A stretch of 64,000 bases of DNA from a virus, in IMG/VR virus record IMGVR_UViG_3300049827_000271, positions 1 through 64,000 of that record, one strand, 5' to 3'. A model generated the notes under the pieces. The model did no database searches, was not told where the DNA came from, and saw only the letters and a program-made list of their open reading frames with translations. A program made the translations under genes and the position numbers. Each line of letters starts with the position of its first letter. Position 1 is the stretch's first letter. Shown here piece by piece: positions 1 through 64,000 of the stretch.

Positions 1-90
1 GCCGCCGCCTCCGCCGCCTCCGCCTACGCCGACGCGGGAAAGAAAAACTCAGACCGAATCCGCTCGGTCATCCCAAACCCATTCCGATGA
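1..90 (+). CDS. 3' end of an Ala-rich phage protein (partial)
   Basis: Frame 1 reads AAASAASAYADAGKKNSDRIRSVIPNPFR*; the stop overlaps the next ATG (ATGA at 87-90). Confidence 0.7.
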   Translation, partial: AAASAASAYADAGKKNSDRIRSVIPNPFR

Positions 91-635
91 ACGCAAACAT
101 TTATGCCTGCCCCCTGTGCGGCGGCGGACTTCGCATTAAAATGCTGGACAACCTCATCTCCGTGGACTGCCGCCAAGCCTTGGGCTTCGGCTGTTGCACT
201 GCGGTCACGGCGACAGGCAACATGGACGCTCCTGTCCGCAACGTGCTGGAAGACTTCCAGCTTCTCAACGCCCCGCTGCCGCTGCCGGCGGCGAAGATCG
301 TTCCGCCCACCGCCTTCGAGCGATGGCTGGAAACCCCGCCCGCCATCAGCCTGATGTCCGGCGCGCTCATCCGCTTCAATGGGGATGAGGACATGATGGA
401 ATCCGTGTTGAAGACCGCCTTTGATGCAGGACAAGCAGCATCCCGTCCGCCAACACCAGAACCAAGAACAGGGCCGGAGCCGCGCATCTCCCCGCCCAAG
501 TTCAGGACGGGCGAATATGTGAGACTCAATCCGTGCGTGTCCATGAAGATCACGGAGGTATTGCCGGACACCAACGGCTCCCACATGTATCGGCTCGACA
601 ACGGCTCCCTCTGGAGCGAGCGGCTGCTCAGTTAG
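87..635 (+). CDS. Hypothetical early protein (N-terminal CxxC, C-terminal SH3/YorP-like segment)
   Basis: ATGA coupling; CPLC; C-terminal PKFRTGEYV...MKITEV pattern. Confidence 0.7.
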   Translation: MNANIYACPLCGGGLRIKMLDNLISVDCRQALGFGCCTAVTATGNMDAPVRNVLEDFQLLNAPLPLPAAKIVPPTAFERWLETPPAISLMSGALIRFNGDEDMMESVLKTAFDAGQAASRPPTPEPRTGPEPRISPPKFRTGEYVRLNPCVSMKITEVLPDTNGSHMYRLDNGSLWSERLLS

Positions 636-667
636 ATTCTAACCGGCCAGACCACCTGCTCCCCTGG

Positions 668-686
668 AAATCTCACGGTGAGATTT
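668..686. promoter_or_regulatory. 19-bp palindrome copy 1 (AAATCTCAC-G-GTGAGATTT), tip of a 21-bp hairpin at 656-698
   Basis: Perfect 9-1-9 inverted repeat read directly; intergenic, upstream of the ATG at 754. Confidence 0.8.
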
Positions 687-753
687 TCGGGGGAGCAGCC
701 GTCTGTCCAGAAGACAGACCCCGGCGCAAGCGGGGTAAACACAAAAGCACAAA

Positions 754-1327
754 ATGAAAGTCAAATTCAAATTCCTCACCGGCGATCTCAACTGGCTCCA
801 ATACGGGGCCAAGTGGGTGTCACAAAAACTCAACAACGGGGACTTCGATTACTTCTTGGTGATCGACTTCCGAAACATGGACGAAGACATGGGGCGGCAC
901 AACAGGGGCCATCCCAAGTATTGGGCCGGACTCTCCGCCGTCTCCCCGCAACAGGCTGGGGAGAAAAATATCCAAGCGGCCTTTGATTGCCGCGGGATTA
1001 CAAAAGTGAAAATGTTTGATGTCTCTGAACTCAATCAGGTGGATTGCCTGCACGATTACAGCGGGTTCGTCGGTCTGTGGAACGGCAAATGCAACAACGC
1101 CCGCGCCCTGCTCCGGCAGGCCCGGCGCGAGGCGCAAGTCTGCGAGGGGCTGTTCGGATTCTACATGGACCGTCCGGTCAACCAGATCGGAACCACAGGA
1201 TGGGAAGCCATCAAAGGCGACTTGAATTCGGCCACGGCCCCGCACCATCGCCAGCGGGAGCGTCACGGGAAACATTATGGCCAAAATGCACGGGATCAAA
1301 CCCGTCACCGCGGAGGCAGCCAAGTGA
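754..1327 (+). CDS. Hypothetical early protein, probably frameshifted at CCCC 1238-1241
   Basis: A/C-rich leader before ATG 754. Removing one C gives the C-terminus ARTIASGSVTGNIMAKMHGIKPVTAEAAK* ending at a GTGA overlap (1324-1327). As sequenced it is fused to the next gene (ORF 754..1719). Confidence 0.65.
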
Positions 1328-1719
1328 AGAAGCCCGCATTGCAATCACTAGATTCGTTCACTCGCGCCTACATTACGGCGATGGCCTGGACGGAACAGCC
1401 GGAAGCCAAGGCGCGGCCCGGCGAGTTCTCGCTGGACGACCACTACTACAGCCGCATGGACGGGCTGTTAATCGCCCGGTGCGTCCAGGATTGCGCCGAA
1501 TTCATGGCGGAACACGGCGCGCTCGTAGAAGAAGGCGGCACCAAAATTGACCACCCCTACGAGCGGGCGGGCCATGATTTCTGGCTCACCCGCAACCGCC
1601 ACGGCTCTGGATTCTGGGATGGCGACTGGCCGGAACCGTGGGCCGCCCAATTAACCAAGGCCGCCCACGCCTTTGGGCAGGCGGAACCGTGCTGGTACAA
1701 GGGAAGACTGTATCTGTAA
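1324..1719 (+). CDS. Conserved phage hypothetical protein (GHDFWLTRNxHGxGFWD type)
   Basis: GTG start with GGAGG at 1312-1316; motif AGHDFWLTRNRHGSGFWDGDW. Confidence 0.75.
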   Translation: MKKPALQSLDSFTRAYITAMAWTEQPEAKARPGEFSLDDHYYSRMDGLLIARCVQDCAEFMAEHGALVEEGGTKIDHPYERAGHDFWLTRNRHGSGFWDGDWPEPWAAQLTKAAHAFGQAEPCWYKGRLYL

Positions 1720-1720
1720 C

Positions 1721-1739
1721 AAATCTCACCGTGAGATTT
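1721..1739. promoter_or_regulatory. 19-bp palindrome copy 2 (AAATCTCAC-C-GTGAGATTT, opposite orientation)
   Basis: Begins 1 nt after the stop at 1719; an extra half-site CTCACGG follows at 1741-1747. Confidence 0.8.
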
Positions 1740-1769
1740 CCTCACGGCACAACACGAAAGGAAACACAA

Positions 1770-2063
1770 ATGAAAGTAAGCATGATCGGCAACAGCGTTA
1801 TCATCTCCCGCTCCCGCGCGGGCGAGCGGTACGCCAACGAGTCGGCCTTATTCTACGCGCTCAAACTGGCGCTCCAAAAGAAGGGCAAGGACTGCATCAA
1901 AAAACGCCCGGACAAAGACGGGCACCTGACATCCGCCCCCTACTACATTCGGGCGCGCGACCGCTCGTGGTGCATCCACGACCCCGGCTATCAAATCCGG
2001 GACGCCGCCCAGCGGTTCAACCGGGACGGAGAACTGTATTTACGCCGGGAGGGAACAGCATGA
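1770..2063 (+). CDS. Hypothetical early protein
   Basis: ATG after A/C-rich leader GAAACACAA; stop coupled to the next gene. Confidence 0.75.
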   Translation: MKVSMIGNSVIISRSRAGERYANESALFYALKLALQKKGKDCIKKRPDKDGHLTSAPYYIRARDRSWCIHDPGYQIRDAAQRFNRDGELYLRREGTA

Positions 2064-2581
2064 GCGCGCCTTCCAAGTGCGGATACACCGCCGGCCAGCA
2101 TGTAGTCCTGAAAGTGGACGTGCTGGACGAGCGGGGGGAAGTGGTGAAAGCCGGCACGCTCTTGCGCTTGGCGGCCTTTGCGCCAAAAGTGCGCAAGACA
2201 CCGCCATGCAGTATCGGCGCCCCGCACTATCTCTACACCGACGGGCGCGACTACTTCTACAACGCCGTACGCGCCGACCAACTGGGCGACACGGGACGGC
2301 GGATCAGGGAGAACTTCTGCACGATCAAGAAATCTCACGGTGAGATTTTTCAGCACCGATACATCATTTCCGAATACCGGAAAGGCCGGAAGGAAACATG
2401 GTACGTATGCGCCCGGTCCGGCTACATGCGGCGCTCCGATGGGACAATGGCGCGTGACGGAGAGTTCCCTGGCGGCCCAGAGTGGACAACGCGGCGCGAG
2501 CACGCGCTGGAATTTGACAGCCACCGGGCCGCCGCTCGCGTGCGCTCCCGGTGCCCAAGCGCAACCGTCACACCAATCTAA
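2060..2581 (+). CDS. Hypothetical early protein (contains palindrome copy 3; possibly two fused units)
   Basis: ATGA coupling at 2060; open to TAA 2581. Confidence 0.65.
   Translation: MSAPSKCGYTAGQHVVLKVDVLDERGEVVKAGTLLRLAAFAPKVRKTPPCSIGAPHYLYTDGRDYFYNAVRADQLGDTGRRIRENFCTIKKSHGEIFQHRYIISEYRKGRKETWYVCARSGYMRRSDGTMARDGEFPGGPEWTTRREHALEFDSHRAAARVRSRCPSATVTPI
2330..2348. promoter_or_regulatory. 19-bp palindrome copy 3 (intragenic)
   Basis: Exact AAATCTCACGGTGAGATTT. Confidence 0.75.
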
Positions 2582-2606
2582 CCACCAACAAAAACACAAA
2601 ACGAAA

Positions 2607-3395
2607 ATGAAAAAGACAACCTACGCCGGCCTCGACTACAGCGGCCCCGGCGCTACATGCAACCGCGATTCCAAAACGGGAATCCGCTACGGGGTCATCC
2701 CGTCTCGCGCTGTCGGCCAGTCATGGTATGACAGCAGCGAGCCGGACTACGGCGAGCCGCACTGCCCGCAGTGCGGCAACAAGGTGGAGTCCAACAACTA
2801 CGCCGATGCGGAGAAGCGTGAAGACTACACCACACTTCACCACGGAGAGAAGTATGCGTGCGATGAGTGCAAATTGCTCTTCGACGGGCAGAACGCCTTC
2901 CCGGAAGAGCCGTGCGGGCATGTCTTGGACGACGGGGAATACAAATGCAACGAAGACAGCAGCGGGGACATCTGGGTCTTTAAGTCCACGTATTTCACCT
3001 ACGCCCAGTTCTGCTCCCCGTGCGCTCCTGGCGCGTGTTACCTAAGCAATCCACTGGAGGACAGGTTAGAATCTAACCGGGCCTACTGTCTGGGGCATGA
3101 TTTTTTTGAATCGCATCGCGCTCCCTACCCGGTGTTCAGCGTGAAGACCGCGCGCGAGATCATCGCTGTGGAAAAGAAAGTCCCGTGTCCAAGCTGTCAA
3201 GGCACGGGGCGCGACCGGATTGTGCGCATTGCCCGAGCGCGTGGATGTACGGAAGACTCGCTCTACCAGTCCATTCAGGACGGCCATGAACCTAGCATTG
3301 TGGATTGCCGGCCCGCCGAGGTGGACTGCGCGTGCTTCTACTGCGATGGCATCGGGCATGTTGTGGAATGGGCAGAAGAGGAGGTGCCAGCGTGA
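2607..3395 (+). CDS. Cys-rich, multi-CxxC (Zn-binding) phage protein
   Basis: CPQC, CDEC, CSPCAPGAC, CPSCQGTG, CFYCDGIG; A-rich leader. Confidence 0.8.
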   Translation: MKKTTYAGLDYSGPGATCNRDSKTGIRYGVIPSRAVGQSWYDSSEPDYGEPHCPQCGNKVESNNYADAEKREDYTTLHHGEKYACDECKLLFDGQNAFPEEPCGHVLDDGEYKCNEDSSGDIWVFKSTYFTYAQFCSPCAPGACYLSNPLEDRLESNRAYCLGHDFFESHRAPYPVFSVKTAREIIAVEKKVPCPSCQGTGRDRIVRIARARGCTEDSLYQSIQDGHEPSIVDCRPAEVDCACFYCDGIGHVVEWAEEEVPA

Positions 3396-3577
3396 AAACC
3401 TACAACGTCACCATCCGGGCCATTGTCACCAAGACGGAGACAGTGCGCGCCCGCAACGAACAGGAGGCCGTGGAAAAAGCGCACGCCCAATTCAGCGTGC
3501 TCTGTACCGGGGACGAAGACTACCAAGAAGAGGTTAAAGATGTGGAGCAACTCAAAGAGAAAGGAAAAACGAAATGA
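3392..3577 (+). CDS. Small hypothetical protein
   Basis: GTGA coupling with GGAGG upstream; KTYNVTIRA...VRARNEQEAVEKA pattern. Confidence 0.7.
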   Translation: MKTYNVTIRAIVTKTETVRARNEQEAVEKAHAQFSVLCTGDEDYQEEVKDVEQLKEKGKTK

Positions 3578-3822
3578 AAACACAGACATTCACCAGACAA
3601 CTTAAAACCCTGCGTGTCTCAGGCCGCACATGGAACGGCCAGAAGACCAAGCACAACTACAACCTGCATGTCATCGGTCGCCCCGACCTGGAGGGCGTGG
3701 AGCCAAAGAACATGGCGCACGCCAAACTTATTGCCGGTGACTTTGCCGAACTTGACCGGGCCACGCTCATCATCACGGACATCACGGAAAACCGCACGGT
3801 CACGCGAAGGAGGATTCAATGA
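3574..3822 (+). CDS. Hypothetical protein
   Basis: ATGA-coupled at both ends. Confidence 0.7.
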   Translation: MKTQTFTRQLKTLRVSGRTWNGQKTKHNYNLHVIGRPDLEGVEPKNMAHAKLIAGDFAELDRATLIITDITENRTVTRRRIQ

Positions 3823-4169
3823 GCGACCCCTTCCTGAAAACCGCAGTCGGAGACTTGCTTCGAGCCATTCAAGCCCAAGCCCAGACAGGCAGCGAGGTCA
3901 TCCACCCGGAAGAAGCGGAGTTCCGATGGGCCATGCGCCGGGTCAATCACGCGCTCCAGCAGCGGGCGACCAAGCCGAAGAAGGCACGCCAAGGAAAGCG
4001 TATCTATTACGTGGACATCCCCCGCCCTCACTCGACTGGAGAGGATGATGCGTGGACGAACGTGGCCACCACAGGCTCCAAGGCTAAGGCGCAGGAGTAT
4101 CTGCTAAAACGCTGGGGCATCAAGGCCAGAGACTCCGCCCTCTTCATCACGGAGGGGGACGTGATATGA
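3819..4169 (+). CDS. Hypothetical protein
   Basis: ATGA-coupled; AGGAGG upstream. Confidence 0.7.
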   Translation: MSDPFLKTAVGDLLRAIQAQAQTGSEVIHPEEAEFRWAMRRVNHALQQRATKPKKARQGKRIYYVDIPRPHSTGEDDAWTNVATTGSKAKAQEYLLKRWGIKARDSALFITEGDVI

Positions 4170-4474
4170 AACGCAAAACACAGTTCACCGACGCAGAGCG
4201 TGAGGAGGCGTATCAGTCCATGAAGTCCGATTTGGAATCGGGCGATTGCGTGTTCCTGCAAAGCGACGGGTTCCGTGAGACAATCCGTTTCTGCGGGAAG
4301 CTACTTGGCAGCGTTGGAGATGGCCAGGACTTCCCGGACGAGCGGGCCGCGCTCAAGGCGGCATGTCAGCAGATGGAGCGGCAGGGATACTGGCCTAACA
4401 TCTACTCCGTCAACGACCACGGCAACGTCTCCCTCCTGGACCGAAAGGGTCGGGAGATCATGTCATGGGTATGA
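4166..4474 (+). CDS. Hypothetical protein (NDHGNV motif)
   Basis: ATGA-coupled; YWPNIYSVNDHGNVSL. Confidence 0.75.
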   Translation: MKRKTQFTDAEREEAYQSMKSDLESGDCVFLQSDGFRETIRFCGKLLGSVGDGQDFPDERAALKAACQQMERQGYWPNIYSVNDHGNVSLLDRKGREIMSWV

Positions 4475-4475
4475 A

Positions 4476-4494
4476 AAATCTCACGGTGAGATTT
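4476..4494. promoter_or_regulatory. 19-bp palindrome copy 4
   Basis: Exact AAATCTCACGGTGAGATTT, 1 nt after the stop at 4474 and 14 nt before ATG 4509. Confidence 0.8.
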
Positions 4495-4508
4495 CTGAAA
4501 GGAAGACT

Positions 4509-4961
4509 ATGAGTTGGTCCTGGTCACATACGGGCGAGGCGTGTGACAACGCTCGCCGGAATCTAGGGAACATGCGGGCGCTGGTGCTCGCAGAAATACT
4601 AGCCGAGTGGCACGCCTACGATGGAAATCCATACACAGGTTCAAGCTCGTCCTCCAATCTGGACACGGAGAAATACGAGCATGAACTGGCTCGGCTGCAC
4701 GCGGAGATCAAAGCAGGCCGGCTTCCCAAAGACGCGATGGCCGACGCCATCTGGGAAAAGGCGGTGGAGTTGGCCACCTGCACCAACGGCGGATGGAAAG
4801 CGTGGTGCTGCCCGTTCGGCTGCGCGCCGCACATGGCCAGCTTCTCCACATGGAAGGAGCAGATGGATCAGGCGAAGAAGCGCAAGGCGGAGCAGCGACG
4901 GTTGAACTTCTCGCAACGAAGACTCAACCGGGATACAGACTATTACGTACTTCCGCTATGA
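4509..4961 (+). CDS. Hypothetical protein (TCTNGGxxAWCCPFGC motif)
   Basis: ATG after AAAGGAAG; Cys/His motif. Confidence 0.75.
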   Translation: MSWSWSHTGEACDNARRNLGNMRALVLAEILAEWHAYDGNPYTGSSSSSNLDTEKYEHELARLHAEIKAGRLPKDAMADAIWEKAVELATCTNGGWKAWCCPFGCAPHMASFSTWKEQMDQAKKRKAEQRRLNFSQRRLNRDTDYYVLPL

Positions 4962-5149
4962 CATACTACATCGCAAGATACGATACTCCATACGGGCCGG
5001 GGCTGCACAGCACCAGCAACACGCTGAAGCGCGCCTGTAAAATTGCCCGCGCGTGGATGCGGAAACCCGGACACCGCCGAGTGTTTGTCTCCGACAAGAA
5101 CCGCGTAGCCAAGTTGGTCTTGGGCTACACCGTTATCCAATGCGTCTGA
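4958..5149 (+). CDS. Small hypothetical protein
   Basis: ATGA-coupled start. Confidence 0.6.
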   Translation: MTYYIARYDTPYGPGLHSTSNTLKRACKIARAWMRKPGHRRVFVSDKNRVAKLVLGYTVIQCV

Positions 5150-5328
5150 AACAACTCACCGTCCTCGACTTGGGAGCCGAGACGTTTAACCCAACCATCA
5201 CCCAGCCGGAACCGATCAGACCCGGCGTGGACGACAGCATGATCGCCGAAGAGACTCCGGCGTTCGAGAGTCTCACCATTCCCGCCTGCCGGCAGGCGGA
5301 GATGGAGTTTAACCCAGCCGGAAAGTAG
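5140..5328 (+). CDS. Small hypothetical protein
   Basis: Fills the gap between neighbours; MRLKQLTVLDLG... Confidence 0.5.
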   Translation: MRLKQLTVLDLGAETFNPTITQPEPIRPGVDDSMIAEETPAFESLTIPACRQAEMEFNPAGK

Positions 5329-5344
5329 AAGCACAAAGAAAACT

Positions 5345-6118
5345 ATGACAATCAGCAAAACGGTTCGTATCGGCAGCATGAAAGACACGGGCAACATCTT
5401 CTGCAAAATCCAATTCGACGACGGGAAGCTCTCCATAACTGGAGTGGAGGGGCCTCGGTCTGATGGAAGCTGCCGCGGTAGTTGCGGGCAGATTGACCAA
5501 GGCTACAAGCATCGGTTCTCCGAGCAGGACGATGACCGCTACTCCACACTCAAGCAGCCCAAGGACATTTCCTTCGCGCCCGGATGGGATGCAGAAAAGT
5601 GGCTGGACTTCTTGGACATCTGGCATCACTGGCACCTGAACGACCTGCGCCCAAACTGCAAGCATCAGGTCGGGGACGAGTGGAATAACAAGCGCAAGTT
5701 GACCCTCTACTATTTCCGTCTCAGCCCGTCCACGGAAGAAATAATAGAGTCCGCCGCGGCTGGAGCGATGGCCGCCATTAAATCGGGACAGACCTACACG
5801 CCTACGCCCGACCAAGTGCAGGCACTGAACTTGGAAGACCGTGTGACATGGCATGAGCCGACGCTGCCCGACAGATTGGCGAAGTTCTACATCCCGAACG
5901 GCCCCATCTACGACAAGGACACGCACAACAAGGCCAGCGAAGTGAAGACTGCTGGCTGGGTGTATCCGAAGGAGCACCCGCAAGGAATCCTGACCAAGCC
6001 ATGCCCGGTGTGCGGATTCAAGTATGGCAATGCGTGGCTCTTTGAGCCAGTGCATGACCATGTGACCGCGTTTCTGAACAGCCTGCCGGATACGGACGTT
6101 CAGCCAGCTTGGGTGTAA
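5345..6118 (+). CDS. Conserved phage protein with WHLND..CxH and CPxCGxKYG motifs
   Basis: Motifs in translation; A-rich leader. Confidence 0.8.
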   Translation: MTISKTVRIGSMKDTGNIFCKIQFDDGKLSITGVEGPRSDGSCRGSCGQIDQGYKHRFSEQDDDRYSTLKQPKDISFAPGWDAEKWLDFLDIWHHWHLNDLRPNCKHQVGDEWNNKRKLTLYYFRLSPSTEEIIESAAAGAMAAIKSGQTYTPTPDQVQALNLEDRVTWHEPTLPDRLAKFYIPNGPIYDKDTHNKASEVKTAGWVYPKEHPQGILTKPCPVCGFKYGNAWLFEPVHDHVTAFLNSLPDTDVQPAWV

Positions 6119-6122
6119 GCGT

Positions 6123-6338
6123 ATGAAACTACAAGGCAACCGGGTCATCTGGACAACGCAACCCGAAGTGCGCGCGGACTTCTGGGAGAACCATCCGCAA
6201 TTCGCCAGCGAGTTTCGGAAGAGCAAGCGGCAGGATCAGTATCGAACTGACATTCGTGTCGCGTTCGTTGAGCACGTCGAACATCTGCACCGAGAGGGAG
6301 CGATTGGTGACAAGCTGGCATTCAAGGTAACACTGTGA
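6123..6338 (+). CDS. Hypothetical protein
   Basis: Co-oriented and tightly packed. Confidence 0.7.
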   Translation: MKLQGNRVIWTTQPEVRADFWENHPQFASEFRKSKRQDQYRTDIRVAFVEHVEHLHREGAIGDKLAFKVTL

Positions 6339-6362
6339 ACAACAACGAAAGGACAAGACGAA

Positions 6363-7511
6363 ATGAAAAAATATCTGACCGACAAAGAAATCGCCCACGT
6401 CTGGGCGAGCGGTTCGCAAACGGAAGGCCGGACCAAGCCTTCGGGCGGGAGCAGTTATGGGTCATGGAATAGCACCACGTACGGCGGAAGTCGGCAGTCC
6501 TTCATGGGAAGCAGCTTCTACAGCTACTCCACGGCCATTGGCTATAGGTTCAAGACCAAGGCTGGAAAGCCCGTCTTCCTCTTGGATAGCGCCGACTACA
6601 GCCGCGCCACCCGCACACACCAGCTTAGCCTATGGACGGCCATGCGACACTGGGACCGGCGCAAGAAAGAGTGGGTTCCGGACCATATCAACTTCACTGT
6701 GGACACAGGCGGGCGCGGGCTGGGCATGTTCTGCGACGCGCCGCGAGAGGTGATTGACTGGTATGTAAACCAAGCGCATGACCGAATTGCAATGGCCGGG
6801 AAACAACATATCCGGTTCCGGGATGACCTGTACGTAAAGGCTGATCATTTGATTAGCGAGGCCCGCCGGTTCGCCCGACTAATGGGTTTGAAATCCGGAA
6901 AGATGCCACACGTCTCCCGCGCTGAACGCAGGGCCGCCAAGCTGGCGGGTGACAAGTGGAAGGCCGGAGTGGAGGAGCGCCGGGACAGGGCGCGAGAGGC
7001 AAAACGCAAGCAGCGGGATGAGCGCATTCAGTTTGAGAAAGAGGAGTCGGTGAGGCGGGCCAACGATCTGTTGGCCGGGGTGAGGCATACGGATTACGGA
7101 CGGAACGAAGACTACTTCGGATACCAAGACTGCGACCTGGATCACGTCCCGGAACTCAAGGACAAGATTCAGGAATGGCGCATGGAGCGGGACAGTCAGA
7201 ACATCCAAGCATGGATGTCTGGCGTCGATGTCTCTCCCAAAGAAACATGGCCGGTCATGCTGCGTCGGGACGGTGATGAGATTGAAACCAGTCGGGGCGC
7301 GCGGTTTTCCGTGGTAGATGGCGAACGGGCGTTCCGATTCGTCCAGCTTGTGGTCAAGCGTGGAAAGGATTGGCGCAGCAATGGGGAGAAGTTCAGTGTG
7401 GGATGTTACACGTTGGACAGTGTGACCGCGGCAGGCGACTCGGTGGCAGGATGCCACCGAATTCGCTACCAAGAAATCTGCCGGTTCGCACAGCAGATGG
7501 GATGGATGTAA
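6363..7511 (+). CDS. Conserved phage early protein (HVWA...YSYST...ETSRGA...AGCH)
   Basis: 382-aa ORF with leader and central coiled coil. Confidence 0.8.
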   Translation: MKKYLTDKEIAHVWASGSQTEGRTKPSGGSSYGSWNSTTYGGSRQSFMGSSFYSYSTAIGYRFKTKAGKPVFLLDSADYSRATRTHQLSLWTAMRHWDRRKKEWVPDHINFTVDTGGRGLGMFCDAPREVIDWYVNQAHDRIAMAGKQHIRFRDDLYVKADHLISEARRFARLMGLKSGKMPHVSRAERRAAKLAGDKWKAGVEERRDRAREAKRKQRDERIQFEKEESVRRANDLLAGVRHTDYGRNEDYFGYQDCDLDHVPELKDKIQEWRMERDSQNIQAWMSGVDVSPKETWPVMLRRDGDEIETSRGARFSVVDGERAFRFVQLVVKRGKDWRSNGEKFSVGCYTLDSVTAAGDSVAGCHRIRYQEICRFAQQMGWM

Positions 7512-7526
7512 CACTGGAATCAATAT

Positions 7527-8456
7527 ATGAAAGAAAAAATAGTAACTACACAACTTGAACTTGAATACGCTTGCATAGGGGGATTCGTCGCCGTAGTCAA
7601 GGTCGGATCATTCACGGCTTACGGCTCCTCGCAAGTCAGGGCTTACGGCTCCTCGCAAGTCACGGCTTGCGGCTCCTCGCAAGTCACGGCTTACGACTCC
7701 TCGCAAGTCACGGCTTGCGACTCCTCGCAAGTCAGGGCTTGCGACTCCTCGCAAGTCATGGCTTACAACTCCTCGCAAGTCACGGCTTGCAACTCCTCGC
7801 AAGTCAGGGCTTACGGCTCCTCGCAAGTCAGGGCTTACGGCTCCTCGCAAGTCACGGCTTGCGACTCCTCGCAAGTCAGGGCTTACAACTCCTCGCAAGT
7901 CAGGGCTTACAACTCCTCGCAAGTCAGGGCTTACGGCTCCTCGCAAGTCACGGCTTGCGGCTCCTCGCAAGTCAGGGCTTACGACTCCTCGCAAGTCAGG
8001 GCTTCAAAGTGGGTGGCCGTCTCGAAACACGGAAACTCCTGCAAGGTTGTCGGGGGCCATGTCATCAAGATCATCAATCCGGTAACGCTTGCGCAGTGGA
8101 TCGCGTTCCACGGGGTTAAGGTAAAGAACGGGGTCGCCATCGTGTTCAAAGGAGTGTCCTCTGAGTTCAAATCGAACTTCAACCAACTCGATTACACGCC
8201 GGGCACAACTCCAAAGGCTCCAGACTGGGACAATGGAAAGGCTGAATGCGGTGGGGGGTTGCACTTCAGCCCTTACCCTATCGCCACGCTCAAGACTAAT
8301 TTTAATGCCAAGAAATTCGTGGCCTGTCCAGTGCGAGTAAAAGATATGCGCCGGCCAAAAGCAGACGACGAATACCCGGAAAAGATTAAGGCGTCTGGTT
8401 GCTGCGCCCCTGTGTGGGAGTGCGACATCAATGGTAATCCTATCAAAAAATCCTGA
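7527..8456 (+). CDS. Octapeptide-repeat (beta-solenoid-like) protein with C-terminal CGGGLHF domain
   Basis: 16 x A(Y/C)(G/D/N)SSQV(R/T/M), then VFKGV...ECGGGLHFSP...KIKA. Confidence 0.85.
   Translation: MKEKIVTTQLELEYACIGGFVAVVKVGSFTAYGSSQVRAYGSSQVTACGSSQVTAYDSSQVTACDSSQVRACDSSQVMAYNSSQVTACNSSQVRAYGSSQVRAYGSSQVTACDSSQVRAYNSSQVRAYNSSQVRAYGSSQVTACGSSQVRAYDSSQVRASKWVAVSKHGNSCKVVGGHVIKIINPVTLAQWIAFHGVKVKNGVAIVFKGVSSEFKSNFNQLDYTPGTTPKAPDWDNGKAECGGGLHFSPYPIATLKTNFNAKKFVACPVRVKDMRRPKADDEYPEKIKASGCCAPVWECDINGNPIKKS
7617..8000 (+). repeat. 16 tandem copies of a 24-bp unit GCTTRCRRCTCCTCGCAAGTCABG
   Basis: Read directly. Confidence 0.95.
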
Positions 8457-8461
8457 ACTAT

Positions 8462-9064
8462 ATGACCAAAGCACAATACAACCAGCTACCCGAAGTCTCG
8501 GAAATACTGGGAAACGGAAACACCATCCACTACCGCGAGTTCAACGGCACGTTCTACCATGCCGGGATCACGCTGGGTCCGAAGTGGCCAACCAATCCGG
8601 GGCAGCGGGAGAATGACGCTACCCCCTATGAAGTGGCGATGACACTCGACATGCTACACCGCACGCGGCAGAGATGCCGGCTGTTCTTGGGTGACACGGG
8701 AACTGGACGCTCGTGGATGGAAGAGCACGGCGTAACGGGGACCATCGGACGCAGTATGGGGCCGATTAAAGTGCCGCTACTCATTTCGTCCAGCAGATCA
8801 CACGGCGGGCCAGCCATCCTGGATAACTGCATTATCCGAATTGACGTGCAGATCAAGCCGGGGCTGGTCCGAACCCTGTATCAGCATCCCCAGTTCCACG
8901 TCCCAGAGATGGAGCTGAAGGAGTTCAGCAAGGCCGTATTCCCGTGCGAGGTGTGGATAGGGGGAAGCTGTTGCGCCCGCTTCAAAACCAAGGAGAAGGC
9001 GAAGCGGTGGATGCAGTTCATGCGCGGGGAAAGGATGGCGCGAGAGAGGTATTACGCTTTATGA
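8462..9064 (+). CDS. Conserved phage protein (GRSWxEE...IGRSxGxIKVPL...GGxAILD)
   Basis: Motif pattern; coupled stop. Confidence 0.8.
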   Translation: MTKAQYNQLPEVSEILGNGNTIHYREFNGTFYHAGITLGPKWPTNPGQRENDATPYEVAMTLDMLHRTRQRCRLFLGDTGTGRSWMEEHGVTGTIGRSMGPIKVPLLISSSRSHGGPAILDNCIIRIDVQIKPGLVRTLYQHPQFHVPEMELKEFSKAVFPCEVWIGGSCCARFKTKEKAKRWMQFMRGERMARERYYAL

Positions 9065-9732
9065 TACGTGTCATCGTCGCGTGCGAACGCAGCGGGGTCG
9101 TGCGTGAAGCGTTCAACGCCTACAGCGGAGTGGAAGCCATCTCCTGTGACTTGGAAGGGCCAGAGGATGGAAGGGTGGATTTTCATTATCAGGGAGACAT
9201 CTTGCGCTTGCTTTACAAGATGCGAAATCCATTCCATTACGACCTTCTCATCGCCCACCCTCCATGCACCCACCTTTGTTCATCAGGTTTACACTGGACG
9301 ACCCGCGGGAAACGCGATCCGAACATGACACGCCAAGCGATAGAATTCGCGGAGCGATTGTGGGAGGCTCCATGCCGTTACATCTGTATTGAAAATCCAG
9401 TCGGGTGCCTGAGCACGCGGAGTTGTCTTGGCAAGTTTCGTCAGAAGATTCAGCCTTACGAATACGGTGAGGACGCCAGCAAAGGCACCTGCCTGTGGCT
9501 GAAGAATCTTCCCACACTGTTCCCCTCCAAGCACATACTGCCCCGTCAGGTGGAGTGGCCGGTTGGATCAGGGAAGATCGTCCGGCGCTGGTCCAATCAG
9601 ACGGACAGCGGCCAAAACAAATTGCCACCCTCGCCCCGCCGGGCGATGGATAGGGCACGAACATATCCGGGCATCGCCGCCGCGATGGCGAGTCAGTGGA
9701 TACCATATATCATCGCGATGGAAAATTCATAA
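9061..9732 (+). CDS. Phage DNA cytosine methyltransferase-like protein
   Basis: VIVACERSG, SCDL, catalytic HPPC, IENP, C-terminal RARTYPGIAAAMASQW. Confidence 0.8.
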   Translation: MIRVIVACERSGVVREAFNAYSGVEAISCDLEGPEDGRVDFHYQGDILRLLYKMRNPFHYDLLIAHPPCTHLCSSGLHWTTRGKRDPNMTRQAIEFAERLWEAPCRYICIENPVGCLSTRSCLGKFRQKIQPYEYGEDASKGTCLWLKNLPTLFPSKHILPRQVEWPVGSGKIVRRWSNQTDSGQNKLPPSPRRAMDRARTYPGIAAAMASQWIPYIIAMENS

Positions 9733-9733
9733 C

Positions 9734-9919
9734 ATGACCACAAAACAAAAACGAGAATACCGGATGGACAACCTGATCCGGGCCGGGCGATACGCCTTGG
9801 TCCGCATGAAGGGCGGGCACCGGGATACGCAAACCTTATCCGCCCTGGCCAAGAAGGCTCAGGCGCTGGAGCAGTCGGAGCGAATCCGACGGATCACACT
9901 GAAAGGGCCAACCACATGA
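9734..9919 (+). CDS. Small basic hypothetical protein
   Basis: Tight packing and coupled stop. Confidence 0.6.
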   Translation: MTTKQKREYRMDNLIRAGRYALVRMKGGHRDTQTLSALAKKAQALEQSERIRRITLKGPTT

Positions 9920-10092
9920 GCAAGAAGAAGAGCAGATACAAGGACTACATCGTAACCGAGACGTGCCGATACCGGATACGCGCCCGATCCGAAGATGAGG
10001 CGGAGCGGAAGTTCTTGGAGCGCGAGAACCCGGCGACCGATGGGTTTATCGGCATCCTGGAACGGACCATCCATCGGGAGGATGAGGAATGA
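9916..10092 (+). CDS. Small hypothetical protein (58 aa, not in the ORF track)
   Basis: MSKKKSRYKDYIVTETCRYRIRARSEDEAERKF...; ATGA-coupled at both ends; resembles 3392..3577. Confidence 0.7.
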   Translation: MSKKKSRYKDYIVTETCRYRIRARSEDEAERKFLERENPATDGFIGILERTIHREDEE

Positions 10093-10346
10093 GCGCCACC
10101 AACCGACTAATCATCGACGCCCAAGTGCTGGCCACCAAACTGGCGGACGCACAGGGGCGGCTGCGCAAAGACCACGCCATCATCTTGGCCGGCGCGCTCC
10201 GTGAGGCGGAAAAGGCCGGACTCATGGAGGGTGTCAACCAGCACGAGCGGTTCGTCAACGATGTGCTGGGCGAGGCAATGCAACAATACCAAGACGATCC
10301 AGCGGGGCTTGTCACATGGCTCCGCGAGTTCGTCGGAAAGGATTAG
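10089..10346 (+). CDS. Hypothetical protein
   Basis: ATGA-coupled. Confidence 0.7.
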   Translation: MSATNRLIIDAQVLATKLADAQGRLRKDHAIILAGALREAEKAGLMEGVNQHERFVNDVLGEAMQQYQDDPAGLVTWLREFVGKD

Positions 10347-10360
10347 AAAGGAAAACTACC

Positions 10361-10675
10361 ATGAGATCAATACACGTCAGCAAACTTCAACAACGCGCAG
10401 TCGCACCGGAATTAACAGTGGACCCGAAAGGCCGCATTTACAGCGGCGACATCTGCGTGGCCCACACCGATCCGGCAGCCGTGCTGGACCGGGAGGATTT
10501 AATGGCCACCGCCAGACTGCTGGCCCACGCCTACAACCAGTTCGGTGGAATGCTCCAACTGCTGGAGGACATGGTTCCGCTGGTGAACTGGTTCCACGAG
10601 CGGGAGGGCTGCCCGATTACCAAGCGGGAATTGGAGGCCACGATCAGGCGGGCGCGAATGGTTAAAGTCCAATAA
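10361..10675 (+). CDS. Hypothetical protein (ANARL-like ATARLLAHAY motif)
   Basis: AAAGGAAAACTACC leader. Confidence 0.7.
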   Translation: MRSIHVSKLQQRAVAPELTVDPKGRIYSGDICVAHTDPAAVLDREDLMATARLLAHAYNQFGGMLQLLEDMVPLVNWFHEREGCPITKRELEATIRRARMVKVQ

Positions 10676-10689
10676 CCGACAATAACTTT

Positions 10690-10833
10690 TACCCGCGCCG
10701 AGGGTGCGCCCTAACCGTAAGGCTGGGCGGGGTCCATTTTCCAGGCGGTCAACGGTTGGCCGTCCAGGATTTTCTACCCGTGTATTCCCGAACGGCGCGG
10801 GTATCTCTTTAACGCTCCGCATGAGAAATGCGG
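10690..10833 (+). ncRNA. Candidate structured RNA or cis-regulatory leader
   Basis: Perfect 11-bp closing stem 10690-10700/10793-10803 enclosing further stems (GTAA tetraloop, G-U pairs); separate hairpin at 10817-10833. Confidence 0.5.
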
Positions 10834-10855
10834 CACGAAAACCTGAAACAATAAT

Positions 10856-11212
10856 ATGCTAAGTAAACAATCCAAAACCAATAGGCCAACCGCATTTCGC
10901 TACATGCGGTTGTTAGGGCGACTCGTCAAACTATCTGAAGTCTTGAGACAGTGGGATTATGGATGGTCTGTGCATCTTAGAATAGACAAGGATGGTCCAA
11001 AAATCCATCTGTGCGATTCCGACGACGACTATGAAGGCAACGCCATGCGGCAGATACTTGAAGGCATCCAAAAGGAATGGCGCGACACCTACAGGAATCT
11101 GCCAAAACCAAGAGAGGTGAACGACTACGACCGATATGACCTCTGCGAACAACGGAAAAACATCAAGGCGACTCTCGGCGAAGTAAAGCGCCGCCTCGCA
11201 AAGTTGCGCTAA
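10856..11212 (+). CDS. Hypothetical protein
   Basis: A-rich leader; co-oriented. Confidence 0.65.
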   Translation: MLSKQSKTNRPTAFRYMRLLGRLVKLSEVLRQWDYGWSVHLRIDKDGPKIHLCDSDDDYEGNAMRQILEGIQKEWRDTYRNLPKPREVNDYDRYDLCEQRKNIKATLGEVKRRLAKLR

Positions 11213-11219
11213 CAAAACT

Positions 11220-11582
11220 ATGAACGATAAGAAACCAACGCCTGCCGCGGGCGAATCGCGGCCCACGCATGAACTCGTCGATGCATCCATTGCATATCTG
11301 AGCTCTGGCGGAAACAAAGTTGAGCAGCTTTTGAGGCTGGTAGAACTGAGCGGCGGCGACAATAGGATTGATTACGGAGCGGAATCTGGACGAATTCTCA
11401 TCCGAGAACTCCATGCGCTCCGCCGGCAGCACGCTGAGTTGCTAGCGGTAGCGGAACGCGCGTGCGCTTTATGTGACAGCACACGCAATCGCGGACTGCT
11501 AGACCTAAATACGGTCGATCTGTCCAATCTATACGCCTCCGCATACCTGGCGGTTTCCGTAGTGAAAGGAGGCAAGTCGTGA
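11220..11582 (+). CDS. Hypothetical protein
   Basis: Leader AACAAAACT; coupled stop. Confidence 0.65.
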   Translation: MNDKKPTPAAGESRPTHELVDASIAYLSSGGNKVEQLLRLVELSGGDNRIDYGAESGRILIRELHALRRQHAELLAVAERACALCDSTRNRGLLDLNTVDLSNLYASAYLAVSVVKGGKS

Positions 11583-11881
11583 AAACGCGCGAGCTTGATC
11601 GGATGCACGCAGTCCACCGCGAGTCGCAAGCGATAGGTGAGTTTTTGGATTGGCTGCACAGCGAAAAACATGTGGAATTCCACATCGCGCACCAGCACTC
11701 CGATGCTTGTGGGTTTATTCGGCACAGCGGTCGAGGGGAGATATGCGGTATGCGTGAAGATGACACCGTTCCGTTTACCTACAACACCGAGAAACTTCTG
11801 GCCGAGTTCTTTAGCATTGACCTGTCCACAATAGAGCAGGAGCGGAAAGCTCTGCTCGCAAAGATACGGGGTGAAGCATGA
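11579..11881 (+). CDS. Conserved phage protein (SQAIGEFLDWL...LLAEFFxID)
   Basis: GTGA coupling; AGGAGG upstream. Confidence 0.75.
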   Translation: MKTRELDRMHAVHRESQAIGEFLDWLHSEKHVEFHIAHQHSDACGFIRHSGRGEICGMREDDTVPFTYNTEKLLAEFFSIDLSTIEQERKALLAKIRGEA

Positions 11882-13044
11882 TCGAAATCACCAAACAAGA
11901 TGTCCACTTCCGGCGCGATCCGACTACTCGAAAGTGGAAGGCGGGTGTGTACTCCTACGCCGAGAAGAAACTGGTCTGGCAGGACACGGCGACCAGCAAC
12001 TACACGCTGGCCCAGAAGTACGCAGCCGACCACAACCTGCGCGACCTCAACCGGAAGGAGCGGCAGCTTGAATCCGCCGACCTGATCGCCAAACGGTTAG
12101 GCTGCGAGGACAAGGAGACGAGCCTGCGCCTGCTCTGTGCCAAGTGGTACGAGTGGCTCAAGACCGGGCGGGCCACCAGCGGCGGACTGTCCCAGACCCG
12201 GAACATGGTCCGACAATGGCTGCGCTACTGCGGGATTGAGGACGCCGAATCATCGGCCATCAACCCGGAGTGCATCCACCAGTTCGTCAACGATGACAGC
12301 CGGGTCCGGGCGGCCACGCGCTCCGCCCGTTACTTCTCCATCCGCAACTTCTGCGACTGGATGCACAAGCGCGGGTTTCTCCAGCGCGATTTCACGGATG
12401 AGATCAGGGTGGACATGTCCAGGATGGACCAAGACCAACTCATGCCGGTCGAGCCTCGTGTGGCCACCGAGGACGACCTGAAGAAGCTGCTCGCCTTCGC
12501 CGACAAGTCCGGCCACGGCTGGCCCAAGTTCTTCGCCGTGGCCGCCCACATCGCGTGGCATACCGGGCTGCGCTATGGGGACATCGCCACCTTGGAGTGG
12601 AGCAACATCAACTTCGAGCGCGGGCTGATCCGGCGTGTGACCAGGAAGCGCAGCAAGTATGTTGAGGTTGAGGCTCCGCCGGAGGTCATGCAACTACTGG
12701 TGCAACTGCGCGCGGACAGCAAAGAAGAGCGGTTTGTTTTCCCAACCCAAGCCACGAGTTACCGCAACCCCGACACATCGCGGGCATGGTCGTCCCGGTT
12801 CGCTTACGTCTCGCAGACATCAGGGGTGGGGCACTTGGGCTTCCATGCCTTTCGCCGGGCTTACTGCCAGCGCAGATACGGCCAGTTGTCCGAGCCGAAG
12901 CCGGAAGGATTGTTCAACCGAGAAGCCCTGGCCAAGATTGCCAAGGAGGTTGGCCACTCCAGCATCAACCAGACGCTGGGGTACATGCCACAACTGACAC
13001 GCGCCGCACCGCCCGGCGCAGAGTCGGGGTGGGGGAAAACTTGA
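11878..13044 (+). CDS. Tyrosine recombinase / integrase
   Basis: TGLRYGD (R), TRK (K), FHAFRR (HxxR), VGHSS (H), TLGY (Y); core-binding region upstream. Confidence 0.92.
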   Translation: MIEITKQDVHFRRDPTTRKWKAGVYSYAEKKLVWQDTATSNYTLAQKYAADHNLRDLNRKERQLESADLIAKRLGCEDKETSLRLLCAKWYEWLKTGRATSGGLSQTRNMVRQWLRYCGIEDAESSAINPECIHQFVNDDSRVRAATRSARYFSIRNFCDWMHKRGFLQRDFTDEIRVDMSRMDQDQLMPVEPRVATEDDLKKLLAFADKSGHGWPKFFAVAAHIAWHTGLRYGDIATLEWSNINFERGLIRRVTRKRSKYVEVEAPPEVMQLLVQLRADSKEERFVFPTQATSYRNPDTSRAWSSRFAYVSQTSGVGHLGFHAFRRAYCQRRYGQLSEPKPEGLFNREALAKIAKEVGHSSINQTLGYMPQLTRAAPPGAESGWGKT

Positions 13045-13291
13045 TCCGGGTATGGGGAGGGACGAACAAGGAGACATCCGGTTCCGGCTCTCCAATCCTC
13101 CGGTTCGCCGGACACTTGCACCCCTTGAACTGGGTCAGGCTGAAGACCCCCAAGTGACGTAGGTAAACACGCTCTCCCCGGCGGAGGGATTCGGCGACCA
13201 AATGGATTACATCGCGTATGACCTGCCGGCTGTGCTCCTCGGTAAAACCGTGGCGTCTGCGCAGTTCGGCCTGTAACTTCTCAATGTTCAT
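12965..13291 (-). CDS. HU/IHF-family DNA-binding protein
   Basis: ESLRRGERVYLRHLGVFSL...VPPHTRIKFSPTPTLRRAV matches the HU/IHF signature. Confidence 0.85.
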   Translation of the reverse strand: MNIEKLQAELRRRHGFTEEHSRQVIRDVIHLVAESLRRGERVYLRHLGVFSLTQFKGCKCPANRRIGEPEPDVSLFVPPHTRIKFSPTPTLRRAVRRVSVVACTPASG

Positions 13292-13300
13292 CGGCGCATC

Positions 13301-16300
13301 TTAGCGCACTCCCGGAAGTCTGGCAACCGCACTCCGGCTCCTCCTCGCGGGGAGCCGGATTTTTTGCGTACCCGTCCGGCGTAATTTCGGCATTCTCACC
13401 GAGCGCACATGGGCCGCAGCCGCCGGACGGCGCGTGGGAATTCTGACCGACGACCGGCGTGAGGCGGGCATGGACATAGATGGCGTTGCGGAACGTCCAA
13501 CGCCAGCCCTTGGCGCCGGCACGGAGACGCGGCCCACCGATGGGGCGCGCACGCCAAAGCTTGGACCAGCCGACGATCCGGCGCTGAGCGAAGGCAGGCG
13601 CACTCCGCCAGCGTGCGGGCGCGGCAGTCCGCGGGCGCCGCCAAACGACATGCCTCCGCCCGTACCGCCCATGCGTCCCAGTCCGGTCGAAGTTTTTTCC
13701 TCCGACGGTTCCATGCTTGGAATAGAGGCTGATCCACCTCCCCCGCCTCCGGCAGAGCCGCGTTCCTGCCTGACAAATTCACGCGCTTGATGCCCGGTGG
13801 ACTCGGCATAGGTGTTAAACGCCTCCTCCGCCTTCATCACCTCCGCGCGCTGGTCCGAGGACATCCGGCCCAAGATCGTCCCCCGCTCCTCCAAGGTGGG
13901 CGCTCTGCCCAGCACGGCCTGCCACGGATTACGTGACATAACCGAGGTGTCGAATGATTTTGCGGCGGCGTCATACTCGATGTTCCGCTTCTCCATGATC
14001 TTCTTGATCCCCCGTTCGCGCGCGTCCAGCATCCCCGTGGTATTCCCCAGCATCATCCAGTTCACCGCGTCCTGCGCCTCTGCCGATGTGATGGACGGAC
14101 GGTAAGTTCCTCCGACTTGGGTGCGCTTGTCGATGTCCTGGCTGAATCTGTCGATGTTGGCTCGGGCATTCGAGTTCTCCACCATTCCTGCCTGTAGATC
14201 AGTGTGATTCAGGATCAGCTTGCTGTTCGGAACCCAACGTGATACCAGCCTGGCCATCTCCTGTGAGATGTCTCCGCCTTGGTAAAGCGTGCGCCATGCG
14301 CGCGGGATGTCATTGGCCATCTCCACCGCGAACAGGTTGATCCCGGTTCCGCCAAGGCCGCGGGACGGCTTGCTCACATCGAGTGCGCTGTTCAGGATTC
14401 CGGACGACAATGGCAGGACGCTGCCGGCCATCAACATCATATACTTGAAGGCGTCCTCTGGATTCTCCGCATCCCACGCGCGGGGCGTCCGGTTGCGCGA
14501 ACCATAGACATACTCCGACAACCACGCGGCCATTGGCACAATCGCCAGACCGCCCAGCACGGAGGCGGTCAGCAGGTAGTCCGCAAACTTGGCCCCCGCT
14601 TTGATTCCTGCCGCGCCGCGATTGCCTTTCGTGAAGATAGCGGACGTGCGCAGAATGTCCTCGTTCTGCCACAGCACCCAGTTCATCAGCGTCAGCGTGG
14701 ACCGGCCCAAGCGGTTGCGCTGCGATAGGGTGGGGCGGTTGCTGAATCCGGATTTGCTCCGGGCTTGGGCCAGATCAAAGATGTATCGGTTCTCCTCCTC
14801 CTTGGTGAACAGGTTCTCCAATCCCGGATCGGCGGCGCGTTTGGAGCGCGCGTAGTAATCAAGGAAAGCGCGGTCGATGTTGATGTCACACCCCTGCATT
14901 CGCTTGCGGAATTGCAGTGCCTCATCCGGCTTGGCCCCGCGGCCCAACAATTCCGCCGGGGTCAGCACGGTTGTCTGCGGGTCCATTGGCAAACCCAGCG
15001 CCTCGCGGGCAGCCAGAACCTCGCGGGCGCGCATGGTCATGTCTTTGATGCGTCCATGCGCCTCCGAAACCGTGGCCAGCATGAGCAGGTTTTCCGAGTG
15101 CTTCATGCTCGTCAGTCCAACCCCTTGCAGGACATGCCAAGCTCCACGACCAACAGCAGTTGATGCCCTCCACAACCCTTTTGCAGATGCCAGGCGCAGG
15201 CTTGGATCAGCCTGCTGGTCCAAGATTCCTCCGCTGGCGAACCATGTGTCGATGTCGTTGCGCAGAAGTTCGCGCATGGTCCACTGGCTGGAGATGCCAA
15301 GCTCCTTGGCTCTACGCCATTCCAAGGCGGCCCGCGTGGCGGCACTGACAGACTTTCCGGTCATGGACGAAAGTTCATTCGCATTGGCCTCAATCGCCCG
15401 CTCAAAGTCGGGACCGAACTGCTTGCGCAGCGCGTCGTCACTCTTGATCACGGCGAGCAGCCCGCGCACCAACCGGCCTCCATGCTTGGTAAACTCCGCC
15501 GTGGCATACGCGGCCTTGCTCAACCCCCATACGCCAAACATCCACTTGCGGTGTTCGCCCATTGCCACTCCCTGCCGGTAGATGTCGATGGCTGGGGCCA
15601 GGATATTCACCACTTGCGGTTTGATTGCGGCCAGGACCGCGGAGGCCGCCCTTCTGACCGCCCCGCCGAACGTTCGGGCCAACCTCGGCTCTAGCGGAGA
15701 TTCCATCGACACGTAATCGCGGAGCGATTTCAGGTCCGAGTCGATCATCCGTTTGATCATCACGGCGTCCGCGTAATTCAGAAGACTCTCTCCATTCACC
15801 TGCTCTTCCCGCGTCTGCGCATTGGCCTTTTCCAAGCCCTTCGGAGATTGCGTCTCGTACCGGACATCCCAATCACCGATCTGCCTGCCCAAGCTGTCTC
15901 GCAGGTCGATCAGTGAATTTGCGTAGTTGACCAGATAGGTCTTGGTAATCCCCCAATCCAGCGCGTGGACAGAATTCTCGCTCGCCAGCGCATACTCATA
16001 GAAGTCGGGAGGCAGCGTGCCGGATTCGCGCGGTCTGGTCATAAACGAGCCTGCGCCCATGACCTCTGTGATCGGCCTCTCCCCCGGCTTGACCGATGGT
16101 GATTCCAGTGGAAGCTCCCCCCTGGCCCCACGCAATAACTCATGCTCCAATCGTGATTTTACCTCATCGCGGGTCATCCAGTCCTTAGGGTCCGGGCGCG
16201 TCCGCACCTCGTCCACAATGGCGTCCAGGAGTCCGACGTAATTGGATGGCTCCGGCCTGCCGGCGTCGAATTGCCGGGCCAGGCTCAGGTATTCCATCAC

Positions 16301-19300
16301 CAGCGGGGAACGCATGGCCATCCGGTAATGCTCGTGCTTGAACCCCCAGAGATGCGATAGCACACGATCCAGATGCTTCTCGATCACGGGCGCAAGCTGG
16401 CCATTTTTGGCGGCGAGCGTTTGCAGGCTGAGCGCGTAATCGTTGGCTTCCGGGTTGATCCGTCTGGGCAACATGCCGCTCGTCAATTCCAGCGCCGGAC
16501 GTTGCACGGTAATGCCGCCAATCTTCTCGGTGATCAATACTTCCGGGCGTCCGAACTTTTTCAGTTCCCGGCCCACCCCGGCCTTGGCCTTGTACAAGGC
16601 AAGCTCGGCCTGGACGGCGGCCATGTCCTCCGGAAGCACGGTGATACCTCGGTGGGCTTTTCCAACCGTGAGCGGCTGCCCGTGCGGATATGCCATGCTG
16701 TGGAGGATGGCGTTGCCAATCTGGTCCTCCCATTCCTGCGGGGAACGGAAGCCGTGGGCGCGCATGGCCTTGATCGTGGCTTTACGATTGCGCGTGGTCA
16801 CATTGCGCGACCCCGCCTTGCCACTGACGGCAGCGGTTTGTAATTGCTCAATAACCAAGTCCACGTCCCTGGCCGCGTTTGCCGCTTTCAACCCAAGCAT
16901 GTTCCGCCCCAGCCACGGCGCGATCTCGCGCGTTTGTCCAAAGAGTTCCACCAAGTATCCTGGCAGCCATTTGGCAATACGCGAGCTTCCCTGTTCCGTC
17001 GCCAAAGCTTGGTGGGTCAGCCGCTCTTCCAATTCCTGCGCCCTCTCCCGGTAAAACGAGGCCCGCATAGGATCGCTCTCCGGGTTGTCCGCGTACTCAC
17101 GAAACCAGCGGGCGGCCTTGCGCGCGTTGTCCAAGTCCGCCTTCATCCCGGACTTGTCCCATCCCCCCGGCAGTGAAACGGTATCCTGCTGGCCCTTGGG
17201 CTGGTTTGGATTCTCCAAGATGCGGACACCTTCCAAGGTGTAGTCGGCTCCGCCCAGATTGGAGGTAATGCGACCTTTGTTAAATTCAGGATCGCTCTGC
17301 ATCTGCCAAAACCCGAGCTCGGACTGGGCGCGCTGGTAGTTGCGCCAGAATTCCGTGCCCGGACTGAGCATGTTCGTCTTCAGAAAAGCCGCCGCGTCCT
17401 CATGGGCCTTCAGCTTGTCTTGCAGCCTGACCGTTTCCTTGCTGGGAGCGCCCGCGCGAATCTGCTGCATCTGCTGCCAGAACGGCTGACTCTGGGACAG
17501 GATGTATTTGACTCCAGCCGCAACATCGGTCCCCGTCTTGAATTTGTTGGCCAGCGCCCAAGCATCCCATCGGTTCACCAAGTCCGCCGTGGTGGACGGC
17601 CAGGTGGAGGCGTTCAATGTGTCAATGAATGCTCCGACCGTTTCCATGACCGTGTGTGATTTTGTCATGCCGTTCAGAATATCCAGCATGTGCTGCGCTT
17701 GGATGGATGCCGGAGTCGGGCTGTTGGCGGCGGCGTTGACTACGTGTTGCAGGGCGGCCCTCTCTGAATCGCGCACATTGCGCACCCATGATCCGCCGTC
17801 CTTCGCGCGGTCGCTGGCGATGCTGTCACGAACCTTGCGAGTGTAATAGTCGATCTTGTCCGGGAGCTTGATCTGAGCAAAGTCCACCGCCAGCGCGGCG
17901 TTGGTCAGGAAGCTCTTCATTGACACGTTAAACACGTTTGGATTATCCGCCCCAAGAGCCGCGTTGCGCGCCTTTTCCACAATGTCCACGCCATGTGGGA
18001 GCGGCCTGCCGCCTGAGTTCAGGTAGGCGTTGTCAATCTCGCTTCGAGCCAGCGCGTGCGTTTCATGCAGGTACTTCATTCCGCGCAGGATGGACTTTAC
18101 AGGGTCCGGCAATGCGTCGTAGAGCGGCTTGAGATACGCCATTGGCTCAATGGACAGCCAGGTGTCAACGCGCGACTCATACTTCTCGTTCTCGGTCCTG
18201 AACGGATCGGTCATGGATTGCTGCTTCCACTGTCCGGGCGTGCGCGCCGCCTGTCGTGTAATCACATCGCCCGCCTGTTCCGGTCTGGTGTCTTGCACAC
18301 GCAACTCCGCCAGCTTCTCAGAGACAGCGCGGGCCGCCGCCCGTTCCGCCTTGCCCCGTGTCATCTGCTGGCCGGAGAACATGTCCATGACCCGGCTTAC
18401 CAGCTTGCCAAACCAACTGCGCCCCTTCCATGCCTGGACCAGCGTGTCCACCCCGCGTGTGTCCAACTCCGCGCGATCCCCTGTCGTGTATCCTCTCTCG
18501 GCCATGTCCGCCTTGATCTGGTCGATCTCTTCTGGCTTCAGCGTCTTCAACTCTTCGGCCAAACCCCCAAACTCCGTCACCGCATGGGCCGCCTCATGCT
18601 CCAGCGCGCGTGCCACGCTCTCCGCATCCGGCAGGTTCTTGGCGTTCAGCCTGACCTCCAGCACCTTTCCCGTCTTCGCGTCGATGTCCACCTGCGCGGA
18701 CCACGGCTCGTCGCTCTCTACGATCTTGATCAGTTCGGGAGATTTTCCACCGAAGACCTTGGCAGCCTCGGAGGCCACAAGATCAATCCCCATGCCTCGG
18801 CCAATATCAGCGTCGGGAGCGATGGAATGACGAGTCACCAGACCGCCCGGCTTCATGCCAAGCCGTTCCGCCGTCTGCCGCACAGTGGCCGGCATGGTTC
18901 CCACCACCTTCTCTCCATTGGGACCAACCCAAGTCTTGCCGAAAGGAATCTGCTCCGGGAGCGGGGGTGCCTGCGAGGCGAGCCATCGCTCGTACGCTGA
19001 TACCGCTTTCTGCTGTGGCTTCGTTTCCGCCGTCACGGGAACGGACGGCTCCGATTCTTTTCCAGCCAGTGCCAACTCCAAATTCCGCTTGGCCCGATTG
19101 AACGCGATCAAGCTGTCGCCCGTGCGCGTCTCCTTCCACACCCGCTGCGTGCTCTCTACATCGTTACGGAGCTTGCTAAGTCGCTGCTGTTCGGTTGGGA
19201 CGTGACGAGCGCGTTCATTGGCTGTTTCAATTCTGATGAACGCTCCAGTGGGGCGGCTTGTTTGGATTTCAACTCCCGGTCGGACTGCTCCGCCAGCAGG

Positions 19301-22300
19301 GAGTCCGCCAAGAGCCTTCTCGATACGCTCGAACTCATTGTATTTTTCGAGGATGGTTTGGGCAAAGTATTCTTTCTTGCCTTTGGTAGAGTGATAGGTT
19401 TCATAAATATCGTCAGCCACAGATAGCACTACTCGCTCGGCCTCTGCATTGGTGCTTGCGCCTTCTTCTTGCAGTTTCAGGTTGACCAGATTTTTGACGG
19501 CGAAGATGAGGCGCTTAATCTCGCTTGGATCGGTCAACCCTCCAATCTGTTTTGGAAGCTGCTTGCGCTCAACCAAGCCATTCCGTTCGGACGCGAACAC
19601 GCGGTCGAACTCCTCTCGGCTATTTCCAGCCGAAGGGCCGTAAGCCTTCATCAGCAGGTCAACCTCTTCCGGCATGGCCGGGCGAGCTTTTGTTCTTCTG
19701 AATCCGTCGCCAACATCGTAAGCCGGATCATCCAAGACTGTCTCAACGTCAGCGATCTCACCTTCAGCCGAAGCATCCGTAGGCTGCTCAATAGCGCGCG
19801 TCACCCTCGGCTGTTCCACCGCCTGCCCTTGCGCCTGCAACTCCTCGCGCTTGGCGTCGATCTTCTTGGCGAACTCCATGAACGCCGCCTCACTCTCAAA
19901 CTTCTGGAGGAAACCGCGGCGCGGCTCGTCCAGGAGCATGGCGGCCATGAGCGTGTAGCGGTGCTTGCCGTTTTCCGGTCCTCCCTTGACCACGCGCTCG
20001 TCATTGACAAACAGGTCGCGCCACTTGGAACTGTCCCTTGGGCTGCGCTCGCGCTCCGCCTCATTCTCAGTCGTGGTCTTCTTCCACTTGGCCGGGTCCA
20101 CGATCATCACGTCCGTTGCCTTCGGGTAGGCTCCAGCGACATAAACCGCTCCAGTCTGATTGTCCTTGAACACGGCGGTCATCCGTGTGGTCTTCGCGCT
20201 GACGCCGCTCGTGCGGGCCATCCCGCCGAAAATCTTCGGCAGGTTAGGCGCGTCATCCTGGAGGTTGACACTGCGGAAGACCGGAACGTTACTGGCCCGC
20301 GCCACCGCATCCATGATAGGCTGCGCCTGCTGGATCGTCTCATCCATCATCTGCTGGACGTGTTCTACGACTTCCTCCGCCTCCAAGTGATGCTTGTCCA
20401 CGTACGCATCCAGCGCCGCTTGGTCTTCTTTGGACAGCTTGCCGCGCTCGCTCGCGCGCAACAGCCCCTCCATGCGCGAGGCTTCCATGAACTGGTTGCC
20501 AAGCCGGTGCAGCCGTTCGTCGTTGGTGACATCCAGACCTGATTCGTCCGGCTGGCCCCGCTTGCTGAGTTTGCGATGTTTTTTCCAGATCAGGTCGTGC
20601 AAGACCTGCGTGAAATTCTCACGACTCAACCGGACGGACTGACCGTTCTCATCTAGCGATCCTCGATACCACCCCAGATCGTTGACATCCAATTCTCCGG
20701 TGTCATTGCGGAACCGGCGGGCGTAGATCGGTTTGACGATGTGGTTGAACAACTCCGTCTGAAGCTTGCGGATGGACCATGCGCGCTCGGAGTAGGCTTC
20801 ACGGTCTTTCCGGGTGTTCCGCTCGTCCTGCTTGGCGGCCTCGCGCGTGCGCTGGTCGCGTGCGAACCGCTCGGCAAATGCGAGGGACGGAGCAATTCTT
20901 TCGCGGGCCGCTGCGCGCTCCTCCTTGGTCATCTTCTTGGAGAACTCGACTTCGGGATGGACCAGCTTGTGGAGTTCCAAGCTGTCTTGGTAAATCTCTT
21001 TCTGCCGGTTTAGCAAATCGGTATCCCGTTTCACACGCTGTTCCAGCACGGAGCGCAGAACAGTGCGGGACTTGAGTTTCTGATTTTCCTCGCGCGCCAG
21101 TTCAAGCAGCTTTTCCTGCATCTCATGGAACGTGCTGGCGCTGTCCTTGGTTTCCACCGGGATTTCATCGCCGTTCTTTTTGGCTTCGTCGATCCTGGCT
21201 TTCTGCGTCAAGCGGGATTCTCCAAACGCGGCGGAAGCCCGCTTGATTTGTTCCACTTGCAGGCGCAGGCCCGCGCTTGTTCCGCGCGTCTTCTCGTCCA
21301 ACTCCTTTTCCAGTTTGGACAGCTTTTGGGCCAGCGACTTCTCCTGTTTCGCATTCTCAGGATTGGTATTCTCGATCTCGGCAATCCGCTCTTGCAGTGC
21401 CGCCACTTCTTTGTCCAACTTCGCTGAAGAGCCTTCGGTCTGAATCTTTATCTTGGCTGCCGGCTCCGCGTGGATGACCCTTGAATCCTCTCCCTTGGCC
21501 GCCATGTCATCCAAGAGCGACTTGTTGGAAGCAATCGCCTGTTCTTGGGCTTGGATTCCAAGCCCAATGCTTTCATGCCTAAAGCGTTCCAGTGGATCAG
21601 AGAGATCGAGCGCACCGCGCAGCATCAATTCCTGAGCCCGCGCAGTGGCGAATGTCTGCGGCTGAACGACGGCAAGCCGCGCCTCATCTTCTGGCGTTCG
21701 GTTCTTCTTATTGAATAGAAACTCAAATTCCCGCTCCACCGGAAGAGATGCCAGTAACTCCTGTATGCGCGCCCGGTCTTCGGGTGTCGGTTTTTTCTTG
21801 CGTGCCAATGTCCGCAACTCCTCAAGGTTCTCCTGCTCTCGCGTCTTCGGCTCCCAGTTTGTGGCCGCTAAATCTTTCAACTTCTCCCGATAGCCATGAC
21901 CAAGCGCATCGCCAGCCACGTTGGCCTTCTGTGATTTTTCCGCCAACTGCTTACTGTCCAGTCCGGTGACGATCTCCGCAACCTTCTGCACAAACGCATC
22001 ACGCGCGGTCAGCCAGTGGATCGGAATGTCCTTCTCCTTCAGATAAGTCGTGAACTGCTTGGGCTTGACCAAGTGCAGGTCGCGCTTGCGCGAGGACAGG
22101 AAATCATGGGCGGCATCGAACACGCTCCGCTGGTAGTCCGGCTCCGGCGGCGGGGCAGGAACGGTCTTGACCCCAGGCGGAGGCAGGTCTGGGCTGGGAG
22201 ATTCCTCCGCCTCTTCTACAGGCTTTGACTCCTCGGGTTTGGCGGCAGGCTCTGGCGTTATCGCGGCTTCAGTTTTTGGCGCCTCCACGGTGGGTGGCGC

Positions 22301-24190
22301 AGGCTTTTCTTCCTTCAGGCTGGAAACGGCAGGAGTTTCAGCCAATGCTGGCGCGGGCGCGGATGGGGCAGTCGGTACTTCAGGCTGTGTTTTCGGTGCG
22401 GTTGGAATTGAAATCCTAGCCTCCACCTTGGGCTGTGCTTCAAGTAGCGCGCTCGTTGTTGTCCCTGGGGAGGCTTGGGAAATTGGATACTTTACGCTCG
22501 TGGGAGCGGACGCAGATTCCTTCGAGATCAAAATCTTCTGCTCTGCCGTACGAAGTGCTGGCGGAGTTGATAGCGCTTCATGCAGAGCAGGATCGGCAAT
22601 GCGTGGACGGCCAACTCTTGACACCTGGATAATCAACGGAGCCGATAGCGTGGCGACCGCCGGAGCTGGTTGCGCCAGCTTGATGTCATCAGGTGGTTGC
22701 AGGACATCGGCTCCAAATGTGTAGAGTCCATCTTGCGTCTTGTTCAGAAGCCCTGAATCAACCAGTTGTTGCAGGCTGTCTTTCGGTTTGAATCCGATGA
22801 TCTTTCGCACCGCCTCATCAGTGAACCATCCATCCGGAACAGACCCGGACTCCAGGATGCGCTGCCTAATCTCTGCCGCGGCATCCAGCGTGCTCAGAAC
22901 TTCTTGGCCGGTATCCGCACGGGTTTTCGCTTCCCGACTCGCTGCGGAAGCTTCAGTCCCTTGCTCGACTGGTCCCACTCCTGGACGTTCACTCCCTGCT
23001 TCTGGAGCTTGCTCTGGTTGGTGTGAAAGTATCCCCTCTGTGCTGCGCTGACGTAAGGCATCTGGCTGCTCTCTTTCTGTTTGAAGTTGCTGCTCAAAAT
23101 TACCTAGCGCCCGAGAGCGCTTGGCGTAATCATCTACCTCGGATCGCAATTGCGCGATCACGTTTGGATCATACCTCCGCGGTGTGGTTGGAATCCTTGT
23201 TCCGCGTATGGCGTGCAGCGGCAAGGAGACTGCGTGCGGCCCGGCAAATAACGTGGACAACCCCAACATGCTCTCCGGAACACCTTCTCCAACAGGCTGT
23301 CCCTCAACGATATTTCCCGATCCTGTAGATGCAGCCCCAAGGATAGCCCCCTCCGCCGCCTTTGTTCCGGCCTCTGCAAGATCGCGCGTCAAATTAACAG
23401 AGCGTCTCGATGCAGCCGCTTCCACGCCTCTCTCCAACAAGCTCTTCGATGCGGAGTCCACCGCCTTTCCAACAAGCCTGTCTGCGTACTTCTTCATCAC
23501 CGGAGGAAGCAGCGCCCAAACTGCGGCCTGCGTCATTCCTCCCGCGATGGCCTTGGCGATGACCTTGGAAGCCGCGGCCTCATCGGATAACCCGGACTCG
23601 CGAAGGGCGTCGAACTCTTCTTGGAAATCATGCGCGCCCACCGTTTGTGCGGCGATGGTAGCCGGAGCCGCCGGACCTGACATTACAATCGGGGCCAAGC
23701 CAAATATGCCCTTCAAAGCCTGCCCAACTACAGGTTCACCTTCCCGCTCTGATGCCCATTCTTCGGCACGCTCGCCTTCTTTTGCGGCTATTCTTCCAGC
23801 CTGATACAGCGGGTTCTTCTCCAGTGCGGCAGGTAACTGCTCTGGGTGCATTAGATATTTTGCAGTCTTGTCCCACCGACCTGTCAGGTATGGAAAGTAT
23901 CCGCCTTCCTCAAGAACGGCAGCGCCTTTAGCCAAGGCGCCAATACCCCTTGCGGTTGCGCCAGCAATATCAGCAACCGCGCCCTTGAATGAAGGCAATA
24001 GCTCCTCGCCCTTTGATTCTGGGAATTGTTGCTCCGCCCATAGCTCAGCCCTTCGCCTCGCCGGCTCGAATGACCTGTCAAGCTCGGCGTCCGCAATCTC
24101 AACCGGAGAAGTGTCTTCCCATTTTGGAACTGGCGCCTGACCTTGATCTACCGGAAGCGTGTCCTCCCATGCTGGGGCATTAGTCGGCAT
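13301..24190 (-). CDS. Giant (3629 aa) internal virion / ejection protein with a zincin-like HEAAH motif
   Basis: Last of three internal-protein genes; N-terminal WEDT repeats, Pro/Ala linker, coiled coils, HEAAH at 18584-18598, hydrophobic segments near the C-terminus and an Arg/Gly/Ser-rich tail. Confidence 0.85.
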   Translation of the reverse strand: MPTNAPAWEDTLPVDQGQAPVPKWEDTSPVEIADAELDRSFEPARRRAELWAEQQFPESKGEELLPSFKGAVADIAGATARGIGALAKGAAVLEEGGYFPYLTGRWDKTAKYLMHPEQLPAALEKNPLYQAGRIAAKEGERAEEWASEREGEPVVGQALKGIFGLAPIVMSGPAAPATIAAQTVGAHDFQEEFDALRESGLSDEAAASKVIAKAIAGGMTQAAVWALLPPVMKKYADRLVGKAVDSASKSLLERGVEAAASRRSVNLTRDLAEAGTKAAEGAILGAASTGSGNIVEGQPVGEGVPESMLGLSTLFAGPHAVSLPLHAIRGTRIPTTPRRYDPNVIAQLRSEVDDYAKRSRALGNFEQQLQTEREQPDALRQRSTEGILSHQPEQAPEAGSERPGVGPVEQGTEASAASREAKTRADTGQEVLSTLDAAAEIRQRILESGSVPDGWFTDEAVRKIIGFKPKDSLQQLVDSGLLNKTQDGLYTFGADVLQPPDDIKLAQPAPAVATLSAPLIIQVSRVGRPRIADPALHEALSTPPALRTAEQKILISKESASAPTSVKYPISQASPGTTTSALLEAQPKVEARISIPTAPKTQPEVPTAPSAPAPALAETPAVSSLKEEKPAPPTVEAPKTEAAITPEPAAKPEESKPVEEAEESPSPDLPPPGVKTVPAPPPEPDYQRSVFDAAHDFLSSRKRDLHLVKPKQFTTYLKEKDIPIHWLTARDAFVQKVAEIVTGLDSKQLAEKSQKANVAGDALGHGYREKLKDLAATNWEPKTREQENLEELRTLARKKKPTPEDRARIQELLASLPVEREFEFLFNKKNRTPEDEARLAVVQPQTFATARAQELMLRGALDLSDPLERFRHESIGLGIQAQEQAIASNKSLLDDMAAKGEDSRVIHAEPAAKIKIQTEGSSAKLDKEVAALQERIAEIENTNPENAKQEKSLAQKLSKLEKELDEKTRGTSAGLRLQVEQIKRASAAFGESRLTQKARIDEAKKNGDEIPVETKDSASTFHEMQEKLLELAREENQKLKSRTVLRSVLEQRVKRDTDLLNRQKEIYQDSLELHKLVHPEVEFSKKMTKEERAAARERIAPSLAFAERFARDQRTREAAKQDERNTRKDREAYSERAWSIRKLQTELFNHIVKPIYARRFRNDTGELDVNDLGWYRGSLDENGQSVRLSRENFTQVLHDLIWKKHRKLSKRGQPDESGLDVTNDERLHRLGNQFMEASRMEGLLRASERGKLSKEDQAALDAYVDKHHLEAEEVVEHVQQMMDETIQQAQPIMDAVARASNVPVFRSVNLQDDAPNLPKIFGGMARTSGVSAKTTRMTAVFKDNQTGAVYVAGAYPKATDVMIVDPAKWKKTTTENEAERERSPRDSSKWRDLFVNDERVVKGGPENGKHRYTLMAAMLLDEPRRGFLQKFESEAAFMEFAKKIDAKREELQAQGQAVEQPRVTRAIEQPTDASAEGEIADVETVLDDPAYDVGDGFRRTKARPAMPEEVDLLMKAYGPSAGNSREEFDRVFASERNGLVERKQLPKQIGGLTDPSEIKRLIFAVKNLVNLKLQEEGASTNAEAERVVLSVADDIYETYHSTKGKKEYFAQTILEKYNEFERIEKALGGLPAGGAVRPGVEIQTSRPTGAFIRIETANERARHVPTEQQRLSKLRNDVESTQRVWKETRTGDSLIAFNRAKRNLELALAGKESEPSVPVTAETKPQQKAVSAYERWLASQAPPLPEQIPFGKTWVGPNGEKVVGTMPATVRQTAERLGMKPGGLVTRHSIAPDADIGRGMGIDLVASEAAKVFGGKSPELIKIVESDEPWSAQVDIDAKTGKVLEVRLNAKNLPDAESVARALEHEAAHAVTEFGGLAEELKTLKPEEIDQIKADMAERGYTTGDRAELDTRGVDTLVQAWKGRSWFGKLVSRVMDMFSGQQMTRGKAERAAARAVSEKLAELRVQDTRPEQAGDVITRQAARTPGQWKQQSMTDPFRTENEKYESRVDTWLSIEPMAYLKPLYDALPDPVKSILRGMKYLHETHALARSEIDNAYLNSGGRPLPHGVDIVEKARNAALGADNPNVFNVSMKSFLTNAALAVDFAQIKLPDKIDYYTRKVRDSIASDRAKDGGSWVRNVRDSERAALQHVVNAAANSPTPASIQAQHMLDILNGMTKSHTVMETVGAFIDTLNASTWPSTTADLVNRWDAWALANKFKTGTDVAAGVKYILSQSQPFWQQMQQIRAGAPSKETVRLQDKLKAHEDAAAFLKTNMLSPGTEFWRNYQRAQSELGFWQMQSDPEFNKGRITSNLGGADYTLEGVRILENPNQPKGQQDTVSLPGGWDKSGMKADLDNARKAARWFREYADNPESDPMRASFYRERAQELEERLTHQALATEQGSSRIAKWLPGYLVELFGQTREIAPWLGRNMLGLKAANAARDVDLVIEQLQTAAVSGKAGSRNVTTRNRKATIKAMRAHGFRSPQEWEDQIGNAILHSMAYPHGQPLTVGKAHRGITVLPEDMAAVQAELALYKAKAGVGRELKKFGRPEVLITEKIGGITVQRPALELTSGMLPRRINPEANDYALSLQTLAAKNGQLAPVIEKHLDRVLSHLWGFKHEHYRMAMRSPLVMEYLSLARQFDAGRPEPSNYVGLLDAIVDEVRTRPDPKDWMTRDEVKSRLEHELLRGARGELPLESPSVKPGERPITEVMGAGSFMTRPRESGTLPPDFYEYALASENSVHALDWGITKTYLVNYANSLIDLRDSLGRQIGDWDVRYETQSPKGLEKANAQTREEQVNGESLLNYADAVMIKRMIDSDLKSLRDYVSMESPLEPRLARTFGGAVRRAASAVLAAIKPQVVNILAPAIDIYRQGVAMGEHRKWMFGVWGLSKAAYATAEFTKHGGRLVRGLLAVIKSDDALRKQFGPDFERAIEANANELSSMTGKSVSAATRAALEWRRAKELGISSQWTMRELLRNDIDTWFASGGILDQQADPSLRLASAKGLWRASTAVGRGAWHVLQGVGLTSMKHSENLLMLATVSEAHGRIKDMTMRAREVLAAREALGLPMDPQTTVLTPAELLGRGAKPDEALQFRKRMQGCDINIDRAFLDYYARSKRAADPGLENLFTKEEENRYIFDLAQARSKSGFSNRPTLSQRNRLGRSTLTLMNWVLWQNEDILRTSAIFTKGNRGAAGIKAGAKFADYLLTASVLGGLAIVPMAAWLSEYVYGSRNRTPRAWDAENPEDAFKYMMLMAGSVLPLSSGILNSALDVSKPSRGLGGTGINLFAVEMANDIPRAWRTLYQGGDISQEMARLVSRWVPNSKLILNHTDLQAGMVENSNARANIDRFSQDIDKRTQVGGTYRPSITSAEAQDAVNWMMLGNTTGMLDARERGIKKIMEKRNIEYDAAAKSFDTSVMSRNPWQAVLGRAPTLEERGTILGRMSSDQRAEVMKAEEAFNTYAESTGHQAREFVRQERGSAGGGGGGSASIPSMEPSEEKTSTGLGRMGGTGGGMSFGGARGLPRPHAGGVRLPSLSAGSSAGPSFGVRAPSVGRVSVPAPRAGVGRSATPSMSMPASRRSSVRIPTRRPAAAAHVRSVRMPKLRRTGTQKIRLPARRSRSAVARLPGVR
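22894..23061 (-). CDS. Nested +1-frame 55-aa basic protein (MPYVSAAQRGYF...EWD...LPQRV) inside the giant gene
   Basis: ATG at 23061 preceded by AGAAAGAGAG; resembles small phage proteins of the MPFKSxAQ..W..LPE.V type as I recall them. Confidence 0.7.
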   Translation of the reverse strand: MPYVSAAQRGYFHTNQSKLQKQGVNVQEWDQSSKGLKLPQRVGKRKPVRIPAKKF

Positions 24191-25256
24191 AACGAATGAA
24201 CTGTTTTGTTACCGAATCGAACATGGCAGTCCTTCCATCCTTCAATAATCTTGGAACTTCAGTGGAAGCTGACGGAGTAACTTCGTTTTCTTTAGAAACA
24301 TCCTCAGCCGCAGGGTGCAGCATGTTACTACCTTCATCTGGCCTGAAGTAAGAGCCTCTCGCTTTCGGCGCAGAATAGACCGGAACGAACTGAGCCTTAT
24401 TACCTTGGAAAACAATTCGACGCTGCATGTCCTTGTCTCCTTGCGCGAACTTCATTGCCGCCATTCTGTTCTCAAGGGCTGTCGCATATCTGGGAGTTAG
24501 ATACTTGTGGAGTTCTTCAACGCTGCCAGTTGGGTACGATCCTCCTGGAGCCAATGATTTCAGCACCCCTTCTTCTCTGAGTCTTTTCTCGTACCGGTTG
24601 AAGTAATCACCTCTTCCCTCTGTAAAAGGAAACCAGGGAGCATTGTAAAAATGAGGAGTCTCCGACTCAGTTGGTTTGATTGTATCCGCAGTGAGCTTGG
24701 ACCCAAGGTTTATTTCATCCGCAATACCAGCCGCTCGTGCATCCAGATTCCTCTCCCGCTCCACTTGCGGCTTTGAGGTGAGCACGGCAATCTTCGCCTC
24801 TTGCGGCGACAGTCCAAGAGCAAGCAGTTCCTGCTCGTCTGGATACCATCCTCCAGCAGCAATCGCCTTCTGCACAGAAGCGATGTCAGCCATTCCAGCC
24901 CGCTTCTCCTGAATCTTTCGCGCCGCCTCCTGTCCGGCCAGCACGCCTGCCCAGTACTTGGACTGTTCTTCCGCCTGCTTCTTGTGTGTTTCCGCCTGAT
25001 CCAACAGATAGCTGTGCTGCCAGTCCTCTGACTCACGCCGCTCCTGCTCCGCGCGCAGGCGCTCCGCCCGCTGCCATGCGCTTTCGTCGAGCGCGCGGGC
25101 GTTGGCAAAGTATTGCTGCGCCTGCTGGTTGGCGATCTGCTGGGCGGCCATGTCGTTTTGGACGGCCCGCGATTCTGCGGCCACCATCCGGTTGACGTTA
25201 GCCTCGTTGACGGAGTTGGTTAGTTGGGCGAGTTGTCCGTAGTCGGCGGCGATCAT
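24180..25256 (-). CDS. Putative internal virion (ejection) protein
   Basis: Gln/Ala-rich coiled-coil N-terminus; position before the giant gene. Confidence 0.75.
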   Translation of the reverse strand: MIAADYGQLAQLTNSVNEANVNRMVAAESRAVQNDMAAQQIANQQAQQYFANARALDESAWQRAERLRAEQERRESEDWQHSYLLDQAETHKKQAEEQSKYWAGVLAGQEAARKIQEKRAGMADIASVQKAIAAGGWYPDEQELLALGLSPQEAKIAVLTSKPQVERERNLDARAAGIADEINLGSKLTADTIKPTESETPHFYNAPWFPFTEGRGDYFNRYEKRLREEGVLKSLAPGGSYPTGSVEELHKYLTPRYATALENRMAAMKFAQGDKDMQRRIVFQGNKAQFVPVYSAPKARGSYFRPDEGSNMLHPAAEDVSKENEVTPSASTEVPRLLKDGRTAMFDSVTKQFIRYAD

Positions 25257-25282
25257 AATGCTGTCTGTCAGTTACCCAAATT

Positions 25283-26899
25283 CTAGTTATACTCGTCATC
25301 GTCCCTAGAGGCGTTGGGATTGTAACCTCCAAGGTCAACCCATTCTCCGTATCCCCTGTCGTAGATAGCGTTTGGAAATCGAGGTGAAGTTGAAAAGCCT
25401 GGATGACCCGGAATCTCCGATCCTTCTGTCAGCTTGTAATCCCAAGGCGCTTCAAAGTAAGGCTCTCCAGGAACTTTCTTGCGCCTGTCATCTCCACCGC
25501 GATTACCCCGATCATCTCGGTTTCCGGGATTGTCTGGATCAGAATACGGGTTCTGATACGGGTTCTGCGGGTATCCTTCAGGCTGCCGCGGGTCGTATGG
25601 AGCGCGGGCCGGGCCGGAATAGTACGGCCTGCTCACCGGGCCGGGTCCATTGATCCCAGTGAAGTAGCTGCTGTTCATCAGATTCGCCTGCCCCTGCATG
25701 GCCGCGATCTCTGCCTGCGTCAAACCTTGTCGCGCCTGGATCGGCTGCAACCCCAAGCTGGAGGCGTATCCGTAGGCGTTGGGCATGGTCATCACATTGC
25801 CCGACTGCATCCCGCGCAGCCATTGCTCATTCTGATTCCCGACGCCAAGCGCCGTCCCCTCGATTCCCATGCGGGCCTGGCCGAGCATGGCCGCGTTCTG
25901 GTTGCCGAGGTTGTAGAACTGGTTGGCCGTCCCAGCCCGCTGGCCGGCGATGGTTCCCGCTTGTCCGATCCGGCGCTCTCCCAGTTGCTGGCCGGCGCCA
26001 AGGCGAAGCCCGTTGATGGTGCCAACATCTTCGTGGCCCATGAGGCCAACCCGTTCGCCAAGCTGCGCCCCAAGCTGCTGGGCCATACCCAGAGCGCGGC
26101 GACCACCATAGCCTGGACTGACCATTCCGCCCGCGTTCAGGGCGGAGATCATCTGGTTGGTGGTCAGTCCGGCGTTGCGCTGGCCGGCCTTCTCGTAGTC
26201 ACGGCGCGATTGTCCAAGCTCAACCTCGTATGTCCCGATGTTGCCGAGCGTGCGCGCGTAATCCTCATCCGTCAGCCCGGACCACTTGCCCTCCAAACCG
26301 CTCGTGATGGAATCCAGTTCTCCACGCTGTCCTGTCCGGTTGGCCTCCAGCGTGTCGCCCATCGTGTCGATGATCCGCCCGCTGTTTGTCCTGAAGTTTC
26401 CAAGGTTGGATGCCAAGTTGCGTTGGGCTGTCCCATTGTAAAGCTCGTCAATGGCCCTCCCGCTCCTCTCCAAGCTAGTGTCAATGTTGCCTCGGTTCTT
26501 CTTGAAGTTCTGGTAGTAGGTAGCGAAGTCGGTGGTGTTGTCCGTTTGAGTTCCGGGAATCCTGTTCGCAAAATTCTGCACCGTGTTGGACCAGCCGGTT
26601 CCGAACTTCGGGGTCAGCAACGACTGGCTTGGATTGATCGTCCCAGGCACGGATGAGGAGGTTCCAAGTGTGGACCCAAAACCGGACGACCCGCCAAAGC
26701 GCAGGCCATTCGACAGATTTTTCATCTGATTATCCCAGTTGGTGGCATTAACCAGATTGCTCCAATTGCTGGCGTACGCCGGCTGGTTCCCTCGATCTGG
26801 GTTTTGCTCGGTGGTCGGCCCCGTCCCCTTGTACCGCATGGTCGTGTATGGGTTCTTGTATTGACGGTAGAGCGCGTTGTCGTCTGCCATAAAAGTCAT
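25283..26899 (-). CDS. Putative DNA ejection / pilot protein
   Basis: Gly/Asn/Gln/Ala-rich; position after the nozzle gene. Confidence 0.75.
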   Translation of the reverse strand: MTFMADDNALYRQYKNPYTTMRYKGTGPTTEQNPDRGNQPAYASNWSNLVNATNWDNQMKNLSNGLRFGGSSGFGSTLGTSSSVPGTINPSQSLLTPKFGTGWSNTVQNFANRIPGTQTDNTTDFATYYQNFKKNRGNIDTSLERSGRAIDELYNGTAQRNLASNLGNFRTNSGRIIDTMGDTLEANRTGQRGELDSITSGLEGKWSGLTDEDYARTLGNIGTYEVELGQSRRDYEKAGQRNAGLTTNQMISALNAGGMVSPGYGGRRALGMAQQLGAQLGERVGLMGHEDVGTINGLRLGAGQQLGERRIGQAGTIAGQRAGTANQFYNLGNQNAAMLGQARMGIEGTALGVGNQNEQWLRGMQSGNVMTMPNAYGYASSLGLQPIQARQGLTQAEIAAMQGQANLMNSSYFTGINGPGPVSRPYYSGPARAPYDPRQPEGYPQNPYQNPYSDPDNPGNRDDRGNRGGDDRRKKVPGEPYFEAPWDYKLTEGSEIPGHPGFSTSPRFPNAIYDRGYGEWVDLGGYNPNASRDDDEYN

Positions 26900-27144
26900 C
26901 CTTCCAATTTGATCACCCGTTTCTCCAGTTCGATGATCCGCTTTTCAATCGCGGAAAAGCGCTGGTCCAGCACGGATTGCGACTGGGTGATCCACCGCTC
27001 CTCCATGCGCGTGTTGGCCTCGTGACACACGGCCAGTTCAGGGTCGAACTGGGAAAGCTTCTTGGGAACAGGGGCCAGCACTCGCTTCGGCAGCGGGATG
27101 CTGCCGGTCCTCCCGGCGGTCGTCGTTAAAGTGTTGGCGGCCAT
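26896..27144 (-). CDS. Small coiled-coil virion protein
   Basis: C-terminal heptads IEKRIIELEKRVIKLE; ATGA-coupled. Confidence 0.7.
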   Translation of the reverse strand: MAANTLTTTAGRTGSIPLPKRVLAPVPKKLSQFDPELAVCHEANTRMEERWITQSQSVLDQRFSAIEKRIIELEKRVIKLEG

Positions 27145-27159
27145 TTTTCATCAAAGCCA

Positions 27160-29277
27160 TCACTGCCTGCGAGCCAGCAGCGTTGCTCCAGACACCATAC
27201 ACGATCCACCGAGGGCTGGCAACAAATTGGATTTCAGGTCCGACTGGTTGGAGAGCCTTCCGATCACCAGTTCAAAGTAGAGGTAGCGGCCCGAGGCGTA
27301 GAGTTCCCACTGGGTCGCGCTGATATTTGGACTCAGGTTGCGCGCCATGTACTCGGCCCCGCGCATGAGTTGCGGGCACTTCAGGTACTTGCGCTGCTCC
27401 CTCTGCCAGACGACCGCGCAGGCATCGGCCTCCAGCGGATTGACCGGAACGCCGTGTCCACCGATCTGCATGGCCGGGTCAACCGGGGAGTATGACTGTC
27501 CCACCCGCAGGCTGACCACGCACGGATCAATCTGGGCCTCCGGTAGCTGGTCCAGGATAAATCCGTGCAAGATGGTCTGCGTGTCCGCAAACGAGATCGG
27601 GCCGCTGGCCATGATCGAGTAGTAGCCGCGTGATTCAAAGTGGCCTACGAACGCGGTATAGTTTCCATCGCCATCCAGATCATCCGCCGTCCGCTCGGTT
27701 AGGAAGTTGGTGCAGGAATCGTACGCATACACGTCGTCAATCTGCTTCAGGCACCAGTCTTCGGCATGTGCGAAAATGAACAACTGCTTCTCGTTGCACG
27801 ACCCGCACAGGTCGTCCGTCCGCAGGTTCATCCGGGAGGCGGCTGATCCAATGTCCGGCTCCACCTGAGTCCAGTCCTCCGTCTCCAAGCCATCAATGGT
27901 CACTGTGTCTGCCGTCAGGAACACGGAGGGCGGATTGTCCGTGCATCCGCCACACCGGAAGAGCGCCTCCTTCTGCATGGACTCCTTCAAATCGTTGGTG
28001 GAGCAAATGCAGTTTCCCAGCAGCCAGTCGCGGAAGGTGGAGCGCGGGTCGCGCCGAAAAATCCCGTAACAGGATGCGGCGAAGTCACGCTCGTACACGT
28101 TCCGGTGAACCATGTCGAAGACCAATGTGCGGCTCGGCTGGCTGTGGCCAATCTCCGTCCATGACAGATAGATTTCCTTCGTCTCCGGGTGGTAGCCGGC
28201 GACGTGCGGCTCGCACTGCTCGGTGTCAATGCTGTCGAAGATCATCTTGCTCGCCAGGTGCATCCACTCCTCGCGCCGTGGGATCATGTCGTAAAACGGA
28301 TTCAGCGAGTAGATGCCATCGCGGGAGGCCCACACCAATTCCTCACCCGTGGATACCAAGGTGTTTGGATAGGCCAGGCAGCGGTCCCCCTTCGTCGATT
28401 CATAGACGATGGCGAACTCGATGGGCTGGTCCGCGTTCCCGGTCGCAGTCCCCCTCCAGATGCGCTGGTTGGTATAGACCACGAGCGCCTCACCAAAGGT
28501 GATCAGGCGGATGACCCGCTCGTAACTGTTGAGCATTTGTTCATCGGCCAGTGACGCCCCGGTCGTCGAGTCGATCTGGGCCGGGTCAAACTGGGTGGGC
28601 GCAAACCTGCCGCTCCAAACGATGGCGTTCTGCGTGTAAGCCCCTCCAATCGTGATCCCGCCCAATATGATGATGTCCTTGAACGCGCAGATGGTCTGGG
28701 CTTTCTCCAAGTCGATGGCATCCAAGTCCGGGATGGGCTTGAGCGCAATCCCGGTCGCTGGATCAATCGGGTCGTCCAACGTGTAGGACATGGGTTTGTC
28801 CACCCCGTTGGTGAAGACGATGGTGTCCAGCACTTGGGCGCACTGCCAGCGCACATCCAATCCAAATGCGTCCGTGACACCCATGCCATCGGCGAGCACG
28901 CGCCAAGCCCCGGTGGACTCATTGAGTTGGTAGATGCGCGACTTGGTGCCGACAATCAGGTAACGGCTTCCGCTTGTGCTCACCGCCTCGTAGATCAGGG
29001 TTATCGGTTCCCGAACACTCCCCGCCTGGCACAGCGGAAGAAGCTGATCATGCAGGTCTTGGTCATTGTAGTCCGCGTCGGCCCCGCCTTGGCAGTCGTA
29101 GCCGTATTCTCCGTAGAGCAGCCGGCGGTATCCGCGTGCCCGGCGCAGCTTGTTCGTATCCGGTGTCCAGAAGTTCAGGCGGCGGCGCCAAGAGCCAAAG
29201 GCCAGCAGGTCCGGTGGGGTCCGGACATCCAGCGGCCCGGTCCAAGGCTTGAGCGGAATGGGTTTGCGCAGGCTCAT
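27160..29277 (-). CDS. Tail nozzle / packaged-DNA stabilisation protein (beta-propeller type)
   Basis: 705 aa, beta-rich; IVFTNGVDKP, IVWSG, LVWASRDGIY; typical podovirus position. Confidence 0.7.
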   Translation of the reverse strand: MSLRKPIPLKPWTGPLDVRTPPDLLAFGSWRRRLNFWTPDTNKLRRARGYRRLLYGEYGYDCQGGADADYNDQDLHDQLLPLCQAGSVREPITLIYEAVSTSGSRYLIVGTKSRIYQLNESTGAWRVLADGMGVTDAFGLDVRWQCAQVLDTIVFTNGVDKPMSYTLDDPIDPATGIALKPIPDLDAIDLEKAQTICAFKDIIILGGITIGGAYTQNAIVWSGRFAPTQFDPAQIDSTTGASLADEQMLNSYERVIRLITFGEALVVYTNQRIWRGTATGNADQPIEFAIVYESTKGDRCLAYPNTLVSTGEELVWASRDGIYSLNPFYDMIPRREEWMHLASKMIFDSIDTEQCEPHVAGYHPETKEIYLSWTEIGHSQPSRTLVFDMVHRNVYERDFAASCYGIFRRDPRSTFRDWLLGNCICSTNDLKESMQKEALFRCGGCTDNPPSVFLTADTVTIDGLETEDWTQVEPDIGSAASRMNLRTDDLCGSCNEKQLFIFAHAEDWCLKQIDDVYAYDSCTNFLTERTADDLDGDGNYTAFVGHFESRGYYSIMASGPISFADTQTILHGFILDQLPEAQIDPCVVSLRVGQSYSPVDPAMQIGGHGVPVNPLEADACAVVWQREQRKYLKCPQLMRGAEYMARNLSPNISATQWELYASGRYLYFELVIGRLSNQSDLKSNLLPALGGSCMVSGATLLARRQ

Positions 29278-29280
29278 AGG

Positions 29281-31197
29281 CTATCGGGTGGTGCATTGAT
29301 GGAACTTGGCGACCGTAATCGGCCCTTCGGTCCCGTCCGGGGCCACGGTGGACACACCCACATTCCAATCACGGCAGCCGTGACAGCCGACACCGCAGTC
29401 CGCCTCGGTATGCAGGTTTTCGTACCACGTCGAATCCAAGGCATAGGATACGGTCCCTCCAGCCAAAGATGGGGCGGCAATTTCATCAACCCTGTTATTC
29501 GACGGATTGCTGTCCTTGTACCCGCGGTAGATGCGGTAGCGCAGCGCGTAATCCACATGCGGCCAACTGACGGTCGCCGCGTTGTTGTCCACGGTCAGAA
29601 CTGGAGCGGAGGCGGGAGACGGATACGGAGCTATCACTGGGAATCCAGGCGATCTTCCGAAATTATCGCTCAGTCTGATTTCTGTTCCATCAGCGAAGAA
29701 CCCTACAATCTTCAACGATATATTCTGCGCTAATCCAATAGTAAACGAGTTAGGCTGACCGGGTATCGCAAATGCGTTGATCATGTTTGATGGAAGTTTA
29801 ACACCCATTATTCCAGATATGCCTAATTCACATGGATTATTCGAGCTCGGACTGTAACCATTGTGAACCGCGTCACTGGTATCAGCCAAAACTTGCGTGG
29901 TGCCATCCATCTTTCTCCAGAGTAACTGGTAGTAACTGCATCCAACGCAATACGGACATCCAGTTCCATTGTAGAACAGCAAGCTGGCAAGCTCGTGCAT
30001 TGGCATTATGTAGCCAAATCCTGTAATACGCATAGTGACTGATCCGCCATCTCCGGCACCCACTTCGTAATCTCCAGGTCGCATAATCAGCCCAGCCCAA
30101 GTCTGATGGACGTGACAACCGCTGGCTGTAGTGAACTCTATGCCAGTGAGAGCCAGCGCATCAATACGATGCGTAGTGCTCCAAGATGGCATTGCATAGT
30201 GCTCTCTCCTTTGATAGCGTATTGTCTTTACATTGACTATACCGTCGATCTCTTGCAATGTGAGAGGGAAGTATTGCCCTTCGTATCCGTACCCGTGAAT
30301 GTTCCAGTGGTTTGGGCAACCTGCGGCGTTATCTTGCGTGCATGTATCTCCAAGCACGTTTATGCGCGGGTATAATGGATGATCGTCCATCTCTCCTGGA
30401 TATGTCACGTTATCTTCACTTGCTCCAACAGATATAGGATGCGGCTCGTTACTGCCGCACCCCCAAAACGTCTGCGCGTTGTGCTTTACTGAGATTTTTG
30501 CCCCAGCGGGCAATCCTGATATTTCCCATTCAACACATTGATCAGGAGGGTTCTCGGTATCTGGGAACAGGATATTGAACTGCTTCACAATTCGGTATGA
30601 GACGTGAATCTCAAACATCTCACACAATGCCGGAATGCCATGCACAATGATCGGGTTGGAATCGGTGCAATTCACCTTGGATACAAACGCCTTGTAGTAA
30701 TAGGTGGTCCCATTAGTCAGTCCGGTGTCCGTAAACGAGAAAGACGTTCCAGCCACTGCCCCAGTATGCACAGTCGTCCACGGGCCTGTCTCAGACGACC
30801 CTCGCTGGATGGTGAACGCGTAGCCGGAGTTCAGTTGGGCCGCTGTGAACTGCACGGTCAGCGACGCATTTCCTACCGTGACACTTCCAATGAGCGTGAT
30901 CGTAGGGCAGAGCGTGTACACGCAAGGAAGCGGGCCGCCATAGTTGTCGGCAGTCGGGTCTTGGCATGTTGTTCCACCTCCACCGCCTCCGCCGTGATAC
31001 GTGCAGTCCAAGTGTGTCAAATCCTCCAAGAATGTCGTGGACGGCTTTCCGTCCTCATTCATCCAGTACTCCATGAGCTTGGCCTGCGCTTGCAAAAAAC
31101 CGCGCATGGACGGGATGGCCCGCGCGCACAACGAGGCCGGCAGGGAGAACTTGGACTTCCTGAATACGACGGGTAGGGCGGCGGGATCGAGTGGCAT
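29281..31197 (-). CDS. Tail-associated protein with FN3-like domains
   Basis: FTDTGLTNGTTYYYK; VSWPHVDYALRYRIYRG; CQDPxAxNxGGxLPCVY motif. Confidence 0.8.
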   Translation of the reverse strand: MPLDPAALPVVFRKSKFSLPASLCARAIPSMRGFLQAQAKLMEYWMNEDGKPSTTFLEDLTHLDCTYHGGGGGGGTTCQDPTADNYGGPLPCVYTLCPTITLIGSVTVGNASLTVQFTAAQLNSGYAFTIQRGSSETGPWTTVHTGAVAGTSFSFTDTGLTNGTTYYYKAFVSKVNCTDSNPIIVHGIPALCEMFEIHVSYRIVKQFNILFPDTENPPDQCVEWEISGLPAGAKISVKHNAQTFWGCGSNEPHPISVGASEDNVTYPGEMDDHPLYPRINVLGDTCTQDNAAGCPNHWNIHGYGYEGQYFPLTLQEIDGIVNVKTIRYQRREHYAMPSWSTTHRIDALALTGIEFTTASGCHVHQTWAGLIMRPGDYEVGAGDGGSVTMRITGFGYIMPMHELASLLFYNGTGCPYCVGCSYYQLLWRKMDGTTQVLADTSDAVHNGYSPSSNNPCELGISGIMGVKLPSNMINAFAIPGQPNSFTIGLAQNISLKIVGFFADGTEIRLSDNFGRSPGFPVIAPYPSPASAPVLTVDNNAATVSWPHVDYALRYRIYRGYKDSNPSNNRVDEIAAPSLAGGTVSYALDSTWYENLHTEADCGVGCHGCRDWNVGVSTVAPDGTEGPITVAKFHQCTTR

Positions 31198-31199
31198 GG

Positions 31200-32483
31200 T
31201 TAGACTCCTCTTCCTGAAAAATACAACTCAGGTGTTTGGGCGGATTCAATCCCGTACTGGTCCACGCTGGACACGGCGTAATACCGCTCAAAGACCCCGG
31301 CTGGAATTGCATAGTCGGTTCCAGACGGACCTGCGTTGTTGACCGCTGCTTGCAGTGCTTGGGCATGAGCATAGGCCCGGTTGTAAACCCGGTAGAAGAC
31401 CGCATTGGCCACGTAGGTAATGCGCAGCGTGCGTCCCGTGATGGAGATGGACGGCGCTACAATCGGCGGGGTCATCACACGCACGGCCCCGGAACGAAGC
31501 CACGGTGCCACTTCTGCGTCGCATCCCGGTTTCACAATCTTGATGTTGTAGTAGTAAGTATCTCCCGGATTTAGTCCGGTATCAATCCACGAGTAATCAG
31601 AGGGTCCGGCGTCCGGCAGGATGAATGACCCCGGATCATTCTGTGCGGTGGACCTCAAGATTGTCACCGCGTATCCCACGAACGGGACACCATTGATCTT
31701 CAACGACACCTTTCCGACTTCCGTGCTGGAGGCGGTCAGGCTGATCCCCTCGTAGGTGCATGTCACAACCGCTGTGGGTGTGGTCGGATGCTCGGTGATC
31801 ATGTCATACGTCTGGCATGGAGTTCCATTTATAGTCTGTGTTACGGAGCATTTGAAGAAGTACTCCTGCCCGTTTGTTAAGCCTGTTGCTAGATAGCTGA
31901 TACTGCTTCCCTGGGTGGTCCCGGATGTGATCTCACTCCAGTTCACAGCGTCTTCCGATTTGTAGATGGTATAAGCAAACCCGTTGAGCATGTTGTGTGA
32001 ATTAAACGTCATGCCAATGGCGGTATCCTGGGCGCTTGTAACCCATGTGTACAGTGTCAGGTCCGCGCAATTCCCGCCAAGCGTCGGCGGCTTGAAGCAA
32101 GGCAGTCCGCAGAACAGCGCTTTCATATTGTCCGAGAAGTCCCCGTTGTCTTTGAACTGCCACTCCACCTCTCCGGTAACGAAATTGATGTGCGGGATGA
32201 CCCCGCCGATCTTGGCGCAGGGGGTCTTCGGGTTGGTGGGTAGCGCGCCCTGCACCGTCGCCGTCAGGTTGCTGTTCGCCAGCGTTGAAGCATTGACCAC
32301 CGTGGCTTGGCAGATGTCTGAAGCCCAGGCATTGCTGATCTGTCCGGCGGTCTTGAACGCATACTTGTGCCAGCGCCAGTACAGGAACTGGGCGCGGAAG
32401 AACTTGATGATCACCGTCCACAGCCGGTCATTAGCCGAGGGGACGAGCGCGGTGAATTGGGATGGGCGGACTGGGGCTGGCAT
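31200..32483 (-). CDS. Tail-associated protein with tandem FN3-like domains
   Basis: ATGLTNGQEYFFK; IDTGLNPGDTYYYN; YAVSSVDQYGIES. Confidence 0.8.
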   Translation of the reverse strand: MPAPVRPSQFTALVPSANDRLWTVIIKFFRAQFLYWRWHKYAFKTAGQISNAWASDICQATVVNASTLANSNLTATVQGALPTNPKTPCAKIGGVIPHINFVTGEVEWQFKDNGDFSDNMKALFCGLPCFKPPTLGGNCADLTLYTWVTSAQDTAIGMTFNSHNMLNGFAYTIYKSEDAVNWSEITSGTTQGSSISYLATGLTNGQEYFFKCSVTQTINGTPCQTYDMITEHPTTPTAVVTCTYEGISLTASSTEVGKVSLKINGVPFVGYAVTILRSTAQNDPGSFILPDAGPSDYSWIDTGLNPGDTYYYNIKIVKPGCDAEVAPWLRSGAVRVMTPPIVAPSISITGRTLRITYVANAVFYRVYNRAYAHAQALQAAVNNAGPSGTDYAIPAGVFERYYAVSSVDQYGIESAQTPELYFSGRGV

Positions 32484-32484
32484 A

Positions 32485-32970
32485 TCAGTGTTCCATCGCT
32501 GTCGGGCGCAACTGCATCAAGACCATGCCCCTCCCATCCAGGCGACGCTGAACAGTGGTCCATCCCATGCGCTCCATGATCTCCACAATGAATTTCTCGT
32601 CCGACCTTCCGGTATCGTGCAGGGCAATCAGCCGGCATCGGTCGGCGCAGAAGAGCGCGGACGACAATCTGGCCAGCGGCCTGGCCGCCCCGGCGGGACC
32701 GTCCACAAATCCGAGGTCGTACTTTGGAAGCAGGTCTGGAATGTTCGCGCATCTGCCCGTGAACGGATGGTAGATGCACTTATTGGCCGAGGCCCCGTCC
32801 CCCAAATGCTGCTCGTTATCCTCCACGGAATCCACATGGCCGCAGACAGATGTGAAGACCTCTGTGGAATAGCCTGGGCCGAATTCCAGAACGGTCTTCA
32901 CATGATAGTGCGCGCACCACTTCCGGAGTAGTTGCTCGTCAAAATCGTCGATGGAGGATGTGGTTCTCAT
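32485..32970 (-). CDS. Class I SAM-dependent methyltransferase
   Basis: VLEFGPGYST, VDSVED, DLGFVDG, IALHD; ATGA-coupled to the GT2 gene. Confidence 0.85.
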   Translation of the reverse strand: MRTTSSIDDFDEQLLRKWCAHYHVKTVLEFGPGYSTEVFTSVCGHVDSVEDNEQHLGDGASANKCIYHPFTGRCANIPDLLPKYDLGFVDGPAGAARPLARLSSALFCADRCRLIALHDTGRSDEKFIVEIMERMGWTTVQRRLDGRGMVLMQLRPTAMEH

Positions 32971-33665
32971 GTCAGATCGTAGAATGGACCATCGGGCATA
33001 TCCTCGAATGATGCCCAAGCTGGAGTGTATTGCAGTTCAAAGTTTTGTTCGATCCTGACACAATTTACACCCATGACCGCGCCGATATTTTGCGAGCGAG
33101 ATAGCGCCGGATGAATCTCCACCATCTTGTGCTGCGCGCGGCATTCGTTCAGTCTGTAGGCGTGAACCGTCGGATCGGTTGACCACATCGGACGCGCAAG
33201 CTCAAATCGGCTCTTCCATATCCCAACGCCCCAGCAGGTGTACCATTCTCTTCGACACAGCCCGAAGAGCGAACGCGGCGTGCTCATCCTGCGGTTGTGC
33301 GCGGCGATGGAGAAGACGGACATATCTTCCGCGTATCTGTGACGGCAGTGCTCCATCATTTTGAGCATGTCAATCGCTGGAACCGTGTCGTCCTCAAGGT
33401 GGATGATGAAATCAGATTGCTCAAACCCAGCATCCCAAGCCTGCAATGTATTTGCAGAAATCCCAATCCGTTCCCGGTTGATCTTGACAACCATTTGCTT
33501 GGCGGCGCCGAACTCGGAATAAATCTTCTCTGTCTCTGCGCACCCAGGCTCAACAAAGGCTAACACCGTGTAGTCGGAAATTCCGCGACATTTCGCCAGC
33601 GCATCCAAGACGACCTTGGAATAGAACGGCCTGTTCCATGCGACCATTGTGATCACCCTGTTCAC
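32967..33665 (-). CDS. GT-A fold (GT2-like) glycosyltransferase
   Basis: VAWNRP, IHLEDD, SRSQNIG; GTGA-coupled start. Confidence 0.85.
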   Translation of the reverse strand: MNRVITMVAWNRPFYSKVVLDALAKCRGISDYTVLAFVEPGCAETEKIYSEFGAAKQMVVKINRERIGISANTLQAWDAGFEQSDFIIHLEDDTVPAIDMLKMMEHCRHRYAEDMSVFSIAAHNRRMSTPRSLFGLCRREWYTCWGVGIWKSRFELARPMWSTDPTVHAYRLNECRAQHKMVEIHPALSRSQNIGAVMGVNCVRIEQNFELQYTPAWASFEDMPDGPFYDLT

Positions 33666-35551
33666 GCGATGGCCTCCTTCACAAATTCCAGAACCTTTTC
33701 CGAATCCTCTGGGTCGTGGACGTGCAGCGCGTTTGGCCTCGGGTAGAAGCAGTGCGTCCTGCGCCACCCCTCGACAACCGTTGGGTGCATGAGTCCGTGC
33801 GCTATCGAGAGCGGGAATGACTCATTGCCAATGAACAATTTCGATCCACGAATCAGTTCAGCCAAGTCGAGGAAATTGTCCACCGCGCAATAATCCACAT
33901 ATCCGTACTGGGATTTGAATGCTGCGTGCTCTTCCGGAAGCCCGACAAACACCATATCGCATCCAAAGCGTGACACGAGCGAGCGCCAATCCAATTTCGG
34001 TGGGGTGTCGGTATAGCGGAGCGTTCGGTTGATCACGATGGGCAATGGATACGGCTTGGCTTTCGTTACCCTCAGCCACGGATTGACGTTCAAATCCTTT
34101 GGAACGTCTCCACCGAAGTACTCCCAGTAATACTCCGATAGATTATGAGGAGGCCACCTGTGGCCGCGCCGGTCCCTGATCTGGTGAAGCCAGTCCCACG
34201 CATGATCGTTAAAGATGTGGCGAAAGCGGTTGAGGTTAAACGCTTCATCGGGCGCCCTGTCTGCGTACTCGCATCCCGTGATATACGGCTGATCGCGCAG
34301 TAGTGGAATCAGCATCTCGGCCCGCTGGCGCGTCATCCTTTCGCGGACCACCGAGTTCGAGTGGGCCCCATTGCCGAAATCCGGCGATAGAACAAGCCCG
34401 CCTCCGCCTCGCGCGCGAATAAACGGAAGAGAGTAAATAATATCTCCAAGATCGCCGCTGTGCAGGAATGTGATCTCTTTCGGATGTGACGCAATGATCT
34501 CGACCTGATCAGCAGTCTTTCCGATGGCTCCGAATTCCTCCAGCACCTCTATTAGCTTGCGACCGTGGTTCTCCCATGTCAGATGCTTGACCGACTCCGA
34601 TGCCAACAGACCGAGCTTGGCCGCTTCAGGTCTGTCCTCATACACGGATCGCATCGCCTGCACGATGGATTCCGAATTCGGACACGCCCAATGCCCAAGC
34701 CCTCGGTAGTTTGCATCCGACTTTACCAGCTTAAAGTCGATCTGGTATCCTGCTCCAGAATTGAAAAATTCAGAGACGCCTCCAAAATTCACACTGATAA
34801 CCGGCCTTCCAACCGCCATCGCCTGGTGTTGCATCAGCCCCCATCCCTCAGACATTGAGGCGCTCGCAAAGCAGGTTAATCCAGAATACCAATCGGCCAT
34901 AGCGTCATCGCTTAGATACGACTGGATAACCTTGATCCTTGGATCGGAGAAGCGATCCACACGGCAATCAGGAAAGCACTTCACCCGCAGTTCCACGTCC
35001 GTCTCGCGCGGGAACGCGCGCTGAAAACAGGAGACAACCTCATTGATCCCCTTGCGAGGACCACCGTGAGAAATCCGTCCAGCAGTTCCAAACACACATT
35101 TTCCATCCATCTGCATTGGCTGAAAGTGATACTTCGATTTATCTACGCCCAATGGAACAATCCTGATCGGAGCCGTGACCCCGCAGGCTGAGAAACAACT
35201 GGCGTTCCACGCGCACGGCACGATAACAACCTCGGCTTTGTTCAACATCTGCACCGCTCCAGGCGGAAGCTGTGTGGACTCCCACATGGTAAAGTACGCA
35301 GTCTTCTTTCCTGGAGTCGGACAAAACAGCGGAGGATGAAGGAGCAATTCCCACTCCTCCGGCTGTGGTCCAGTCACAAACTTAGCCGCGATGTCAGCAG
35401 GAATTTTTGACCCAAACGGTTCCGACTTTGAGACAGGCCGAACGGACACAAAAACACCGGCTAGTCTCTGGAGGTCGCGTATGATCTGGATCGCAAGCTG
35501 CCCGTAGCCGGTGAAGGAGTTTATGGCCCCGATGAAGGTGATGCGTTTCAT
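33662..35551 (-). CDS. Two-domain glycosyltransferase (GT4-like plus GT9-like)
   Basis: TGYG, MWEST, RKG, SEGWGL..AMAVGRPVI; then HSGDLGDIIYSLP...LAELIRGSKLFIGNES. Confidence 0.88.
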   Translation of the reverse strand: MKRITFIGAINSFTGYGQLAIQIIRDLQRLAGVFVSVRPVSKSEPFGSKIPADIAAKFVTGPQPEEWELLLHPPLFCPTPGKKTAYFTMWESTQLPPGAVQMLNKAEVVIVPCAWNASCFSACGVTAPIRIVPLGVDKSKYHFQPMQMDGKCVFGTAGRISHGGPRKGINEVVSCFQRAFPRETDVELRVKCFPDCRVDRFSDPRIKVIQSYLSDDAMADWYSGLTCFASASMSEGWGLMQHQAMAVGRPVISVNFGGVSEFFNSGAGYQIDFKLVKSDANYRGLGHWACPNSESIVQAMRSVYEDRPEAAKLGLLASESVKHLTWENHGRKLIEVLEEFGAIGKTADQVEIIASHPKEITFLHSGDLGDIIYSLPFIRARGGGGLVLSPDFGNGAHSNSVVRERMTRQRAEMLIPLLRDQPYITGCEYADRAPDEAFNLNRFRHIFNDHAWDWLHQIRDRRGHRWPPHNLSEYYWEYFGGDVPKDLNVNPWLRVTKAKPYPLPIVINRTLRYTDTPPKLDWRSLVSRFGCDMVFVGLPEEHAAFKSQYGYVDYCAVDNFLDLAELIRGSKLFIGNESFPLSIAHGLMHPTVVEGWRRTHCFYPRPNALHVHDPEDSEKVLEFVKEAIA

Positions 35552-38217
35552 CTCTGGATCATGTTCGAGTACTCCGACTCTACGCCATTGGAATCAACGC
35601 TGGTCGCCACGAACTGCATGGGTAGGAGCGGGATGGCCGCTGCGCTGACCGTCTGGCCGTTCGGGTCATCGGTCTGCGCGATGTCCGTCACGTAGAGCGT
35701 CCAGGAGTAGCCTTGGCTTCGTCTCCAATACAGGTTGTAGTGGTGAATGTTGTTCACCCGAGAGATATGAATGAGCGTCCGGTCGTTGGTGACGCTCTCC
35801 CTTGAAATCGACGGTGGCAATGCTGGGCCGTTTCCGCCTCCGCCAACCACCACAACTCCGCCCCCTTCGATGTCCTGAATGATCGGCGACGGATCAGGGC
35901 GCTGCTCTGGTGGAGGCGTGTTCAGGCATCCATCTCCGTAGCAGTTGTAGTTGTACGGATCATAGCTATATCCATCAAGCCCAGCCTCCATCGGCGGGCC
36001 TTTAGAGATGAGTTGAATTCCGGAGATGCCACAAAACTTTCCGTTCGTCGGTGTCCACCCTTCTTGTGGAATATCCATCAGGGCGATGAACAGTTTTCCA
36101 GTGTATTGCTCTCCGGAAGGTCGCACGCGAATGTTCGGGAAGAAGAGAACGCTGTAATCACGGAGATAAACCTGATACTGATCCCAGTGTTGGATGAATC
36201 CGTATTCCTCAGTGAGCACTGCGACATCCAAATTGTACCCCCACACGTAAACGTCGTAGAGTCCTTCCGGGAGCGGACCTAGCTCCAAGTTCGGCCAGTC
36301 CAGTGGCCCGCCTATTCCTCCCGCGCGCAATCCGTAGATAGCTTGCTTGCAAAGCGTGTCCTCTCCCGCCCTTGTTCCGGATGGCTCGACGGACTCAAAG
36401 CTTCCAGCCTCCGTCTTTATGGAGGCTCCGGAAACCGTATTTCCAGCCACGTCTATGAGCGGCTGGCCGGTTTCAAGCATGGCGGTTTCAAAGTGATTCC
36501 ATTGGTCGCCCGCTTTTCCGCGCACATACCCAAGACCGAAGATGTAGGCTACTCCGGTCTGTGGGAAGTGCGAAATGTCGTTATGGAACTGGATGGATAT
36601 GTTCTTGGTGTCCGCCGGAGGCGGTGGCGGATTGCACACTGAATAATGATAGACGTTGTTCTCGTTGTCGAAGTCATCCGCAAATAGAACCGTTTCCGAA
36701 AGGTCATTGTTCACACGCACCAGTTTCACATCATCCAGCAGATTTCCGTAAGAAACATCTTGGGATGACCCGGTGATTTCCGGACGTGTAAACTGCTCGA
36801 TCCTGATCGGATACTGTCCTCCATCTCCCGTGACGGTCAGTGAGTATTCTGTGAATGACTGGCGAGCGTTGTCCAATTCCACAACGCGCGATGTGAGTTC
36901 GTATTCCGCGCCAAGCCCAAATTTGACAGAGAATCCAGTGCGTTCCGTGCGCTGATTTCCGGAGAGCTTGCAGGATAGCTTATAGGTCTTTCCAGACTCC
37001 AAGGTGAATGAGTCACGGCTGACAATCCGCCCCGCCCAAGGAGCACTGGAGCCAACCAGGTCCAAGTAAAGTCCATGTCCAGGAATCAGATCGAATGTGG
37101 TCCACCCGAGACTGCCCTTGCCAATCAGGTCCACCTTGCCCGTGATATACCAGTTGCTCAACGATTCGATATTGAGCGCGCCATGACTCTCGTACACGTC
37201 TCCGTCTGGCAGGCAGTTGCCAGCGCAGAAGTAACCCTTCAAACCTTGCAGCCACACCTCTACTAGCGCCCCGGTGTCTGGGTAGGCCGACAGCAGGTAT
37301 CCGCCTTCAGAGAATGACAGGAGGGTGGTATAGGCAAGACCGTAAGAACGGATGGCTACGACGATTACCATTACGTTCTTTCCTGCGAGCGCGGCACGAA
37401 GGCTGTCTATAGTCTGGGCGGACAGGCTGGTATCCAAGCCATCGGTCATCAAGATCAGGACATTGATGTCGGCATTTCCTAGTTGCGAAACCGCTGCCGT
37501 TACACCGGCAGCCAAGTTCGTCTTCAACTCGGTGACGAATACACCGGAAAGCTGCGCTTCGATAAACGTCTGCTCTCCCGAAAGATCGCAAACGACCGAG
37601 GCTGTTTCATTGAAGGACGTGATGCCAACCCTATCTCCCTTCCGGTAGTTGACCTTGCCCACGAAGTCCGCGGCCAGCGACTTGGCGTAGATGAACTTGG
37701 ATGACCAGCCTTGGCCAAACGATTGCAGCATCGACTTGGAAGTGTCGATGGCGATCATTATGTCCACCTTCTTGCCCGCGCATTCGTCCGCGTTGGCCAT
37801 CACTTCAAGCTGGGCGTAGCCGATCAGGTTCTGCCAAGCTGCGCTTACTGTAGCTATACCCGGAGATGTTCCGGTGCAGTTTCCGGAAGACGCGCCAATG
37901 ACTCCGATCTGCTGCGAGAGCGCCCAGTGGACGCCAGCAGTAAGAACCGACTCGCTCTGTCCTGTGTGGAGAATCGCGTTGTACTGGACGTTACCAAGAA
38001 TTGGTATCAGCGCAGATGGCGGTCGGACCTCCAGTGTTTGCACGGGAGGCGGAGGATAAACGCACGGCAACTGCCCTCCGAAATTGAGAGCCGCCGGGTC
38101 TTGGCATGTGTTCGGCGGAGGGGGCGTGATTGTTCCACCGCCTCCAGCACCAGAGCCGATGGATGACTTCTGCGGCGAGATCGAGCAGCGGCGCGTATTC
38201 TCTTGGTCCCAGTTCAT
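35548..38217 (-). CDS. Virion adhesin-like protein: Ig-like (Big2) + vWA + carbohydrate-binding-like + FN3-like
   Basis: GTSPGIATVSA; MIDAS DTSKSM and LMTDG; VDLIG..YLDLVGS..LSGNQR; ATSVDSNGVESEYS. Confidence 0.8.
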   Translation of the reverse strand: MNWDQENTRRCSISPQKSSIGSGAGGGGTITPPPPNTCQDPAALNFGGQLPCVYPPPPVQTLEVRPPSALIPILGNVQYNAILHTGQSESVLTAGVHWALSQQIGVIGASSGNCTGTSPGIATVSAAWQNLIGYAQLEVMANADECAGKKVDIMIAIDTSKSMLQSFGQGWSSKFIYAKSLAADFVGKVNYRKGDRVGITSFNETASVVCDLSGEQTFIEAQLSGVFVTELKTNLAAGVTAAVSQLGNADINVLILMTDGLDTSLSAQTIDSLRAALAGKNVMVIVVAIRSYGLAYTTLLSFSEGGYLLSAYPDTGALVEVWLQGLKGYFCAGNCLPDGDVYESHGALNIESLSNWYITGKVDLIGKGSLGWTTFDLIPGHGLYLDLVGSSAPWAGRIVSRDSFTLESGKTYKLSCKLSGNQRTERTGFSVKFGLGAEYELTSRVVELDNARQSFTEYSLTVTGDGGQYPIRIEQFTRPEITGSSQDVSYGNLLDDVKLVRVNNDLSETVLFADDFDNENNVYHYSVCNPPPPPADTKNISIQFHNDISHFPQTGVAYIFGLGYVRGKAGDQWNHFETAMLETGQPLIDVAGNTVSGASIKTEAGSFESVEPSGTRAGEDTLCKQAIYGLRAGGIGGPLDWPNLELGPLPEGLYDVYVWGYNLDVAVLTEEYGFIQHWDQYQVYLRDYSVLFFPNIRVRPSGEQYTGKLFIALMDIPQEGWTPTNGKFCGISGIQLISKGPPMEAGLDGYSYDPYNYNCYGDGCLNTPPPEQRPDPSPIIQDIEGGGVVVVGGGGNGPALPPSISRESVTNDRTLIHISRVNNIHHYNLYWRRSQGYSWTLYVTDIAQTDDPNGQTVSAAAIPLLPMQFVATSVDSNGVESEYSNMIQR

Positions 38218-39794
38218 TTGCTCAGGAGTAGGGTGTCAATCACAGCACCGTCCACTGTCACCGCCTCAAGCTTCAGACGGTCGCTCTCCACGTATCCGCG
38301 AACAAGCCCGTGCGTGCTGTTAAACTTCGCCTTTGTGCCAGAGTGGTTTAAGGCAAGCGTGGTAAGCACGGCCCCGCTCCAGCCTCCAACAATGTGAGGA
38401 AGCCCTCCAACCTCGAACCGCTCATAGGCATGAGTGTGTCCGGATAACACCAAGTCTGCACCCCACGTCTTAAATGGCCACGAGCGCATCCATGTCTGGT
38501 TGAAATTTCCTGAGTGGTTTGTGTATGGCGGAACATGACTGACCACGATCTTCCACTTGGCTTGACTGGTTTGCAGTTGCGGCCTCAACCACCCGGCTTG
38601 CTCTGAATCGTATGTCCAGCCATCCGGCTCGTTTGTCCAAGTGCTGAGGAAGAACCAGTGAATGTCCCCGATCACCACGTCGTAGTAGTGTCGTCCGGCG
38701 GTCACGGGGAAGAACCGATTGAACCCGGCGTACAGATCGCCGTCGTACGTGTCGTGGTTTCCGATGGCCGGCCAAAATCGGTTGGTGGCCGCCGTGGGCG
38801 TGCGCAAGTAGTCGTAGAATGTGTCCACGTCGAACACATCCCGATAGATCGGCATGTAGCTGTGGCGGACATCCCCTCCGTGGACGACGTAGCGAGGATT
38901 GAACGACGCAGCCAGTTTCATCACGTCCGCAGACCAAGTGGTGCCAGCCTCTGTTGGTCCTGTGTCGCTGACGAAAACGAAATCCGCATCCGGGGACACT
39001 GCGGCATCCGCGTCGTAGCACGGGCTTCCCGTGGAACAACTCTGGCATGAGGCAGGACCGACGTTGACAATCCGGCGCTCCACCAAGTCCGCTTCCTCCT
39101 CGATCATCCCGTCGATGATCAGGTTCTGGCGGTGCTCCTGCCACTTGTTCTCGTGCAACACCAGTTCGTTCGAGTCCGGCTCGAAATGCCGGATGTGCTC
39201 GGTCTTCACATACTCCAAGACCGCTTGGGACAACTCAGGGTCTTCCCAGATCAGGTCGCTGTCAGACCACGCCCGCTTGTACCCGGACCACTCCACGAGC
39301 AGCCGCTCGTTCGAGTTCAGCCTTGGCGCCACGTAGAGCCGCTCATTGTGCAGGGAGAACTTTCCGAATATAGCCCGATGCTGGGTCAGTTTGTTGAACC
39401 GTGAGTCCGACTTGACCAGGCCAATCGGCATGTCCGGCTCGCGCATAGGAAGCTCCCAGCGCTCAAAGAACCGGCGGGAAAACTCACGCAACTCATGGAG
39501 GTCGCGATGGAACTCGTAGTTTACCTCGCAACAGTTGTCCGCCAAGGAGACGATGCGGGAGATGCGTCCGCGCGGCGGATTAAGGATGACGGTCATGCCG
39601 CTGGCGCACTCGAAATAGCAATCGCAGAATGGGATGATGTCCCTGTGCTTCTCGGCCATCTTGGGGACGACCCGCTGAAGCTCAATCAGCGCCCCGACAA
39701 AGAAAAGGTCGTGAGCGCTGATCTGATTCTCGGCCTCGCCGTAGGGAAACAGGATAGCCCGAATCTGGGTGGTGAATTGCGAGTATGGGATCAT
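38214..39794 (-). CDS. Putative head-tail adaptor fused to a metallophosphoesterase (purple acid phosphatase-like)
   Basis: C-terminal half: VSDTG, GGDV, IGNHD, SHVPPY, SGHTHAYER. The adaptor call for the N-terminal half rests on position and pattern. Confidence 0.75.
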   Translation of the reverse strand: MIPYSQFTTQIRAILFPYGEAENQISAHDLFFVGALIELQRVVPKMAEKHRDIIPFCDCYFECASGMTVILNPPRGRISRIVSLADNCCEVNYEFHRDLHELREFSRRFFERWELPMREPDMPIGLVKSDSRFNKLTQHRAIFGKFSLHNERLYVAPRLNSNERLLVEWSGYKRAWSDSDLIWEDPELSQAVLEYVKTEHIRHFEPDSNELVLHENKWQEHRQNLIIDGMIEEEADLVERRIVNVGPASCQSCSTGSPCYDADAAVSPDADFVFVSDTGPTEAGTTWSADVMKLAASFNPRYVVHGGDVRHSYMPIYRDVFDVDTFYDYLRTPTAATNRFWPAIGNHDTYDGDLYAGFNRFFPVTAGRHYYDVVIGDIHWFFLSTWTNEPDGWTYDSEQAGWLRPQLQTSQAKWKIVVSHVPPYTNHSGNFNQTWMRSWPFKTWGADLVLSGHTHAYERFEVGGLPHIVGGWSGAVLTTLALNHSGTKAKFNSTHGLVRGYVESDRLKLEAVTVDGAVIDTLLLSK

Positions 39795-39827
39795 TGTCAA
39801 TCCTCGCCCACCGCAAGGGCGAGCGCG

Positions 39828-40325
39828 TTACTCGGGCGGCTTCCCCTTGCGCGGGGTCGGCACGGGCTGTCCGGATGGATTGACCGGCTCACGCCGGGAG
39901 CCGGCCAAAGCCTTGGCAACGAGCACAGCGGGAGCCTCCGCAGGAGGAGCAGCCGACGCGGCCTGATCCGCGGCAGGCTGGGCATTGGATGCCGTTCCGA
40001 GAGGATTGGCCGACTCCGGCTTGTAGAGGCGCAGGTTGTTGGTGGACGGCCCGGAGTTCGGCTTCCACCCAAGGGAGGCCAGTTTTTTTTTGAGATCGGC
40101 GAACGTGGTAGCGTCGATGGATACCACGCCTCCAATGTGGCGCTGGGCCGCCAACTCAAGTTCGGAGATTTGCTTGGCGAGACGCTGGCCATCCGGCGTG
40201 TCTTGCGCGGCCACCGTCTCATCCAAGGCGATGAGCCGGATGTGCTGTCCGATGACGTTGTAAACCGGCTTGGAGCCGTCGCTGAAGAAGAACTCAGCCC
40301 TACCTTCGTGCTTGAAGTATTTCAT
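39828..40325 (-). CDS. Hypothetical head-associated protein
   Basis: In the operon after the capsid gene; Pro/Ala-rich tail. Confidence 0.7.
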   Translation of the reverse strand: MKYFKHEGRAEFFFSDGSKPVYNVIGQHIRLIALDETVAAQDTPDGQRLAKQISELELAAQRHIGGVVSIDATTFADLKKKLASLGWKPNSGPSTNNLRLYKPESANPLGTASNAQPAADQAASAAPPAEAPAVLVAKALAGSRREPVNPSGQPVPTPRKGKPPE

Positions 40326-40346
40326 GGTCGGTCTTTCGTCACTGGG

Positions 40347-40874
40347 TTATTTTCTCCACTGCGCATACCACAACCAGTAGCTGGTGTTTGTGGTCCGCGC
40401 AACCGTGTTGGTGACGAAGTGCCCGACGTAAACCTTGTTGGTTCCAGCGTTGGTAGCCCCCAAGTAAAGCAGGTACTGGGCGTTTCCGAGGTGGCTGACC
40501 GCGACATTCGTTCTGAATAGCGAGTAATTGCTGGCCGGAACACTGTAAACATAGATCGAGTTGTTCGTGCATCCAATAATACCGTCGTAGCTTGGTTGAA
40601 AGATGTGGATGACGGAATTCGCGCTGTTGCTGAACGACTTCTGACCGACGATGATGTCGATCCCGGTGGTGTTCTGCAACAGTTCGATCTTGGCCGCGGT
40701 CGGCATGTTGGAGGCAACACCGATGTTGATCTCGGTAGGTCCATTCGTGATTTGAACTTGCAGGAACGTGGTGTTCGCTGTTGCCTTCGGCGTCCAAGTA
40801 TCAGCCGACAGGGCGGTCAAGCAAAGAGATACAGCGATCCCGATGACGGAGGCGATTTTAGTGAAGATCTTCAT
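40347..40874 (-). CDS. Signal-peptide-bearing, Thr-Asn-rich beta protein directly after the major capsid gene
   Basis: MKIFTKIASVIGIAVSLCLTALSA/DT; long A-rich leader; 7 TN dipeptides in 175 aa. Confidence 0.8.
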   Translation of the reverse strand: MKIFTKIASVIGIAVSLCLTALSADTWTPKATANTTFLQVQITNGPTEINIGVASNMPTAAKIELLQNTTGIDIIVGQKSFSNSANSVIHIFQPSYDGIIGCTNNSIYVYSVPASNYSLFRTNVAVSHLGNAQYLLYLGATNAGTNKVYVGHFVTNTVARTTNTSYWLWYAQWRK

Positions 40875-40919
40875 TTGATTCTGCGTTTCGATTTTGTTCG
40901 GTTTTCGTTTCTTTCGAGA

Positions 40920-40948
40920 ACGCGGGCGGCGGTCTGCGCCGCCCGCGT
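40920..40948 (-). terminator. GC-rich hairpin after the capsid stop (weak terminator or stabiliser)
   Basis: 12-bp perfect stem ACGCGGGCGGCG/CGCCGCCCGCGT; poor U-tract. Confidence 0.55.
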
Positions 40949-40963
40949 CACACCACACTACAC

Positions 40964-42736
40964 TCAAGGGATGACACTGCAAGCTTTCGTGTAATCCACC
41001 GATCCACGCGAGATCGGTTCGATTTCCTGGCCCAGACCCTGGAAGATCAGGCCAGCCTGTGGGGCATTGCACACAGCGGTCCACCCAATGTTAATCAGTT
41101 CGATCCAGCGTTTGCGTCCGCTGATCTGGCACTGGAATTGCGGGTTGACCTGCGCCAGCTTCTCAATGTCGCCAACCATGCGGCTGACCTTCTTCGTGTT
41201 GATGATCCCCATCCGGTTGTACTTCCAGGGGAGAATCCAGAGTTGGCGGCCCGCCGTTTCGATCCCGGCGGAAGTGCGCCGCATGAGAATGTCGTCAAAC
41301 GCATCATGAAAGACGACGCGCAGGGTGACGCCCGGCGGGTACTGGAGCGGGTAGTCCTTGAAGAACACGTTCGGCATGGACGTGTCCTGCTTCGGGCTCA
41401 GGTCCATGAGGGACATGAGCGTGCCGCGCGTCTGGTCCTTCAGCATGTCAATCATGGCCGCGTTCCACGTTGGATACATGGCCTTCGGCATGAGCACCTC
41501 CACCGTGTTCCACGAGGGCATCCCGATGTCCCGGCGATAGCGGGTCAGCATGTAGAGCACGTCGATAAACGCCGCCATGTTGAATTTCTGGCCGGCGATG
41601 TCGATGACGCGACCGCGCGCGTAGTGCTGCCAGTAGATTCCGACCGCATTGGCCTTGCGGCTGACGTACTCAGTCGCTCCGGCGGTGACACTGGAGCCAA
41701 TCACGCCCGACGGATACTTGAACTCAGTCTTCGGGAGATCGCGGTAGAGGCTCAACGTCTGGTTGGAGTCGTAGGGCTGTCCAAAGAAGAACTGCTCGGC
41801 CAGGCGCATCTTGAAGTCCTCCGCGGCCTGCACGCGATAGCGGGCTTCCGGGAGATCGTAGAACTCTTTGTAGAGCGGGTTTCCATCGAGCAATCGGGCT
41901 TGCCAGAGACGGTAGGACTCGCTCACATTGAATGCGTCTTGCGAGAACTGAATCCAGAACGGATCAAGCTGGTTCGAGAGCAGTCCGGGCGGCTGGTAGC
42001 AATAAGGCTCGAACTCGCTGACGTTGTTGACCCCGCGAGTGAGTTCTCCAATGACGGGCGGAGTGAGATTCGGATTGGTCGCCCCCCAGTCGAAGGTGCC
42101 AGCCGGACTCGCGCCCATCGCCGGCTTCAGAACGAGCGTGCCCGCGCTGTACTTGATGACCTGCCATTGCGTGGGGCTGACGATACCGCCATCCGTGACT
42201 GTGACCGCTTGGACGAACATGGGGTTGGACGAGTCGATCAACCACCACGCCTCGTCATTCGGAACTCCTCCAGGACTGGAGATCGTGACCAGCCAGTAGC
42301 CGCCGGCTCCATCGGGTGTTCCGTCCACCAAGCAGCGCCGGCCGCCCGTGATGTTCCACGACTGGTTGTTGATCGGCTCTTCGCGCCGCGCCCAGATGTA
42401 GGGCTTGACCTCGTACTCGCCGCTCATGTTTTCCGGGGCAGAGAGCTTGGCGCTCATGTCGATGGCGTTGTCGGCCAGCAAATCGAAGAGGCCGTATCGC
42501 TTGATCCCCAATGCGTTGATGGTCAGGCGCCACATGAACAGGTCTTTCATGTTCCGCCAGTTGTAGTCGGGGTTGCCGGAGGTGAAGATGTTGGTCAACT
42601 CGTCCGGTTTCGGGTATTCCAAATTGGTCTGCGACATCAGGCCGCTGACATCCACAGAACTGCGGATGGCCGGCGCGCACTGGGCGAAGAACGTGGTGGG
42701 CGAAAATGATGCGACTTTATTTTCTGCGGATGGCAT
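40964..42736 (-). CDS. Major capsid protein (putative)
   Basis: Follows the scaffold; 590 aa; strong codon bias; EQFFFGQ...NAVGI pattern typical of HK97-fold capsids. Confidence 0.75.
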   Translation of the reverse strand: MPSAENKVASFSPTTFFAQCAPAIRSSVDVSGLMSQTNLEYPKPDELTNIFTSGNPDYNWRNMKDLFMWRLTINALGIKRYGLFDLLADNAIDMSAKLSAPENMSGEYEVKPYIWARREEPINNQSWNITGGRRCLVDGTPDGAGGYWLVTISSPGGVPNDEAWWLIDSSNPMFVQAVTVTDGGIVSPTQWQVIKYSAGTLVLKPAMGASPAGTFDWGATNPNLTPPVIGELTRGVNNVSEFEPYCYQPPGLLSNQLDPFWIQFSQDAFNVSESYRLWQARLLDGNPLYKEFYDLPEARYRVQAAEDFKMRLAEQFFFGQPYDSNQTLSLYRDLPKTEFKYPSGVIGSSVTAGATEYVSRKANAVGIYWQHYARGRVIDIAGQKFNMAAFIDVLYMLTRYRRDIGMPSWNTVEVLMPKAMYPTWNAAMIDMLKDQTRGTLMSLMDLSPKQDTSMPNVFFKDYPLQYPPGVTLRVVFHDAFDDILMRRTSAGIETAGRQLWILPWKYNRMGIINTKKVSRMVGDIEKLAQVNPQFQCQISGRKRWIELINIGWTAVCNAPQAGLIFQGLGQEIEPISRGSVDYTKACSVIP

Positions 42737-42802
42737 AGCGTATTTCAGTTTGACTGTTTCATCGAGTTTATCGAATGCACAGTACGTTAATCCGTACGCA
42801 AA

Positions 42803-42832
42803 AGGGCCGTCGCCTTTTTATGCGACGGCCCT
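42803..42832 (-). terminator. Hairpin with short U-tract between scaffold and capsid genes
   Basis: 11-bp perfect stem AGGGCCGTCGC/GCGACGGCCCT followed by TTT on the minus strand. Confidence 0.5.
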
Positions 42833-42885
42833 ACCAACCGCAGGCTTTGCCTGACACGCTCGCCCGCGCGGTTAGAGTTCTCCGC

Positions 42886-44349
42886 TCAACCATCCCCGTA
42901 AAACGCTCTGGCAAACACATTCATGGCCGAAGCCTCCTTGGCCGGAGCCGGACTTCCCGGCATAACCGCGGCCCCCGTGGAAGGTGAGGATGGCTTAGAG
43001 TCCGCAGCGGGAGCCGCAGCTTGAACCGGAGCCGCAGCCGTCGGCTTTCCTGGGGTGATCCCATGCTTGGCTAAGATTCGTTCTGCCTGCTTTCGAGCTT
43101 GTTCAGCGGCCTTGGCCGCATCACGGCTGATGATATTGGCCGCAGCGTGCTGCACGTATTCGGGGGTCAACGTCCAGTGCTTGGCCTTCTCGGCTCTTGA
43201 CAGCCGGTTGAATTGCGGAAGCGGAACAAACTCTCGCCCCTTGTCGTCCACCCTCAGTTCAGGGGTGGAAGCAATGTCCTGATCCAATGATTTGCAGAAT
43301 GTCTCCACTTCTTTCAGCGCCTCTTCCGACATGTCTGCGCCGGAAAAGGCCATGCGCGTGCTCTTCGTGAAGTTACTGACCCGTCGCACCGCATCCACCA
43401 AAATATCTCCGTCATCCGGGCGGGCTTCCAGATATTGCTCAACCCGTTTCTTGTCCAGTTCCCCGTCAGAATCCAAGATGGCCGCCGCATCCTTGCTACC
43501 AAGTAGATCAGCCGCCACCTCGACAACCTGCACGGCATCTCGTTTGGCCAGCGGAGCGGCCTCCATCGTGGCCAGCCGTCGCTCCAGCGCGAGGTTGCGC
43601 TCGATCTGTTCATCCAGCCTCCGCTGGATAGGAACTGTCTCCCGTTTGAGCTTGGCGACTTCCAAATCTTCATCCGTGAACTCAACGCCCAACGCCTTCC
43701 ACAACCCAGACGCCTCCTCGCCCTCCGGATCAAGTGACTTCTGCTTGATTGTCTCGATCACACGCTTCACCCCGTCCGCTGTTCCCTTCGGGTACTTGCG
43801 CGGGTTTGTAATCTCCAGTACTTGCGCCAGTTCAACCTGCTCGTTTTCCTCCGGAAGAAGCTCCACTTGGATACGTTGTGGTTGCTGCTTGGCGACCGCA
43901 GTGGCCACGGCAGAGGCGGCGGCGGAGGCGGCCACTTCGGCGATCTCCCGCTTATCCTCCGGGGCCATCCCTTCATAGCCCTTCGGGGTCTTCAGCTTCT
44001 TGAAGGCTGGCTTGACCGGCTCTTCCGGCTTCTTCTCCTCCGGCTTCTTCTCCTCCGGCTTCTTCTCCTCCGGCTTCTTCTCCTCCGGCTTCTTCTCCTC
44101 CGGCTTCTTCTCCTCCGGCTTCTTCTCCTCCGGCTTCTTCTCCTCCGGCTTCTTCTCTTCCGGCTTCACTGGCTCTGGAGCCGCGGCGCCCAAGAACGAT
44201 CCAGATAGTCCCGAATCAACTGGGACAGGTGTTTCAGTTCCGCCAGCAGGTGTAGTTTCCGGCGCAGTCGCAGACGGCTTGACCTCCGCTGGCGCTCCGC
44301 CATCGGCAGGCTTTGGGTCAAGGAGCAATTTGAGTGTGTGCATGTTCAT
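42886..44349 (-). CDS. Capsid scaffolding protein (putative)
   Basis: Low-complexity acidic/Pro N-terminus and coiled coils; lies between portal and capsid. Confidence 0.75.
   Translation of the reverse strand: MNMHTLKLLLDPKPADGGAPAEVKPSATAPETTPAGGTETPVPVDSGLSGSFLGAAAPEPVKPEEKKPEEKKPEEKKPEEKKPEEKKPEEKKPEEKKPEEKKPEEKKPEEPVKPAFKKLKTPKGYEGMAPEDKREIAEVAASAAASAVATAVAKQQPQRIQVELLPEENEQVELAQVLEITNPRKYPKGTADGVKRVIETIKQKSLDPEGEEASGLWKALGVEFTDEDLEVAKLKRETVPIQRRLDEQIERNLALERRLATMEAAPLAKRDAVQVVEVAADLLGSKDAAAILDSDGELDKKRVEQYLEARPDDGDILVDAVRRVSNFTKSTRMAFSGADMSEEALKEVETFCKSLDQDIASTPELRVDDKGREFVPLPQFNRLSRAEKAKHWTLTPEYVQHAAANIISRDAAKAAEQARKQAERILAKHGITPGKPTAAAPVQAAAPAADSKPSSPSTGAAVMPGSPAPAKEASAMNVFARAFYGDG
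44026..44160 (-). repeat. 9 tandem copies of a 15-bp unit encoding PEEKK
   Basis: (CGGCTTCTTCTCCTC)n on the plus strand. Confidence 0.95.
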
Positions 44350-44630
44350 TGTTGTTCGATTTTGATTTTGTTGTGGTGTGTCTTGGCCCTGAACTCTTTG
44401 AACAAGGCCAGAAATCGTGACAGTTCCAGCGCCCGCTTGTAATCTTCGCTTGACCCCAAAGTCAATTCGTTTTCCGTCATTCCCTCCAGCGCCCCTTGCG
44501 AGAATTGAATCCTAAGATGGTCTATCTCCGCACGCACTGTCTCCAAGAACTGATCCGCGTCACTCGATCTTAGCCAAGAGATAATCCGGCTGCTCCGCGC
44601 GTCCTCCAGGGGTTCTAGTCTTGATGTCAT
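44346..44630 (-). CDS. Small helical protein after the portal
   Basis: ATGA-coupled at both ends. Confidence 0.75.
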   Translation of the reverse strand: MTSRLEPLEDARSSRIISWLRSSDADQFLETVRAEIDHLRIQFSQGALEGMTENELTLGSSEDYKRALELSRFLALFKEFRAKTHHNKIKIEQQ

Positions 44631-54610: not shown

Positions 54611-54849
54611 AGAACCTGTTTCACGCCATGTGGCTGATCTCATTCCTGGTCAACGCCACATCCAGCGCGATCATTATGGCGCTGGCCAACATCCAATGGG
54701 AAAACCTGGACCGGCAGGCCAAGTTCTTGGTTGTGCTGGTCACGCTCCAATCGCTGAGCAATGTCCTGATGGCTTTTCTGTACCGGGCGGTCAACAGAAA
54801 AGAAGGGGAATCATTCGAGGAACCGCCATCAACAAAAACAACACCATGA
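54607..54849 (+). CDS. Two-TM holin-like protein
   Basis: Two hydrophobic segments and a charged C-terminus; ATGA-coupled. Confidence 0.6.
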   Translation: MKNLFHAMWLISFLVNATSSAIIMALANIQWENLDRQAKFLVVLVTLQSLSNVLMAFLYRAVNRKEGESFEEPPSTKTTP

Positions 54850-55475
54850 AAAAACACGTCAAACGCCTGATACTCTCACTCATCTTCACTGCGCTCGCCG
54901 CCCTAGCCGGATCAGGCTGCGTTACCATGCCGGGCGGGCAGAGGTCCGTTTCACCCGAAGTGCTGGCCTCCACTGAATCAGTCGTCTGTGCGGGCGTGGC
55001 CGCGGATGTAATGCTCCGCCCGCAGGATGCAGCAATCTTTCACGCGGCCAAGGATGCCGTCGATTCCGTGTTGGCCACCAACGGCGTGCGCGTTGGCGCA
55101 ATTTCCAATTTGCTGCGCGACATCCCCGGCGGAAACCAGATGCCGTGGCTTGCGCCGGCCATCATTCTGTTCGACTACTGGGTGGATTACGGATTGAAAC
55201 AGGACGACACCGGGAGCGCCCGCGCGATTTTGGATTCGATACGCAATGGTCTGGCCTGCGCGGTAGCAACCGCTCCTCCTCAAACAGTGGTTGCACCCGA
55301 GACAAAAGGCAGAGTCGAACTCTTCAAGGACATCTCCAATCGCTGGCGATGGCGCCGTATCGCGGCTAACGGACAGATCGTATCCATCTGGGGAGAGTCC
55401 TCGCGTTGGAAGTGGAATTGCAAGCGGAGCGCCACCAAGCAAAATCCAGGACTGCCCGTTCTTACCTACCGCTGA
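54846..55475 (+). CDS. Lipoprotein with C-terminal DUF1508/YegP-like domain
   Basis: MKKHVKR + hydrophobic stretch + LAGSG/C; VELFKD.SNRWRWR.IAANGQIV..GES. Confidence 0.75.
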   Translation: MKKHVKRLILSLIFTALAALAGSGCVTMPGGQRSVSPEVLASTESVVCAGVAADVMLRPQDAAIFHAAKDAVDSVLATNGVRVGAISNLLRDIPGGNQMPWLAPAIILFDYWVDYGLKQDDTGSARAILDSIRNGLACAVATAPPQTVVAPETKGRVELFKDISNRWRWRRIAANGQIVSIWGESSRWKWNCKRSATKQNPGLPVLTYR

Positions 55476-55761
55476 CCATGTGCATCGTCATCTACACCGG
55501 GGGCAGGATGCGCGGCTACTGGAGGGCTGGACTCAAACCATCCGCCAGCACCATCCGCGCAATGGCCCCCCGACTACGCGACCGCCTACGAGATTGTGGA
55601 CCTAGAGGACTCGCGGCGTGAGCGCGTAATTGCCAAGCGCAGGCGGCTGTAATCAAGATTTCCCATCTGCATTCGATGTCTGATTTCATGATATTAGTAT
55701 TAGTTATACTGATACTATGTATAACTCTGGATACAAACTGCGGGCGCCTGCAAAATTTTTG

Positions 55762-55793
55762 TTGCACTCTGCTACGCGCATAGCATTATAGCA
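55762..55793 (+). promoter_or_regulatory. Promoter and operator for the replication/recombination operon
   Basis: TTGCAC-N16-CATTAT overlapped by TGCTA-N6-TAGCA, plus a further TAGCA at 55789-55793. Confidence 0.55.
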
Positions 55794-55798
55794 CCACG

Positions 55799-55960
55799 AT
55801 GTCTGAAATAGATCGAGTTCAATTCAACCGGCGCATCCAGCGCCAGACGGCCCGAGACGTGGCGTTGCGCGCGTTTCTACGCAATGAGACGCAGGACGCC
55901 TTCGCTGAGCGCGCCCTGAAAAAAGAGCTGAAGCGCACCACCAACGGACGAAAAGCATGA
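55799..55960 (+). CDS. Ribbon-helix-helix (Arc/Mnt-like) regulator, 53 aa, not in the ORF track
   Basis: MSEIDRVQFNRRIQRQTARDVALRAFLRNETQDAFAERALKKEL: alternating beta strand followed by two helices. Confidence 0.7.
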   Translation: MSEIDRVQFNRRIQRQTARDVALRAFLRNETQDAFAERALKKELKRTTNGRKA

Positions 55961-56124
55961 GTAGAATCTACACCGCTGTTTTCGCCGGCATGGCTTCGAT
56001 CTGTATGATTGTCTCCATCTGCGATCTGGCCCAACTGAAAAAGGCATCACCCATTTCTTGCGCGCTCGTGGCGGTCGCTGCCGCTGTGTGCGCAAGGCTG
56101 TTCCAAACACCACACGACAAATAA
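55957..56124 (+). CDS. Small two-TM protein (55 aa, not in the ORF track)
   Basis: ATGA-coupled; MSRIYTAVFAGMASICMIVSIC...ISCALVAVAAAVC. Confidence 0.55.
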   Translation: MSRIYTAVFAGMASICMIVSICDLAQLKKASPISCALVAVAAAVCARLFQTPHDK

Positions 56125-56127
56125 ACA

Positions 56128-57513
56128 ATGAATCCAACCTCGACATCTCTTGTCCGTGGAGGCTCCCAGATGGGGGTCGCCGGACTGCGCGCCACACTCA
56201 ACGATCCCAACGTGCAAAATCGCATGAGGGAAGTGCTGCGCGATAAAGCGCCCGCCTTCTGCTCGTCGCTGATCACGATCTCCAACGACTACAAGTTCCA
56301 GAATGTGGAGCCGCACTCCATCCTGGGATCGGCCATGATCGCGGCCACGCTGGACCTCCCTATCGAGAAATCGCTCGGCTTTGCCCACATCGTTCCCTAC
56401 GGGAGCAAGGCCCAATTCCAGATCGGGGCCAAAGGGCTGGTGCAACTGGCCCTCCGTTCCGGCCAGTACAAGAAGATGAACGCTTTTTGCGTCAATCGCG
56501 ACGCCTTTGGCGGATACGACGAAGTGGGCGACCCCGTCATCCTCTGGGACAAGCTGGATGAAACCGAGGAAATCGTGGGCTATGCGTTTGCCTGGACGCT
56601 TGTGACCGGATTCACCAAGATCGTCTATTGGACGAAGGAAAAGGTGGAGCAGCACGCGGCCAAGTATTCCCAAGCCTACCGCTACGGAAAACAGAATCCG
56701 TCCAAGGCCGACTCCCCGTGGTTCACCGCCTTTGACCAGATGGCGCTCAAGACGGTCATCAAATCCGGGATCACCCATTGGGGGATCATGTCCGTCCAGT
56801 TGCAGACCGCGGTTCGCATGGACAACGCGGCGGTCGCCGACATTGATGCCCCTCCTGAGTATATCGACAACACAAATGGGGTCCATCAGATCAAACAGGC
56901 GACCGTTGATTCAGCCGTGCTCAACCCTGCTGGGAACCCGGAAGATGATCAAGTTCCAATGGTGGAAGTGGCGGTCAGCCCGGAAGTCGGATATGCGCCT
57001 GCCGCACCTCCGCCTAGCACGCCTCCTCCGCCTCCAGTTGCACCGCAACCAAAAGTGGTGCCCATGCCTGCTACCAAACCGCAACCAGCACCCGTCACTC
57101 CCACGCCCGTTCCCGTGGCGTCCCCGCCTCTCGCTCGTCCAATGGGCCGTCCTGCCAATCGCAAGCCAGAGCCTGCGCCCACGCCTGCGGTGGCAGCGCC
57201 TGCACCCGCCCCTGAAGCGCCTTCGGAACATGAACAGGCTGCGCCATCCCAGCCTGTCTCATCCACTCCAACGCCGCCAGAAGAGCCAGCCTCGTCCCCG
57301 CAAGAAGAGTTGGCCGCCGTCTTTGAGAGGTGTGACTTCGACGACTACAAGGGCTACTTCCAGACCACTGATTTCGCTGTCTTCAACCAGATCAAAGAGG
57401 CCAAGACATGGACTGAACTCCCCACAGAACATTGCAAAGACGTGCTCTCGCGTCCACCTATCAAGGGGAAGACGCTGGTGATGAAGATTATGTCGGTCAT
57501 CTCTCCTGCCTGA
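56128..57513 (+). CDS. recT: RecT-family single-strand annealing protein with Pro-rich extension
   Basis: SILGSAMIAATLDLPI..LGFAHIVPY..AQFQIG.KGLVQLALRSGQY; SPW..FDQMALKTVIK. Confidence 0.92.
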   Translation: MNPTSTSLVRGGSQMGVAGLRATLNDPNVQNRMREVLRDKAPAFCSSLITISNDYKFQNVEPHSILGSAMIAATLDLPIEKSLGFAHIVPYGSKAQFQIGAKGLVQLALRSGQYKKMNAFCVNRDAFGGYDEVGDPVILWDKLDETEEIVGYAFAWTLVTGFTKIVYWTKEKVEQHAAKYSQAYRYGKQNPSKADSPWFTAFDQMALKTVIKSGITHWGIMSVQLQTAVRMDNAAVADIDAPPEYIDNTNGVHQIKQATVDSAVLNPAGNPEDDQVPMVEVAVSPEVGYAPAAPPPSTPPPPPVAPQPKVVPMPATKPQPAPVTPTPVPVASPPLARPMGRPANRKPEPAPTPAVAAPAPAPEAPSEHEQAAPSQPVSSTPTPPEEPASSPQEELAAVFERCDFDDYKGYFQTTDFAVFNQIKEAKTWTELPTEHCKDVLSRPPIKGKTLVMKIMSVISPA

Positions 57514-57514
57514 T

Positions 57515-57709
57515 ATGCGCGTCATCATTCTATATGGTTCCGAGAAGAAGCTGACCGGCTCCCATAAACGGGTTACATCCAAGAAGCATCCGGCCTACTA
57601 TGTGCGCGCGGAGTTTGCTCCAAAAACATGCACTCAAGATGTGCTCGCGCTAGATCGTGCAAAGGCGCTTCCGGGAGAAGTATTGCTGAACACGGAGGAG
57701 ATCGCATAA
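57515..57709 (+). CDS. Small hypothetical protein
   Basis: Fills the gap; TAATG coupling. Confidence 0.55.
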   Translation: MRVIILYGSEKKLTGSHKRVTSKKHPAYYVRAEFAPKTCTQDVLALDRAKALPGEVLLNTEEIA

Positions 57710-58641
57710 TGGACTTCGACACCAGCAATCTGAATCAATACGTAGGTGCCCACGCGGGCTGGCCATTCGCGGACTACGCCAAGTTTCCGGCGGTAAACGC
57801 CAGCCTGCTAAAGCGGCTGGCCGATACCAACCCGTTGAAAACCCAGCACTCGCTGACCGAACCGGAAGAGGAAGAAGTGCCCGAATACTTCATCATCGGC
57901 ACCTGCGTTCACCAGCTTGTGCTGGAACCGGATCGTCCATTGCCAGCAATGGCCGTTCCACCCAAGCAATATCCAGCCCCAGCCGATTGCTCGTTGGTCA
58001 AACAAAAGAAGGTCGCCGCCGGGGACATGATCGACTGGTCTGGAAACGCGACCTATTGCAAACAATGGATTGCCGAGCAAAAGGCTGCGGGCAAGCTTGT
58101 GTTGAGCGAGCGCGCGTACGAGGCCATGCACGGGATGGCCCGCGCGATAGCCCGGCACAAGACGGCCCGGCGCTTCTTCGAGATGCGGGACGGCAGAAGC
58201 GAACTCACGCTCGTCTGGCAGGACAGGCAGACCGGGCTGTATTGCAAGGCCCGCGCTGACTGGGTTCCGCCCGCGCCGTCCACAGACCTTCCGGACATCA
58301 AAACCTCGCGGGATGCCAACCCGAAATTCTGGTCCAAAACCGCATTTGACCTCTTCTACCACATCCAGGCCGCGCACTATCTAATCGGCTGGAATACGCT
58401 GAACGGACCAACGGATACCCGGTCGCAATGGCCCATCATCTGCGTAGAGAGCGAAGCCCCCTACGACGTAGTGGTGTTTCACCCGGAACCAGAGTGGATA
58501 AATGACGGGGCAGAAATGCGCCGCCGCCTTCTGGAGTTGTGGGCCGACTGCATCATGCACAACACCTTCCCAGGTTACGCAGAAGACCCAATGCCGCTAG
58601 TCCTCCCAGATTGGCGCAAGCGCGAGAAAGGAATGCTGTGA
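57709..58641 (+). CDS. RecE / exonuclease VIII-like PD-(D/E)XK nuclease
   Basis: GTCVHQLVLEP, SE, CKARADW, DIKTS, YHIQAAHY. Confidence 0.88.
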   Translation: MDFDTSNLNQYVGAHAGWPFADYAKFPAVNASLLKRLADTNPLKTQHSLTEPEEEEVPEYFIIGTCVHQLVLEPDRPLPAMAVPPKQYPAPADCSLVKQKKVAAGDMIDWSGNATYCKQWIAEQKAAGKLVLSERAYEAMHGMARAIARHKTARRFFEMRDGRSELTLVWQDRQTGLYCKARADWVPPAPSTDLPDIKTSRDANPKFWSKTAFDLFYHIQAAHYLIGWNTLNGPTDTRSQWPIICVESEAPYDVVVFHPEPEWINDGAEMRRRLLELWADCIMHNTFPGYAEDPMPLVLPDWRKREKGML

Positions 58642-59219
58642 ACTACTCACTCATCTTCGACACGGAGACGACGGGCAAGCTCGACTTCAAACTCCCGCCC
58701 GATCACATTACGCAACCAAGGGTTGTCCAACTGGCCGCCATGCTACTGGATGAAAAATGGATGGAGGTCCAAGCCATGAACTTCATCATCAAGCCCGGCG
58801 CGTTCACCATCCCGGACGAGGCGGCGGAGATTCACGGGATCGACACCGATACCGCCAGCCGGATTGGGGTCAACCTCTATCACGCGCTGGGCGCCTTTGT
58901 AAAGCTGGCGTCTGTCGCCAGCGAGAAAGTGGCGTTCAACATCGAATTCGATGTGGCACTCATCACCGGAGAGCTTTCCCGCACGGGCTACAGCAACTTC
59001 GCGGGACTGCTCCAGAAGGGTCAGTTCTGCGTGATGAAGGCGATGACCCCCATCTGCAAACTGCCCGGACAACACAATGACTACAAGTGGCCAAAGCTCC
59101 AAGAGGCGCACAAACACGCATTTGGCGCTGAATTCGACGGGGCGCACGATGCAATGGCGGACGTGCGGGCCACCGCCGCGCTCTACCGCTGGCTGAAAGA
59201 GGGAGGGGCCAAGGCGTGA
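58638..59219 (+). CDS. DEDDh 3'-5' exonuclease (DnaQ-like)
   Basis: FDTETTG, IHGI, FNIEFD, KWPKL, AHDAMADV. Confidence 0.92.
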   Translation: MNYSLIFDTETTGKLDFKLPPDHITQPRVVQLAAMLLDEKWMEVQAMNFIIKPGAFTIPDEAAEIHGIDTDTASRIGVNLYHALGAFVKLASVASEKVAFNIEFDVALITGELSRTGYSNFAGLLQKGQFCVMKAMTPICKLPGQHNDYKWPKLQEAHKHAFGAEFDGAHDAMADVRATAALYRWLKEGGAKA

Positions 59220-59551
59220 ATTCAACCCTGATTATCAAACCGGAGTTAGGGCATATACTTCTGGAACCGGAAGATCATCTGGCCGGAGGCACATACCGAA
59301 GGACGGAAGACCACGGAGCGACATGGAAAAATGTCCGCGTGACACCAAGCCATAGATGGTTTGAGAAATCCGTGGGCCGAATTTGCGCTGGACGGCCAGG
59401 ACGGGCTTTGGCCGTGCTGCCGGATATATTCACCACAATCAAACAGAAGGCTCACCATATCCGCGGTCGAAAAAAGATTCACCTGCTAAGCCTGGGGAGC
59501 CTATGCTACCCAACCCCAAAAGAACTAGCTTCCATTTTCAAAAGAAAATGA
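59216..59551 (+). CDS. Hypothetical protein
   Basis: GTGA/ATGA-coupled. Confidence 0.55.
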   Translation: MNSTLIIKPELGHILLEPEDHLAGGTYRRTEDHGATWKNVRVTPSHRWFEKSVGRICAGRPGRALAVLPDIFTTIKQKAHHIRGRKKIHLLSLGSLCYPTPKELASIFKRK

Positions 59552-60189
59552 TCACCACATCCGACAAACTGAAATCCATCCAGAGCGAAACCTTCACCCA
59601 TTGCGCGAAGGTGATGGAGGCCAAGAACCACGACTATTGCGCCGGGTCCGCTGATGCGCTGGCCAACTTTCGCATGGCCACTGCCATCGGATTAACCCCG
59701 ATCCAAGGAGTGCTCCTGCGGGTCATGGACAAAATTCAGCGCATCCGCACCTTCGACAATTCCTGCACGCTCAAGGTGCCGGAGTCGGCGTGCGATGCGT
59801 GCGATGACATCGTGAACTATGCGGTGCTGATCAAGGCGCTGTTGCTGGAAAAAACCCAACAGGAAGCCATGCAGTCCAAGATCGAGAACCGCGAGATTGA
59901 ATCGACCGGAGGCGTGTTCTTGGATGGTTTGGCCAAAGCGATTGGCAAACCGAAAGCAACATCGGAAGTTTCAACTGAAGGCTTGGGCTGCGAGGGGTTA
60001 AAAGATTGGGCCGGCACTCATCACTCGAACGAAAAGGCCATCCACGCGCGCGTGCTCGCCGTTGACACCGATGTCGTGACGGAAGCGGAGATCAAGGAAA
60101 TGATCGACCGATCTCAGCCGGTCATTATACGATACAGCGGGCAAAGATTCAGAGTTTTAGGCAATGACGCACAAGACCTGATCACATGA
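59548..60189 (+). CDS. DUF1599 / nucleotide-modification-associated domain protein
   Basis: KNHDY..ALANF..GVLLRVMDKIQRI..DDIVNYAVL. Confidence 0.75.
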   Translation: MITTSDKLKSIQSETFTHCAKVMEAKNHDYCAGSADALANFRMATAIGLTPIQGVLLRVMDKIQRIRTFDNSCTLKVPESACDACDDIVNYAVLIKALLLEKTQQEAMQSKIENREIESTGGVFLDGLAKAIGKPKATSEVSTEGLGCEGLKDWAGTHHSNEKAIHARVLAVDTDVVTEAEIKEMIDRSQPVIIRYSGQRFRVLGNDAQDLIT

Positions 60190-60611
60190 CTCCTCCATTC
60201 ACCACCTCCGACTACATAGCTATGAAAGAGCGCACGGACAGGGCCAGGCTCAAAGGCGGAACACTGTCTCCGATGACCGCGCCGCGTCACGGTATCGACG
60301 ATCTTCCGCCAAATCCGTCACCCAAGGCGCTGCTGGAGCGGCATCTCCACGAGGACATCATCAGACACTGCAACCAACAGTGGCCGAGATGGAAATACAT
60401 TCACGCCAGGATGGACCAGAAATCCACCATCCAAGAGGGGGCGCAGGACTTCACGATCTTCATGCCCGGAAACCGGACCTTGTGCGTGGAGTGCAAGCGG
60501 CCCGGTGAGAAGCCCACCGCCGAACAGCGGGCTTGGGCCAAGGAGATGGAGATGCTGGGGCACACCGTACACGTCATTACAACAATGGAACAGTTCAAGG
60601 CGCTGCTGTGA
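60186..60611 (+). CDS. VRR-NUC domain nuclease
   Basis: E..LH..I, GAQDF, VECKRPGEK.T.EQ..W. Confidence 0.85.
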   Translation: MTPPFTTSDYIAMKERTDRARLKGGTLSPMTAPRHGIDDLPPNPSPKALLERHLHEDIIRHCNQQWPRWKYIHARMDQKSTIQEGAQDFTIFMPGNRTLCVECKRPGEKPTAEQRAWAKEMEMLGHTVHVITTMEQFKALL

Positions 60612-60679
60612 TCTCAACCCAGAAAAACTTTTTCCGAACCCGCGGCCTGCGCTGGGCCGCGCGACAGTCCAGAACACCT

Positions 60680-61090
60680 ATGAACACACCACCAAACACT
60701 ACACCAACCATCGAACAAGAACATCACCTGCTGGTAAAACGGCTGGCCAAACCGGGACCGGAGATCGCGCAGGATTTTCTGCGTGATCCAGGCAAGGCCC
60801 ATCTCATGCACATGATCGTCGGGATCATGGGAGAGGCCGGGGAATTGCTGGACACAGTAAAGAAGCACTGCATCTACAACAAGCCGCTCGATGTCACCAA
60901 CATCGAAGAAGAATTGGGCGATCTCGAATTCTACACGCGCGGCCTGCGAGATGCGCTGGGGATCGAACGAGACTATACGCTTCGGATGAATATAGCCAAG
61001 CTCAACACGCGCTACCCGGAGGGCTACACAGATCGGGCCGCGCAGAAGCGAGCGGACAAGGAATTTGAAAAGGAGGCGTCCAATGGCTGA
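60680..61090 (+). CDS. mazG: MazG-like nucleotide pyrophosphohydrolase
   Basis: GIMGEAGELLD.VKK..EEELGDLEFY..NIAKL..RYPEGY. Confidence 0.9.
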   Translation: MNTPPNTTPTIEQEHHLLVKRLAKPGPEIAQDFLRDPGKAHLMHMIVGIMGEAGELLDTVKKHCIYNKPLDVTNIEEELGDLEFYTRGLRDALGIERDYTLRMNIAKLNTRYPEGYTDRAAQKRADKEFEKEASNG

Positions 61091-61751
61091 CCAGAAACGC
61101 AACCGCACCGTATTCGGACGCATGGAAATCGACTACCCTGCCGGGGCGGTCAGTGTGATCGGGCAGCAATGCGATGGCATCCATGTTCACACCAAGAAGT
61201 GTCAGGACGAAAGGGTTATACCTTTCGACGCCCTGATTGACAGCGATCCGGGCCGCCGCCGGTTCTCGGCGTTGGGCGCGGAGTGGGACTCCAAATTCAC
61301 CACCTCCGGATTTCTGCTCAAGAAAGCGTGGCAGCCGTGGGATCGCGCCAAACTCATCACTTGGCAGATGCTAGCCGAGGCCGCGGTAGGCCAGTTCCAT
61401 CTGGATTTTGGAGCAGAGCGCGCCACGGTCACTGCTGTAAGCCCTCCGGAGCCGAGCGTAGAACTTTATCCATTATCAGGCCAAAATCCGCAAGCTCCCT
61501 ACGGAAAGATTGAGATTGGAACCTCAGAGCAGATTCCCAACCCAAGACTTCGTGACGGCTGGAGCCTGTGGATTGAAAACAGAACTTGGTGTGTTGCGCC
61601 AAAAATTGATCCTGAGCATTTCGGAAAACACGCATACATGGATGATATGGGAGATTGTCCATGTGGGTGCATAATGAACCAGACCTCCTCAAGCGGCCCG
61701 GTCGATCCGTTCGGCCCGTGCCCGCTCAACCCGCTGGAGGTGACTCCATGA
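61083..61751 (+). CDS. Hypothetical protein
   Basis: AGGAGG RBS; C-terminal CPCGC..DPFGPCP. Confidence 0.7.
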   Translation: MADQKRNRTVFGRMEIDYPAGAVSVIGQQCDGIHVHTKKCQDERVIPFDALIDSDPGRRRFSALGAEWDSKFTTSGFLLKKAWQPWDRAKLITWQMLAEAAVGQFHLDFGAERATVTAVSPPEPSVELYPLSGQNPQAPYGKIEIGTSEQIPNPRLRDGWSLWIENRTWCVAPKIDPEHFGKHAYMDDMGDCPCGCIMNQTSSSGPVDPFGPCPLNPLEVTP

Positions 61752-62011
61752 GTTGGCTGAAAGACGATCCGCGCCCGCTCCTATATGCGGTGGATGGAGA
61801 CGGGCAGAAACTGATGCACCATAAGAAACCCCGCTATTTCAGGTTGACCGGAAACCAGTCTAGCACCGGAGGCGGAACACCTGAGAATTGTCCAGTGGAA
61901 GTGGAGTATGTGGATGGAAGCAATGGGTGGATTCACCCATCATCTATTCGAGTGCTCGTTGAAGCGACCCGCGTAGGCTCGCCTGCACCGACGGTTAGGA
62001 CTACGGTATGA
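61748..62011 (+). CDS. Hypothetical protein
   Basis: GGAGG RBS; ATGA-coupled. Confidence 0.65.
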   Translation: MSWLKDDPRPLLYAVDGDGQKLMHHKKPRYFRLTGNQSSTGGGTPENCPVEVEYVDGSNGWIHPSSIRVLVEATRVGSPAPTVRTTV

Positions 62012-62229
62012 AATCAAAAATAACACAAAAAGACGGACTGAAACTCTCAACGGCTCTCGACGCGCTCGCGCTCGCGCTGGCCGGTCACAAGCACAAATGG
62101 ACTGCAAAACAACGGTCTGCTTACGAGCGTGCCGTGTCGGTGCTCGGCAAAACCTTCGCAGGTGAAGTGCCGCCGCCACGGCGGCGCAATACTCAGGAAC
62201 ACCGGAGACTTTATTCCGAACGACCATGA
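62008..62229 (+). CDS. Hypothetical protein
   Basis: ATGA-coupled. Confidence 0.6.
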   Translation: MKSKITQKDGLKLSTALDALALALAGHKHKWTAKQRSAYERAVSVLGKTFAGEVPPPRRRNTQEHRRLYSERP

Positions 62230-62441
62230 CAACCGAATCACCGAAACCGTCCGACGAAGCCAAAGCGGGGGCACTACTGCCTCCAGCGATGGGTTCAACC
62301 AACTACAACTCACGCCAAGAGACAAACGAACACATCCTGCGCGTGCGCGAACTCGGTTGGTCGGCCGCCCAAGCTCAGCGACGGCAGCCGACAGCGCCGC
62401 CGCGAGCGCAAAAGAAAGGAAAAAATCACGATGATCTCTGA
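62226..62441 (+). CDS. Hypothetical protein
   Basis: ATGA-coupled. Confidence 0.5.
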   Translation: MTTESPKPSDEAKAGALLPPAMGSTNYNSRQETNEHILRVRELGWSAAQAQRRQPTAPPRAQKKGKNHDDL

Positions 62442-62712
62442 ACGTAAAGCGTGGCTGCCGTTCGCTGAAGTGCATAGTTCGGCGACCTGCTGCCTGTGCA
62501 ACTGGACAAACGTAAACCTCTTAAACCTAGGAGAACCCGGAGCACCGCGATGGACGTGCCACGGCTGCTGCAAGCGAATGCTCGATACACTGGAGAAACT
62601 CCGAGAAGGAGACTTCGCTGGCACGCCAATCAATCGCGGCAGTTCTGCGATGCTGCTCATAGATGAAACGCTGTCGTCTAACAAAGAACAGGCCGCACTG
62701 CGTACACCATGA
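62431..62712 (+). CDS. Small CxxC Zn-finger protein
   Basis: CCLC...CHGC. Confidence 0.6.
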   Translation: MISERKAWLPFAEVHSSATCCLCNWTNVNLLNLGEPGAPRWTCHGCCKRMLDTLEKLREGDFAGTPINRGSSAMLLIDETLSSNKEQAALRTP

Positions 62713-62939
62713 ACAGGACACTTGGACAGATTCGCCGGAAAAGATTCTCCCTAATGCGGGCCGCCAAGGAGCGGAAACGTCTGGCCAGCCAGCCTACGGA
62801 ACGGGAGCCTAGAATAGAAAAGTTTCATCGGATGGAAGTGACAGTAAAAGACCGTCTCACAGGAGAATCCGGTTCCGCGGAGATCAAGAGTGCCCGCCAT
62901 GCGGCCAGACTGTTTCAGTGCTTTTTCGGGAGCATTTAG
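62709..62939 (+). CDS. Basic hypothetical protein
   Basis: ATGA-coupled. Confidence 0.6.
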   Translation: MNRTLGQIRRKRFSLMRAAKERKRLASQPTEREPRIEKFHRMEVTVKDRLTGESGSAEIKSARHAARLFQCFFGSI

Positions 62940-62952
62940 CGCAATATCCATC

Positions 62953-63180
62953 ATGCCCGTCAACACACTGAAATCCATCTCTAAATGGCAGGCGGACTAC
63001 CGCCGCTACCTGTCAGACGTGCGACGCCAGCAACCGGCGCCGATCATGCCCGCCGAACCCGCGCTGGAAACCCCAATGGAGCGCGCCGTGCTCGCGGAGG
63101 CCAAGCGACAGGAAGACTTGGCGCACGCCAGGGCGCTGGATCGACAGCAGGCAAACCCGTACTGGAAGAAACCGAGTTGA
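62953..63180 (+). CDS. Hypothetical protein
   Basis: Co-oriented ORF MPVNTLKS... Confidence 0.55.
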   Translation: MPVNTLKSISKWQADYRRYLSDVRRQQPAPIMPAEPALETPMERAVLAEAKRQEDLAHARALDRQQANPYWKKPS

Positions 63181-63185
63181 CATTT

Positions 63186-63372
63186 TTTCCGGCCAGCCGA
63201 TGTTGGCCGGAAATCTCCCGCGAGCGGCGCGGGACTGCGGCCCGTGACGGGGCCGGTAAAACCGTGGTAAGCATGAACATTGATCCATCCAGTCTGCCCG
63301 TGGCGATCCCGCCCATCTTCGGCCCCGCCGGAGAGCCACGGCCCGTCACCGTCGCGGGCAGACTGGGTGGAT
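63186..63372 (+). other. Four-hairpin structured element upstream of ssb
   Basis: Stems at 63186-63213 (12 bp), 63216-63234 (7 bp), 63238-63255 (6 bp) and 63283-63305/63350-63372 (23 bp with G-U pairs). Confidence 0.7.
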
Positions 63373-63393
63373 TTTCTATCACAAACTACACTT

Positions 63394-63831
63394 ATGGCAT
63401 CATTCAATAAAGTAATTTTAGCCGGAAATCTGTGCCGCGACCCGGAGGTCCGCTACACTCCCAAGGGAACGGCGGTCTGCAAATTCTCCATCGCGGTCAA
63501 CCGCAAGTGGAAGAACGAGGCTGGAGAACAGAAGGAGGACGTGACCTTTGTGGACATCGACTCGTTTGGTAAGCAGGCGGAAACCGTGGCGCAATGGTTC
63601 AAGAAGGGGAATCCAATTCTGGTGGAGGGCCGGCTCAAGCTGGATCAGTGGGAGGACAAGAATACAAAGGAAAAGCGGAGCAAGCTTGGTGTGGTGTTGG
63701 AAGGGTTTTCGTTCTTGGGCGGAAAGTCAGATGCGGCCCCCAAGGAATCACAAGCCTCCAATCCGGAGGCAAGCGCTGGACAGGCGGCGTCTCCGCCTCC
63801 AGCCGGAGATGATTCGGACATTCCGTTTTGA
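63394..63831 (+). CDS. ssb: Single-stranded DNA-binding protein
   Basis: MASFNKVILAGNL.RDPEVRYTP.G..KGNPILVEGRL; acidic tail DDSDIPF. Confidence 0.97.
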   Translation: MASFNKVILAGNLCRDPEVRYTPKGTAVCKFSIAVNRKWKNEAGEQKEDVTFVDIDSFGKQAETVAQWFKKGNPILVEGRLKLDQWEDKNTKEKRSKLGVVLEGFSFLGGKSDAAPKESQASNPEASAGQAASPPPAGDDSDIPF

Positions 63832-63843
63832 CCCGCTTCCGGT

Positions 63844-64000
63844 ATGACTGACATTATCTCCAGCTTCCGCCAAGCACTCCATGCCTCTGGCTTGGAGTAT
63901 GACGGCCCGATCCACGCGGACGGGACCATTCACCGATTCTCCAATAACGGCGACGAAGAGCGGAATAGCTGGTATCTACTGCATCCAGACGGAATTCCAT
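63844..64000 (+). CDS. N-terminus of a DNA primase (TOPRIM primase/helicase type), partial
   Basis: IHADGTIHRF...GD...SWY..HPDG pattern; follows ssb; runs off the window. Confidence 0.65.
   Translation, partial: MTDIISSFRQALHASGLEYDGPIHADGTIHRFSNNGDEERNSWYLLHPDGIP

Follow-up and report, generated by a model that had tools for sequence, protein, structure and literature searches.

The window, the whole stretch of 64,000 nucleotides that was analysed (from a phage record of 74.4 kb, IMGVR_UViG_3300049827_000271), contains a minus-strand late operon, the last gene of which is a giant ORF that encloses a short ORF on the same strand. The coordinates of both ORFs, of the stretch read in two frames and of the leader of the small ORF are listed in Table 1.

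Table 1. Features at the embedded gene locus (positions in the window)
Feature	Position	Strand	Description
Giant host ORF	13301..24190	minus	3629 aa; last gene of the minus-strand late operon
Embedded small gene	22894..23061	minus	55 codons + TGA, in the +1 frame of the giant ORF
Dual-coding stretch	22892..23062	minus	Giant residues 377-433 (DALRQRSTEG...); off-frame shadow of the small gene
Putative internal initiation region	23062..23086	minus	A-/purine-rich 25 nt before the small ATG; function inferred

The small ORF and its giant host gene

The small ORF starts with the ATG at 23061 and stops with the TGA at 22896-22894. Its offset within the giant ORF (24190..13301, 3629 aa) is 1129, which corresponds to the +1 frame, and the T of its ATG is the third base of an Asp codon in the giant frame. 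The translation of the small ORF, its frame and the giant-frame reading across it, DALRQRSTEGILSHQPEQAPEAG..., agree exactly with the original prediction, which had proposed a real gene hidden in a linker of the giant protein. The encoded peptide contains no Cys and no hydrophobic leader or signal sequence, and an AF2 model (pLDDT 86) predicts three short helices (residues 6-14, 16-21 and 26-33) followed by a basic tail. The 74.4-kb record contains a single copy of this small-protein family, the embedded one. A sequencing frameshift as the cause of the +1 ORF was rejected; assembly across the site gave one contig with a depth of 111, no indels and no variants, from a sequencing run that may itself be the source of the record. 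ATG-initiated ORFs of at least 55 aa are found inside the giant gene six times in the +1 frame, four times in the +2 frame and 22 times on the opposite strand, and the length of the small ORF alone is not beyond chance; its sequence content, as judged by phmmer, is far beyond chance.

The start of the giant ORF overlaps the stop of the upstream gene (24180..25256), and the operon includes a gene for a virion structural protein (phrog_3287). The giant protein carries an HEAAH motif, and neither a Pfam or PHROG match nor any family model was found for it; judged only from its place in the operon, it would be a virion or ejection protein. No close relatives of the giant gene were detected by blastn against phages, among viral contigs, by tblastn on all fetched loci or among metagenome contigs, and a word-index protein search with giant residues 1-700 returned no relatives. 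Matches of the giant protein to other loci by tblastn were confined to the dual-coding stretch, which the giant frame renders as an acidic linker rich in Gly, Glu and Thr.

The leader of the small ORF carries AAAGAGAG at positions -15 to -8 from the ATG, and its match to a Shine-Dalgarno sequence is weak. A comparison with the sequences upstream of 22 window genes indicated that this leader resembles those of the other genes of the phage, which mostly lack a Shine-Dalgarno sequence. Scans for sigma-70 promoters and terminators near the small ORF yielded nothing above chance, and the RNA fold around the small start is unremarkable (z = -1.6).

A family of small proteins and its nesting in other giant ORFs

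A phmmer search of 1.84 billion representative proteins with the small peptide produced 354 matches at E<=1e-3, 25 of them at E<=1e-10. The best match has an E value of 1.1e-12, and identities of 60-70% extend over residues 1-47, aligned from Met-1 of the family members. The family consensus is MPYKSxAQRxYFxANxxKLExQGVxVxEWxxASKGxKLP, and the window peptide keeps all 15 conserved positions (M1, P2, S5, Q8, F12, L19, G23, V24, V26, E28, W29, S33, G35, L38 and P39) together with the family hallmarks of an ATG at the first residue, a length of 45-68 residues and a Lys/Arg-rich tail after the LP motif. By sequence comparison, the window peptide belongs over its full length to a large family that has no name, and the anticipated small, basic, stand-alone homologues exist in the hundreds, with the same Met start.

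The members are named only "hypothetical protein" in their sources. No family model was found when the peptide was scanned against Pfam, PHROGs and NCBIfam, and tblastn with the window peptide and with an AT-rich member against 50,697 GenBank phages gave nothing significant; the family seems to be confined to uncultured phages and bacterial genome assemblies (MAGs). A profile search of the PDB returned only a non-significant match to MatP (E 0.28), while Foldseek gave no match in the PDB and in BFVD matched small unnamed phage proteins only weakly. A word-index search with the peptide found one match only, owing to the limited sensitivity of this search. A DNA pattern for the window's N-terminal variant was found in one metagenome contig, in which the domain heads an acidic protein of 181 aa and is not nested.

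The expectation that other giant ORFs would contain a conserved, ATG-started and open +1 ORF was borne out in a single phase by 27 of the 82 related viral loci and by four or five of the 45 loci in MAG contigs (the arrangement is shown by L094, L099, L107 and L124), where the small ORF lies wholly within a longer open frame, although these counts are not independent, because 19 nested loci belong to one giant-protein cluster. The long frames at the nested viral loci range from 427 codons, where a contig end cuts the frame, to more than 4042 codons, and in every case the giant frame is the small frame +2. The ATG is found at the family Met in 27/27 nested copies, and the small ORF ends after the normal 45-68 residues. 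The host giants are mostly unrelated to each other, the viral ones forming at least nine clusters without a BLAST relation, and other host giants contain shuffled modules that include DUF7178, DUF3293, L5 gp82-like and histidine phosphatase domains. At four loci (L006, L013, L046 and L049) no more than about 45-55 codons of the long frame precede the small gene, and the true start of the long gene could be downstream of the small gene. Leaders are A-rich at the AT-rich nested loci, and GAGGAG-type sites precede the nested ATG at the GC-richer L004 and L082. A tree of the 45-residue core was too poorly resolved to count the origins of nesting; its starred branches force at least two changes, and the best tree has 13.

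The off-frame shadow of the small gene (D/N-A-V/I/L-Q...) is also present in 26 other giant frames; a DALRQ-like stretch had been predicted to recur in other giant proteins, and it occurs in all the giants of those nested loci. This shadow can serve as a simple annotation marker for such giant genes. In a collection of 15 billion proteins, 0/6 nested copies were present and 4/4 stand-alone copies had been called, as expected if gene callers overlook the gene when it is nested. One conserved family is in this way hidden, in one phase, in dozens of mostly unrelated giant ORFs of uncultured phages.

Selection in the overlap

Per-frame statistics for the overlap agreed in assigning the conserved protein to the small frame. 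Amino-acid identity was highest in the small frame (0.71), the giant frame reaching 0.47 and the unused frame 0.54; of the nucleotide differences, 44% were synonymous when read in the small frame and 14% when read in the giant one. Across the codon positions of the small frame, nucleotide variability (0.26/0.15/0.37) follows a wobble pattern; counted by the giant frame, the least variable position is its third. Nested copies have a GC content of 0.77 at small-frame position 3 versus 0.49 in stand-alone copies, and variability at this position falls from 0.61 in stand-alone copies to 0.37 in nested ones. At the window locus, the coding GC pattern of the genome (0.63/0.46/0.69) is seen in the small frame of the overlap (0.58/0.40/0.77) and not in the giant frame there.

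The probability that the giant frame would be open by chance, given the small protein and the codon usage of the locus, was below 0.002 at 23 of the 27 viral nested loci. This signal is weak at the window locus, because about 19% of synonymous recodings (P = 0.19) keep the giant frame open in this GC-rich phage. These comparisons show that purifying selection acts on the small frame and that the giant frame is constrained only to stay open. For the window's own lineage, selection is deduced from the family, since no close relative of its giant gene was found.

Proposed origin, expression and role of the embedded gene

The homologues, the recurrent nesting and the per-frame statistics all support the original prediction of a real gene that lies in a linker of the giant gene and is missed by gene callers, and we assign a probability of about 0.8 to the reading in which the giant phage gene harbours, in its +1 frame, a true gene in the form of the 55-codon ORF, with a putative internal start. 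The family, whose small proteins have three predicted short helices and a basic tail, would then be old and widespread, and in many uncultured phages the small gene would be traversed, in the -1 phase relative to its own frame, by a giant multi-module ORF. The conserved protein would be that of the small frame; the giant frame, which would need only to stay open, would render the overlap as a flexible, acidic stretch linking modules. Ribosomes initiating internally, at the small ATG on the mRNA of the giant gene, would most likely produce the small protein.

Alternatively, the small gene might have been swallowed by the fusion of two neighbouring genes and have lost its translation, its intact look reflecting a recent event. 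The weak Shine-Dalgarno site, the ease with which both frames stay open in a GC-rich genome (P = 0.19) and the failure to find close relatives showing continued selection in the lineage are compatible with such a relic, but all 15 conserved positions, the ATG and the normal stop are intact in what is the only family copy in the genome, the small frame has retained its coding GC pattern, and other lineages have kept the nesting under purifying selection across deep divergence, so that this explanation appears improbable. That the likeness to phage proteins is a matter of composition in an accidental open frame of GC-rich DNA might be argued from the abundance of ORFs of similar length in the alternative frames of the giant gene and from the lack of a match in Pfam, PHROGs, NCBIfam and GenBank phages; a chance origin is nevertheless refuted by the family matches (60-70% identity starting at Met-1, with E 1e-12 in a search of 1.84e9 proteins) and by the same nesting in about 30 other loci with a conserved ATG, and can be given practically no weight.

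A further possibility is that the small domain is joined to the giant protein by frameshifting, either by a -1 slip after initiation at the small ATG, yielding the small domain plus the C-terminal 3200 aa, or by a +1 slip on the giant frame that ends at the small stop and yields the small domain behind the N-terminal 376 aa. Long proteins that begin with the domain in frame do exist, namely P0151 (1194 aa), P0109 (997 aa), P0137 (732 aa) and a 730-aa ORF of L018, and in one protein the domain is internal and in frame (P0146, residues 329-373); in addition, the Lys-rich tails give rise to A-runs in some loci. Against this, the internal in-frame copy in P0146 has Ala at the Met position, and ATG is kept in 27/27 nested copies although entry by a +1 slip would not require it; the small ORF also always stops after the normal 45-68 residues. 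A conserved -1 frameshift site of the dnaX or G/GT type was rejected: the canonical X XXY YYZ heptamer is absent from the small frame in the window and in 17/27 nested loci, and it has no conserved position among the loci. A frameshift product is accordingly considered very improbable.

In tailed phages, embedded genes are considered rare, and gene callers do not allow them. A known case is lambda Rz/Rz1, in which the o-spanin gene lies inside the i-spanin gene, read in its +1 frame. The Rz1 product, a lipoprotein that has a lipobox Cys, acts together with the product of its host gene, and many phages have conserved Rz1 as an embedded, an overlapped or a separate gene. The window's small ORF resembles Rz1 in being a short phage gene with its own, here putative, start, wholly inside a longer gene of the same strand, in the +1 frame and conserved in phages. 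It differs in that the host ORFs are of 1000-4000 codons and in that the embedded gene would be the old, conserved partner and the long frame the newcomer over the overlap. An Rz1-type o-spanin lipoprotein was ruled out, as the peptide has no Cys and no hydrophobic leader.

Overprinted genes are familiar from small phages and viruses, such as phiX174, with B in A, E in D, and K (PMC8227390, PMC6195259). As in these classical cases, the DNA is read in two frames, one conserved and the other of low complexity and probably disordered. Classical overprinting, however, creates a short new ORF within a gene of greater age, whereas here the long ORF would extend across an older short gene, apparently by fusion of flanking modules, and compaction is not an obvious driver in tailed-phage genomes of 40-77 kb. 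The locus would provide a clear natural case of a long ORF that grew across an older short gene, not of a new gene born in an old one.

Giant multi-domain ("polyvalent") phage proteins were reportedly described by Iyer, Burroughs, Aravind and co-workers around 2017. The host ORFs resemble them in being single frames of 1000-4000 residues made of shuffled modules; the window's giant protein, for which no Pfam or PHROG match was found, is tentatively set beside them by its size and its HEAAH motif. To our knowledge, genes embedded where modules of polyvalent proteins meet have not been reported.

A possible function is suggested by the bacterial copies. In nine Bacteroidota species loci, cellular family members lie directly after LigD and before Ku, and in three Acidobacteriaceae loci directly before Ku; most Acidobacteriaceae copies of the family are not near Ku. 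The position of bacterial copies between LigD and Ku makes a role at DNA ends the best functional lead, one drawn from gene neighbourhood only. Ku-LigD forms the bacterial NHEJ operon, and phage use of this system is known from mycobacteriophage-encoded Ku. The likeness to NHEJ operons lies in the bacterial small-family genes that adjoin Ku and LigD, and the difference in the window's phage, in which no Ku or Gam was found. No third NHEJ component of such a kind was present in the literature searched.

In its fullest form, which we regard as speculative and rather unlikely, the lead would make the small protein a DNA-end factor tied to Ku/LigD end joining, produced by many uncultured phages from a start hidden in a giant multi-module gene, where it may protect or circularise incoming genome ends or block host end processing. 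The conserved 150 nt would at the same time be a homology patch at module junctions for recombination between otherwise unrelated giant genes, and such a patch, if real, would account for the module shuffling around the small gene. The analysis has brought to light a small, uncharacterised protein whose bacterial genes are placed between those of LigD and Ku, and whether it is a third component of bacterial end joining, and whether phages exploit or counter that process, are now directly testable questions.

Identification of the small gene and its protein family

A 55-codon ORF was located on the minus strand within the giant gene, and its translation was identical to the peptide read in the original prediction. 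Because the small ORF starts at offset 1129 of the giant ORF, it lies in the +1 frame. ORF length by itself means nothing here; within the giant gene, ATG-started ORFs of at least 55 codons number six in frame +1, four in frame +2 and 22 on the opposite strand. Codon-position GC in the giant gene is 0.63/0.46/0.69; inside the overlap it is the small frame that shows this pattern (0.58/0.40/0.77) and the giant frame does not (0.77/0.58/0.40).

Comparison of the 55 residues with 1.84 billion representative proteins by phmmer yielded 354 matches at E<=1e-3, 25 of them at E<=1e-10 (best, 1.1e-12), with 60-70% identity across residues 1-47. The majority of the matches were proteins of 50-110 residues aligned from residue 1. 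Family members share the consensus MPYKSxAQRxYF.AN..KLE.QGV.V.EW..ASKG.KLP and then a Lys/Arg-rich tail, and the peptide of the window retains every invariant and near-invariant position. The AlphaFold2 model built with the family alignment is confident (pLDDT 86) and shows three short helices with an extended tail; it matched no solved fold and, among viral models, weakly matched unnamed small phage proteins only. No known protein matched the small protein, no model for the family was found in Pfam, PHROG or NCBIfam, and the GenBank phages contained no match; members that carry a name in their sources are called 'hypothetical protein'. One phmmer match, P0121 (702 aa), consists of ten tandem repeats and aligns only to residues 16-49, at 36% identity; it appears unrelated to the family, its score probably being repeat-driven.

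The record is that of a temperate phage, about 97% complete, and its 74.4 kb contain a single copy of the family, that of the window. The giant gene is the last of a long minus-strand operon, and the only support for a virion role of its product is that this operon also encodes a virion structural protein. The giant protein had no Pfam or PHROG match and no detectable relative in any collection searched. Its translation contains one HEAAH motif and a long basic tail rich in Gly, Ser, Arg and Pro. Domains found in other host giants include DUF7178, DUF3293 and an L5 gp82-like or histidine phosphatase domain.

Coordinates of features in the window and of selected loci (L) and phmmer-matched proteins (P) carrying the small family
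Feature	Position or identifier	Strand	Remarks
Small ORF	23061..22894	minus	ATG at 23061; 55 codons; TGA at 22896-22894
Giant ORF	24190..13301	minus	3629 codons
phrog_3287 virion structural protein	27160-29277	minus	same operon as giant gene
Integrase	11878-13044	plus	just beyond 3' end of giant gene
Large terminase	47790-49346	plus	
RecT	56128-57513	plus	paired with exonuclease
Exonuclease	57628-58641	plus	paired with RecT
Nested MAG loci	L094, L099, L107, L124		long frames of 3942, 2036, 1666 and 3105 codons
Small domain heading longer protein	L018:8001-10193		
Small domain heading longer protein	L130:877-1422		
Small domain heading longer protein	P0093, P0145, P0151, P0109, P0137, P0064, P0038, P0025		181-1194 aa across this row and the L018 and L130 rows
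LigD-small gene-Ku operon, Bacteroidota MAGs	L125:914-4618		also L088, L117, L120, L123, L129
Ku-adjacent Acidobacteriaceae loci	L087:10001-11065		also L093, L109

Recurrence of nesting and selection by frame

Scanning of IMG/VR with the family alignment detected 80 loci, and a scan with the single sequence added two. In 27 of these 82 viral loci, an ORF of 45-68 codons with an ATG start is entirely enclosed by a long open frame, whose length ranges from 427 codons (truncated at the contig end) to over 4042. The phase was the same in all 27, the long frame being the small frame +2, as in the window, and four of the 45 loci from bacterial genome assemblies (MAGs) had the same arrangement. The +1 ORF thus stays open in other giant genes, one of the checks that the original prediction had named. 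By BLAST, the viral giants formed one cluster of 19 and at least eight further groups, with no detectable similarity between groups or to the giant protein of the window, and the position of the small gene in the long frame varies between residues ~50 and ~2600. At L006, L013, L046 and L049 nesting hinges on where the long gene starts, since the small gene lies 45-55 codons into the frame. The suggestion that gene callers would miss the nested gene was examined by exact look-up in a collection of 15 billion proteins, in which none of six nested small proteins, including that of the window, and all four stand-alone proteins were found.

At all nested loci, translation of the giant frame across the small gene gives D/N/Y/H-A-V/I/L-Q-E/K-x-S/G-T/A-E, followed by a Gly/Glu/Thr-rich stretch. 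When the 3629-aa protein was compared with all viral loci by tblastn, only residues ~341-432, which cover this stretch, were matched, apart from one weak upstream extension at L067. This bears out the prediction that the DALRQ/NAIQE-like stretches of other giant proteins are this gene read out of frame.

The mean pairwise nucleotide difference, calculated for codons 1-40 in 26 nested copies, was 0.26/0.15/0.37 at the small-frame codon positions, a wobble pattern typical of coding frames; small-frame position 2, the third position of the giant frame, varies least. Among 29 nested copies, mean amino-acid identity was 0.71 in the small frame, 0.47 in the giant frame and 0.54 in the unused frame, and 44% of nucleotide differences were synonymous in the small frame versus 14% in the giant frame. 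Conservation in nested copies thus falls on the small protein and not on the giant-frame peptide. The giant frame does influence synonymous codon choice in the small gene: third-position GC is 0.77 in nested copies versus 0.49 in 36 stand-alone copies, and variability there falls from 0.61 in stand-alone to 0.37 in nested copies. When the synonymous codons of each small protein were redrawn from the codon usage of its own locus, fewer than 0.2% of redraws kept the giant frame open at 23 of 27 loci; values were higher in the GC-rich window (19%), L001 (6%) and L082 (5%).

The presence of a nested small ORF inside a giant phage gene is confirmed, and its interpretation as a real gene hidden there is supported by every comparative test available. 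Embedded +1 genes, such as Rz/Rz1, are known in phages. In contrast to Rz/Rz1, the embedded gene here is the ancient partner, its host is a giant multi-module ORF, and many unrelated giants show the same arrangement, which annotation systematically misses.

Predicted expression and possible origin of the nested gene

The small protein would be made by initiation at its own nested ATG. Most genes of this phage have A-rich leaders and no Shine-Dalgarno site, suggesting that the host does not rely on such sites; the 25 nt preceding the small ATG are similar to the other leaders, with AAAGAGAG at -15..-8. GAGGAG-type sites precede the nested ATG in the GC-richer L004 and L082, and A-rich leaders precede it in AT-rich nested loci. 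A frameshift linking the small and giant frames was also considered, because some proteins of 181-1194 residues begin with the small domain in frame and one has it internally. However, a canonical slippery heptamer is absent from the small frame in the window and at 17 of 27 nested loci, such heptamers have no conserved position among the nested loci, and the ATG at the first residue of the family is kept in all 27 nested copies, which points to initiation at the nested ATG.

Stand-alone copies often adjoin large genes. Those at L016, L031, L058 and L030 directly follow ORFs of 1035-2603 codons, and others directly precede genes of 600-870 codons, including portal genes in L064 and L071. A module of ~1000 residues located downstream of the nested small gene in the giants of L008, L029, L032 and L038 is found upstream of the stand-alone small gene in L016, L024, L031 and L058, and within the large BLAST cluster modules are reshuffled around the small gene. 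A tree of the 45-residue core, too weak for counting, forced at least two nesting transitions, with 13 in the best tree. On the simplest interpretation, the small gene would mark junctions between modules, and flanking ORFs may have been joined repeatedly across it in the sole phase that synonymous choice among its Lys/Glu/Gln-rich codons permits. That the conserved 150 nt also promote recombination is speculation. In the window, the giant ORF contains a GC-rich hairpin followed by a T-run (23106-23121, minus strand) 45 nt ahead of the small ATG, with stop codons TAG and TAA there in both other frames. This site may be what remains of a former gene end with its terminator; a terminator scan near the small ORF gave a count not above chance.

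Domain fusions and gene neighbourhoods with LigD and Ku

Two leads to function emerged, the first from domain fusions and the second from bacterial gene neighbourhoods. The small domain is fused in frame to the N-terminus of varied partners, namely NUDIX (two cases), DUF5872, DUF6321 and glycine-zipper proteins, the last being membrane segments. In P0146 it is internal (residues 329-373), and Ala replaces Met.

The family is also present in bacterial chromosomes. At the loci of nine Bacteroidota species, the small gene immediately follows LigD, one to a few bases past its stop, and Ku follows in seven; in the remaining two, the contig is too short or carries no Ku within reach. At three Acidobacteriaceae loci, the small gene and Ku share a strand, with the small gene 57-80 nt upstream. 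G001 and G003 each contain a single Ku, which adjoins the small gene. The family is rare, occurring in 2 of 301 sampled genomes of that phylum, and most Acidobacteriaceae copies are flanked by unrelated cellular genes (AcrB, TonB-dependent receptors). Neither Ku nor Gam was found in the phage of the window. From the LigD/Ku neighbourhood, it is a reasonable hypothesis, and only a hypothesis, that this small basic protein acts at DNA ends, or on Ku or LigD.

The LigD of the three-gene Bacteroidota operons is full, with phosphoesterase, ligase and Prim-Pol domains. At L085 and L128, LigD is present with no Ku within reach, and at L117 the small ORF is broken after seven codons. A Y-family polymerase gene lies just upstream on the other strand at L087.
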